Source: Raillietiella orientalis (taxonomy: Eukaryota). Taken from it: 64,000 nt of DNA. The position numbers and the translations under genes were made by a program. Of this stretch, positions 1-64,000 are shown one piece after another. The stretch covers positions 2,976,001 to 3,040,000 of the forward strand of contig JAYWIR010000003.1 of assembly GCA_036172245.1 (NCBI GenBank), given 5' to 3'. Under the pieces are notes generated by a model that searched no databases, had not been told where the DNA came from, and saw only the letters and a list, made by a program, of their open reading frames with translations. Each line of letters starts with the position of its first letter. The first letter of the stretch is position 1.

Positions 1-280
1 ACACACACACACACACATACTCTACAAAGGCACTGCCCGCTCACGTGGCGGGCGTGGATTCGGAACACGAGGAAAAAGAAATGATATGCAAAGGTGAGAT
101 CAAGCCATCAAACTCCGGGGCCGAAGACATTACTGATATGTTTGCGCGCGCGCGTGTGTGTATGTGGAAGAAAAAAAAAAAAAAAGAAAAAAAAAAGGGA
201 GGGGGGAGGGGCATTCAATGCTTAAGGCACCTCTGGAAGATATTCACAGCTCTTCGACGACGACGACGACGACGACGACG
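1..280. repeat. Simple repeats downstream of the MEIOC stop: (AC)n, A-rich tract, (GAC)n
   Basis: (AC)n at 1-17, A-run at ~168-196, (GAC)n at ~256-280. Confidence 0.9.
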
Positions 281-290
281 AAGTGGAAGG

Positions 291-2145
<1,855 letters not shown>

Positions 2146-4099
2146 TATCTGGAACTTGAGTGTTACTGGACAAGAAACTTTGGCCTTTCCCAATAGTTGC
2201 AATTAGATGTACAGTTCTTCATAACTTTATTTCCCATCCTTACATTCCAAGAACAGTAATGCAACAAAACTTCAAAGCAAAGTGAACCGGCCACTCAACA
2301 CAAACTACAGTCTTGTTGGAATATTTCAGACTTACATCAACTAGCATAATAACATTGCAACTTAACACTCATAAATAATGAAAAAAACAAAAAACAAAAA
2401 TTTGCATTCCAGATGAAAAAAAAAAAAAAAAAAATTCCACTGCCACTATGGAACATGAACAACAAACACTTTGGAAAAGGCTAGGCAGTTTGTCCGATAA
2501 GTTCAAAACAAAAACTTGCTACTTACATGTTCACCAAGTCCGTAGGATGGCGAAACCCCCAGCTTTGTCTTTTCCTATCCAAAAAACGCCCTACTCCAAC
2601 CGCAGGTTAGCCAGTTCAATCAGAAACAAAACACATGGTAAACACAAAATCCCCCGCTGCAAGAAGAAGCCTCTGTATTACTATGGTTAGCAAAGAACAA
2701 CGACATCCATTCAAATCAATTCGCAACAACGGCGGATCGAGGGCCACGTTCGGTGTGAACAACACAAAGCACAACAAAACTGCGCTCCTGCGACGGAACG
2801 CTAGTGGTTTCTCCGGCGAGCGACACGAGCACGGTTCCTCTGCAGCCACATTATGTTAACCACAGTTTCCACACCACACTCCGTAGGCGACCTACCACTA
2901 CCGAACGGAATACAAATCCTAACCACGAAGCGAAATTCTATTCTTTCGGCAAAACTATATACCGCTTCGCTCGATTGTTACGTAATTGGCAGATGCATGT
3001 CGAGCCCTTCAAGAATGATTCCTTCACCGTCGCCGCACGAGGTGCCAACTCCTTTTTCCTAATTCCCTGCTGCTTTCCCGCGGATAATGCGGGCGCCGCG
3101 CTTTGCGTCACGCACTCACTCATGCCGTATATTCGAAATCTCACCCCGCTTTGGATGCTGTCCATTCAAAAGTCGATTCTCTGCATGTTTTTACTTTTTC
3201 TTTTCTTGATTGAACAAACTGCTACTTCGTTTGTGAAATGAATCGGAACGCATCGCCACGAACGGAGAAGCAAAAACACACACACGAAAAGACGCTGCTC
3301 GTCCCAGCGAAGCAACACTGGAGCATATTAAAGTCGGTGTTTCAGACTACCTGGTTACATGGAAAAGAAAAAAAAATGGCTGCGGGAATCCACCTATGTG
3401 GATTATTTTTTCCGTGCAACGTTACTCTGCTGACCGCTCCTGCCTTGTTTTCCATCATTCAGTTTCACTTTATCATTTTTTTTTTTTAAATGGAATCTCT
3501 ATTCGATGCACCTGTTCCATTTACTGGGGATGCACTGAAAGTTCTCTCGCTTTCGTTTTTGTAATTCAACCATGGATAGAATGGAAGATTGACTGAGAAG
3601 TTGGCAGAACATTTCCATTCACAAAGTCGAACCATTGCATTCGACCAACTACGTAAAAGTTTTCCACCAAATGCATATTCCCTTTTTGTTTCTCCACGTA
3701 GTTCACCTTGCAATCGCAATAAGGACAATTTGTGCCAACAAATTCGAATTGGTAATCTCGTTCCGAAAAGACTCGGTCGAACGAAAATCGAAACAGGATA
3801 CGAAGATTACGCACTCTCACAACTCAAAGATTACACCTCCACTAGAATACAGAACTCCATTGTATCTAGGTACACAGATTGTGATTCATCTTCTATACAC
3901 ATGCGTGTAAAGCTTGAACATGGATTCTCCAGGGATCTCAAACTGTCAAATAGGATGCGCTGGTACTTCCGTCTCCATGCTACAGCTTCCAGCATTAATT
4001 GTAACTATTACTTGGAAAGCATCAAACCTTTTTTTTACTCCGTTGCTACGCAGGTGAAATATAATGCAGATGACGAGCGCCACTTCCTTTACCAATGAT

Positions 4100-5600
4100 T
4101 CAAATTTGGCCTTAAGCTGGAACCTTCTTTCCAAAAACCGACTTTTTGTGTGCGCCCATTTTGTGTGCACAGATTTTCAGGATGCAGAAGGAATTCCCTT
4201 TTCTCGAAAGTACCAACCATTCCATCAACTACAGAAGCTTCTAGAGATCTTATCCACACAGCCAGGAAGAGCGGCGAAAAACAAAGTCAAAGACGAATTC
4301 TCTTTCCCTCAGAGCAACAACCGTAGCTGCAGCCGACGAAGATCGCGAAAACCATGCGACAGTTGCAGCAGAACCACGGAGCTGCTCGGGACCGGGTCCA
4401 CCGAAAGGAGATACCAAAGGGGGAGACAACGCCTTCCCACAAGATCCTGCGCTCCTTAGGCAGCCGGCCAGATGCTCCTAGTGACGAGACGAATGCCCGC
4501 CGCAACCCAAGCTTGCAGAGATTCTTGCTGGCCTACAAGAAATTCTCTCCTTCCCAGCTGCTCCGACGGCGACGACAAGCGAATAGACCAGCCTGCCGTA
4601 CCGATTAACACCCAAGACCCACCGACAAGAGAATTTGGCAGCCAAAGGACCCAACGGTTGCCTGCTTCAAGAACCCGTTCTCCCGGCTTCATGCTCCGCG
4701 CAGTGGCAGCCTTCCAGAGCGCCAGTTCGGGCAGCAGCAACTCATCCTGCTGTCGAGTCTTCTCATGGACCACTGTGAGAAAGGAGAAGAAAGCCTTCTG
4801 TCACGACGTGGGACGGAGATGCTTTCCGCCCCTTCCTTGCATTCGATCCGAACCGATGGTCAGCAACCCTCGTCGAAACATCGTCCACAACCTTTGCATA
4901 AGGAAATCACTGGCAGAGTCCCGCGGCAGTTTCGATCCGCAAGGGGGATCCCTCCGCTCCGTGCGCAACCACAACGGCCAGGACAAGTGCCTTAAGAGCC
5001 GCTTTGCCGAAAACGGATGCACAGAGATCGGGAGGGAAAGCACCAGGGGAGGAAGCGAACGTGAGACCTTTGGCGACCCTACCAGGGGAAAGATATCCGC
5101 CGAAGAGGGGCGTGGCACCCTCAGATGCTCTTCGCGATTCCACTGGCACCACCCACCCTTCCTGCACTCCCCCGCGATTGTGAGATTCGGCGGGAACCGC
5201 CGCCAGCGGCGCACCCTGCGGTCGGTCAACATGGCATCGTCCTCCGCTCATGCATCCCGGGCTACACAGCACTTGCTCTCGCGCCACGGGGCACGTTGTT
5301 GCCGCGGCGCGCTATGCCAGTCACTGCTTTCAGGATGCCATCGTTCGGTGACCGCTCGCCTGCCCAAGGGCAAGCGAACCAGAGAGCACTCTGCGCCGAC
5401 ATGCCGGCACGCGCACTGTGTACCAGATGTAAGGCACGCAGGCGCAAATCATCGTCAACCGATCGCCATCAACGAATGGAGCGGAGTGTTGCGGGATGAG
5501 AGATTCTTCAGCAGCGCCGCGGATCATTTGCCTCAGATGTTTCCGCATCTCCTGCCGACGCAGCAAACACTCAGGAACACTTAGCGATCCTCCCCCCACT
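4100..5600 (-). mobile_element. Decayed non-LTR retrotransposon (L1/Tx1-like) ORF2 remnant, RT and C-terminal part
   Basis: Frameshifted minus-strand peptides with a degenerate YADD-like site (A*AEDDAML near 5240) and downstream RT-like segments. No intact ORF. Confidence 0.45.
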
Positions 5601-6203
5601 CTCCCGATTCTTCTACTACTCCCAGAAAGTCAGGGTAAAGTTAGGAGACCGCACGCGAACCACGAAGCTCCGAGATGGGAGAGGAGCACAGCTGCTGCTA
5701 TCCCCGACCTTGTATCTGCGCCGGCATTCGGGCCAACGAAGACACCCTTTCGGCCGTCTCGAACTCATCCAAGCGGCACAAAAAGTCTTCTGAAAGGCTC
5801 CTGTATGGATTGCAGAGCCGAGAAAAAGAAATCGTCATTTCCGGCCTTTTTCAAGCCTGTCCCTGGCCCAAACAGAAACGTGGACTCCCGTCGAGATTCC
5901 CGTAACTCCTGCCAAACACACGTTTCAAACAACTGAACCAAGTTCGTTACCCGGGGAAGATGGGTGAATAACCAAAACCCACTCTAAGAGTTGCTACGAA
6001 CCATCCTCAACCACCCACTGCCCTCCATAAGGGGCTACCACGTGACTAAACTCGTCAGCCACCAGACGTTTAATGATCTTGAGAAACGAAGTGGAAGCGA
6101 CAAACAGCTCCACGCACCCCACAGGCATGACTGCCGCCGTCAGATCCTACTCACCTAAGACCGAATCCTCGCGCCAGCAACTACATGCGACGCGCACTCT
6201 GCT

Positions 6204-9200
6204 GCTCGATCCCGTCTTCCTGACTTCCGTGCCGGCAGACGCACTGCAACAACCCCCCCCCCCCTCTCTCCACACGTGTCACGAAAACCGGAGCAGCCGT
6301 CCTCCGTCGAATCACCTCCTTCCCACGTAACCAAAATGCACCCACGAGGTCACCACGAGAGAGAGCCGGCAGCGCCCACGATCACAGCTGCTGTCCAACC
6401 AGCAGCACCCGACCTTCCTGTCGCGCGCGCCACAGGTCCGTGGACGCCGCCCACGCGGATCCCCTTCCTAGCCCATCTTGGCGCACCGACGGGCCAGCGG
6501 AAGACGACCACGACGCCAGCCGCATGCACGCGCCCCGAGCGCCTGGCCACCGCGCACGCACGTCTTCCGCGCCTTGGCGCCGCCCTCCGGCACGGTACTT
6601 GGCGATGGAACGCGCGTGCGCACGTCATCATGGCCAAGTACCGTGCGTCGCGCGCGCCGTCCCGACTGCTCGTGCCCTGAGCCACGGTCGCGCCCGTGGC
6701 GTTCCTCTGCAGCTACGTTGCGTCCAAGGACAGGGAGCCAACAGCGGGTGCTTTGCGAAAGGAAGAGCAGTTGTCTCTTCTGCGAAAAGTCCACTGCTGG
6801 CTCCCCTCCCACTGCAAGCGGGATGGGAGTTGGTACGTGGCGTTGCTGCCGCTGCTGCTGTCGGCGTGCCTGCCGCCGGGGACTGCCAAATAGAGTGGTT
6901 GCTGCGCAGGCGTGGCCGGCCCATGGGGATGCATTGGTATACAGAGGAAGTGGCAAGCGACCGTGCGCTCGCTGTTTCTGCACTCTTTCAGCTTCCCGAG
7001 GCTTGCGTTGTTCAGCTCGTTGGCGGCGCACGCTCGGCGCTTGGCGGAGACGCGGCGGCAACGAGGCGAGTTGGCCACCCCCGCGATCGCTTCCCGCCAC
7101 TTTCGCACAGGCACAGGGAAACGGGCGCGAGCGAGCCAAGGCTGGCCCGCGACTGACCGACCCCTTGGGCACGCACGGTCCACGTGGAAGGATGTGCTCG
7201 CGAAAGGGGCGCCATCCGCGAGTGGCAGCCTGTTGCCCAGGCTCGGCCTCCGCTGGCGCTGCTCAGCGTTCGTCTTTCTTTGCATGTGCGACGAGCGAGC
7301 GGACGAGCACGACGACGACGAAGGGCACGTGCTTTTCGCCGTGGACAGCAGGCCGGAGATGGCGACGGCGGGCGCGCGCTCGTGTCACCGCCGTTGGGGC
7401 GTTTGCCCTGCGCAGTGAAAGGGCAGGCAGGAAGCATTCAGCCCACAGAACGCGCAAGAAGGCGTGCGCGTTGCTGCCCGAGCGCACGAAACCAGGGGCA
7501 AGCAAGGGACGCGGAAACGCCACCCTCTTCCCGCGGAAGAGCTTCCTCGGCGAATCGTAGCGACGCAGCGCTCATCTCAGCCCAGGCAGCATCCGTGTGG
7601 TCCCGGGGCAGAGGTGCTCGGCGCTCGGATGCGCGTTGCGGGGTTGCGTTCGAGGGCTTTTTTCTGATTGCAGCTCGGAGGAAGGGCGACACCAAGCCGC
7701 AGCATTGCATGCTCTCTGCCCGAAGGTGGTTGCATCGCAGACCGCTTTCGGAAGCTTTTCGGAAGGGCCACCGCCTTCGTTTCCATTGAAGACGGTTGCC
7801 AACAAGTTGCCTTGTCCTTGGTAGGGTGCGATGCTCATCAGCATACGCAGATAACTCTCTCGCGTCTTTCTCAAGGTACTTGAGATGCCGGCACGTGAGT
7901 ACGCGCGGACTTGGAACGAAAGAAAGCAGATAAGGACGTGAGACGATGCCACAGAGAGGACCGTCAGCAAGTCAGCTCGTTTCCAGACATTGGGGTTATC
8001 CAACTCTTTCGGCGGTCTGGATAGAAGAGAAGTGGACACACGTCGTCCCCACGTGCATTCGGAAGCGCGTTTGCCATTCTTAAGACAGCACCGCGCGCTG
8101 CTCTGAAGCGACGACAGCGTTGCGTGGGGCTGCCCAACTCTGGCGTATTCCTCGAGAGTTGCCGTCCAAGCGTTTGTTTCACTGCTGCATGATCTCTGGA
8201 ACCTCAACGCTTTTGTCTTTTTTACACCGGTTCTGCTGAGAATGCAGCTTGAGATGGTTCCTGATGAAACGACCGCTGGCAGTGGGCGGCTGCATCGAGA
8301 CAATTGGCACGGAAGAGTACGCTTGCTAAAAAATAACCCTGACCACGATCCGAGCCGTTCCATCGCCAACGATTCACTGATTCGTCCCGTGGAAACGTCC
8401 GGGGTCCATCCAGCGACTTTGCGAGCTCTTTGCCGTTGCCCTTCAAGTGTCGCCTGCACGGAGTCTCTTCACGGCATCGCAGCTTTTCTCCTTCCGCTTA
8501 GCACGGTCGTCGCAGTTCTTCAGCAGCTGCAGGTGCTGGTGCTGCAGAAAGAATTGCTGAACATCACGTCGCGAGCGTGTGCACAACTCGACCAAAAGGC
8601 GATCCAATGCTCGCGTCGTCCGCTCCTTGTTCACGGCTTCACGGCTGCGGGATGTGCCACGAACCTTGCAGAACCACCCACGGCACATCCTGCAAAGGAG
8701 TTTCGGCATTTGGCAACTTTCAAGAATGCAAGGAGCAATCTTTCTTTCGGAAGCATTCCCTCTCTCTCTTCTTGGTCCGACCGCTGCCACTTCAGTCGCT
8801 GATTCTCGTGCCACTTTTAGCACAGTCGATGGACATTCCCAAGGCGTTCAGCAACACGCACAGCACACCTTACCTCGCACCATCACCACCCACGAGCCTT
8901 TGAAGAAGAGCGTCCCACTTTTTTGCCTCGTCCTGTTCTCACCTCGCAACCTTCTCGCTTTCCCAACTCGTACTGTTCGGAACACTGCTCACATGACTCG
9001 GTTCCTGCTCACACTCAACTCGGAAAAGAACTCCGACCCAGGATTCGAACCCCCCCACGACAGCCACCTCCAACTTCCATCACTGCTTGGCAACGCCATT
9101 TCGCGTTGAGGGCAAACGCGAAACCAAAAACAAACACGTCCTCGTTCTTTCAGTCACTGCCAGCCAGATACATGACTCGGTCAGCGCTCAGCGCCACATG

Positions 9201-10511
9201 AAGATGGACCCCCGCATCCCGCCTCTTGCAGCTTCCATTCCACTCGACTCTTCGCTGACGGAGCAACAAATTTCCATTCCCATTGGATTGGACCCCGACC
9301 TACACTTGGCGCTTCTTTTCTACTTACCACCTACTGTTCCATTCCGACCCCTACCACCATTCGGTCGAATACAAAACGAAGCAACCCAAAATCATCAACA
9401 TCATGGCAATCCTGCGCTCCAATCCCTTTGCCAAGATGCACCTTGCGGTACATCAACCAGGCTGCGACTTATCTAATCTTTTTCACCAGGGCGAAGGGAG
9501 ATTGGCAGTCGACACCACCATTCAACCTATCCTTCTCGGGCAGAGCTGAACCCCATCTCGATAGGAAATCACACTCCTGCATCCGAATGTAACAAGCCAT
9601 AGTTCACCCCCATCCGTTCACCCCCAGGCTGCATCTGGATTCGAACCCTGAATTACCCTTATTCTATCGACCAAGGCCAGAATCCTCGTGGATAACGCAA
9701 AACAACGACGTGCAGACAGTTGGCAGCCAGGAGCCTCCCCCGCACTGTGTCCCTTGCAGAGCAAACTCCCCTGCGAGTCCCCACCGCCGCCGGATCACGT
9801 GCACGATCCGCTCCCTCTTCGCCCCCCTTATCCATGACGTACGCTCGATCGGCCAGTTCAAATGCGTATACGACCCCTTCGACCTCTGCGTAAACCTACG
9901 GTATGTACGATGAATGAAGAGATGCATGTCCACGTGGATGGGACTCGGACGTTCCACCGCAACCGCTGGCACGGAACTGCTGCCAGAGTTTCCCATTCCA
10001 GTTTTCTTTACCGGTGGACACCGAATGCTGCCCCCATCGACCCTTTCGAAATTCCCACAATTTACAGCACACAAACACATCCTGCGCAAATCGGTGCTCG
10101 CACCAAAAGCATAATTGCATCGTAAAGGGAATACGTGGATTTCTGCCACATCAGCACGTTGACTTGGGAACCCCACAAGGGTCATCACCGCCCTGTGGAC
10201 AAACTCTTCCCATTCAGCTCTTTCTTTATGCTTCTTGATGCTTATGAAAGATTTCCCATATCGAATCAACGCGGAAATACCTTGAAGGGAAAAGCCTTCC
10301 CCTCTCCACTGCTCACCTCCTCGGTCAATGCATGTATGACGTGTATGTGCATATCTTCGCAGAAGATGCGTGCGTACCGAACATAAAAATTTACGCTTTT
10401 CATATTTCATGCAAAATTCCACTTCGTCATTTTTCGCTCGAACGCCCTTCTTATATCAACGGTTGCAAAGTATTTATCAAGAATGTATACCACTTCAACG
10501 TATTACATCAA
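6204..10511 (+). repeat. Palindrome 1, left arm (inverted copy at 12366-16659); 6204-7599 also recurs in direct orientation at 43472-44863
   Basis: Mirror ORFs with identical translation (9664..10422 minus and 12455..13213 plus; coordinate sum 22877). Junctions read directly at gctcgatccc (6204) and gtattacatcaa (10511). Confidence 0.97.
7750..8900 (-). mobile_element. Probable decayed LINE ORF2 fragment, endonuclease-RT linker region (mirror copy ~14010-15150 plus)
   Basis: Peptides such as LAMERLGSWSGLFFSKR resemble the W..GE..S.YFF linker motif of L1/Tx1 ORF2. Multiple frame breaks. Confidence 0.35.
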
Positions 10512-10512
10512 C

Positions 10513-11539
10513 CAGCAGGCAGTGGCAGGACTGCTGTTCCTGCCATTTCCGAAAGCACTTGGACCAGCGAGATCCGCCTTGGAAACGGAATGGAGAGGAA
10601 TAGGCAATGAGGGAAGGAAATCGAAATAAATGAAAAAAATAGGAAACGGGAGGATTGGTCGAGAGGATTCGGGAAGGGATGAGATTCTTGTGGTAAACGT
10701 TCTCCTCGCCTCCTGAAGGATGCCGGCATGTTGCTCCTGCGAGGCGATCCCCAAGGGGTCGGAGGACAGCACAGTCCAACAGCAGGTGCGGGAGGGTCTC
10801 CTCCTACCCAAGGCTGTCGCACCGAGCGTCCACCCTCCCTCCTACCCCGTGTCCGGTGATGAAGGCGCTCTTCGCATGGGATGTGCGAGTTGCTGCTGCA
10901 TAGTTCGCAGGCAGGGAGCTCTTGTCGCGATCCTCAAGAAGAAGCGAGTGGAGTAACGGAAAAGGGTGGCGTCTGTCGCCATGGTTTCTTCCGGCGGCTG
11001 CCCAGGCTGCCGCAGTCGCACCAACTCAGCAGACGGCTGCCAGCGGCAGCGCGTCGTCCTGCACGAGCGGGAGCTCCGGAACGTCTCTGCGGTTGCGAAT
11101 GGTTCTGGAAGGGGCCGAGGGTTCTGCCGGGGGACACTGTCCACCGGCAGGTGCGGTGCGCGAGGGATTCCCTGTCCTCTCACCTGCGGCAGTTCGGGTC
11201 CACCCTCCTCTCCCGTGTCCAGCGATGCTGGCGGGCGTTTCCCTGGAAGACTCCGATGCCACGCCAGCAACGCCGACAGCTGTCGCTTCGAGGGAAGGGT
11301 GGCGGTGTCCATGGATACGGCGGGCGGCAGCAGATCTTGCAAGGGAATCTCCAGGAGCTGGGACTCAACGGATGATTGGTTTGGGTGGGGCACCTGTCCG
11401 CGCCTTCGTTAAGGTGATGTGCTGTGTGTCCACCAAGCGTTTTCTTCCTGTACGCTACTTCTAAGGAACCGTCCCACCTCGTCGGTAGGCAAGTGCTGTT
11501 TCGCTCGCTCAGGGAGGGCAACACTCCGGCGAGGGGGGC
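10513..11539 (-). mobile_element. Decayed L1/Tx1-like RT plus C-terminal zinc-finger fragment in the palindrome 1 spacer; direct duplicate at 47174-49115
   Basis: Minus strand reads ARCDSLG*EETLPHLLLDCAVLRPLGD (zf-RVT-type ET..H.L..C motif). The near-identical copy begins cagcaggcagtggcagg at 47174. Confidence 0.65.
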
Positions 11540-12365
11540 CACGAGGAGAGGCGACCGGATGCGCAACACGTATTGTTGCGCATCCGGCTGGAGTTGGCGA
11601 GGGGAGGGTGTATCCGCGCGAAGGTGCGCATGGTGTCGCGTCGCTGCGCGGCTGCCTCAGGGGCTCGCCCGTGCTTCCGCCACGTCCACGCTCGGGAGGA
11701 GTGGCTCGAGGAGTTTCGCGAGACGTGGCAGGCGAGCCGGCGCTCGTTCTCCACCAGCCGGAAGAAAGTGCACTCCGTTGCCGTGGGAACGTTGCAGGTG
11801 GACGGCGTCCGTCTGGGGAACCGTGTGTCTGGCACTTTGCATCTTGTGAAGCTGACCGTCGTGAAAGAGAGGTCGCTACCTCCCTGGGGACAGTGCCAGC
11901 GGGGAGCGGCAGGTGGAGAGATGGATCTAATGGAAAACAAACATATTGGGAATGGGATGAACTGTCCATCCGGAGTAGTCAACGTGACTGCCGAGGTCGT
12001 GCGGCGCGCAGGGAGGGGATGCTGCGTTCACTGGTGTCACTTTGGTTTGCCCACTGTCCTGCAAAAGTATTCTGGTATCTCACGTGATTGGGGAATTCCC
12101 ACGCACCCTTTGCAAGTGGCGATGGCGCCCGTGAACGGCTCTGCGGCGGCCGCCATCGACATCGCCGACGCCTCATCTCGCGGTCACCGCTGCTCGCTAG
12201 TGACCGAAAGCTTTGATTTCTACATTCTCATCTGGGAAAGCTGATTTTAATTGAATGAGAATAATAAGTCAATGCATGTGATGTGGATCGTCTGTTGAGG
12301 AAGCGAATATTTGGCTATTTGGCAATCGAATTCTATCTCGGAAGATTCGAGGACATCTGCATTGA

Positions 12366-15300
12366 TTGATGTAATACGTTGAAGTGGTATACATTCTTGA
12401 TAAATACTTTGCAACCGTTGATATAAGAAGGGCGTTCGAGCGAAAAATGACGAAGTGGAATTTTGCATGAAATATGAAAAGCGTAAATTTTTATGTTCGG
12501 TACGCACGCATCTTCTGCGAAGATATGCACATACACGTCATACATGCATTGACCGAGGAGGTGAGCAGTGGAGAGGGGAAGGCTTTTCCCTTCAAGGTAT
12601 TTCCGCGTTGATTCGATATGGGAAATCTTTCATAAGCATCAAGAAGCATAAAGAAAGAGCTGAATGGGAAGAGTTTGTCCACAGGGCGGTGATGACCCTT
12701 GTGGGGTTCCCAAGTCAACGTGCTGATGTGGCAGAAATCCACGTATTCCCTTTACGATGCAATTATGCTTTTGGTGCGAGCACCGATTTGCGCAGGATGT
12801 GTTTGTGTGCTGTAAATTGTGGGAATTTCGAAAGGGTCGATGGGGGCAGCATTCGGTGTCCACCGGTAAAGAAAACTGGAATGGGAAACTCTGGCAGCAG
12901 TTCCGTGCCAGCGGTTGCGGTGGAACGTCCGAGTCCCATCCACGTGGACATGCATCTCTTCATTCATCGTACATACCGTAGGTTTACGCAGAGGTCGAAG
13001 GGGTCGTATACGCATTTGAACTGGCCGATCGAGCGTACGTCATGGATAAGGGGGGCGAAGAGGGAGCGGATCGTGCACGTGATCCGGCGGCGGTGGGGAC
13101 TCGCAGGGGAGTTTGCTCTGCAAGGGACACAGTGCGGGGGAGGCTCCTGGCTGCCAACTGTCTGCACGTCGTTGTTTTGCGTTATCCACGAGGATTCTGG
13201 CCTTGGTCGATAGAATAAGGGTAATTCAGGGTTCGAATCCAGATGCAGCCTGGGGGTGAACGGATGGGGGTGAACTATGGCTTGTTACATTCGGATGCAG
13301 GAGTGTGATTTCCTATCGAGATGGGGTTCAGCTCTGCCCGAGAAGGATAGGTTGAATGGTGGTGTCGACTGCCAATCTCCCTTCGCCCTGGTGAAAAAGA
13401 TTAGATAAGTCGCAGCCTGGTTGATGTACCGCAAGGTGCATCTTGGCAAAGGGATTGGAGCGCAGGATTGCCATGATGTTGATGATTTTGGGTTGCTTCG
13501 TTTTGTATTCGACCGAATGGTGGTAGGGGTCGGACTGGAACAGTAGGTGGTAAGTAGAAAAGAAGCGCCAAGTGTAGGTCGGGGTCCAATCCAATGGGAA
13601 TGGAAATTTGTTGCTCCGTCAGCGAAGAGTCGAGTGGAATGGAAGCTGCAAGAGGCGGGATGCGGGGGTCCATCTTCATGTGGCGCTGAGCGCTGACCGA
13701 GTCATGTATCTGGCTAAGCAGTGACTGAAGAACGAGGACGTGTTTGTTTTTTGGTTTCGCGTTTGCCCTCAACGCAAAATGGCGTTACTTAACCGTGATG
13801 GAAGTTGGAGGTGGCTGTCGTGGGGGGGTTTGATGGAAGTTGGAGGTGGCTGTCGTGGGGGGGTTCGAATCCTGGGTCGGAGTTCTTTTCCGAGTTGAGT
13901 GTGAGCAGGAACCGAGTCATGTGAGCAGTGTTCCGAACGGTACGAGTTGGGGGCTTGAGAAGGTTGCGAGGTGAGAACAGGACAGGCAAAAAAGTGGGAC
14001 GCTCTTCTTCAAAGGCTCGTGGGTGGTGATGGTGCGAGGTAAGGTGTGCTGTGCGTGTTGCTGAACGCCTTGGGAATGTCCATCGACTGTGCTAAAAGTG
14101 GCACGAGAATCAGCGACTGAAGTGGCAGCGGTCGGACCAAGAAGAGAGAGAGGGAATGCTTCCGAAAGAAAGATTGCTCCTTGCATTCTTGAAAGTTGCC
14201 AAATGCCGAAACTCCTTTGCAGGATGTGCCGTGGGTGGTTCTGCAAGGTTCGTGGCACATCCCGCAGCCGTGAAGCCGTGAACAAGGAGCGGACGACGCG
14301 AGCATTGGATCGCCTTTTGGTCGAGTTGTGCACACGCTCGCGACGTGATGTTCAGCAATTCTTTCTGCAGCACCAGCACCTGCAGCTGCTGAAGAACTGC
14401 GACGACCGTGCTAAGCGGAAGGAGAAAAGCTGCGATGCCGTGAAGAGACTCCGTGCAGGCGACACTTGAAGGGCAACGGCAAAGAGCTCGCAAAGTCGCT
14501 GGATGGACCCCGGACGTTTCCACGGGACGAATCAGTGAATCGTTGGCGATGGAACGGCTCGGATCGTGGTCAGGGTTATTTTTTAGCAAGCGTACTCTTC
14601 CGTGCCAATTGTCTCGATGCAGCCGCCCACTGCCAGCGGTCGTTTCATCAGGAACCATCTCAAGCTGCGTTCTCAGCAGAACCGGTGTAAAAAAGACAAA
14701 AGCGTTGAGGTTCCAGAGATCATGCAGCAGTGAAACAAACGCTTGGACGGCAACTCTCGAGGAATACGCCAGAGTTGGGCAGCCCCACGCAACGCTGTCG
14801 TCGCTTCAGAGCAGCGCGCGGTGCTGTCTTAAGAATGGCAAACGCGCTTCCGAATGCACGTGGGGACGACGTGTGTCCACTTCTCTTCTATCCAGACCGC
14901 CGAAAGAGTTGGATAACCCCAATGTCTGGAAACGAGCTGACTTGCTGACGGTCCTCTCTGTGGCATCGTCTCGTCCTTATCTGCTTTCTTTCGTTTCAAG
15001 TCGCATGCTCACGTGCCGGCATCTCAAGTACCTTGAAAGAACGCGAAGGTCCTCTGCGTATGCTGATGAAGCATCGCACCCTACCAAGGACAAGGCAACT
15101 TGTTGGCAACCGTCTTCAATGGAAACGAAGGCGGTGGCCCTTCCGAAAAGCTTCCGAAAGCCGGTGAAAACACGCGGGCAGAGAGCATCACAATGCTGCG
15201 GCTTGGTGTCGCCCTTCCTCCGAGCTGCAATCAGAAAAAAGCCCTCGAACGCAACCCCGCAACGCGCATCCGAGCGCCGAGCACCTCTGCCCCGGGACCA

Positions 15301-16659
15301 CACGGATGCTGCCTGGGCTGAGATGAGCGCTGCGTCGCTACGATTCGCCGAGGAAGCTCTTCCGCGGGAAGAGGGTGGCGTTTCCGCGTCCCTTGCTTGC
15401 CCCTGGTTTCGTGCGCTCGGGCAGCAACGCGCACGCCTTCTTGCGCGTTCTGTGGGCTGAATGCTTCCTGCCTGCCCTTTCACTGCGCAGGGCAAACGCC
15501 CCAACGGCGGTGACACGAGCGCGCGCCCGCCGTTGCCATCTCCGGCCTGCTGTCCACGGCGAAAAGCACGTGCCCTTCGTCGTCGTCGTGCTCGTCCGCT
15601 CGCTCGTCGCACATGCAAAGAAAGACGAACGCTGAGCAGCGCCAGCGGAGGCCGAGCCTGGGCAACAGGCTGCCACTCGCGGATGGCGCCCCTTTCGCGA
15701 GCACATCCTTCCACGTGGACCGTGCGTGCCCAAGGGGTCGGTCAGTCGCGGGCCAGCCTTGGCTCGCTCGCGCCCGTTTCCCTGTGCCTGTGCGAAAGTG
15801 GCGGGAAGCGATCGCGGGGGTGGCCAACTCGCCTCGTTGCCGCCGCGTCTCCGCCAAGCGCCGAGCGTGCGCCGCCAACGAGCTGAACAACGCAAGCCTC
15901 GGGAAGCTGAAAGAGTGCAGAAACAGCGAGCGCACGGTCGCTTGCCACTTCCTCTGTATACCAATGCATCCCCATGGGCCGGCCACGCCTGCGCAGCAAC
16001 CACTCTATTTGGCAGTCCCCGGCGGCAGGCACGCCGACAGCAGCAGCGGCAGCAACGCCACGTACCAACTCCCATCCCGCTTGCAGTGGGATGGGAACCA
16101 GCAGTGGACTTTTCGCAGAAGAGACAACTGCTCTTCCTTTCGCAAAGCACCCGCTGTTGGCTCCCTGTCCGTGGACGCAACGTGGCTGCAGTGGAACGCC
16201 ACGGGCGCGACCGTGGCTCAGGGCACGAGAAGTCGGGACGGCGCGCGGCGACGCACGGTACTTGGCCATGATGACGTGCGCACGCGCGTTCCATCGCCGA
16301 GTACCGTGCCGGAGGGCGGCGCCAAGGCGCGGAAGACGTGCGTGCGCGGTGGCCTCGTGGTCGTCTTCCGCTGGCCCGTCGGTGCGCCAAGATGGGCTAG
16401 GAAGGGGATCCGCGTGGGCGGCGTCCACGGACCTGTGGCGCGCGCGACAGGAAGTTCGGGTGCTGCTGGTTGGACAGCAGCTGTGATCGTGGGCGCTGCC
16501 GGCTCTCTCTCGTGGTGACCTCGTGGGTGCATTTTGGTTACGTGGGAAGGAGGTGATTCGACGGAGGACGGCTGCTCCGGATTTCGTGACGCGTGTGGAG
16601 GGAGGGGGGGTTGTTGCAGTACGTCTGCCGGCACGGAAGTCAGGAAGACGGGATCGAGC
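12366..16659 (-). repeat. Palindrome 1, right arm
   Basis: Reverse complement of 6204-10511 with SNPs, a 35-bp tandem duplication (13796-13865) and a 31-bp deletion near 16355. Confidence 0.97.
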
Positions 16660-19136
16660 GGAAGAGGGCACGTGCCGTGTAGCAGCCGCGGGTGCGTGGG
16701 TCCGTCGTACGTGTCGGTGGGCCTTAGGTGTGTCTGTGGAGTGCAGTCCGGCCGAGGCGTTCTCTGTCGACGCTGTCGGGACAGCTGCAAAGGATGGAAC
16801 AGCGGGAGCGCGGGTGACGGCGAAGGTGCGCGTTGGTGCCTTCGACCTGTCGAGTGTCGGGAGCCGAGCCTCTTCCTTCTCCCGTTGGGTTCGTTGGGAC
16901 TCTGTGCGGAATAGGTGCGCTATGGCGCTGCCGTTGCTGGGCGAGTCCGCCGCGCTGTGCTCGCCCGCATGCGCTCGTTCCGGGCAGAGGTGGGCGCGAC
17001 GAGGGACATCTTGCTGGACATCGGGATGCCGTTCTCACGGGAGATTTCCCTCCGCACCGGAAGGCGCATTCGTCACCCCAGCACCATCTCGCCGTGGTGT
17101 GTGGCAACACGTGTGCTCGCACGTGTTGCCACACACCACGCGTTCCTCTTCGGACAAGCACCGGCGTGTCGCCTTCTCGTTTCTTTGTTTCGGCGAAGAG
17201 CAGCACGCGTTGCGGCTGCTCTTCGCTCAACGCCCGTAGGCCAACACTTTATGGATCCTGGCTGCATTCGATTCGCAACGGGAGCGAAGAGGATGCACCG
17301 ACCGAGAAGAAGACGCGAGGCGTTGCTCGGAATCGTCCACGTAGGGGCGGATGCGCGCTCCGTGCGACGGACCTCCTGGTCCACGCCTCGTCTGCGGAAG
17401 TGTTGGCTTCCCCATTTTCGCCGTTAGCGCAACCCATTTGCGCACGCCACCGACGGAAGGAAGGTGCAGCGTGAGGGAAGGAAAGCAGCCTGCCAGAGAA
17501 TGTCAACATTTGATAGCGAGCCGTATCAGCTGTCCACGGGGGCTGTGATGCAACGATGGCTTAGCGCTCCAGCTGATACAGGGAGGTAAGGGATTGCATC
17601 ACCCGAAGATGCAGCAGCGTGAGAAATAGATCCCGATCGATTGGGTGCGGGTTCGTCACCTAGCGTTATTTAAAAGGTGCTCCGGCTGGGCTGCGACGGA
17701 CAGCTGACGAGCATCGCACTTTGTCCGTGTGCCCCGTGCGTGCGCTTTTTGGCCAGCAGCATCCCTCGGACACGCAATCGGGGCATCGCCCAGCGGGAAG
17801 GATTGCCTCGGGATATATTCTCCGTGGGGCAGTCGGCCTGGTCCCTGAGCAGCGAACGCACCATCGAGCAATTGCGTGAGTGTTGTTCGGCAGGCGCCCC
17901 GCGGAGAGACATCGGCCGTTGGTTGCTTGCAGTGTGCTGCTGCTGCATCGGCGCACCCGCACGACTCGCGCGCTGGGCTCGCGTCGAAGCTGGGCTGGAA
18001 GGCGAGGGGCTCGGCTGCAGGAGGATGCTGGAGCAGCGAAGAGGCAGCCACAAGAATGCAAGATCGCAACCGATTTCTTGCTTGCTGCCACCGCCTCGCT
18101 GCAGGAAAAGCTGCGGGTGCTCGCCCAGAAGCCGCGACCGAGGGACAGGCGCCGCCGGCATGTGAAAGGTCCAGTGCCATGCGGAAATCGGCGAACAAGA
18201 TGAACGGAAGGTACTGCAGGCACGCGCATTCACTAGGGGTCAGGGGGGTGTCCACGGAAAAGGTGGCAATTGGAGGTGAGTTGGGATGCGAGGTGCACGT
18301 GTAGGAGGGCAGAAGGCCTCCCAGAGAACGCTCAGGCATCCGCTGCGCCCCCTGGCTGTTCTCTCTGCCCGGGTGGGTGGTCTTTTTCCTCGCCTGGGAA
18401 CGGGTCGAAACGCGACCACCCTTCTCCGCAGGATTCCAACGAAATGCCACTCACTCTTCCGGACGGTGTGCCATTTTGGGTCGGGGGTGCGGTCGCGTCA
18501 TCCCCGAACGCACGAGGCGCACCCTGGCTTGTCGCGGTCCACTCTGGGCTGCGGCAGCTCTCCCGCTTTTCCCTCTCCACGCGATCCCCTGCTGAATCCA
18601 CTCGGCGATGCTGCCCGTCGGATGGTCGGCGAAGAGCGCGCGCGCGCGCTACTCTTTGCTTTCGCTCAGCGGAGCCCTCGTTTGCGTTCCACCAGTCGTG
18701 TGGTCTGCCCGCTCTCGGTCTGCCCGAGGTCACGTGGCGAGAGGGTCTTCCGACGCCCGCCTGCTCCGAAGAACGGCGGTTAAGGATCGTAGCACGCGCT
18801 TGTTGCTGGAAGCTGCTCTTCCTTCCGTGCCGGATTCCATGGGAACGCGTGGTCCCGATCGCACGACAGCATCCCGGCGGCGCACGTGCAGGAGCGGTGC
18901 TGCCTCGCCTGTAAGTCTTGCGTGCGAGCGAAAGAGTGCGTGGTACGAAAGGCTGTCCGATGAGTGGTTTCTCTGACTGAACTGCACGCGCGGACGCGCG
19001 CAACTCGTCTCCCGTGCGCAGGCGGCTGCAGCTGCTGCATCCTTCGGGAGAAACGCGCGCGGCCTGCCGTGCGCGTGGCACCCCCTCCCGTTTTGCCTCG
19101 CGGGCGTTTGCGTGCGCGCCTTTCCTTCTGGCAAAG

Positions 19137-19137
<1 letters not shown>

Positions 19138-19176
<39 letters not shown>
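19138..19176. repeat. (GCT)13 microsatellite; (AGC)7 in the mirror arm at 40973-40993
   Basis: Counted directly. The 18-nt length difference matches the shift in mirror coordinate sum from 60131 to 60149. Confidence 0.95.
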
Positions 19177-19179
<3 letters not shown>

Positions 19180-19899
19180 TGCAGCGCGAGCACGTGCACC
19201 TGCTGTGCCCTGACGATTCGCAAAAAAGGTTAGCGTGTCGGACGGCACACAAGGAAGCGTGAGCTTCTCTCTGGACGTGCAGGGTTGCCAGCAGCCACTG
19301 CAAATCGGACCGGTGGTGGAGCGAGCGTGTCCCATCGGGTCGCCAGGTCGGCGTTGCAAGGCTGGGCGGTTCGAATGGGTGCGAGCAGCGCGGGAGAGAC
19401 TGCTGCCTCTCCGGGGTACCAAAATAAACGCACAAGAAGAAAAAAACATAAGAAGAAGAAAGGGCGAATTACGCTTAGAAACGGGTTATTTTAATCCTCC
19501 TGCGCAGGTGTTTGTCTTGGATCCAAATATGGAACGGCGGCTTCCTGTTCTGCTCAGCACAATGCAATCCGCACCAAGACGAGGTTTTTCTTTCTCTTTT
19601 TTCCTGTCTCAAAAAGAGAAAAGCGCGCACCCTTTTCGCGCGCCCCACCTGCCGCGGCGAATGGCGGCCGGAAGTCCGTCACGGCATTGTTGCGGCGGTG
19701 CCCCGCGAGACGCTCCTTCGAGCAGCATCTCCGAGACGGCAGCAAAGCAAAAAGAGAAACGAAAACACACACACACAGAGAAGTCACTTTCCGCTGGAGA
19801 GGGAAACGTCCGCACTGTTCCTCGAAAGGCTATTTTTGCAAAGTGTTCCTCATGAGCCCCATAGAATTCGCCTCATTTTCGCTTTCGTCCAGGACAGGG

Positions 19900-22800
19900 A
19901 TGGAGCAGCCGGATGCCCAGGAGGGACACATACGGGACTTTGAGGACATTCTGCCTCACGTGGATGGGTTCGGCAGATTCCAGAAGAGGATGCTTGTCGT
20001 CCTGATCATCACATTCTTCGGATCAGCCGTCGTGCAGTTCGCGCAGGTGCCATGTTTCTTTCACGACATATGTTTGGTTCTTTGTGTATGTGTGTGTAGG
20101 TGAATGGGTGGTGGAGTGCATGTGGCTGTCTTCCGGTTTCCCCCTGTTCCTCGTGCCTCCTTGGACTGCCACATTGCCACGTCCACGAAGACATCGTAGT
20201 AGGCCCTTCTCTCCACGGACGCCTTCCGCCCCTTTGTGTCGACTGCCGCCGGCGTTGCCGAGCACACGTGCAGCGGCGCGACTTCCAAGATGGCAGCCGG
20301 AACTTGAGGGTGGCAGCTTGTCCAAGTGACGGAGCTCGAATACTCGACTTGCATCGTTTTCCTAGCGACTCACTTCTAATAGCTGGGAAATGGGTCGGAA
20401 TGTGCTCCCAGTTGCAGCAGAGGAAGGGTTGGACACGGGTGGAACAACACACTTGAAGGCTGTGCGTTCCCTTCCAGCTGCTTCCGCTCGATTTCTAGAG
20501 CGCATTCTCTGGGCGCGCTCACCGAACTCCAGCTCCTGCTTCCCGAGTTGCGAGGGTGCCTCTTCAGCTGGCAGCTTCTTTTTCCGGGTCAGACGGGTTG
20601 CTCCGAGTTGCGCGTCTCGGAAGCGCGGCCACAGCGCGTGCGGCGATCATAGGCGCTCCTGGCCTGCGTGCGAGTGCGCAACCGAAACTTCCGGCCGAGC
20701 AAACACAGAGCGTCAGGAGAGCATTTCCTTGTCCTTGACACTGCTCTTCAGAGCACATCCAGTTGGTTCGAAGAGCGTGAGGGGAACGAAACGGAAAGCA
20801 GCAAACGGAGTGTCGGGCGACATACAGTTGGTTAGTCCGTTTGCATACTCAACGTATCCAAACGATGAATCATCCAACTTCCGTCGGAAGAGGCGAAGAA
20901 GTCGTTTGCCATGTCCCCGTGTTGCGAGATTTGACCGCTGAGGACTTGCAGCGACACCGAGGACCCCCCCCCACACACACACACAGTGCAAGCCGTCCGC
21001 ATTTCTCGAGGCGCGCGTGCGCTCGTCAGCACCGCCTGGACCGCATCGCGGGCTGCTCCCCACTCTCTTTCGAAGGGTTGGGGTGAAAGGGGCGGCGTGC
21101 TGGATGGAGTGCGCTCGCAGAAGCCATCCGACGGCCGCCCCACGCAGGCGCTTTCGGCGCGACCTCTTTCTCGGAGTCGCGGGACGCGGCGACCGGCAGC
21201 AGCGCGCAAGGTCGGCCGCTTTGGCGATCGCAGCTTGCAAGCCCGTGGGCGACGCTCCACCGTAACCACGAGTGCTTTCAGCTCTTCATGGTGTTGGAAC
21301 CGGATTACTATTGGTGTCACGTTCCGGCCCTGAAAAACTACAGCGCTGAAGTGAGGAAACACCTGTCCATTCCTCTGCTTCCCACGGCAGGACAAGAGGC
21401 CCGTTCGCAGTAGGCAGCCCCCCGTCCGCTCCTCATCTCTTCCTGTGCTGCAGCCCGTCCGACGCGCACTACGACAAGTGCCGGATGTACGATGTACGAT
21501 GGGAGCACACCGCCGTCATCAACAACACCATCGACCACAGCGGCATGAAGACGACGAAATGCTCGTTTGGCTGGGAGTACAACTTCACCAACTTCTACCC
21601 GACCGTGCTCACGGAGGTAAGCTGTTCGCCGCAGTCGCCCGCACACGCTCATGCGGTGGTCCCCTTTGCGTCCCTTCTTCGCACCGCACTGCCCGTTGGC
21701 CTGGTCGTGTCCGCCGGCAACCACGAAGCTGCACTGGGTGTGCGACGACGACTGGAAAGCCAGCATGGCCCAAGGCCTATTCTTCGTCGGATCTGTCATA
21801 GGGACGTTGATCTTCAGTTTTGTATCCGACCACTACGGACGGAGAACGGCTTTCGTCGCCACCAACTTGGTGACCGGAGTCTTCGGCACCGCAACTGCTT
21901 TTTCGACCAACTTTATCAGCTTCACCCTCTTCCGCGTGCTCGTCGGAACAGCGTTTACGCTCCAGTGTTCCTCCCTGATGGTGCTGGGTGAGTCAGCTTG
22001 AAAAGAGCGTGTGCGTGCAAGTGTGCACCGACCTGTGATGAGTGGCCCCTCGGCAAGCTGGTTGCTTCGAAACCACGCAGCGCGCGCTCACCGCGAACGC
22101 GGTTGCCTGCTCGACCTCTCGCGTGCCGAGCGAGGCAGTGCGCTCGGTCTGTGGAGGAGCGCCTTCGTTCTTGCCGCGGGCTACGGACGCGGCTCTCTCT
22201 GCTGCAGCCTTTTCTGCACATCCAGCTCAGGCGTTCTCTGCACTCCGCATGCTGGGAGGCTGCTGATCCGTTGGAGCGGTCTGCTGCGTGCACCGGCAGA
22301 TGGCTTTCAGCCACGAGGACGTCACTGTGGCCGCCGGCAGGAAAGCGCGCGTCCCCTCGGAGGTCAAGTTTTCCCAAACGTGGAGGAGGTGGAGGAGGTT
22401 GCTCTGAGCAGCAACCTCCTCCGTGCGACCACAAACAGACCACGTTCCAACAACACGAGTGTTTCGTGGTTCGTGGTCAAAAACAGCCACCCCGCGCTCT
22501 CGCACGCCGGCACGGTCAGGTGGCGTTTGTTGGAGCAGAAGACGGGCTCGACAAAAGGTGGACGGCCGAAGGTCAGATGGTTTCGGTCAGTTAGCTGCTC
22601 CTGCTCCGGCACGTCTTCCTCGTTTGGCTGCTGTTGACGGCCAGTCTGGAGGACGGCTGCGCACAGGTCGCTCGGAAAGCGGGGGATGCAGAAGGCACGC
22701 ATGCGGTGCGGTGCTGTGCTGGACCGAGAAGCGTGCTGGACGCCAGGGGGGTGCGCACGCGCTGCTCGCCCGAGCGACAGAGCGTGGCGTGCTGCGCGCG

Positions 22801-25800
22801 ATCGTCGGCCGTTTCGGGAATGCGCGTGCCTCGCTGCGCAGAACCGTGCGCAGGTAGGAAGGAAGGAAGAGCGACCTGCGCTGGTAGGCGACGCGTGGAC
22901 CCCCCACGCTGCCGTGCGCCTCGAGCGCTGCAGCTCGCCCGGGCAAGCGAGCCGATGCTGGCGGTCATGCTGCCGCTTTCCCCTCGCAGCGCGAGAAAAG
23001 AAAAGAGAGTTGGGCTTGTGCGAGCGCGACCCTCGGCAAAGCCCGCCCGGGCGGTGGCATTGGCCCGGGCAGAACGGCGATTCTCGGGATTGCCGTTCGC
23101 TCTGCACGGCGCTAGAAGGGAGGAGCGCGGTCCGGCAGCGGGAGGACGCTGCAGAGCAGGGAGGGAGGGGAAGGCCGCGAATCGGCAAGCTCGTCGTGCG
23201 AACCGTCGGTCCAGGTTGGGATGGTGAGCGAACGCGAGGATGGGGACCGCTCTCGTCAGCCTGTGAATGCAGCTTTGCGCCCCTCTGTAGTGCTGGAATA
23301 CGTGCACATCTCCAAGAGACCGATGGTGGTAATACTGCCGATATTGCTCGGGTTCACGCTAGGCTGCCTGGTCATGCCGTGGGCAGCCTACGCTCTCGGC
23401 AACTGGAGGCACTTCACCCTATTCTTCCACGTTCCCTTCCTGGCGGTAGTCTTCGCCCCGATCTTCGTTCCGGAATCGTGCAGGTGGCTCATCTGCAAGA
23501 AGAAAGTGGACTTGCCGCTGGCGACTCTGAAGCGGATTGCCGTGACCAACGGTCGAGCTCTGGACGAGAAGCTTCAGCAGCAGATACGCGTGAGTGATCG
23601 CTCTGGTGGCAGCGTGGTGGTGAGCGGCCGCTTCCCACCTCAGAATTACCTCGAGAAGGACGACAGCAACTCGAAGGTGAATTACAGCTGGCACGACCTC
23701 TTCCGCAAGCCTGGCCTCAGGTTCCAGGTCATTTTGGTGTGCATCATCTGGTGAGTGGCAGTCAAGAGCAGACAAGCGCGTGGTTTCCACCCGGACCGTT
23801 TCCTTTCGCAAAGGCGCATGCGTAGGGCCATCGGCCCTACACATGCGGCCGAAGAAAAAGTTTGAAGCTTGCCGTGGCGCGTGGCGGGGCCGTCCGGGGG
23901 CGTGGAGGCAGCGAAGAGGTGCCTTTGCCGCTCGCTCGGCCGGCAACGCGCCGACGGGGACGACGGGGGGCTGGTCGTCTGCTTGCTGTCCCTCCCACGT
24001 GGGCGGCTCACCGCTTTCTGCGGGCAGACGGCGCAGGCAAGTGGTGCCCTGTGCGCACAAGAAACGAGCACACTGGGGCCACCGTCGAACGGGTGCGAGT
24101 GTTGTTGGTGCTGTGGTCTTTGCGGTGGCGGTGGTCGCTCAAGAAGACGGCAGCCCTTCGCCCGCCCTGCTGCCGAACCAACGGGTGCGCTCGCGTCCGA
24201 CAGCCACCACGCTCGTTTTTCTTTTTCCCGTCGACGGGACTGCCTGGACGCGTGCGTTCGTCTGCTGGCCGCTTCTTCTTGTTTCTGCAGCTGCCATCAC
24301 GCTCAGGTTTGAAGACGCAGCACCAAGAGAGACCGTCCCGGTTACCCGATTTCCCTCCACGCGAAAAGGTGCCCGGCCGGTGGTGATGAAGTCTTCGGCG
24401 AAGAAGCGTCGGGGTTCATGGTCGCGCGCGGTGGTGAAGACGGTCTCCCTGCTGCGAGGAGAATGCGCTCCGTCGAAGGAAAGGAGCGCCTTCTCCTTCG
24501 AGTGGCAGACAGAAGAAGAATCCCTGCCAAGGAGAAGGCTGGGTGGATGGGTGGTCAACGCAGGAAGAGCAGGCTCGCAAGGAAGGGAAGGGATGCCAGC
24601 AAACGCGTTTTGTGTCTGCGTGGGGGGGGGCGTACCCCCGCAGACACCGCGGTGAACGCGGGCTCACCAGGGTGCTCCACCGCCGCACGCCCGTTCGGCC
24701 GCGTAGTTGCTGGGTGACGGTAGCGGTTTTCATGGGAGCCGTTTCCAGGAGCCTGCAGTGCACGGCGTTTGAGGGTCACGCGCGCAACACGGGTAACCTG
24801 GGGATCGATCCGTACGTCTCGTTCACGATCGCCTCCGTGACGGAGGTGCCCAGCGCTCTGGTGGCGCTGTACCTGGAGAACTCTCTCGGCAGGAGGCCTT
24901 GCATCGTGATGTTCCTCTTCCTGGGAGGCCTGAGCGGACTGCTGGCGGCAGGCGTCCCTTCCGGTGAGTTTGGAGGCAAGCAGCTCGCGCGGGTGCGCGC
25001 AGCAGCTGCACCTGACCACGGCCACCAATGACACCGGTCCTCCTTCCCGCACGCCTACCCTTGCCCTTACTACCCCTCCATCACCGCCGCACCTAGCCTG
25101 CCTTCCTGCCTGCTTGCCTGCGCCCCGCGGCGCACTTCCGAGCAGATCGGTACCGCGCGGGCCGCGAGGGAGGTGCGGCGAAAGGAGCGCCACAGCGATG
25201 CTATTTCTCTCCTCCTCGTAGCCATGTACCTGGCGTTCGCATCCGCGTCCCTGGCTTCTCGCTTCTTTCTCAACGTGAGCTACAACGTGCTCATGCAGAT
25301 CCAGCCGGAGATGTTCCCCACTGTGGTCCGCTCGCAGGCGATGGGCCTCACGGACGTCGTCGGTCATCTCTGCAGCTTCTCGTCTCCCTTCATCATCTAC
25401 CTGGTACGTCGGTGTTGTTGCCCGCCTGCTGGGGAGCGGCTGAGGCCGCCGTCGCCGCTCCGGTGTCGCCCCCAGCGCGTCGGTCAGACAAGCCGATGGC
25501 GACGGGGGGTCACCGTCAGGGGCGGCGCCGACGGCAGCATCCTCGTTCCTCTCCGGAAGTGGCTTTTTCCTCGGAACAGCCAGCTGACCCGTATGATCAG
25601 AAAAACTACTCCAGCCATCTCCCTAGCGCCGTGCTGGGCTCGATGACCATCTTGGGATCGGTGCTGAGCACGCTGCTGCCCGAGACCCTGAACAAGCCGC
25701 TCCCGGCCACCCTGGAAGACGGGGAGCAGCTGTTGGCAGGCAGCGGATCCTTCCGGTACCTGGAGGGGTGCTGCAGGTACGTCGGGAAGGCGGGGCGTGT

Positions 25801-26041
25801 GCAGGGACAGCAGCGGCCGCCCAATCCTACGAGGTGGCTGAGGCAAGGGAACGAGGGGGGAGGGGGCATCCTACCGGATGCCGCCGCAGAGAAAGAGACG
25901 TTGAGGGGGAGAAGGGATCTGAGAGTGGACGTCGCGAATGGACAGGGGAAGGTGGACGTCGCGAATGGACAGGGGAAGGTGGACGTCGCGAATGGACAGG
26001 GGAAGGTGCACGTCGTGGTGGTGGTAGAGGGGTCTCCCTGA
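19900..26041 (+). CDS. SLC22-family (MFS) organic cation/zwitterion transporter, copy A, ~646 aa; exons 19900-20046, 21282-21409, 21454-21616, 21729-21987, 23291-23589, 23644-23750, 24749-24963, 25222-25403, 25601-26041
   Basis: Family motifs DFEDILPHVDGFGRFQK, Cys-rich extracellular loop (YWCHVP, DKCRMY, KCSFGWEY, TVLTE|LHWVC), SDHYGRR, VLEYV, VPESCRWL, EMFPTVVRS, LPETLNKPLPATLEDGE. All eight GT-AG introns are phase-compatible and there are no internal stops. Confidence 0.93.
25925..26005 (+). repeat. 27-nt coding tandem repeat x3 (VDVANGQGK) in the C-terminal tail of SLC22 copy A
   Basis: gtggacgtcgcgaatggacaggggaag repeated three times exactly. Confidence 0.95.
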
Positions 26042-26499
26042 GATGGCGGCAAGCAACGTGGTTGAGAGTCCTCACCCGGATGCCAGTCGGCTGGCCAGGC
26101 CGCAGGGATGCATGCTGCTGCCTCGAAGGGGGTCCCGACCCAGCGAGTCTCTTCAGGCCTAATAGCGTCCGCTTCTTAGAGATGATCTTCCTGGGGAAAG
26201 ATGGTTGGTGGACGCTATCTGCAAAGACCGATCGACCGCCCAAGAGGAGATCCCGCGTCGCCATGCACCATCTGCTCTTCCTCTGCCTGCCTTCGCGTTC
26301 GGCTGCCGCAAACGGCGTCGCCGACCCGCCAAGTCACAGGCGCATGGGGAGGACGTTTCGCCCCTCTCGATAAAACTGGGGATGGGGAAGATCGGGGACG
26401 AACGGGAGGAGGAGGACGAGAAGTGGAATCCAAGGAGATGAGGATCGGACGCCGATACGTGCTGGGATACGTGTAGGGGCGCGGCGTCGGACGACTTCC

Positions 26500-27960
26500 G
26501 CGCGTGCTCGTATTCGCGCCGTCGAGCTTCTCGTGGGCCGCGAGCGCTCCGGTCTTGGGGTCGGATGTAGCCTACGCCCTTTCTTCTCCCTGGGCGACCG
26601 TTTCCGAGAGTCCACTCCCTGGTGTCCACGCTCTGCGGAAATGTTCCGGTCGGCCGGTGGCGCCCACGCTGCTGACCAGGGCGCAGCGCGTGCACTTCGG
26701 GGGTGACCACTTCGCCTTGCTCGCTCGCTCGCTCGCTCGCTCGCTCCTTCGCAGCCCCATTGCAGCAAGCCCTAGCTCGGAGTGGCTCCTCCAATGCCTG
26801 GCTGCCCCGCTCGCGCCGCATCGTTCGCTTCCCATCCCTCCTGCCGTCAACCACCACCTGCGCGCTGGCTGTCCATTCGCTTTTCCTCTCGCGCTTTCCC
26901 GTTTTCGCTGGCGGCGATTCACGCGGCACCCGCCCACCCTTCCGCCGGCCTGCTTGCTGCTCGAACCGACCGTCTGCCCATTGCGTTCACGCGCGCCTCT
27001 GCCCCCCACCCGGTCTCCGCCGGTCCCTCGTGCGGCTTTTCCCAACTTCCCTCTGCCCAAACTGTGCTCGACGACGCGGGCACCTTAGTCCGCATCCTTC
27101 GCCGGTCGCTGTTCCTCGTCGGAGGTCCGGGAGCTGCGGGCACCGGGTTCGCACGCACCGGCTTCACGCGTCTTCTTGCTGCTGCTGCTGCTGTCCTGCA
27201 ACGCCGCGCAGGGCGCACTGCCGTCAGCTATCCGGCATAGCCGAGCCGACGCTCGTCGAGTTGCTTGCCATGCCTGCACGTGGCGTCTGCTGACCTCGGT
27301 CAGCCACCGGGACTGCTCCCGCTAGACGGCCGCGCAGGTGCCAACGCAAACAACCCGACCTGTGAGCGCGCGCGCGGGTGCGTTCGGCCGTCCGGATCGG
27401 CGCACCCCTTCGGAACTGACCCTTTTGCCGGAATTTCCCCCGGAAGTTCCGTCGGAAGACGACGAGGAGGGAAGTAAGCTCGCGGAGGAGGTGGGCGCAC
27501 GCGTCAATCCGGACGCCACGTGGTCAGGCTGAACGCGGTGGTCTTCTTGCGCCACGTCTTGCGTCTGCTGAGCCGGTTCCCCCACTGGCCGCTCCTCTGC
27601 CCCCTCCCTGACGCGCGAGCCCGTGGGCAGTGTGGGCGCGCACGGGGCAGGCGCGAGTTGCACGAGCCGGGAGAAGGCTGGGTTGGACGAGCCGGCGGCT
27701 GGAAGGTGGGCAGCAATGAACAGCCGCACCTCGTCGAAACAAACTAGTGAGCATGCGTCTTGATGTTCCAGGAGGAGGAAGCAGGAGGAAGAGCCCATCG
27801 GAATTCAAATAACGCATCAGACTTCCTTCGGCACCGCACCCTGAAGGAGGAGGAGGGGTTCGCCGTCAGAGCGAGGAACCGCTGTCGGTCCGCCCGGCCT
27901 GAGGAAGTGGATGGAAGCCGCTCTGGTTTGGACTGTTGCGATGCCGGTGGCAGAATAAAG
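26500..27960 (+). mobile_element. Probable decayed LINE 3' portion (mirror copy ~31850-33300 minus)
   Basis: Degenerate zf-RVT-like peptide (GSCGHRVRTHRLHASSCCC) and AATAAA near 27954. Heavily mutated. Confidence 0.35.
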
Positions 27961-28999
27961 GTTACGGCGGTGGCAAACGAAGCGTTGGTGCAGCCGTGGA
28001 CGGCGCTCAAACTGAAGGTTGCGAACGCTCCCGGGGTGCGGGCTGCACGAGGAGGGAAGAAGGGGGGAGGGGAGGCTGCAAGGCGGCGCTGCGCAACCGG
28101 TGTCGCTAGGCGGTGCGACCGACCACGCGCCTCAGGTGGACGGATGCTGGTCCTGGAAGGCGTTTCCGTTGCGTCACCCGAGGCGGGGGGTTTTCAGTCG
28201 GGGCGGCTGCCAATCGGGATGGGCCCATCGGGGCACGGGGAAGGCAGGAACGGGCTCTGCGAAAGGGTGCAGGCAGATGGTAGCCGGCGGAGGGCGTTGC
28301 CTGCCGACGAGCGCTCCGAACTCTTCGCGCTCCGCGAACGCTGGGTGCTGTTCGGGAAGAGTGCGCCTCGGGCGACGCGGCACGACGTCAGCCCGCCCCC
28401 GAGGCAGCTCGGAGAGGGACTTACTCCCCCCGCGTGCCCCCAAGAGAGGGAATGTCGAATGTCGTGGCCTCGTTGTACGCCGCCAGCTAGGGCCCCTCCG
28501 CCTCGTCGGTGCAGCGGGGCTTCGGCGCCGGAACGTGGCCACCGGTGAGCGTGCATGGTCTCCAAGGAACGGTGGGTTGGTGCGTGCACGCGCGTACGTG
28601 GCTTTTCGGGCGTGTTGCAGGCGGCAGCGGGCGTCGCTTCGACCGCCCGGCGACCGCACCTTTGCTCGGAAGAGCGTTCTTACCCAACCTTCCGCGGTTT
28701 CCCTCCCGATGCTCGGGCTTGGCACTGGTTTTTGCAAACGTGCGAGAGTGTGGATGTGGCTGTCTTTGCACTAGTGTTCTCTTTTGAACCTCCCTTGTTT
28801 CCGTTTTCCAGAATCTTCGACGACTTTGTTTCTTAATGGTGATGACAGGCCGTTTGTTTTATAGTTTGCGTATTTATTTTCTTCTTTCAAGGGCACTGAG
28901 AAGGTCGCTCTTGCTGCTATTCTCTTCCGATAGTGCAAGTTGTGCTGCTGGTACGGAAGAGCTGCATTGCAATGCGAGAGCGGACATGGGTTTCAAGAA

Positions 29000-29800
29000 A
29001 TCCGTTGACCCGGTGACCATGCACCTTTGCTCGAGCAAATGCGAGAGTCCTCAGGCGTTTGAAGCCAGGTTTCGCGTGTTCGCTCTGTGCGGGTTGACCG
29101 GACGCTGGTCACGCGCCTCGGCAAGGAGCGGAGCTGCTGATTGGGAAACTCAAGAGCCTTCTTCATCCGTAGACCTCGAGCCACTACCGGGAAAGCGTTC
29201 ACCGACGGCTGCGGAAGCTGCATCGCGCGCTTCCGACGGACCTCGTGAACCGGGGGGTTCCCTATGGTTTCGAACTCCGTAGCTTTTCTGCAAGCAGCTG
29301 GAGGACCCTCGTTCCAGCAGGCAGGGACTCACCGAATTTACCCTCGAGCTACGACTCCTCGGTTTCCCCGTTTAATCTCGTCCAGTCTCCACGCCGAAGG
29401 GATCGCCGCTTCACTTCTGTCCTTAGTCACATCCAGAAAGACTTGCAGGGAGGTCCGCACCGCTTCAGAGCCCGTCGTGATCCCAGTCTTTTCGTGAGAC
29501 ACCTCCAAAAACAAATGCAGGTGCTCTGGAATTGCTCCCTGAAACTTTGTACGCCTCCCGGATTTCATCCTCCTCACATACCACAGGTGCAGTAGGTGAC
29601 CCGTTTATTGCTAATTCCTGGCAACCGAAGGGTCTCGGCGAGAGGAAAGACGCAAATATATCTGTTCCCCAGTGTTCTCCAGAGAGGTTGTGCTCGCCCG
29701 CGGCCGGCTGTGCCGAGCCTGATCAGAGGACCTCAGCAGCAGCATTTCGGTGGGTTCCTCTCAGTCGATCCCACGCAAACAACCTCCGGTCGTCTTCATC
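29000..29800 (-). mobile_element. Decayed L1/Tx1-like RT N-terminal fragment in the palindrome 2 spacer
   Basis: KFQGAIPEHLHLFLEV...LQVFLDVT...AAIPSAWRLDEI resembles the K.PG.DG.P.EFY...LP.SWR...I segment of LINE RT. Confidence 0.45.
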
Positions 29801-30290
29801 ATAGCTGCGAAGTTGGTGCTAGCGGCGCGCCCTCTTTCGATCTTCGGCTCGCAAATTCGTTCCCATTACGCACCGCCCCCGCGCTCTCTGCCTGCGGACG
29901 GCAGCTTCCGCCTGCCCCTCACATCCAGTGCGCCGAGCACGAGCGGCGCGTGCCTCCTTTGACGTGTCGCGCAAAGCAGGAAGGGAGGTCAGCCACCTGA
30001 GCAAGCAGCAGAAAGCAGGAGCCTTGGTCGGCTCTGGGAACCTACCTCCCCCCCCCCCTCTCCCAACAGGCGTCGCGCGCTGCTCAAGCAGAGAGGGGGC
30101 AACCGTGCCAACCCGAAGGCGAACCGAGAGTCACGACCTCTGACACATCGCCACGTCGCAAGCTCCTCACGGGCACGTGGAAGTTTGCAAGAACGCCCCC
30201 CCCCCCAACTTTCCGGCTCTCAATAAGGAAACCAAAAGGAGCAGAACGGATAGCGGCGGCATGCTTTCCTCTTTCGTGAACGGCGCAGAG

Positions 30291-31042
30291 TCAGCCAAGC
30301 AGCCGAAATCGAGACCGAAAATCAAAACCAAGACGTTCCCACAGGCACAGAAGCACCTCCGTGTCGCCCAAAGCATGAAAAACATCTCCAACAGCATGAA
30401 GGCTATCGACTACATCAGCTGTTGTTGGCTTTCCCTTGCGACTCTTCATCCTCGCGAGGCCTGCATCTGCCGAAATAAACAGTGACAGTACTGTACTATA
30501 GTTGCTGTACGTGTACAAATCCATCAACTTTTCACACAGTCCGTACGATCAAACACGTTATCATGAAGGCATGCACAACAGAGCACACTCTTTCCATCAC
30601 TTCACATCAACAGACTTTGCTTTTGCAAATCGCCAAAATCCTCTGTGGTCTTCCTCGACACGAAATCATCCCTCCATTATGCTTTATTTCATCAGTCTTT
30701 TACCAGAAAATGGTAAAGGCGTAGAATGGGGAGAGGGGTGGACGAGGAGCAGCAACAGGGAAAGAGCTGCCTTCTTCGCCTAACTGCAAACATACCTTTA
30801 AGGCGCTTGAAGCGAAAAGGAAACAAGCAGAATCGTCATTTACCCAGAAATGCCGAGCGTGCTGCAGCATCCGAGAAGAAACCGATCAGTACGCGACCGA
30901 ACTTGAACTCAGACGGGTCAAATTCTCGAATTATCTGTTCATACCATTCTCGTGTGTCGGCAGCCGCCTTGGGGAGTATTGGGCTATTTCGCAGCCACGT
31001 TTTCCGACGACGACGAAACGAATCCCTGCATAGTGGTAACAT
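30291..31042 (-). pseudogene. Diverged unprocessed CCDC32 duplicate (exons 31042-30844 and 30466-30291); could still encode a ~124-aa chimeric protein
   Basis: FSDAAARSAFL|DAGLARMKSRKGKPTTADVVDSL aligns to parental LSDSAEYLAVL|DARLARIKRRKENPTTVDVVDAF. Same phase-1 GT-AG intron, and the intron sequence aligns to 59657-60032. Confidence 0.75.
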
Positions 31043-31097
31043 CGCTTCCGGAGTCCACGCTCCGCTTTGCCCCCGTCGGCAGCAAAACCTCAGAATG

Positions 31098-34000
31098 GGG
31101 AGGGAAACCGCGGAAGGTTGGGTGAGAAGAACGCTCTTCCGAGCAAAGGTGCGGTCGCCGGGCGGTCGAAGCGACGCCCGCTGCCGCCTGCAACACGCCC
31201 GAAAAGCCACGTACGCGCGTGCACGCACCAACCCACCGTTCCTTGGAGACCATGCACGCTCACCGGTGGCCACGTTCCGGCGCCGAAGCCCCGCTGCACC
31301 GACGAGGCGGAGGGGCCCTAGCTGGCGGCGTACAACGAGGCCACGACATTCGACATTCCCTCTCTTGGGGGCACGCGGGGGGAGTAAGTCCCTCTCCGAG
31401 CTGCCTCGGGGGCGGGCTGACGTCGTGCCGCGTCGCCCGAGGCGCACTCTTCCCGAACAGCACCCAGCGTTCGCGGAGCGCGAAGAGTTCGGAGCGCTCG
31501 TCGGCAGGCAACGCCCTCCGCCGGCTCCCATCTGCCTGCACCCTTTCGCAGAGCCCGTTCCTGCCTTCCCCGTGCCCCGATGGGCCCATCCCGATTGGCA
31601 GCCGCCCCGACTGAAAACCCCCCGCCTCGGGTGACGCAACGGAAACGCCTTCCAGGACCAGCATCCGTCCACCTGAGGCGCGTGGTCGGTCGCACCGCCT
31701 AGCGACACCGGTTGCGCAGCGCCGCCTTGCAGCCTCCCCTCCCCCCTTCTTCCCTCCTCGTGCAGCCCGCACCCCGGGAGCGTTCGCAACCTTCAGTTTG
31801 AGCGCCGTCCACGGCTGCACCAACGCTTCGTTTGCCACCGCCGTAACCTTTATTCTGCCACCGGCATCGCAACAGTCCAAACCAGAGCGGCTTCCATCCA
31901 CTTCCTCAGGCCGGGCGGACCGACAGCGGTTCCTCGCTCTGACGGCGAACCCCTCCTCCTCCTTCAGGGTGCGGTGCCGAAGGAAGTCTGATGCGTTATT
32001 TGAATTCCGATGGGCTCTTCCTCCTGCTTCCTCCTCCTGGAACATCAAGACGCATGCTCACTAGTTTGTTTCGACGAGGTGCGGCTGTTCATTGCTGCCC
32101 ACCTTCCAGCCGCCGGCTCGTCCAACCCACCCTTCTCCCGGCTCGTGCAACTCGCGCCTGCCCCGTGCGCGCCCACACTGCCCACGGGCTCGCGCGTCAG
32201 GGAGGGGGCAGAGGAGCGGCCAGTGGGGGAACCGGCTCAGCAGACGCAAGACGTGGCGCAAGAAGACCACCGCGTTCAGCCTGACCACGTGGCGTCCGGA
32301 TTGACGCGTGCGCCCACCTCCTCCGCGAGCTTACTTCCCTCCTCGTCGTCTTCCGACGGAACTTCCGGGGGAAATTCCGGCAAAAGGGTCAGTTCCGAAG
32401 GGGTGCGCCGATCCGGACGGCCGAACGCACCCGCGCGCGCGCTCACAGGTCGGGTTGTTTGCGTTGGCACCTGCGCGGCCGTCTAGCGGGAGCAGTCCCG
32501 GTGGCTGACCGAGGTCAGCAGACGCCACGTGCAGGCATGGCAAGCAACTCGACGAGCGTCGGCTCGGCTATGCCGGATAGCTGACGGCAGTGCGCCCTGC
32601 GCGGCGTTGCAGGACAGCAGCAGCAGCAGCAAGAAGACGCGTGAAGCCGGTGCGTGCGAACCCGGTGCCCGCAGCTCCCGGACCTCCGACGAGGAACAGC
32701 GACCGGCGAAGGATGCGGACTAAGGTGCCCGCGTCGTCGAGCACAGTTTGGGCAGAGGGAAGTTGGGAAAAGCCGCACGAGGGACCGGCGGAGACCGGGT
32801 GGGGGGCAGAGGCGCGCGTGAACGCAATGGGCAGACGGTCGGTTCGAGCAGCAAGCAGGCCGGCGGAAGGGTGGGCGGGTGCCGCGTGAATCGCCGCCAG
32901 CGAAAACGGGAAAGCGCGAGGGGAAAAGCGAATGGACAGCCAGCGCGCAGGTGGTGGTTGACGGCAGGAGGGATGGGAAGCGAACGATGCGGCGCGAGCG
33001 GGGCAGCCAGGCATTGGAGGAGCCACTCCGAGCTAGGGCTTGCTGCAATGGGGCTGCGAAGGAGCGAGCGAGCGAGCGAGCGAGCGAGCAAGGCGAAGTG
33101 GTCACCCCCGAAGTGCACGCGCTGCGCCCTGGTCAGCAGCGTGGGCGCCACCGGCCGACCGGAACATTTCCGCAGAGCGTGGACACCAGGGAGTGGACTC
33201 TCGGAAACGGTTGCCCAGGGAGAAGAAAGGGCGTAAGCTACGTCCGACCCCAAGACCGGGGCGCTCGCGGCCCACGAGAAGCTCGACGGCGCGAATGCGA
33301 GCGCGCGCGGAAGTCGTCCGACGCCGCGCATGGCGACGCGGGATCTCCTCTTGGGCGGTCGATCGGTCTTTGCAGATAGCGTCCACCAACCATCTTTCCC
33401 CAGGAAGATCATCTCTAAGAAGCGGACGCTACTAGGCCTGAAGAGACTCGCTGGGTCGGGGCCCCCTTCAAGGCAGCAGCATGCATCCCTGCGGCCTGGC
33501 CAGCCGACTCGCACCCGGGTGAGGACTCTCTAACTCATCTCTTGCCGCCGTTTCAGGTCCCTCTTTCCACCACCATCATCTCTGGCGAAGACGAACAGCT
33601 CCCACCGCGTTTAGGCATCGCTTTCGGGAGCGACGACAGTCGACTGTTTACAGTGGCCGCCGCAGCAGAATCAGCGGCGTGTCCGCTTCCAGGCAGCCAG
33701 CATCCGGATCTTGGCAATGTCGCGAATTCGCCCCTCCGCTGGTCTCGGCGTTTCCGAGGCCGTCTCGCCCCGCATCTTACTCCCCTCCCATCTTACTCTC
33801 CTCTTTCCGGAAGACGCCGCGGTCTCAGGCTGGCAATGAGGCAGCTCCGTCGGATAGGCCCACCTGCCTACGTCTTTTCATCCCTGCCCGCCAACAATGC
33901 CTCCATCACGCAGCTCTGCCATTCGCGGAAGCGGAAGAGCGGCTGGAAACCTCCCCACGCATCTCCTCCCCCAGACAGCAACGCTCCAGGTTGAGTCCGT

Positions 34001-37000
34001 GCTGCTCTCCGGCTTCGACCACCAACTTGGCCGCCTTCGGCCTAGCCACCAATCACCTCCACCACGATGTCCACCTTCCCTTGCCCCTTCTCCACGTCCA
34101 CTCCCTGTTCCCTTCTCCCCCTCAACGTCTCTTTCTCTGCGGCGGAATCCGGTAGGACGTCCCCTTCCCCCTCGTTCCCTTGCCTCAGCCACCTCGTAGG
34201 ATTGGGCGGCCGCTGCTGTCCCTGCACACGCCCCGCCTTCCCGACGTACCTGCAGCACCCCTCCAGGTACCGGAAGGATCCGCTGCCTGCCAACAGCTGC
34301 TCCCCGTCTTCCAGGGTGGCCGGGAGCGGCTTGTTCAGGGTCTCGGGCAGCAGCGTGCTCAGCACCGATCCCAAGATGGTCATCGAGCCCAGCACGGCGC
34401 TAGGGAGATGGCTGGAGTAGTTTTTCTGATCATACGGGTCAGCTGGCTGTTCCGAGGAAAAAGCCACTTCCGGGGAGGAACGAGGATGCTGCCGTCGGCG
34501 CCGCCCCTGACGGTGACCCCCCGTCGCCATCGGCTTGTCTGACCGACGCGCTGGGGGCGACACCGGAGCGGCGACGGCGGCCTCAGCCGCTCCCCAGCAG
34601 GCAGGCAACAACACCGACGTACCAGGTAGATGATGAAGGGAGACGAGAAGCTGCAGAGATGACCGACAACGCTCGTGAGGCCCATCGCCTGCGAGCGGAC
34701 CACAGTGGGGAACATCTCCGGCTGGATCTGCATGAGCACGTTGTAGCTCACGTTGAGAAATAACCGAGAGGTCAGTGACGCGGATGCGAACGCCAGGTAC
34801 ATGGCTACGAGGAGGAGAGAAATAGCATCGCTGTGGCGCTCCTTTCGCCGCACCTCCCTCGCGGCCCGCGCGGTACCGATCTGCTCGGAAGTGCGCCGCG
34901 GGGCGCAGGCAAGCAGGCAGGAAGGCAGGCTAGGTGCGGCGGTGATGGAGGGGTAGTAAGGGCAAGGGTAGGCGTGCGGGAAGGAGGACCGGTGTCATTG
35001 GTGGCCGTGGTCAGGTGCAGCTGCTGCGCGCACCCGCGCGAGCTGCTTGCCTCCAAACTCACCGGAAGGGACGCCTGCCGCCAGCAGTCCGCTCAGGCCT
35101 CCCAGGAAGAGGAACATCACGATGCAAGGCCTCCTGCCGAGAGAGTTCTCCAGGTACAGCGCCACCAGAGCGCTGGGCACCTCCGTCACGGAGGCGATCG
35201 TGAACGAGACGTACGGATCGATCCCCAGGTTACCCGTGTTGCGCGCGTGACCCTCAAACGCCGTGCACTGCAGGCTCCTGGAAACGGCTCCCATGAAAAC
35301 CGCTACCGTCACCCAGCAACTACGCGGCCGAACGGGCGTGCGGCGGTGGAGCACCCTGGTGAGCCCGCGTTCACCGCGGTGTCTGCGGGGGTACGCCCCC
35401 CCCCACGCAGACACAAAACGCGTTTGCTGGCATCCCTTCCCTTCCTTGCGAGCCTGCTCTTCCTGCGTTGACCACCCATCCACCCAGCCTTCTCCTTGGC
35501 AGAGATTCTTCTTCTGTCTGCCACTCGAAGGAGAAGGCGCTCCTTTCCTTCGACGGAGCGCATTCTCCTCGCAGCAGGGAGACCGTCTTCACCACCGCGC
35601 GCGACCATGAACCCCGACGCTTCTTCGCCGAAGACTTCATCACCACCGGCCGGGCACCTTTTCGCGTGGAGGGAAATGGGTAACCGGGACGGTCTCTCTT
35701 GGTGCTGCGTCTTCAAACCTGAGCGTGATGGCAGCTGCAGAAACAAGAAGAAGCGGCCAGCAGACGAACGCACGCGTCCAGGCAGTCCCGTCGACGGGAA
35801 AAAGAAAAACGAGCGTGGTGGCTGTCGGACGCGAGCGCACCCGTTGGTTCGGCAGCAGGGCGGGCGAAGGGCTGCCGTCTTCTTGAGCGACCACCGCCAC
35901 CGCAAAGACCACAGCACCAACAACACTCGCACCCGTTCGACGGTGGCCCCAGTGTGCTCGTTTCTTGTGCGCACAGGGCACCACTTGCCTGCGCCGTCTG
36001 CCCGCAGAAAGCGGTGAGCCGCCCACGTGGGAGGGACAGCAAGCAGACGACCAGCCCCCCGTCGTCCCCGTCGGCGCGTTGCCGGCCGAGCGAGCGGCAA
36101 AGGCACCTCTTCGCTGCCTCCACGCCCCCGGACGGCCCCGCCACGCGCCACGGCAAGCTTCAAACTTTTTCTTCGGCCGCATGTGTAGGGCCGATGGCCC
36201 TACGCATGCGCCTTTGCGAAAGGAAACGGTCCGGGTGGAAACCACGCGCTTGTCTGCTCTTGACTGCCACTCACCAGATGATGCACACCAAAATGACCTG
36301 GAACCTGAGGCCAGGCTTGCGGAAGAGGTCGTGCCAGCTGTAATTCACCTTCGAGTTGCTGTCGTCCTTCTCGAGGTAATTCTGAGGTGGGAAGCGGCCG
36401 CTCACCACCACGCTGCCACCAGAGCGATCACTCACGCGTATCTGCTGCTGAAGCTTCTCGTCCAGAGCTCGACCGTTGGTCACGGCAATCCGCTTCAGAG
36501 TCGCCAGCGGCAAGTCCACTTTCTTCTTGCAGATGAGCCACCTGCACGATTCCGGAACGAAGATCGGGGCGAAGACTACCGCCAGGAAGGGAACGTGGAA
36601 GAATAGGGTGAAGTGCCTCCAGTTGCCGAGAGCGTAGGCTGCCCACGGCATGACCAGGCAGCCTAGCGTGAACCCGAGCAATATCGGCAGTATTACCACC
36701 ATCGGTCTCTTGGAGATGTGCACGTATTCCAGCACTACAGAGGGGCGCAAAGCTGCATTCACAGGCTGACGAGAGCGGTCCCCATCCTCGCGTTCGCTCA
36801 CCATCCCAACCTGGACCGACGGTTCGCACGACGAGCTTGCCGATTCGCGGCCTTCCCCTCCCTCCCTGCTCTGCAGCGTCCTCCCGCTGCCGGACCGCGC
36901 TCCTCCCTTCTAGCGCCGTGCAGAGCGAACGGCAATCCCGAGAATCGCCGTTCTGCCCGGGCCAATGCCACCGCCCGGGCGGGCTTTGCCGAGGGTCGCG

Positions 37001-40000
37001 CTCGCACAAGCCCAACTCTCTTTTCTTTTCTCGCGCTGCGAGGGGAAAGCGGCAGCATGACCGCCAGCATCGGCTCGCTTGCCCGGGCGAGCTGCAGCGC
37101 TCGAGGCGCACGGCAGCGTGGGGGGTCCACGCGTCGCCTACCAGCGCAGGTCGCTCTTCCTTCCTTCCTACCTGCGCACGGTTCTGCGCAGCGAGGCACG
37201 CGCATTCCCGAAACGGCCGACGATCGCGCGCAGCACGCCACGCTCTGTCGCTCGGGCGAGCAGCGCGTGCGCACCCCCCTGGCGTCCAGCACGCTTCTCG
37301 GTCCAGCACAGCACCGCACCGCATGCGTGCCTTCTGCATCCCCCGCTTTCCGAGCGACCTGTGCGCAGCCGTCCTCCAGACTGGCCGTCAACAGCAGCCA
37401 AACGAGGAAGACGTGCCGGAGCAGGAGCAGCTAACTGACCGAAACCATCTGACCTTCGGCCGTCCACCTTTTGTCGAGCCCGTCTTCTGCTCCAACAAAC
37501 GCCACCTGACCGTGCCGGCGTGCGAGAGCGCGGGGTGGCTGTTTTTGACCACGAACCACGAAACACTCGTGTTGTTGGAACGTGGTCTGTTTGTGGTCGC
37601 ACGGAGGAGGTTGCTGCTCAGAGCAACCTCCTCCACCTCCTCCACGTTTGGGAAAACTTGACCTCCGAGGGGACGCGCGCTTTCCTGCCGGCGGCCACAG
37701 TGACGTCCTCGTGGCTGAAAGCCATCTGCCGGTGCACGCAGCAGACCGCTCCAACGGATCAGCAGCCTCCCAGCATGCGGAGTGCAGAGAACGCCTGAGC
37801 TGGATGTGCAGAAAAGGCTGCAGCAGAGAGAGCCGCGTCCGTAGCCCGCGGCAAGAACGAAGGCGCTCCTCCACAGACCGAGCGCACTGCCTCGCTCGGC
37901 ACGCGAGAGGTCGAGCAGGCAACCGCGTTCGCGGTGAGCGCGCGCTGCGTGGTTTCGAAGCAACCAGCTTGCCGAGGGGCCACTCATCACAGGTCGGTGC
38001 ACACTTGCACGCACACGCTCTTTTCAAGCTGACTCACCCAGCACCATCAGGGAGGAACACTGGAGCGTAAACGCTGTTCCGACGAGCACGCGGAAGAGGG
38101 TGAAGCTGATAAAGTTGGTCGAAAAAGCAGTTGCGGTGCCGAAGACTCCGGTCACCAAGTTGGTGGCGACGAAAGCCGTTCTCCGTCCGTAGTGGTCGGA
38201 TACAAAACTGAAGATCAACGTCCCTATGACAGATCCGACGAAGAATAGGCCTTGGGCCATGCTGGCTTTCCAGTCGTCGTCGCACACCCAGTGCAGCTTC
38301 GTGGTTGCCGGCGGACACGACCAGGCCAACGGGCAGTGCGGTGCGAAGAAGGGACGCAAAGGGGACCACCGCATGAGCGTGTGCGGGCGACTGCGGCGAA
38401 CAGCTTACCTCCGTGAGCACGGTCGGGTAGAAGTTGGTGAAGTTGTACTCCCAGCCAAACGAGCATTTCGTCGTCTTCATGCCGCTGTGGTCGATGGTGT
38501 TGTTGATGACGGCGGTGTGCTCCCATCGTACATCGTACATCCGGCACTTGTCGTAGTGCGCGTCGGACGGGCTGCAGCACAGGAAGAGATGAGGAGCGGA
38601 CGGGGGGCTGCCTACTGCGAACGGGCCTCTTGTCCTGCCGTGGGAAGCAGAGGAATGGACAGGTGTTTCCTCACTTCAGCGCTGTAGTTTTTCAGGGCCG
38701 GAACGTGACACCAATAGTAATCCGGTTCCAACACCATGAAGAGCTGAAAGCACTCGTGGTTACGGTGGAGCGTCGCCCACGGGCTTGCAAGCTGCGATCG
38801 CCAAAGCGGCCGACCTTGCGCGCTGCTGCCGGTCGCCGCGGCCCGCGACTCCGAGAAAGAGGTCGCGCCGAAAGCGCCTGCGTGGGGCGGCCGTCGGATG
38901 GCTTCTGCGAGCGCACTCCATCCAGCACGCCGCCCCTTTCACCCCAACCCTTCGAAAGAGAGTGGGGAGCAGCCCGCGATGCGGTCCAGGCGGTGCTGAC
39001 GAGCGCACGCGCGCCTCGAGAAATGCGGACGGCTTGCACTGTGTGTGTGTGTGGGGGGGGGTCCTCGGTGTCGCTGCAAGTCCTCAGCGGTCAAATCTCG
39101 CAACACGGAGACATGGCAAACGACTTCTTCGCCTCTTCCGAGAGAAATTGGGGTGTCGTCTTGTGAAGAGAAGGCAGTGAAGAGCACTGTGAGTGGATGG
39201 GCTGAGGGAGATGAATAGTTCTTAGGCTTGCTCTGTTCTTCCACATGGAGTTCCTTGCACAGGTGGCGACAGTCGTTTATTTCCCGTAGGTACCGTCGTT
39301 TGTGTATGTGTAATGTCATCCTGCTTGAGTGTTTCATGTGGCGGAGATGGCGGAGGTCGTGGGTGCACAGGCTGGGAAGCAGGCTTGGTGTTCCGTTTCT
39401 GGGAGAGGTCCAAGGCCTCGGTGGAGGACGAAGCACTCTTTTTCCCACCCAACGGCACTTTGTGATCCCCCGAGAGCTGTAAATGCGGATGCAGCCACCA
39501 GCTGCCGCCGCCAGGTCGGAGAGAATGGGGGAGGGGGGGAGAGAAAGCTTTGGATCGCTGATTGCATTCAGTAGAAATCGTAGGAAAGGGGCATCGAGGA
39601 ATGCCAAGCACGTAGCACCCCGCGCAGGCCATGGTGATGGGAAAACAATTTAAGGACGCTCTTCCGCTGCTGAATAGGTTAGTTGGTAGGTTGCAACCAG
39701 AAACTCCTCCATTCTTACGGACTAGAGTAACAGGAAACTTAATCTAGGAAAAGCTCTGAGCCTTTCGTGGTGGGCTTCTCGCAAGGTTGGCAAGCAGCGA
39801 AGGTACACTGGAGGATACCGAGATGCCTTTAGCAACCGAGGGAGGATGTGAGCAGCTACGAAATCAAGGAGATCCTCAGCGAGCGGCGAGACGCGACGGA
39901 AACAGCAGAAAAGTTGCTGCACCCCCAACGATGCCTTGGAAGGTGGAAGATGCAAGGAGGAGTAAGCGCGGAAGCAGAAGGATCCAGGTGCAGAAGAGTA

Positions 40001-43000
40001 CCAGAAGGAAGCGACGCGCCATCCACCCACTTACCACCCACCCATTTACCTACACACACATACACAAAGAACCAAACATATGTCGTGAAAGAAACATGGC
40101 ACCTGCGCGAACTGCACGAAGGCTGCTCCGAAGTACGTGATCGTTGAGACGACAAGCATCCTCTTCTGGAATCTGCCGAACCCATCCACGTGAGGCAGAA
40201 TGTCCTCAAAGTCCCGTATGTGTCCCTCCTGGGCATCCGGCTGCTCCATCCCTGTCCTGGACGAAAGCGAAAATGAGGCGAATTCTATGGGGCTCATGAG
40301 GAACACTTTGCAAAAATAGCCTTTCGAGGAACAGTGCGGACGTTTCCCTCTCCAGCGGAAAGTGACTTCTCTGTGTGTGTGTGTTTTCGTTTCTCTTTTT
40401 GCTTTGCTGCCGTCTCGGAGATGCTGCTCGAAGGAGCGTCTCGCGGGGCACCGCCGCAACAATGCCGTGACGGACTTCCGGCCGCCATTCGCCGCGGCAG
40501 GTGGGGCGCGCGAAAAGGGTGCGCGCTTTTCTCTTTTTGAGACAGGAAAAAAGAGAAAGAAAAACCTCGTCTTGGTGCGGATTGCATTGTGCTGAGCAGA
40601 ACAGGAAGCCGCCGTTCCATATTTGGATCCAAGACAAACACCTGCGCAGGAGGATTAAAATAACCCGTTTCTAAGCGTAATTCGCCCTTTCTTCTTCTTA
40701 TGTTTTTTTCTTCTTGTGCGTTTATTTTGGTACCCCGGAGAGGCAGCAGTCTCTCCCGCGCTGCTCGCACCCATTCGAACCGCCCAGCCTTGCAACGCCG
40801 ACCTGGCGACCCGATGGGACACGCTCGCTCCACCACCGGTCCGATTTGCAGTGGCTGCTGGCAACCCTGCACGTCCAGAGAGAAGCTCACGCTTCCTTGT
40901 GTGCCGTCCGACACGCTAACCTTTTTTGCGAATCGTCAGGGCACAGCAGGTGCACGTGCTCGCGCTGCAGGCAGCAGCAGCAGCAGCAGCAGCCCTTTGC
41001 CAGAAGGAAAGGCGCGCACGCAAACGCCCGCGAGGCAAAACGGGAGGGGGTGCCACGCGCACGGCAGGCCGCGCGCGTTTCTCCCGAAGGATGCAGCAGC
41101 TGCAGCCGCCTGCGCACGGGAGACGAGTTGCGCGCGTCCGCGCGTGCAGTTCAGTCAGAGAAACCACTCATCGGACAGCCTTTCGTACCACGCACTCTTT
41201 CGCTCGCACGCAAGACTTACAGGCGAGGCAGCACCGCTCCTGCACGTGCGCCGCCGGGATGCTGTCGTGCGATCGGGACCACGCGTTTCCATGGAATCCG
41301 GCACGGAAGGAAGAGCAGCTTCCAGCAACAAGCGCGTGCTACGATCCTTAACCGCCGTTCTTCGGAGCAGGCGGGCGTCGGAAGACCCTCTCGCCACGTG
41401 ACCTCGGGCAGACCGAGAGCGGGCAGACCACACGACTGGTGGAACGCAAACGAGGGCTCCGCTGAGCGAAAGCAAAGAGTAGCGCGCGCGCGCGCTCTTC
41501 GCCGACCATCCGACGGGCAGCATCGCCGAGTGGATTCAGCAGGGGATCGCGTGGAGAGGGAAAAGCGGGAGAGCTGCCGCAGCCCGGAGTGGACCGCGAC
41601 AAGCCAGGGTGCGCCTCGTGCGTTCGGGGATGACGCGACCGCACCCCCGACCCAAAATGGCACACCGTCCGGAAGAGTGAGTGGCATTTCGTTGGAATCC
41701 TGCGGAGAAGGGTGGTCGCGTTTCGACCCGTTCCCAGGCGAGGAAAAAGACCACCCACCCGGGCAGAGAGAACAGCCAGGGGGCGCAGCGGATGCCTGAG
41801 CGTTCGCTGGGAGGCCTTCTGCCCTCCTACACGTGCACCTCGCATCCCAACTCACCTCCAATCGCCACCTTTTCCGTGGACACCCCCCTGACCCCTAGTG
41901 AATGCGCGTGCCTGCAGTACCTTCCGTTCATCTTGTTCGCCGATTTCCGCATGGCACTGGACCTTTCACATGCCGGCGGCGCCTGTCCCTCGGTCGCGGC
42001 TTCTGGGCGAGCACCCGCAGCTTTTCCTGCAGCGAGGCGGTGGCAGCAAGCAAGAAATCGGTTGCGATCTTGCATTCTTGTGGCTGCCTCTTCGCTGCTC
42101 CAGCATCCTCCTGCAGCCGAGCCCCTCGCCTTCCAGCCCAGCTTCGACGCGAGCCCAGCGCGCGAGTCGTGCGGGTGCGCCGATGCAGCAGCAGCACACT
42201 GCAAGCAACCAACGGCCGATGTCTCTCCGCGGGGCGCCTGCCGAACAACACTCACGCAATTGCTCGATGGTGCGTTCGCTGCTCAGGGACCAGGCCGACT
42301 GCCCCACGGAGAATATATCCCGAGGCAATCCTTCCCGCTGGGCGATGCCCCGATTGCGTGTCCGAGGGATGCTGCTGGCCAAAAAGCGCACGCACGGGGC
42401 ACACGGACAAAGTGCGATGCTCGTCAGCTGTCCGTCGCAGCCCAGCCGGAGCACCTTTTAAATAACGCTAGGTGACGAACCCGCACCCAATCGATCGGGA
42501 TCTATTTCTCACGCTGCTGCATCTTCGGGTGATGCAATCCCTTACCTCCCTGTATCAGCTGGAGCGCTAAGCCATCGTTGCATCACAGCCCCCGTGGACA
42601 GCTGATACGGCTCGCTATCAAATGTTGACATTCTCTGGCAGGCTGCTTTCCTTCCCTCACGCTGCACCTTCCTTCCGTCGGTGGCGTGCGCAAATGGGTT
42701 GCGCTAACGGCGAAAATGGGGAAGCCAACACTTCCGCAGACGAGGCGTGGACCAGGAGGTCCGTCGCACGGAGCGCGCATCCGCCCCTACGTGGACGATT
42801 CCGAGCAACGCCTCGCGTCTTCTTCTCGGTCGGTGCATCCTCTTCGCTCCCGTTGCGAATCGAATGCAGCCAGGATCCATAAAGTGTTGGCCTACGGGCG
42901 TTGAGCGAAGAGCAGCCGCAACGCGTGCTGCTCTTCGCCGAAACAAAGAAACGAGAAGGCGACACGCCGGTGCTTGTCCGAAGAGGAACGCGTGGTGTGT

Positions 43001-44863
43001 GGCAACACGTGCGAGCACACGTGTTGCCACACACCACGGCGAGATGGTGCTGGGGTGACGAATGCGCCTTCCGGTGCGGAGGGAAATCTCCCGTGAGAAC
43101 GGCATCCCGATGTCCAGCAAGATGTCCCTCGTCGCGCCCACCTCTGCCCGGAACGAGCGCATGCGGGCGAGCACAGCGCGGCGGACTCGCCCAGCAACGG
43201 CAGCGCCATAGCGCACCTATTCCGCACAGAGTCCCAACGAACCCAACGGGAGAAGGAAGAGGCTCGGCTCCCGACACTCGACAGGTCGAAGGCACCAACG
43301 CGCACCTTCGCCGTCACCCGCGCTCCCGCTGTTCCATCCTTTGCAGCTGTCCCGACAGCGTCGACAGAGAACGCCTCGGCCGGACTGCACTCCACAGACA
43401 CACCTAAGGCCCACCGACACGTACGACGGACCCACGCACCCGCGGCTGCTACACGGCACGTGCCCTCTTCCGCTCGATCCCGTCTTCCTGACTTCCGTGC
43501 CGGCAGACGTACTGCAACAACCCCCCCTCCCTCCACACGCGTCACGAAATCCGGAGCAGCCGTCCTCCGTCGAATCACCTCCTTCCCACGTAACCAAAAT
43601 GCACCCACGAGGTCACCACGAGAGAGAGCCGGCAGCGCCCACGATCACAGCTGCTGTCCAACCAGCAGCACCCGAACTTCCTGTCGCGCGCGCCACAGGT
43701 CCGTGGACGCCGCCCACGCGGATCCCCCTCCTAGCCCATCTTGGCGCACCGACGGGCCAGCGGAAGACGACCACGACGCCAGCCGCATGCACGCGCCCCG
43801 AGCGCCTGGCCACCGCGCACGCACGTCTTCCGCGCCTTGGCGCCGCCCTCCGGCACGGTACTTGGCGATGGAACGCGCGTGCGCACGTCATCATGGCCAA
43901 GTACCGTGCGTCGCCGCGCGCCGTCCCGACTTCTCGTGCCCTGAGCCACGGTCGCGCCCGTGGCGTTCCACTGCAGCCACGTTGCGTCCACGGACAGGGA
44001 GCCAACAGCGGGTGCTTTGCGAAAGGAAGAGCAGTTGTCTCTTCTGCGAAAAGTCCACTGCTGGTTCCCATCCCACTGCAAGCGGGATGGGAGTTGGTAC
44101 GTGGCGTTGCTGCCGCTGCTGCTGTCGGCGTGCCTGCCGCCGGGGACTGCCAAATAGAGTGGTTGCTGCGCAGGCGTGGCCGGCCCATGGGGATGCATTG
44201 GTATACAGAGGAAGTGGCAAGCGACCGTGCGCTCGCTGTTTCTGCACTCTTTCAGCTTCCCGAGGCTTGCGTTGTTCAGCTCGTTGGCGGCGCACGCTCG
44301 GCGCTTGGCGGAGACGCGGCGGCAACGAGGCGAGTTGGCCACCCCCGCGATCGCTTCCCGCCACTTTCGCACAGGCACAGGGAAACGGGCGCGAGCGAGC
44401 CAAGGCTGGCCCGCGACTGACCGACCCCTTGGGCACGCACGGTCCACGTGGAAGGATGTGCTCGCGAAAGGGGCGCCATCCGCGAGTGGCAGCCTGTTGC
44501 CCAGGCTCGGCCTCCGCTGGCGCTGCTCAGCGTTCGTCTTTCTTTGCATGTGCGACGAGCGAGCGGACGAGCACGACGACGACGAAGGGCACGTGCTTTT
44601 CGCCGTGGACAGCAGGCCGGAGATGGCAACGGCGGGCGCGCGCTCGTGTCACCGCCGTTGGGGCGTTTGCCCTGCGCAGTGAAAGGGCAGGCAGGAAGCA
44701 TTCAGCCCACAGAACGCGCAAGAAGGCGTGCGCGTTGCTGCCCGAGCGCACGAAACCAGGGGCAAGCAAGGGACGCGGAAACGCCACCCTCTTCCCGCGG
44801 AAGAGCTTCCTCGGCGAATCGTAGCGACGCAGCGCTCATCTCAGCCCAGGCAGCATCCGTGTG
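31098..44863 (-). repeat. Palindrome 2, right arm (~13.8 kb)
   Basis: Reverse complement of 15299-28707. Outer junction after cagcatccgtgtg (44863); inner junction at gggagggaaaccgcgg (~31098). Confidence 0.98.
34042..40249 (-). CDS. SLC22-family transporter, copy B; exons 40249-40103, 38743-38616, 38571-38409, 38296-38038, 36734-36436, 36381-36275, 35277-35063, 34804-34623, 34425-34042
   Basis: Mirror of copy A with the same splice sites and an open frame. Differs at 8 TM residues and in the C-terminal tail. Confidence 0.93.
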
Positions 44864-45840
44864 TTTTTTATGGGAAACGCTGCACTCCGTGTGCACGTCG
44901 AACATCGCTAACATCCTTGACTGGAATATTAAGGAAACTGGTGATTTCTGTCGCGCTGCTTTTCAGGACACGTTTGCTGTTGGCTCTTCCTTGTTCGAAT
45001 TCAGGAAAGAGTGCAAATCCCGAAATGATAGTACTGCGATGCCGAGCCCTTCGTTTCCGTCTATGCAGAAGGTCCCGCGAAATTGTGTAGCCTCGACCGC
45101 AGATTCCTTGTAGTCGTGTGGTGATGCTCCGTAGTTCGAACAAAATGGCGATGCCACAGCAGGTGGTTCTGAGCTATGCGAAGCCACTCTTGATCCCGAA
45201 TCCAAGTGGGCGCCGACTTCGTGCACCACCAACTATTAGTTGAGTGGACCCAAACTGCTGCAGGCGCGGGGAACGGGAGCCCATCCCGCACCGGCTCGTA
45301 GACTGTGTTGCTCTCCGGTCCCTGTGGTTGCTATCCGCAGCGGCCCTAGGTGCACAAACGGACAATCCCAGAGATGTGTTCAAGTGCCTCTTCGTGCGCG
45401 ATGGCCCTTTCTCCTGCTGCAGCCCTAGCAGCTCTTTGCTGCTACCTACGCGGGATTGTGGCGGCCTGGAGCTACTCGAGAGAAGGAGGGCAGGAGGGCA
45501 CGATAGGGATGTCATCTGCTTCTCCCTGCGCTTCCTGAGGACGGCAGCAAGATGTTCCCATTTTGAACATAAACACAAGGAACTTTCAGGCGTCCTGGAA
45601 AGGATGCAGAGGACGCCTTCCAGCAACCTATGATCCCTTCTCCAACCCACTCAATTTTTTTTATGTAGTTTTTTTGTTTTATTTTTATTTTTTTTTGCTC
45701 TCCTCGCCGAGGCGAATTTCGCCGGCCTGCGTGCTGGTGACTCGGCTTGTTCCGAGCATTCTCGGACGTTGTAGGGCCGATGGCCCTACGCAAGATTGTT
45801 TATTTTCATAAACGCCCCGGCACACCCGGGTACGAAACCA
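44864..45840 (+). mobile_element. 3' end of an L1/Tx1-like LINE (zf-RVT region plus T-rich 3' UTR with hairpins), abutting the outer end of palindrome 2
   Basis: DPNCCRRGEREPIPHRLVDCVALRSLW zinc-finger remnant; homologous to ~53600-54220. Confidence 0.65.
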
Positions 45841-46249
45841 ACAGCTAGTAGAGAAATCGTGGCGACGTGCGGTGCTGAAGTGAGGTGGGTGTGGTGCATG
45901 CCTGCCCGGGGACTCCTCCCTACAGGCACGACGCCGAGGAGCGTTCACGAGTCGCTAAAGGACGCGCGTGGGGCTCAGCTCGGGACCTCCTCAGCCGACG
46001 GAGGCGCAGAGCGCGCAGGAAGTCAGGAAGCAGGCGGCACGGCCAGCCGCGAGAGGCTGCAAGACGAACTCGGTCCCGCCGAAAGGACCCTGCGGACGAT
46101 TCTTCGCGGCAGCGTTGGCCCCTTCGCGGCTGCTCCGGCCCGCCATGAGGAGGAACGACGGCCTGACGTGACTGGCGGGGAGGCGCGAGGTCGCCGATCG
46201 CTCGAGAATTCTGCCGCGTGGCGCTTCCCTGAGACGTGTAGCCGTTTCG

Positions 46250-47170
46250 GGGCGACCTCTGGTGCCGCGGGCTGAGCTGCGGGATCACCCGCGTCGCTCG
46301 TCGGACGGCCCGGTGCGTTCCTGAGGAGGATCGCCAGGAGTTGCGCGCGCGGACTCAGGCGAGCAGGCGGCCGGTTGGCATACGACAGGGGTCGACCATG
46401 TCTGCGTCCGCAGTCGGGAAAGGAGAGAGAGTGGCGTCCCGTGGTCGGATTTTCGCCTCGCCCTCCGAGGGCACCCAGCAGCGCGTGCACGTGTGCGTCG
46501 GCTGGCCGCGTGCACCAGCGGCGCCCTGCACCCGGCATGAAGACGGCCAGAAGCAGATATGGAGGGCAGAGTTTCGTGCCGCTGCCTGCATATCTGAGCA
46601 GCGCGGCATCCTGGCGGAGGCTACGCCTGAAGCGAGAAACGCCACGAAGACAGTGCGGCGAACCTACTGGTTTCCGCCTCGGTGCGAGCTGCCAGCAGGC
46701 GGCCCAGAAGGGGATCCATGAGTCAGGTCCCCCTGCCCAAGTGGTGCGCATGCGGGCCACCACAAGGTGCCTCATCTTTCCCGCACAGCACGGTGGGGAG
46801 GCTCGCCGACTCGAGCATCCTCCGGATAACGCCATTCTGACGAACCGACGTGCCGAAGGCGGCCGGCAGGGACAAGAACTCGCAGAAAACTTGCACCGGA
46901 TCATTCCCCTGCTCACATCCGTAAAGGGAAAAGGTTGTAACGGCAAAGCCGTTGACATGGCAACGAGTTGGTAGGAGGCGTTTTCGACCGCTTCGGGCGA
47001 CGAGGTGCTCCGTCCGGTACCGCTGGAACGCCGCCTGCAGCTCCGTGGACGTCTCTGTCTCCAACGAAGGTGCGTTCCAGAGGTCGTTGCATGCACGCAG
47101 TTCCGAAGAGAGGGGGGGAATAGACGAGATGGTCACCGAGAGGCTCCGGATCGTTCGTCCTGAAGAGCGA
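46250..47170 (-). mobile_element. Probable decayed LINE APE-endonuclease region
   Basis: GRKRLLPTRCHVNGFAVTTFSLYG resembles the GR.L........N.YAP segment of APE-type endonucleases. Frameshifted. Confidence 0.4.
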
Positions 47171-47173
47171 ACG

Positions 47174-49115
47174 CAGCAGGCAGTGGCAGGACTGCTGTTC
47201 CTGCCATTTCCGAAAGCACTTGGACCAGCGAGATCCGCCTTGGAAACGGAATGGAGACGAATAGGCAATGAGGGAAGCAAATCGAAATAAATGAAAAAAA
47301 TAGGAAACGGGAGGATTGGTCGAGAGGATTCGGGAAGGGATGAGATTCTTGTGGTAAACGTTCTCCTCGCCTCCTGAAGGATGCCGGCAAGTTCCTCCTG
47401 CGAGGCGATCCCCAAGGGGTCGGAGGACAGCACAGTCCAACAGCAGGTGCGGGAGGGTCTCCTCCTACCCAAGGCTGTCGCACCGAGCGTCCACCCTCCC
47501 TCCTACCCCGTGTCCGGTGATGAAGGCGCTCTTCGCATGGGATGTGCGAGTTGCTGCTGCATAGTTCGCAGGCAGGGCGCTCTTGTCGCGATCCTCAAGA
47601 AGAAGCGAGTGGAGTAACGGAAACGGGTGGCGTCTGTCGCCATAGTTTCTTTCGGCGGCTGCCCAGGCCCGCATCGGAGGCTTTGTGTTAAGGCTTCCGC
47701 GCGTGGCACCATGCGTCGCGGGTTCGAATCCTTCGTCAGATAACTTGACGCCATTGCGTGTTTGGGTTCCGAATTTCTCCTGCAACGGCGCTGGTTGGCC
47801 GAGTCATTCGGGCGTGGCCCCGGTGGTGGATAAAACCGGCGGCCTCCCGATGAAGGCCGGAACAATGGGAGTCGACCTTCGGGTCCTCCCAGGAATAAAA
47901 GGAGTGGGGAGTTCCCCCTCCGGTGTGCAGCGGAGAGTGGACCCCCGTCACCGGGGGACCGCCTCCGGTTTCAAGATGGAGCAGGAGCCCTCACGGGCAC
48001 CTCTCCAGTTGTTCAAAGGGGCGGACCCCCCTGTTGGGGGTCCCTCCGAGTCGTCGCCTCTTCACAGTGTGCACAAGGAAGCAAGCGAGAGAGATTCCCT
48101 GCGGGAAGCTGCAGCGCCCCTTCTGAGTTTCGGAAGCGTCCCTTCGGGGTTCTCTTCAGAGGAGTGAACAGGAGCGGTTCCCTTGCGGGTTCCCTCTGGA
48201 GAAGAAATTCCTGGAAGCGGATCCTTTCCGGGTTCCCTTCCAAGAAGTTGAAATGGAGAGGACCACCCCTCATTGCGGGGGGTGTCCCTCCGGAGAAAAT
48301 GAGGAAGGAGATTCCCTTCGGGGTTCTCCTTCGGAGGCAACCAGGGTGGGAGGTGCGATCCCCCCCGTCCGGGGGGGATCCCTCCCCAAGCGTGAGAGGA
48401 ACGGACTCCGAGCCCTTCCTGGATTCATAGGGCGGACCCCATCCCGGGGTGCCCCCTATCCTGAAGAATATTACACTGAAGAATTACACGGCCCCTCCTG
48501 CGGGTTGCCACGTTCAGGCGTGGAAACAAAACAGTGTGTTAATGTTTAAAAAGAGCCACGTGAGCGCCGCGAGGCACGCGACCGGCTCTGAGGTACTTAA
48601 CTCAGCAGACGGCTGCCAGCGTCAGCGCGTCGTCCTGCACGAGCGGGAGCTCTGGAACATCTCTGCGGTTGCGAATGGTTCTGGAAGGGGCCGAGGGTTC
48701 TGCCGGGGGACACTGTCCACCGGCAGGTGCGGTGCGCGAGGGATTCCCTGTCCCCTCACCTGCGGCAGTTCGGGTCCACCCTCCTCTCCCGTGTCCAGCG
48801 ATGCTGGCGGGCGTTTCCCTGGAAGACTCCGATGCAACGCCAGCAACGCCGACAGCTGTCGCTTCGAGAGAAGGGTGGCGGTGTCCATGGATACGGCGGG
48901 CGGCAGCAGATCTTGCAAGGGAATCTCCAGGAGCTGGGACTCAACGGATGATTGGTTTGGGTGGGGCACCTGTCCGCGCCTTCGTTAAGGTGATGTGCTG
49001 TGTGTCCACCAAGCGTTTTCTTCCTGTATGCTGCTTCTAAGGAAACGTCCCACTTCGTCGGTAGTCAAGTGCTGTTTCGCTCGCTCAGGGAGGGCAACAC
49101 TCTGGCGAGGGGGGC
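47174..49115 (-). mobile_element. Direct duplicate of the 10513-11539 LINE fragment, interrupted by a ~930-bp segment (47669-48598)
   Basis: Near-identical flanks on both sides of the extra segment, with scattered SNPs. Confidence 0.85.
47669..48555 (+). mobile_element. tRNA-headed SINE-like element with a hairpin-array body, copy 1
   Basis: Pol III B-box GGTTCGAATCC at 47721-47731, preceded by ccgcgcgtggcacc...gtcgcg shared with copy 2. Body homologous to ~62770-63245. Confidence 0.7.
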
Positions 49116-49500
49116 AGCGACAACCAGGAGGTAGCTGAGAACTTTTTGTCCGTATGCTGCTCGTTGACGGTAACCCATCCGATGGCGTTAGTACGTTTCC
49201 TGGGAGCATTGGCTGTTCCTGTGTGCCATTCGCTTTCTATTGCACTCGACTCGCCTCCTATTTGATTCTCACTTTGCCGTTTTTCTGGTCCCATGCTCCG
49301 AAGGCTTCTACAGCAAGAGCTCGTAGTGATGTGGGCACTCCTTTACTGGAGTTTCCATGCGTTGAAGAACGCTCAGGGCAAATGTAAGCTTCTTCCTCAT
49401 GTATCTATCAAAGAGTTCATGATCTGTGGAGATCCTGGACACTCCGTCGTCAAAAACTCAGGTTGCCTTTGATTGGCTTCCTACCGTCCACAGACTCCTT

Positions 49501-49600
49501 ATATTGCCTTCACCGGGAAGGGAGAATCCACAAGTTATAGATCTAGGCATATATTGCCTTCACCGGGAAGGGAGAATCCACAAGTTATAGATCTAGGCAT
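49501..49600. repeat. Exact 50-bp tandem duplication
   Basis: atattgccttcaccgggaagggagaatccacaagttatagatctaggcat x2. Confidence 0.97.
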
Positions 49601-49649
49601 GCTCCTGTCAAATTGCTATCCGTAGGTAAGGTTCGCATTTTCCTCTGTA

Positions 49650-51900
49650 CTATCAGTTGCAGGGTACTGTAGTTTGCATACTGCCTCACCCCCCCTCATT
49701 CTTCACCGTCGTATCCGGAGAGGTCAAGACATTAAAACAGGTGTTCAGCTGCAAAGTTATCAGATTCTGGTATGTTGGTAAGAGCAGGATATCTCGTCCG
49801 GTCAGAGTGGCGATACTGGTTTGTTGCCGTGCTGGAAAGGCACAGGTCTGGTGACCTCTTGACATCTCTTGACGAGTTTCCTCCCCACTTACGAGCTGGT
49901 GAGGATCCCAATCGCCCTTTCCAGTCACCTGGAAGTGCACCAGACTCGGGGAGTAGAAGATTCTCAGGGCATCCATTTTCTGCCAGAAGGAGAGCTCAGC
50001 GTGTGAAGTGCTGGTGCTTTGTCTGGAAACTAGTGTTTGGATGGGTCTGCTAGGTTTTCTCATCCATGCCGACCGACTTCCCCCAGACCAGGTCTGGTGA
50101 GCCTGGAGAGAAGCGATCTCCTTTATCGAGAAAATCCTACTCTCGGTGCCGTTTTGTAGAGCTGCAGGGTTGATTGTGAGGCGGCCACCTCACATAGCAA
50201 CGCCAGCATACGAAAGATCCATGTCAGTCCATCTTCGGGTTCTGTAAACCGAAGTAGAGTATCAGAGAACTATGGTGAGCTAAGACCCTGTCCCACACAA
50301 AGAACTCTTGTCAGCTTGCTCTGGATGGGTTTTATGCTGATGAAGAAGAGCAAGGAGTTTCTTGGGCATTCCTGCTCGACTCCCCTGAACCCTTCCTGTC
50401 GGTAGAGAACCGTTTAGGATTCGAGTGCATGCTCCTTGGATTGTGGATGAGAAGAGGTCACCACGTCTCTCTCGATCAAGGTGCCGTGTGAAAGATCAAG
50501 AGGGATCGACCCGAAGGAATCAGTTATGCAAACATCTTCCTATCTTCTTTCAGCTTATCCCTATCTGTTTCGAAGCGTACAGTTTTGTTGGAGCACTTCG
50601 CCGAGGAGCAGAGAGCCCTTTTGTCTTGAGGATGCATTCATTACTCGTAAGCCATTTCGGATACCTGAGGGCATATAATCCGCACATGCATTCTCCCGTT
50701 GAAATCGGTCTCCATCTAAAAACCTGGGCTGCTGCGGGAGATGACTTGGAGGTTTAAATTCAGGTACTACAAAAGGTACTATTCTACAAACTGTTGCCGA
50801 AGACGGATGTCAGTGGCTCAATGAAAGGACTGGTCTTATCACACATCTCACGAATGTGCTGCCATCGCGCCCATAGGGAGGGTTCTCCGTTCTGCTCAGT
50901 AAGAATCCTGAGCGAAATTCTTGCCACCTCTTCACCCTTAAGAGTCGTGGTATCCATCGGAGAGGTGAGAGGCTTCCTACCTTCCCACCGTGGCCTCAAG
51001 CCTGCTTCTAAAATTGACACCGGAAAAGAAAGCTGGGAGACATCCTCATCTCTCTCCTGTAGTTGATCTCACGTGACCTTTCCACTCAAGAGACGCTCGT
51101 TGGATCAACCCACTCTCCGACGGACATCTCTCGTGGCAGTTTGAGGATAAGGGACATCTATTTTTTGCATCAGTTGGCGTAGAAGTCACGAATGCATCTC
51201 ATCCCACTTTTCATCTCCCGGAGACTGACCTTCTCTTTTAAAAAACTGTTTTCAGTTCAAAAGATGCACCTACTTTTTTCTTTGCATGGTGGATACAGTT
51301 GACATGTCTCCTTTGAAGAGCTCGGATTGATTATTAAACCTACTGTCGGGCCAACGGTTCCCTTAGTTTTACGAACATGTTCTGGTCTGAGTGAGAGGGA
51401 CCACAATGCGAACCCTATCTCCAGACCTTTCCTGATTTCATCTGGTCTTTCTAGGAAGACGTGAAATGAGTCCTCGTCAGCATTTGCCTTGCTCGTTCTT
51501 CCTGAGGATTCGTTTCCAGGGTCCAGAGGACAGCCTACCTCAAATCTGCCGTTGAATGAGTTGGACCCTTGCTTGAAGTGTGGCCTGGCATTTCTCGTAT
51601 CGATGATGTTGCAGAAGTCGAGACTTTCTTGTCCTGAATAAATGATGACCTCTGACTCCGCTTCCGGTTTTCTTCTCCAAACACATTCAAGACTACCTGC
51701 TCGATCTTCGGAAGTTGACTGTTCGCGCCATCCTCGGAATGAAGCTGAAGCCGTTCTCTCTCTCTGTTCTTCAGCCGATGGGTGCTTGACTGCTTTCTCT
51801 GCTCCCATGACACTGCACATGATTTACGAACGCTTCTTTCTTGACACGTTCTTCTTCGGGGCACTGGTGCTCCAGCCAGCCAGCATCCAGTGAAGTGTCA
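49650..51900 (-). mobile_element. Decayed LINE ORF2, RT and C-terminal region
   Basis: GSNSFNGRFEVGCPLDP (RQGCPLSP-like), ANADEDS (YADD-like) and VGLIINPSSSK (GL.IN..K-like) occur in the expected order. Confidence 0.55.
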
Positions 51901-52949
51901 TTCCCATTTCGTGTGATATTTGTACTTTTACAAATAAAATCTACTCTGATCAGTTTAATGATTGCTACGCCGCCTATCCGTTGTTCAGCATATCAATCCA
52001 CTTTTTGGAAGTGGACGGGGTGCTTGTAGCTTGCTCTTCTCCTTTCGCGGGTTGTACCTCTGAGATCGGACCACAACTCTCCTTCACAAGACGACCATCC
52101 CGCTCAAATGCGAAGTAAAATTACATCTTGCTGCACCACGGGCATGTGGAGATGCAAACGTAACGTAATTTCTGCCTCAACATCTACTGGGACTCGGTCG
52201 CTTCAATCACTGGATCTAGACGACTCGGATCACTCTCGGCTGCTATGATCTCCAACACTCTGCGTTTTCGCGGCACCCTAATCCGATCTACCATTTTTAC
52301 ATTCCTTTGGACGCCAGTCACTCTACTCTTCAGGTCTATGCGTTTTGAGGTTGAACAAGAATCAAGAGGGAAAGCAAAGGAAGAGGAGAGAGGATGAGAA
52401 AAAGTCAGATAATTATCCTGGAGATCCGCGCGTTTGACGAACTCCATCGTCTGAGCGGCACATTCGAAAATTTTGCACGCTGCTTCTCGAGTGCTTTAGA
52501 ATGTACCTTTTCTTTGCGAGGCTGGTACGAGCCAGACGCGCTAGCGACGAACGAGTCAGCAATGGGCAGCAGAGGAGGGACACTCGCCATCTTCAATGAG
52601 CAAGACGCTGACCAAGAACGGGATCACAGCTCAAGGAGGGGACCTCTGTGGAGGTCGAGGACGCAGAAAAATGTTCACGCTGCTCTGTGCAACTGAAACG
52701 TGGAGGTCATGAGGGTCATCGTCAGGTGAGATTTGTGCCGTAGGAGAGATGATTCGCGGTTCATCCGCACAGCGAGCAGCTGGAGGAAGCCTCATTGAGC
52801 AGGACATCAGACTGAGCAGGAGAGCGGCCTTCTGCGCCGAAGAGGCGAGATTGACGCGATGACGGTGTTCCTGGTCGGAATTCATTTCCAGAGAGTCGGA
52901 GAGCCATCTGACAATTCCTGTCGCAGCAAGAAGTGGGACATGTGGAGCT

Positions 52950-54225
52950 GAGGAACCACACTGGTGGGATTTCTCCGGAGAAAGCCTCGTGAAAATCAAG
53001 TCTAACGATGAAGTCATCATTCCTGCAGCTCCCAGGAAGCCACAATCGAGATGCATGCAGCAGGCTGTATTCTGCACTGACTGCAAGCAGAGCCACACAG
53101 TGGAGGACGGCCAGAAGGCAGGAATGCTACAGGTGCTACCAGATGGGACACTTGCAGCGCGCGTACGCACAACAACAGAAGAGTGAAAGGGAGGCACGCT
53201 CGACAGCCGCTGCAGGAGATCGTGCGGAACCCCCGCAAGCTGCTGTGGGCCTCGTTCCCGTGGGCCTTGCTCCAGTGCTGCCCTCCCTCAAAAACGCTGA
53301 GGAGAACAATCAACCGGCAAAGTGGGAAGTATCCTGCCTCATTGAAGCCAGAAAAAAAAACTGTTCAACGCGTGGACAACTCGGCAGCTAGCGGACGCTG
53401 CGATCCCGAGTATCCCGCCGAAAGGACTGCTACGCTGGGGCGAGCTGCTCGCGATCCCTCCGGAGGAGGTGGAGGGGACCCCAGCGTGCTGGGACAGTGG
53501 CACCCCTCCCCCTCAAGTGGTAAGAGATGGAGTTGCTGGTATTGCATTGGAGAGTCCCATGCAGAGCACGCCGCTCTCATTGGACACGAAGAAGTGTGGA
53601 TGCTCTTTGTGAAAGATGCGGCGAGAGAGCGAGAGACCTTCCCGCATCTTTTGATGGACTTTGCCTCCCTCCGACCCCTTTGGGATCGTCTGACGACGAT
53701 CCTAGGAAAACCGGAGGGTGAGCCAAGAGACATTTTCCTACGCCTCCTTCCACGTACCGATCTGCCTCCAGCCGCGTCCTTAGCAGTTCTCTGCTGTGTC
53801 CGTGGAATCGTGGCAGCCTGGAATGCAGAAAAAACAGGCCACAAAGGCAAGGACGCCATCCACTGGACGACGATCTTTTTGAACACCTCTTTGAGATCAC
53901 TTGGGCAACCTAAAAACAGCACTTGTCAGCATCCTAGACAGGATGCAGAGGATGGCTCCAGGAGAACAGTGATCCCTTCCCTGCGCTCCCTTTCGAAGAA
54001 ACTTCTCCCCCTCCCCCCCATTTTTGTATTTTTTGGTTTGCATTTTTGTGGTTCCCCCCCCCCCCTTCGCCGATGGAGCGGACCTCACCGGTCTGCGTAC
54101 CGATTTTTGGCAAGCCCTTCGCGCGCGGTAGGACCAAGTGTTCTATCACGAATCTGTAGTGTTTACGACTTTTACTATAATTTTTTCATAATAAATGCCC
54201 TGGCACATACGGGTGACAAACCTCA
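52950..54225 (+). mobile_element. Internally deleted LINE remnant: gag-like ORF1 zinc knuckles joined to the ORF2 C-terminal zinc finger and 3' UTR
   Basis: FCTDCKQSH and ECYRCYQMGHLQR knuckle remnants; ERETFPHLLMDFASLRPLWD; 3' end ataataaatgccctggcacatacgggtgacaaacc. Confidence 0.6.
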
Positions 54226-54749
54226 GAAGAATGCAGGTCGCCAGAGTACCGGAAGCGTATTTCCTGTGATCAGCGATGCAGAGTGTCAGTCCTGGCCAAC
54301 CCCCAAAAGGAGCACGCAGGGAAGGAAGGGGTCAAGAGACCAGCATCGGCGGAGAATAGCAGGACGAAGAAAGCAGCCCCGCCGTTGTGGAGCGACGCAG
54401 CGAGAGAGGAAACGCAGCGGGTCGAAGCCTCTGGGAGAGAAATCGCAAAACTCGATAAGGGCATTCGACAGGCCACTAGCAGAGAGGGACAAGAAGAGCA
54501 TTCTGAGCAGATGTGAGAAGTGCACCCCGCAGGACAAGCACCGACTCTGGAGCTGGAGATCCAGTTGATCGTCGCAAGAGTAAAATTCGACCAAACGGTC
54601 TGCAAGGATGCGCCCAAGCAGACAGCGAGAGCCGAATCCAACAGCCACGGCAGGGACCAAAAGTTCGTTACAAGAAAGCGCAGAGCCTGATAGGGGCACG
54701 GAGGTCGAGGAGGGAACGCGGACGTAAAAGAAGAGGCCGACGAAGAAAT

Positions 54750-56440
54750 GGAGATGGCTTCATTCCTGTCGACGACGGGATTAGCTCCTGGAACATCAGC
54801 GGATGCTCGAACCGGGAAGAAACGGAGGCGGACTGGCTTGCAAGCCGCCAGTCACAGTCCCGTCATCGGCCTGCAGAAACCCATGACCTGACGCCGTAAC
54901 ATGGGATTGGAGCGCCAAAGTCGACTGGACGCCCGACTATTTGTTCGTTACGCTGGAAACAGGATGTGAGGCTGTTCCTGCACTGACACTTCCGGTGCAA
55001 CCAGCACCTGGTTTCCGGGGAGTTGCATCTCGAACCACTGAACGTGAGGGCCGATTGTTGGGCTGCAGTGCCCTCCAGGAAGCTTGGCAACGGCTGGTCT
55101 CCGCCGTCAAACATCCCAACGAATGTCAACACCGCCACATATCGTCGCCTCCTTTCGGAGGAAGTAAGATAAATCTGGGAAGTCCAAGGGAAGGCTTTCA
55201 CAGAACCAAGCAGATGTGGGTGAACCAACTGGATACATAAGAGGGTGCACCACTCGAGACCACAACCCCATGCAAGAAGCGTGGTGCCGATCGCTGAACG
55301 TACGCACTGCACACAGCCCAGAAGGCGAGGCGGAAGTGGAACAAGCACGAAGGCGGAAACCTGCAAAGAGGGAAAACCAGGAAGGGAAATGGCAGCCAAG
55401 TGAATGGACATAGCGTATTTCCTGTCGAACTACCCGAAGTGTGAGGTTAACACCCGGAACATTGGAGAGTAATTGGACCACAAGCGACATGAACGCCAAG
55501 TACGCGAGCGTATAAGATGTTGAGGAACAAAGGAACACTTTCGATGTGTTTCTTCATTTCTTTTCTTATGCATTATAATCCGGTTGTCGTTTTCACTAGC
55601 CCAGTAGCCGCACGGCTCCTTGAGAGTAGTGGACCTTTCCCTGTCGTCCAGCGGCACGGCTCTTGCCATCCTTCCCGCCTTGGCCGGCTTCCTCGGCCAC
55701 GTTGGTTCCGATGCCCAAGGGCGGTCACCGCGACTTTCGCGGCTGTAGGCTCCCTCAGAGTCCGTTGTGGCCTAATAGCACACATCCTTGGTCGAGCTGG
55801 TAGCAGGCGCTGCTCCAAGACGCCCATCGCTGCCGCTGAGAGCCACCAGACTGTCCTGTGGAGACTCTCCTTGCTGCCTAGCATCCAGGATTGCCTCCTG
55901 ATGTTCTACCACGGAGACATCCTGTGCGGTACAAGACCCCAACACCGGACCGGGGACCCTACGACGACCCGTGTCCAGCGGTGTGGGTCGATCGAAGACG
56001 ACCTACACGAACCCTACCCCGGGATTTGAGAGTGGTGAGGCAAGGGGTAGAGATGGAGGACACGTCGACGCTTGAGATCCTGCGAGGACTCTTCGAAGGC
56101 GAAGACGGCGTACCCCGCTACAATCCCACCGTGCGGGTGATCGTCGCCTTCTTCCTGAGTATCCTCATCAGAAGAACAAAACTAACCCATGGACACATGT
56201 GCCATGCCCGGGACATCTTATCAGGACTCCTGAAAAAAGGGAGATAAACATCCGAGCGTGCGGAAGAGTTCCATCTTGGACTCTCTTGCACTGCCTCAGA
56301 ATCCTGAACCGTGCCTGCCTGGACAGTGTAGTGTCGTACCTGCGCGGGCCTCAACACCTATTCAGTGCTTTGTCTGTGTGTGTCTGTTGTGTGCATGATT
56401 GTGTGAATAAATTCACCCCGCTGCGAGTAGGACTGGGGAA
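54750..56440 (+). mobile_element. Decayed, deleted LINE ORF2 (endonuclease start to C-terminus)
   Basis: ISSWNISG...AETH matches the APE N-terminal WN..G / QETH motifs; C-terminal CGSIEDDLH remnant; AATAAA near 56406. Confidence 0.55.
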
Positions 56441-56449
56441 AGAGGACCA

Positions 56450-57750
56450 CCAGACTTCGGCATGCTACCTTAGCAGCTCTTCGATTGCCTGAAGCGGCTC
56501 TGTCAGCCAGCGGACGACTCCTCGACACGCAGGGGTGCCACCTTCTAACGGACGAAAAAGCGAACGGCTCAGGACTGAGCATGTCCGGGTGAGGGAAGGC
56601 TATCTGTCAAGCCACACAGCAGTTGTCCACCGCAGGCAGTTGGCCTCAGCAAAGCTGCCCATTCAAGGAAGGCGAGCAGGCGGGCACGCAGTCCACGTCG
56701 TTCTTCTCGAAGCCAGGCTGGCTCTCTCCGTGAGAAGATCCTCGTTTCCACACACCGAGTTCTTAAGAGCTTCAAGCTTCGCTCGCAGAAGCAGACGCAC
56801 AAATTTCCGGGTGACTCGGGTCCTCTGACTGAACGCTTCTGCGTTCCCAAGAATGGCTTCCGATTGAGACGGCACCGAGAGTGCGGGCCCACAACAGAGC
56901 AGTGCCATGAAGAACAATCGCCTCTCCCTTACGAAACCAATTCACGATGCGATCTCATCGCAACAAGAAGTCACATCTGCATGTCGAAACCCCCTTTCCT
57001 CCAAACCAAAGCATCCCGATGTCGCGAACCTTCAGCACCCCAAAGTCATCTCCTCCTGAACGATCGGAACCGTCGAAAGGAATTCACCCAATATGCCGAC
57101 GAAGCACTCACCACCCTACCACGGTACCCCTCCTTGGACCGCTCACATACGTGGCCTAGGATCGGGCGAACAAGCTGAGGACATGTTAGCTTTTAGCGCC
57201 CTCGACCACTCAAAGGTCACCGGAAACCAGGACGCCCCAGGCAGAGAAAATGGCATCTTGCGCTCCCACACCAGCTCAATCGCAAGATCCCGCCAAATTC
57301 CAACGCCGCGCCACCCACTTTCAATCGCTTCCGTTTCAAGTCGACAGACACGAACGAAGAGCTCCGTCGAATGGCGCGGGCAGCGCCATCTGCGCCGACT
57401 CGCGCATTTGGCGCTGCTTGCACGAGAAACACCGTGGAAGCGCAAGTCCCAGGTCAAATCGAACCGGAGTTCTGGTCATCATCGTGTTCGCGGTTGCCTT
57501 CTCAAGTCCACGGATGCAGGGATGCAACCTCGCACTCCACTTGCGTAGGAGCCCCACGTCCCCCGGCGGTCCACCGCACGGAAAAAGTCTTCTTGGCTCC
57601 AGTCCCGCAAGCACGTCTCTACTTGGCAATTTTCCTCTTCTCACATAGGGCGTTCGACTGCCCACGGACATGTGTGCGATTTTTTCCTCTTTGCTTTTCT
57701 GCTTCCACATCACGTGGCCGTTCGGGAAAAGGCCCGTCATCAACAGCTCT
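56450..57750 (-). mobile_element. Decayed LINE endonuclease/linker fragment, probably a different (I/Jockey-like) clade
   Basis: WFPVTFEWSRALKANM (SDHFP...W..KANW-like) and RKFVRLLLRAK linker. Frameshifted. Confidence 0.35.
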
Positions 57751-59408
57751 CTGCAAAACACTGTTCCGCTCTCCAAGTGAGCGTGACGTTCCACCTCGAC
57801 TTTGCAAACCTAATCCACCTGCGAAAATGCGACCCAGCATCCTGAGCAAGATGCCAGCAACAAGCTCGACGAATCCCGCCGCGATACATAGGCTCACCTT
57901 CCTGCAGACGTATGCAAGAAGTGAAATTCTTCGTGCACTGCCCATCCTTGCACCTGCTGCCTGCAGGCATAGTCAGCTATGAGCTACTCAACTGCCTAAC
58001 ACACTTCCAATACACATCGCTTGCTGACTCGAACTCGAACGATGGAAGAGCAGGGACCATTCCCCAGCACGAAAAAAAATCGTTGCAAACGGATTCTTTG
58101 GGGCACCAGAATGGAAGATGAGCAGACAACAAGCAAGGTGGGCACATTCGTGCACCTGCGAGGTCTGTAGCACTCTGGAACTCGAAACTGCTGGAGATGA
58201 TCTGGAACAAGAAGCAACGAAACACCAGTGCATCGAGGATAATGTGCACACTGCACACATCTATTGCCATATAACTGGTACATCCATGCAACAGAAGGTC
58301 ATGCTGAAATGAAAGGGCAGGGAGAACCCAAGGAAACTCTTTCAACAGAACGAGAGCTTGGTTTCATCGTTCCTGGTACCTTGAATGAGGGCCGTGCCAG
58401 CTGGCAAGCATGCCAGAACATTCTCCAATGGAGTTCCATGAAGCACAGTCACCTGCGGTGGAAAGCAGTTTGTACATTACAGCACCACTGCTTCTGCATT
58501 GGTGCCAGAGTGCACAAACACCTATGTGATATACTAAATGCAAAGACAGACTTCAATCTTTGCAAGAGGCTCCCTGCTACCTCAAGCAAACAAGGAAACT
58601 GAACATCAACAAAAATGCGGACATTATTTTTGCTGCATGTTTCAGCATTGGATGAACAACTGCGTGATTTGATATACCAACCCAAAAGCATTTCTCAATG
58701 ATTTCTCTTCTTATGCTCCTTTAGGTTCTGATCATCAAAAAGTCAATGAGGCTTACAAACTAAATGTTGATGTTTGCAAAGACATCCACTGAATGCATGT
58801 TGACAAATCAGGATATTTACAAAGATACATACCCCATCATTGCTGAAGCACTGGTGGATACTGCATAATTTTCGAACACCATTGAAATATCTCAGCTCAT
58901 AGGTGCTGGGAACAGCACAACACTTTCATCTTTATTGAGTTTAACAAGCCTAGATGATGAATCCACAACAAATGAACAGCTGACAGTCAAGTGAAAGATC
59001 TTTTATTAGATGTACGTTTGAAAGATATCTTGAGCCTGTATTCTACAACCAGCAGTAGCATCTGCAGCATGCAACATGAAAGTACGATGGCATATCATGC
59101 TATCATTGTGAATTCCTACTTTCCAAATGGCAACTACCCACACAAAAGATATATGATTGAAATAATGGAAAGAAATAAGTAATGAAAACAATAATTCAAG
59201 AATAATGAGAAGCTTCTTGAAACATTATTACTTTTGCTTTTTGGAGTGTTTTTTTCCACTTCAGACTACTTAAAAGGCAGAAAATTGACAGGAGGTGGTA
59301 ATCAAAGTGAGCAACCAAAGCTTTACCAATGCCACTGAATGAATCTATAAGATAATAATATAATCTGCAATCTCCTGTAGATTATTGATTTGTTGGACCA
59401 CAAAGCTT

Positions 59409-60153
59409 TCACATGGAATGCAGCATTTGCAAAAAATCAACTTTTAAGAGTTCTTTGGATTCTTCCAGACTAATGGCTTGTCTATGTGGAAACAGCTTAC
59501 ACAACAAGAAATTTGGATCCGTATGTTTTAATGGATCAAATTCAACTCCCTTGTCATCTAAAGCATAAGTACCATTTCTGACAGAACAAAAGGCGTCGAC
59601 TACATCAACTGTTGTTGGGTTTTCTTTACGCCGCTTTATCCTCGCGAGTCTTGCATCTGGCAAACAAATAGTTACATGTAAAAAGTCTGCAAATTTTTAT
59701 CTAGTCCATACGATCAAACACACTATGATAAATACATGCATCACAAACCACATTCTTTCCATCACTTCATATCAACAGACTCCAGAATCTGCTTCTGCTT
59801 TTGCAAATTACCAGCATGTTCGATGGTCTTTCTCGATATGAAATCATTCCTCGCTTACGCCTTATTCAGTCATTTACCAGAACATCAAAACAGGTAAAGC
59901 ATAAAATGGGAAGAGGGTTAAACCAGGAGAGAGCACAAAAACACAACATTTCCGTCCGCCTTCTTCGTTTACTGGCAAAGCCTCGCTCAAGGCAGTTGCA
60001 GCAGAAGGCAAGCAAGCAAAACGATCATGTACCTAGGACTGCCAAGTATTCTGCAGAATCCGATAGGACATTTAAAGAAGAAAAACTATCTTCGAAATCA
60101 CAACGCACATCGCTCTTCTGGGAAGGATCGCTTGGACATTGCCATGCATCCAT
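59409..60153 (-). CDS. CCDC32: CCDC32 (C15orf57) homolog, 122 aa; exons 60153-60033 and 59656-59409
   Basis: MDAW...DFEDSFSSLNVLSDSAEYLAVL|DARLARIKRRKENPTTVDVV...KLFPHRQAISLEESKELLK matches remembered CCDC32 motifs (DS..YLASLE.KL.RIK and P...A.S.EE...L). Phase-1 GT-AG intron. Confidence 0.8.
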
Positions 60154-62549
60154 TTTGTCTCACATCAGCAGCTACGTCGGCCATCCGACATTTTCAATCG
60201 CGGCCAGTTCGTTTCAAGATGTCCTGGTCAGTGTTTCCAGACGCTTCACACTCTCTACCAAAACAAGGACTCCGGACGACAGTCCAGTTTACCTCGGGAA
60301 GCTACAGCCTTATCGGCATCTCGGTTCGTCCGTAAGAACCGTGGAAGCTCCTGCTCGCAACATCAGGAACCGAAACCACTATAAAACATTTTCCTTTTCG
60401 GTCAACAAACCAAGATTGCTGGATCGATGCACAGGATTCAAGAGGCTCTAGTTTTTTTTCGACCCGCAGTGTGACTGCATGACCGGCGACATAGAGTTGT
60501 CTTCACGAGCACCCCTCGTTGTACAGGTGAGAAAGAACGTTGGTAAATCTGCAAAGAAAAAATGCCTACCTTCAAACTCAAGTTACATTGTTATGGGTGG
60601 ATTTGTATGCATACTTGATTGACAAATTTGCAATGAAGATACTGTAGTGTTTCTGGAAACATGAGGTTTTGGGTGTGCCAATGGGAAAAATACAACAAAA
60701 CTGGACTCCTCTCCCCCTCTCTGTTTGCACTTAGATCTACTCTGTTGCACTAGAAAACAGTGTCTTTTACACATTTGTATTTTCGGGCTCTGCTACCTCG
60801 CATATTAAGTGCCAATAGCGTGACATAAAGTTTAGGGGTTCTGTCAAATTTCTTGCGCGGCAAACTCTATTCTCGAAATCGAAGAATACATACGATTATT
60901 CTCACTTTTGATTTCATCCTCATTGTAATCAGAATCATGTTCGTGTTAGGCCTTGAGAGAATAACAAGTTCCTTTAGTAACCGGAGAATCGCAATGTCGT
61001 TTAGAGAGAAACGTGTTCGTGTAAATTTTTATTGAGTCATTCACCAGGCATCGCATGTGACGGAAAGTAAGCGGATCAATTCTTTCATACATGTTGACCA
61101 AGCTGAGGTCCAATTTGTTAGTATCTTCGACAGCTGCCTGATACTTTGTTGGTGCTCACTCTAATTGCTGAGGCATCGTTGTTTAAACGATGAGAACAAA
61201 CAAACAATTTAGGTTCAGACTGAAGAAATTTGCAAATTATACAAAGGATATACTTAGGATTCTAGTACTGTATACAGATTTTCAAAATAAAACGCTGCTC
61301 TTATACTGAAATTTCATGGTTTAGATTGGATTGCTTGGTTCATGATCACTAGAATACTTTTATTTTTTTCTTTTCTGAGAGTTGAGTAATTTATATGGAA
61401 TGTCGTAGAAAATGAGAACATTTTAGATTTGGAACTCTTGCTAAGAAAGCAGACTAATTGAAGTTATGAGAAGAACCTAATTGTACTGGCCTTAATTAAT
61501 ATGGTGTTGCTTATAATGTGTAGTTTTGGATATTTATTGAGAGGGTAGGAACACCAAGATTACAAATTACCTGATCAAATGAAAATTTCGGTTTAGAACA
61601 AGTTACAAATATCCACTTGGTACTAACCTCATGAAGCATCGTATAATTTGTAGATCCATATTTAACTTTTTTCGAACAGTTTCTAAGTTGCAAGCTGAGT
61701 CCAGAGATCGAGTCCAAGCTACACTTCAGAACTGCCGGCACACGGAGCACAAGACCCCATGTCCAAAATGATACCGGAAGTTGACGATATTCAATCATAT
61801 GGCCATTATTTCTTCCTGACCCCTTCTTAGAGTGAAACTCAGTGGTCTTGCAGTCCTCCTACCGGTATTCCTCTTAATTCCTCCTCGAGACATTCCCCTC
61901 CAAGGTCGGTATCGTGCTGCCGACTCCGTCCCATCATGACCCACTTTGATCTCGCATCTACCACGAGATTCTTCTTTATCTTTTTTCCAATTCTTTAATC
62001 GTTTTTTAAATCTCCGTAACGAACATCTCTTATGCAATCCCTTTCCCCAGTCGATTATGTATCCAAAGATAATTCTTGGACAAAGATCTCTCTCTTCCTG
62101 AAATGCACGCTCATCATGGCCATTCTGCTCATCCTAACACCCAACTCGTCATTCAAGGTAACCACTCTGTACTCAAACACTCCAGCGTCATCCCCCGAGA
62201 TCACTGTCAGAGGAAAAAGCATCTTCTCGTCACACTCCTGCTTTCCCTGATATCCACAAGCCCACATCCCTCATACTCCCGAGATAGAGAATCACTTCTC
62301 TCGTTCAGATTGGAATCAGGGATTAGAATCCTTTAGCGGCCAGATGATCTGAGCTGCCAACGCAACCGGCACACCGAGGTCCCCCGCTTCTCCCCTGCAC
62401 TCTCTCATCCTCCATGATCCCTTGTTTAGAGGTCGCAGGCACCTATCGTGCGGATGGATGGCCGAGACAGAGAAGTGCTGAGGAGGAGAGAGTGCCACTT
62501 CGCATCCAATGCGTCCTGGGGACAAAGGCAAGCGGCCGGTAATAGGAAG

Positions 62550-63245
62550 GTCTGCCCTCGTTGATGGCCCTGTGGCTGCAGGCGGACACCGCGGCGTGGC
62601 ACCGACCGTCGCGGGTTCGAATCCCGCTCGGGGAAGGATCGACGCCGAAAAATGGAGGGTGAGTCGTGGGTTTCGAGTTCCCCCCTCAAGATGACTCTGG
62701 TTGACCTATTCGGGTGCGACACTGGTGGAAGTCGGAAACCCGATGTTCCTGTTGACTGGCCGGGATTTGGAAGTTGACCGTCCGGGGTCCTTCCAGGACA
62801 TCAAGGAGCCCTTCGAGGTTCCCCTCCAGTTGAGAAAATGGAACCATCCATCGAGTACCACAAAGCTGCTTGGTACCTCCTTCGAGGGGTTGTCTCTCCA
62901 GAATGTGAAGAAGCGCGCTGCTTCCTTCAAGGAGCGTCCCTCAGGGAGATTGGGAAACGTCCTTCCGGGGTTCTCTTCAGAGGAGGCAAGGAGAGATCCT
63001 TTCCGAGTGGTTCCTCCGGAGAGGAAATTCCAGGAGAGGATCTTTTCTGGGCTCCCTTCGGAGAAGAAATGATGGAGTGGCCCCCTCCAGAGGGTCCCTT
63101 CGGAGAGAATAAGGCAGGATTCTCCAAACGTAAGAGGAAAGGATCCTTCCTTCGGAGCCTTCCTGGATTCATAGGGTGGTAGCTCCTAACTTGAAGAGTT
63201 ACTTACTGCACGCACCCTCGGGCGGCGTGGGCAGCGTTCAAGAGC
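62550..63245 (+). mobile_element. tRNA-headed SINE-like element with a hairpin-array body, copy 2 (diverged)
   Basis: B-box GGTTCGAATCC at 62614-62624; blocks ggggttctcttcagaggag, gaaattcc and cttcctggattcataggg shared with copy 1. Confidence 0.7.
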
Positions 63246-64000
63246 GTTCGTGAGTCCTTAGGCCAGTGCTTCCCAAAGTGGGAGATGCCTCCCCCTGGTG
63301 GTCTCTGGGACGATTCAGGGTGGGGTGGGGGTATAGTAGCCTCAAATGCAATTGGAGGGCGAGGTCTCGTCAAGCAAGTGTTGACAGACGAGCATGTCAC
63401 GCCTTTTCGGAAGATCCAGCATCCATCTGCGGGAATGTGTGCGTGTAATTACTTGTGTACAATACGATGCTATTAATAGGCGAAATTATGGAATCGAATT
63501 TGTATGAGAGGCAGCTAAAAAGATCATTAGTTTTTACAATAGTTTTGATGAAACAGCAAGTTGCACGTGTGTATATATATACATTTACTTACTACCATAT
63601 GTTTCTGTGTCTTCTAGTGTTTACTAATATAAAATTGTAGCAGGCTTGTGTCGGTACAACACTTTTTGAAGTGTACAGTTGATGCATTTGTCAAATTTTT
63701 TATTACAATATTGACGAAAGCAGGAGAACGAAGTCCTAAAAAAATTGCTGAGCATTAACATTTATTTATATATCATTTCTGTCGAATCAGTTGTGTTAAT
63801 TGGTAAATAAGAAGGTACATTTTCAGGGGGGGGGGGGAGCGCTGAGTAATTTTTTAACTGAAAAAGGGGTGGTAGGCCAAAGACTGGCCAAATAAGTTTG
63901 GGAACCTATGCCCTAGGCGAATGACGGTCCTTGGATGCTTGGCGAACCAAGGAAGAGGAAAGTCCTCTGTGGAACGTCCGTTGTGCATCAGCTCGTCGCC

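Follow-up and report, generated by a model that had tools for sequence, protein, structure and literature searches.

Primate sex chromosomes contain large palindromes in which inverted arms surround a unique spacer, carry pairs of genes, show an identity near 99.9%, and undergo arm-to-arm gene conversion. Innan in 2003 and Teshima and Innan in 2008 reportedly described how interlocus conversion combined with selection can give duplicated genes a peak of divergence. According to a review, a peak of this kind, produced by interlocus gene conversion and selection, is found at exon 5 of the primate red/green opsin genes and in RHCE/RHD (PMC3924837). Another report describes divergence islands that persist under gene conversion in the GOT1 paralogs of the copepod Tigriopus californicus and reads them as selection for a new function (PMC3728101).

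The locus described here, contained in a window of 64,000 nucleotides, is a further example of this known phenomenon, for which opsin exon 5 is the model case. Its two gene copies (A and B) diverge little in introns and flanks and strongly at a few coding sites, as the divergence-peak model requires. As in opsin exon 5 and RHCE/RHD, near-identical introns and flanks accompany divergence around a few putatively functional sites, with sheltered synonymous differences among them. Unlike those systems, this locus has three peaks, which are much narrower (6 to 28 nt, against a whole exon there), its copies lie in an inverted palindrome and not in tandem, and the case is described from the sequence of one assembly. 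The GOT1 paralogs come from an invertebrate and likewise have conversion-resisting islands read as selected, but belong to another gene family in another arrangement. The inverted arms, unique spacer, arm gene pair, and identity near 99.9% are shared with the primate sex-chromosome palindromes, whereas the arms here are much smaller (13.4 kb), the gene encodes a membrane transporter, and the coding differences are sharply bounded where the primate arms show uniform identity. The main features are as follows.

15299-28713, forward strand: left arm (A) of the palindrome, from inverted-repeat and blastn alignment to 44863-31092
28714-31091: unique inter-arm spacer of ~2.4 kb; arm-to-arm similarity ends at the arm ends
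31092-44863, reverse strand: right arm (B), from inverted-repeat and blastn alignment to the left arm
19900-26041, forward strand: SLC22-type transporter gene, copy A, from GT-AG boundaries, an open spliced frame, tblastn of arthropod SLC22 homologues, Pfam Sugar_tr/MFS_1, and TIGR00898 matches in profile order
19900-20046, 21273 (or 21282)-21409, 21454-21616, 21729-21987, 23291-23589, forward strand: copy A, model exons 1-5
23644-23750, 24707 (or 24749)-24963, 25222-25403, 25601-25777 (or to the stop at 26041), forward strand: copy A, model exons 6-9
33987-40249, reverse strand: SLC22-type transporter gene, copy B, from exon mapping and translation
40249-40103, 38752-38616, 38571-38409, 38296-38038, 36734-36436, reverse strand: copy B, mirror exons 1-5
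36381-36275, 35319-35063, 34804-34623, 34425-34249 (or to the stop near 33990), reverse strand: copy B, mirror exons 6-9

Each of the two inverted ~13.4-kb arms of this palindrome, which lies in an animal genome, contains one intact nine-exon SLC22-type gene. Outside three short islands the arm alignment showed 99.85% identity (18 substitutions in 11,840 homogenised nt), with 13 to 18 isolated single differences and arm-private indels, namely 31 nt at 16354, an 18-nt GCT repeat at 19138-19155, and 1-nt gaps. The spacer, the private indels, and the private unique blocks disfavor a fold-back artefact, which would not yield such features. The same region also holds a second, nested palindrome and direct duplications.

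The two copies have identical splice sites and open frames, and the alternative acceptors 21282 and 24749 of copy A gave a better fit to homologues. Translation of both copies showed that, up to the tail, the proteins differ at 8 residues only. Exons 2-7, which had looked nucleotide-identical in the initial annotation, had 0 differences on realignment; throughout 21273-24963 the copies differed at just two places, both within intron 6, by a 1-nt gap (24348) and by a substitution (24523). The coding sequence up to 25777 contained 17 substitutions, all confined to the three islands below, each defined from the arm alignment.

20002-20029, forward strand: island 1 (TM1), mirror 40120-40147; nine substitutions (20002, 20003, 20004, 20006, 20007, 20013, 20015, 20023, 20029) giving L>S, I>T, F>Y, S>A, and V>F plus one synonymous codon
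25250-25265, forward strand: island 2 (TM10), mirror 34761-34776; five substitutions (25250, 25254, 25256, 25262, 25265) giving A>T and F>L plus two synonymous codons
25353-25358, forward strand: island 3 (TM11), mirror 34668-34673; three substitutions (25353, 25354, 25358) giving D>S (two in one codon) plus one synonymous codon

The counts of 9, 5, and 3 and the mirror coordinates first reported were reproduced exactly, as were the A/B peptides LIITFFGSAV/STITYFGAAF, LASRFF/LTSRLF, and TDV/TSV on translation. The synonymous changes noted in each island were also present, four sites being purely synonymous (20013, 25250, 25262, and 25358), and the ~70 identical nt said to separate island 1 from the intron core came to 72 before the first intron difference (20102), with homology breaking at 20114. 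Non-island codons showed 0 differences in 558 codons and 0 synonymous changes at the other 394.7 synonymous sites. The 18 island codons, by comparison, gave a pS of 0.457 (dS ~0.70) and a pN of 0.259, for a dN/dS of ~0.45, i.e., below 1. All three islands keep the reading frame and contain no indel, and their borders are nonsynonymous sites or lie 4 nt from one. The confinement of synonymous changes to the islands argues against recent point-wise positive selection.

The clustering of these differences is far beyond chance. As many as 17 of the 35 substitutions fell within 50 nt of the 11,890 homogenised aligned nt, and 9 substitutions in any 28-nt window occurred in 0 of 20,000 uniform permutations, in which the maximum was 4.

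Profile searches placed the genes in the MFS fold, with Pfam Sugar_tr (E 2.7e-09) and MFS_1 (E 8.5e-09) on the exon-4 open reading frame and Sugar_tr on the exon-5/6 frame. Of 7 exon peptides, 5 had TIGR00898 (SLC22/organic cation transporter family, TC 2.A.1.19) as their top family, and the matches followed profile order (121-194, 206-297, 349-406, 416-467, and 472-506); the bit scores were 17.9 to 72.9 for exons scored singly, the cut-off of 550.75 being one that applies to the whole protein. The best full-length relatives were named organic cation transporter, SLC22 member 3-like or 21-like, and beta-alanine transporter-like, and the nearest named ones were arthropod Orct, BalaT-like, and SLC22-like proteins. 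Among solved structures, exon 8 matched OCTN2 (E 6.5e-4) and OAT1, and exon 1 matched OCT2 (E 0.056). The TM1-TM2 loop comprises ~95 residues from exons 2-3, with several Cys and a conserved Trp-Cys motif that aligned with homologues. In the literature on solved SLC22 structures (PMC10940649, PMC10567722, PMC10643130, PMC12780140), a Y-E/D-R/K motif (TM7 Tyr, TM8 acidic, TM10 basic) is described as conserved in SLC22A1-8. The canonical charge position of TM11 is Asp in OCTs and Arg in OATs and OCTN2. The Y-E/D-R/K motif is incomplete here, the TM8 Glu and TM10 Arg being present with Phe at the Tyr position, a state shared by 4 of the 10 homologues shown for that alignment block. OCT1/OCT2, OAT1, and OCTN2 share with these proteins the MFS fold, the Glu of TM8, the Arg of TM10, and a long loop between TM1 and TM2, but not the Phe in place of the motif Tyr or the His at the canonical TM11 charge position.

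Island 1 aligned to OCT2 positions 26-35, and exon 8 aligned ungapped to OCTN2 432-483 and OAT1 428-475; the residue correspondences that follow come from alignments at 30 to 50% identity. By alignment to SLC22 structures, the assignment of the islands to TM1, TM10, and TM11 was correct. The D/S difference of island 3 aligned with OAT1 S462 and OCTN2 S467. In the structural literature, OAT1 S462 and T463 staple R466, S462 is needed for chloride sensitivity, and OCTN2 S467C raises the carnitine Km ~15-fold (SLC22 structure papers). The S/A difference of island 1 aligned with two residues described in the same literature: hOCT1 F32, which belongs to the aromatic bundle of the pocket, and OCTN2 N32, which binds Na+ (SLC22 structure papers). 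In island 2, A/T and F/L flank the TM10 Arg (positions -2 and +1), the equivalent of hOCT1 R439 and OAT1 K431. Helix geometry placed L/S, F/Y, and S/A on one stripe (i, i+4, i+7) that also holds the gate position, here Q46, whereas about 3 of the 8 residues were off the cavity-lining stripe on ideal helix geometry, namely I/T (120 degrees), V/F (200 degrees), and A/T (160 degrees). The proposed link of the islands to substrate-pocket helices was borne out in part: two or three changes are at positions with tested function in OCT1, OAT1, or OCTN2 and two more flank such positions, but the off-stripe residues do not fit. The family-consensus states are divided between the copies, with the common F at residue 44 in B (18 of 34 homologues) and at residue 471 in A (17 of 34), which suggests that both carry old states.

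Divergence outside the islands was uneven. Homogenised noncoding DNA had 18 substitutions in 10,162 nt (0.18%), and two blocks were far more diverged.

20115-20873, forward strand: nonhomologous core of intron 1, copy A (759 nt); counterpart in B at 39152-40033 (882 nt)
25860-26478, forward strand: copy A, diverged 3′ block (either C-terminal tail or 3′ flank) that includes a 27-nt repeat (25925-26015); counterpart in B at ~33329-34166

A comparison of the intron-1 cores of A and B with word size 7 detected no similarity, and neither core recurs elsewhere in the window. The 3′ block had a divergence of 8 to 11% (89% identity over 25840-25961 and 92% over 26016-26266) plus unalignable insertions. 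Small clusters of differences adjoined the nonhomologous blocks, at 20102-20109, 20878-20916 (including 20878-20883), and 26505-26596; such a pile-up beside heterology boundaries is expected if conversion fades there. The statement that the copies differ almost only in three islands is accurate for the coding sequence up to 25777 but left out these edge clusters and the diverged tail or 3′ block from 25860. Should the last exon extend as far as the stop codon at 26041, the two tails would have several residue differences and unequal copy numbers of the 27-nt repeat, and if this tail is coding, the A/B differences would extend beyond the pocket helices.

A single recent duplication cannot give this spread of divergence classes (0.18%, 8 to 11%, dS ~0.70, and an unalignable core). 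Repeated arm-to-arm conversion with local escape can, and the arms are a mosaic of ages, which is consistent with arm-to-arm gene conversion. The data show the palindrome structure, the divergence mosaic, the clustering, and the residue correspondences; we infer ongoing conversion from the mosaic, and selection and different specificities are inferred too. At roughly even odds (about 0.5), the genes are paralogs kept near-identical by arm-to-arm conversion, with selection holding the three islands apart, likely for ion or substrate handling. Frequent intrachromosomal conversion would keep the arms almost identical, and differences would last only at sites that conversion fails to reach or where its products are selected against. 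Heterology would block it at the intron-1 core and the indel-rich 3′ block. Conversion across a TM1, TM10, or TM11 patch would produce a chromosome with two transporters of one type, and selection would remove such chromosomes. Synonymous differences within a few nucleotides of selected codons would be sheltered because the tracts that become fixed are those ending outside the patches. Selection against conversion over the islands is plausible but unproven. The functional difference would probably concern ion or substrate handling in the central cavity, and the candidates are the Asp/Ser switch, which precedes the canonical charge position of TM11 by one helical turn, the Ser/Ala change at the TM1 position of F32 in OCT1 and N32 in OCTN2, and the two changes flanking the TM10 Arg. 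More tentatively, the genes may be an old pair (island dS ~0.7) in which selection has pared the tolerated difference to a minimal code of ~8 residues in patches down to 6 nt, including the TM11 Asp/Ser switch and the TM1 F32/N32 change. The proposal of the initial annotation, that conversion and selection maintain two specificities, is supported in part: the divergence mosaic, the synonymous changes inside the islands, the coding location of the isolated clusters, and the helix assignment speak for it, with selection, distinct specificities, and fixation of the differences between the paralogs as its putative elements; against it, the three islands are not the whole A/B difference, and about 3 of 8 residues are off the cavity stripe.

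It may be instead that the arms convert and the islands persist without selection, by mismatch-triggered heteroduplex rejection or as complex multinucleotide mutations still unconverted. The neighboring palindrome has comparable dense microclusters, overlooked in the initial annotation, inside long identical stretches, at 7708-7740, 7852-7914, 8957-8961 (five consecutive substitutions), and 9084-9091 (5 in 8 nt), where Pfam recognized no coding content. Such clusters can therefore arise or persist without selection on a protein, and the island dN/dS of 0.45 and the changed residues off the cavity face fit this explanation as well. However, most of these noncoding clusters adjoin indels, whereas the islands are indel-free, keep the frame, and are bordered by nonsynonymous sites; 3 mismatches in 6 nt make a poor branch-migration barrier; and all three isolated dense clusters of the large palindrome, those with long identity on both sides, fell in the 14.5% of homogenised sequence that is coding (P ~0.003). 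With two or three changes also at tested positions of OCT1, OAT1, and OCTN2, persistence without selection is unlikely.

Near-identical inverted repeats are difficult to assemble, and the arms might be haplotypes or a collapsed or overpolished repeat, with software having made the near-identity or the island pattern. This is quite improbable: the spacer is unique, and the private indels, private unalignable blocks, and isolated single differences indicate that the assembler kept the arms apart and did not erase single differences. The codon-respecting, frame-keeping island changes and the second nested palindrome and direct duplications nearby also speak against software. Alternatively, the palindrome may be a recent inverted duplication one of whose arms received the islands through short ectopic conversion tracts, the donor being a third, old SLC22 paralog located beyond the window. 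SLC22 genes commonly occur as gene families, and a diverged donor would give the mix of synonymous and nonsynonymous changes at a dS of ~0.7. A search of the 64 kb, however, found no third SLC22 copy or donor-like sequence, tracts of 6 to 28 nt from such a donor would have almost no flanking identity for initiation, and a distant donor could not provide the 72 identical nt after island 1, which include intron. Patching also leaves the 8 to 11% block and the intron core unexplained and is very improbable.

If the islands are neutral or an artefact, the locus would warn against inferring selection whenever differences between paralogs cluster. The minimal-code reading, if true, would make this the sharpest divergence peak described for converting paralogs and a natural experiment that pinpoints specificity-determining positions in an SLC22 transporter. 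With a correct assembly and selected islands, nature would have run an exceptionally clean mutagenesis experiment here: the ~1.7 kb of coding sequence is identical but for eight residues, so that any A/B transport difference would map directly to those eight. The locus would then also give theory a quantitative case of how narrow a peak becomes under frequent conversion. It would also mean that small autosomal-type palindromes can hold two functions, besides homogenising genes.

Self-comparison showed nested inverted duplications across the window, with one SLC22-type transporter gene in each arm of a large palindrome (copy A on the plus strand, copy B its mirror image). The features concerned, including three short diverged coding patches (islands 1 to 3), are as follows.

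Duplicated segments and coding islands (window coordinates)
15299-28713 (+): arm A of the large palindrome
44863-31092 (mirror image): arm B, separated from arm A by a unique spacer of ∼2.4 kb
6190-10514 versus 16673-12363: smaller palindrome, overlapping the outer end of arm A
6181-7599, 15299-16673, and 43449-44863: 1.4-kb segment in three copies
6181-7599 = 43449-44863, 10510-11018 ∼ 47170-47676, and 11023-11539 ∼ 48599-49115: direct segmental duplication linking the left of the window with the region right of arm B
20002-20029 (A): island 1, TM1; 9 substitutions, 5 amino acid changes, 1 purely synonymous codon
25250-25265 (A): island 2, TM10; 5 substitutions, 2 amino acid changes, 2 synonymous codons
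25353-25358 (A): island 3, TM11; 3 substitutions, of which two share a codon (Asp/Ser), 1 synonymous codon

The smaller palindrome is 96.9% identical in its outer part and 99.2% identical close to its spacer. Among the three copies of the 1.4-kb segment, the two in the large palindrome are most similar to each other; a 31-nt stretch (mirror, 43777-43807) is absent at 16354 in arm A only and present in both other copies. About 300 nt of the large palindrome's spacer (30399-30708) are 77 to 84% similar to 59590-59882, toward the window's right end, and this pair is probably a dispersed repeat. Outside the transporter genes, a Pfam search of 150 open reading frames (ORFs) of at least 110 amino acids gave a single match, a MEIOC domain at 374-1569 (−), whose halves lie on two adjacent ORFs (E values of 1.1e-33 and 1.6e-13) that are probably two exons of one meiosis gene. 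The presence of this domain indicates animal DNA.

Each transporter gene was modeled with nine exons, an open spliced frame, and canonical GT-AG introns of 44 to ∼1,300 nt. The exon peptides matched Pfam Sugar_tr and MFS_1, and TIGR00898 (organic cation transporter family) was the top NCBIfam family for five of seven of them, with matches collinear with the profile. An exhaustive representative search with exon 4 (E up to 0.001) returned 1,113 relatives, of which the top full-length ones were arthropod proteins 41 to 52% identical over that exon, named organic cation transporter, SLC22 member 3-like or 21-like, and beta-alanine transporter-like; no full-length relative exceeded 52%. Closer relatives were sought with exon 4 among longer proteins (0 of 136 candidates scored) and with the exon-8 ORF among proteins of similar length (0 of 539), and a metagenome scan with exon 8 found five loci only, at 31 to 37% identity. 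An alignment of 34 homologues favored the in-frame acceptors 21282 (exon 2, three residues fewer) and 24749 (exon 7, 14 residues fewer, with a conserved Trp regained) over 21273 and 24707 of the first model, and these leave all A-B differences untouched. A GCT microsatellite (19138-19178; mirror near 40994) lies ∼720 nt 5′ of the start codon; it comprises 13.7 units in arm A and is shorter by six units (18 nt) in arm B.

Alignment of the arms reproduced exactly the substitutions and peptides listed for the islands in the initial annotation. In the homogenized DNA, that is, the near-identical parts of the arms with the diverged 3′ block and unalignable pieces set aside, 17 of 35 substitutions are confined to 50 nt of the 11,890 aligned, and the 558 codons outside the islands up to 25777 show no A-B difference. 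In 20,000 uniform permutations, no 28-nt window ever contained 9 substitutions; the highest count was 4. The island observation is confirmed and statistically extreme. Across the 18 island codons, pS was 0.457 (dS, ∼0.70) and pN was 0.259 (dN, ∼0.32). Recent duplication followed by point-wise positive selection was rejected because four purely synonymous codon changes lie within the islands versus none across the other 394.7 synonymous sites. Adenine-specific targeted mutagenesis of the retroelement type was ruled out as well: all four bases are represented among the 17 changes.

Four classes of divergence, the island codons being one, were found within this one arm pair, a spread that cannot be obtained from one recent duplication. 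Of the other three, 18 of 10,162 nt (0.18%) differ in the noncoding homogenized DNA, and the 3′ block diverges by 8 to 11%. The core of intron 1 (759/882 nt) has no arm-to-arm similarity at word size 7, and its boundaries coincide in both arms. Differences pile up beside heterology boundaries, at 20102-20109, 20878-20916, and 26505-26596. This mosaic is best read as arm-to-arm gene conversion. The arms would continually convert each other, and sequence would escape in two ways: where heterology blocks pairing, as at the intron-1 core and the indel-rich 3′ block, and at sites where conversion would be selected against.

The divergence that resumes at 25860 was absent from the initial annotation. 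Identity is 89% over 25840-25961, and a 27-nt tandem repeat, within the possible C-terminal tail, follows at 25925-26015 with 3.4 copies in A (98% matches) and about one in B. Downstream of the repeat are a private block of ∼490 nt in B, a stretch of 92% identity (26016-26266), a 212-nt private insertion in A, and six transitions in 92 nt before near-identity returns. The tail ORFs of both copies are open and end soon after the repeat, and the first four differences in them all fall at codon position one or two. A last exon extending to the stop codon at 26041 would give cytoplasmic tails that are unlike at several residues and of unequal length (663 versus 644 amino acids in this model). The codon positions of those first four differences, together with the nine letters after 25777, a possible extra donor, which are the same as those after the exon-8 donor at 25403, mean that this stretch may be intron or untranslated region rather than coding sequence.

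A neutral mosaic, in which a mismatch barrier or complex mutation events account for the islands without selection, draws support from dense clusters in the smaller palindrome, in DNA without recognizable coding content by Pfam. At 7708-7740, 7852-7914, 8957-8961, and 9084-9091, substitutions and small indels interrupt long identical stretches; five consecutive bases are substituted at 8957-8961, and five substitutions fall within 8 nt at 9084-9091. These clusters, likewise absent from the initial annotation, are mostly close to small indels. The island dN/dS below 1 also fits neutrality. However, each of the three isolated clusters in the large palindrome is coding, although coding sequence makes up 14.5% of the homogenized sequence (P ∼ 0.003), and the islands respect the reading frame and affect functional positions. 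Taken together, we consider the neutral mosaic unlikely, while giving it real weight.

It is more doubtful still that the islands are products of assembly or polishing, since the unique spacer, the private indels and blocks, and the survival of 18 scattered non-island substitutions all speak against a collapsed or artificial arm. Import from a third, old paralog appears very improbable. It is mechanistically awkward at tract lengths of 6 to 28 nt, and it does not account for the stretch of 72 identical nt, part of it intron sequence, that separates island 1 from the intron-1 core. Nor does the window hold a donor: tblastn with nine homologues found exactly two transporter copies in it and no third SLC22 copy, and a search of the window for a template of the island sequences gave no match at 4, 2, or 1 mismatches, with only three chance 11-mers shared elsewhere.

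Alignments to OCT2, OCT3, OCTN2, and OAT1 upheld the original assignment of the islands to TM1, TM10, and TM11. Exon 8 aligns ungapped with OCTN2 432-483 and OAT1 428-475, the exon 1 alignment with OCT2 begins at residue 4, and a barnacle homologue bridges the A and B proteins to OCT2 and OCT3 without gaps in the three helices. The TM1 offsets for OCT1, OCTN2, and OAT1 were derived from alignment start coordinates and a passage equating OCT2 Y37 with OCT1 C36. The functional background, S29L aside, comes from passages of four structural papers (PMC10940649, PMC10567722, PMC10643130, and PMC12780140). The Asp/Ser site in TM11 aligns with OAT1 S462, which together with T463 staples R466 and whose S462A mutant loses chloride sensitivity, and with OCTN2 S467, which bonds R471 and S157 and whose S467C mutant has a ∼15-fold-higher carnitine Km. 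Four residues past this site, the charge position is His in A and B alike. In TM1, Ser/Ala aligns with hOCT1 F32, part of an aromatic bundle contacting metformin and spironolactone, and with OCTN2 N32, a Na+ ligand; Phe/Tyr aligns with hOCT1 S29, and S29L is among the listed poor-function OCT1 variants. Ala/Thr and Phe/Leu in TM10 lie at −2 and +1 of hOCT1 R439/OAT1 K431, the basic residue of the Y-E/D-R/K motif.

On an ideal helix, residues 35, 39, and 42 and gate position 46 (numbered by the 663-amino-acid model) are within 60 degrees of one another, and residues 36, 44, and 468 are 120 to 200 degrees off. About five of the eight changes are thus on faces known to carry cavity or ion-site residues; the remaining three or so are not. 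In the alignment of 34 homologues, the family-consensus states are divided between A and B.

Conversion opposed by selection for two transporter specificities, as the initial annotation proposed, is plausible and partly supported by these sequence patterns. Each island edge is a nonsynonymous site or has one 4 nt away, and the sheltered synonymous changes sit between the putatively selected codons or immediately beside them. This pattern is predicted by the theoretical literature on divergence peaks under gene conversion, as presented in part of a review whose examples there include primate opsin exon 5 and RHCE/RHD (PMC3924837). Those peaks are of the same known kind, and this locus would be a sharp new example.
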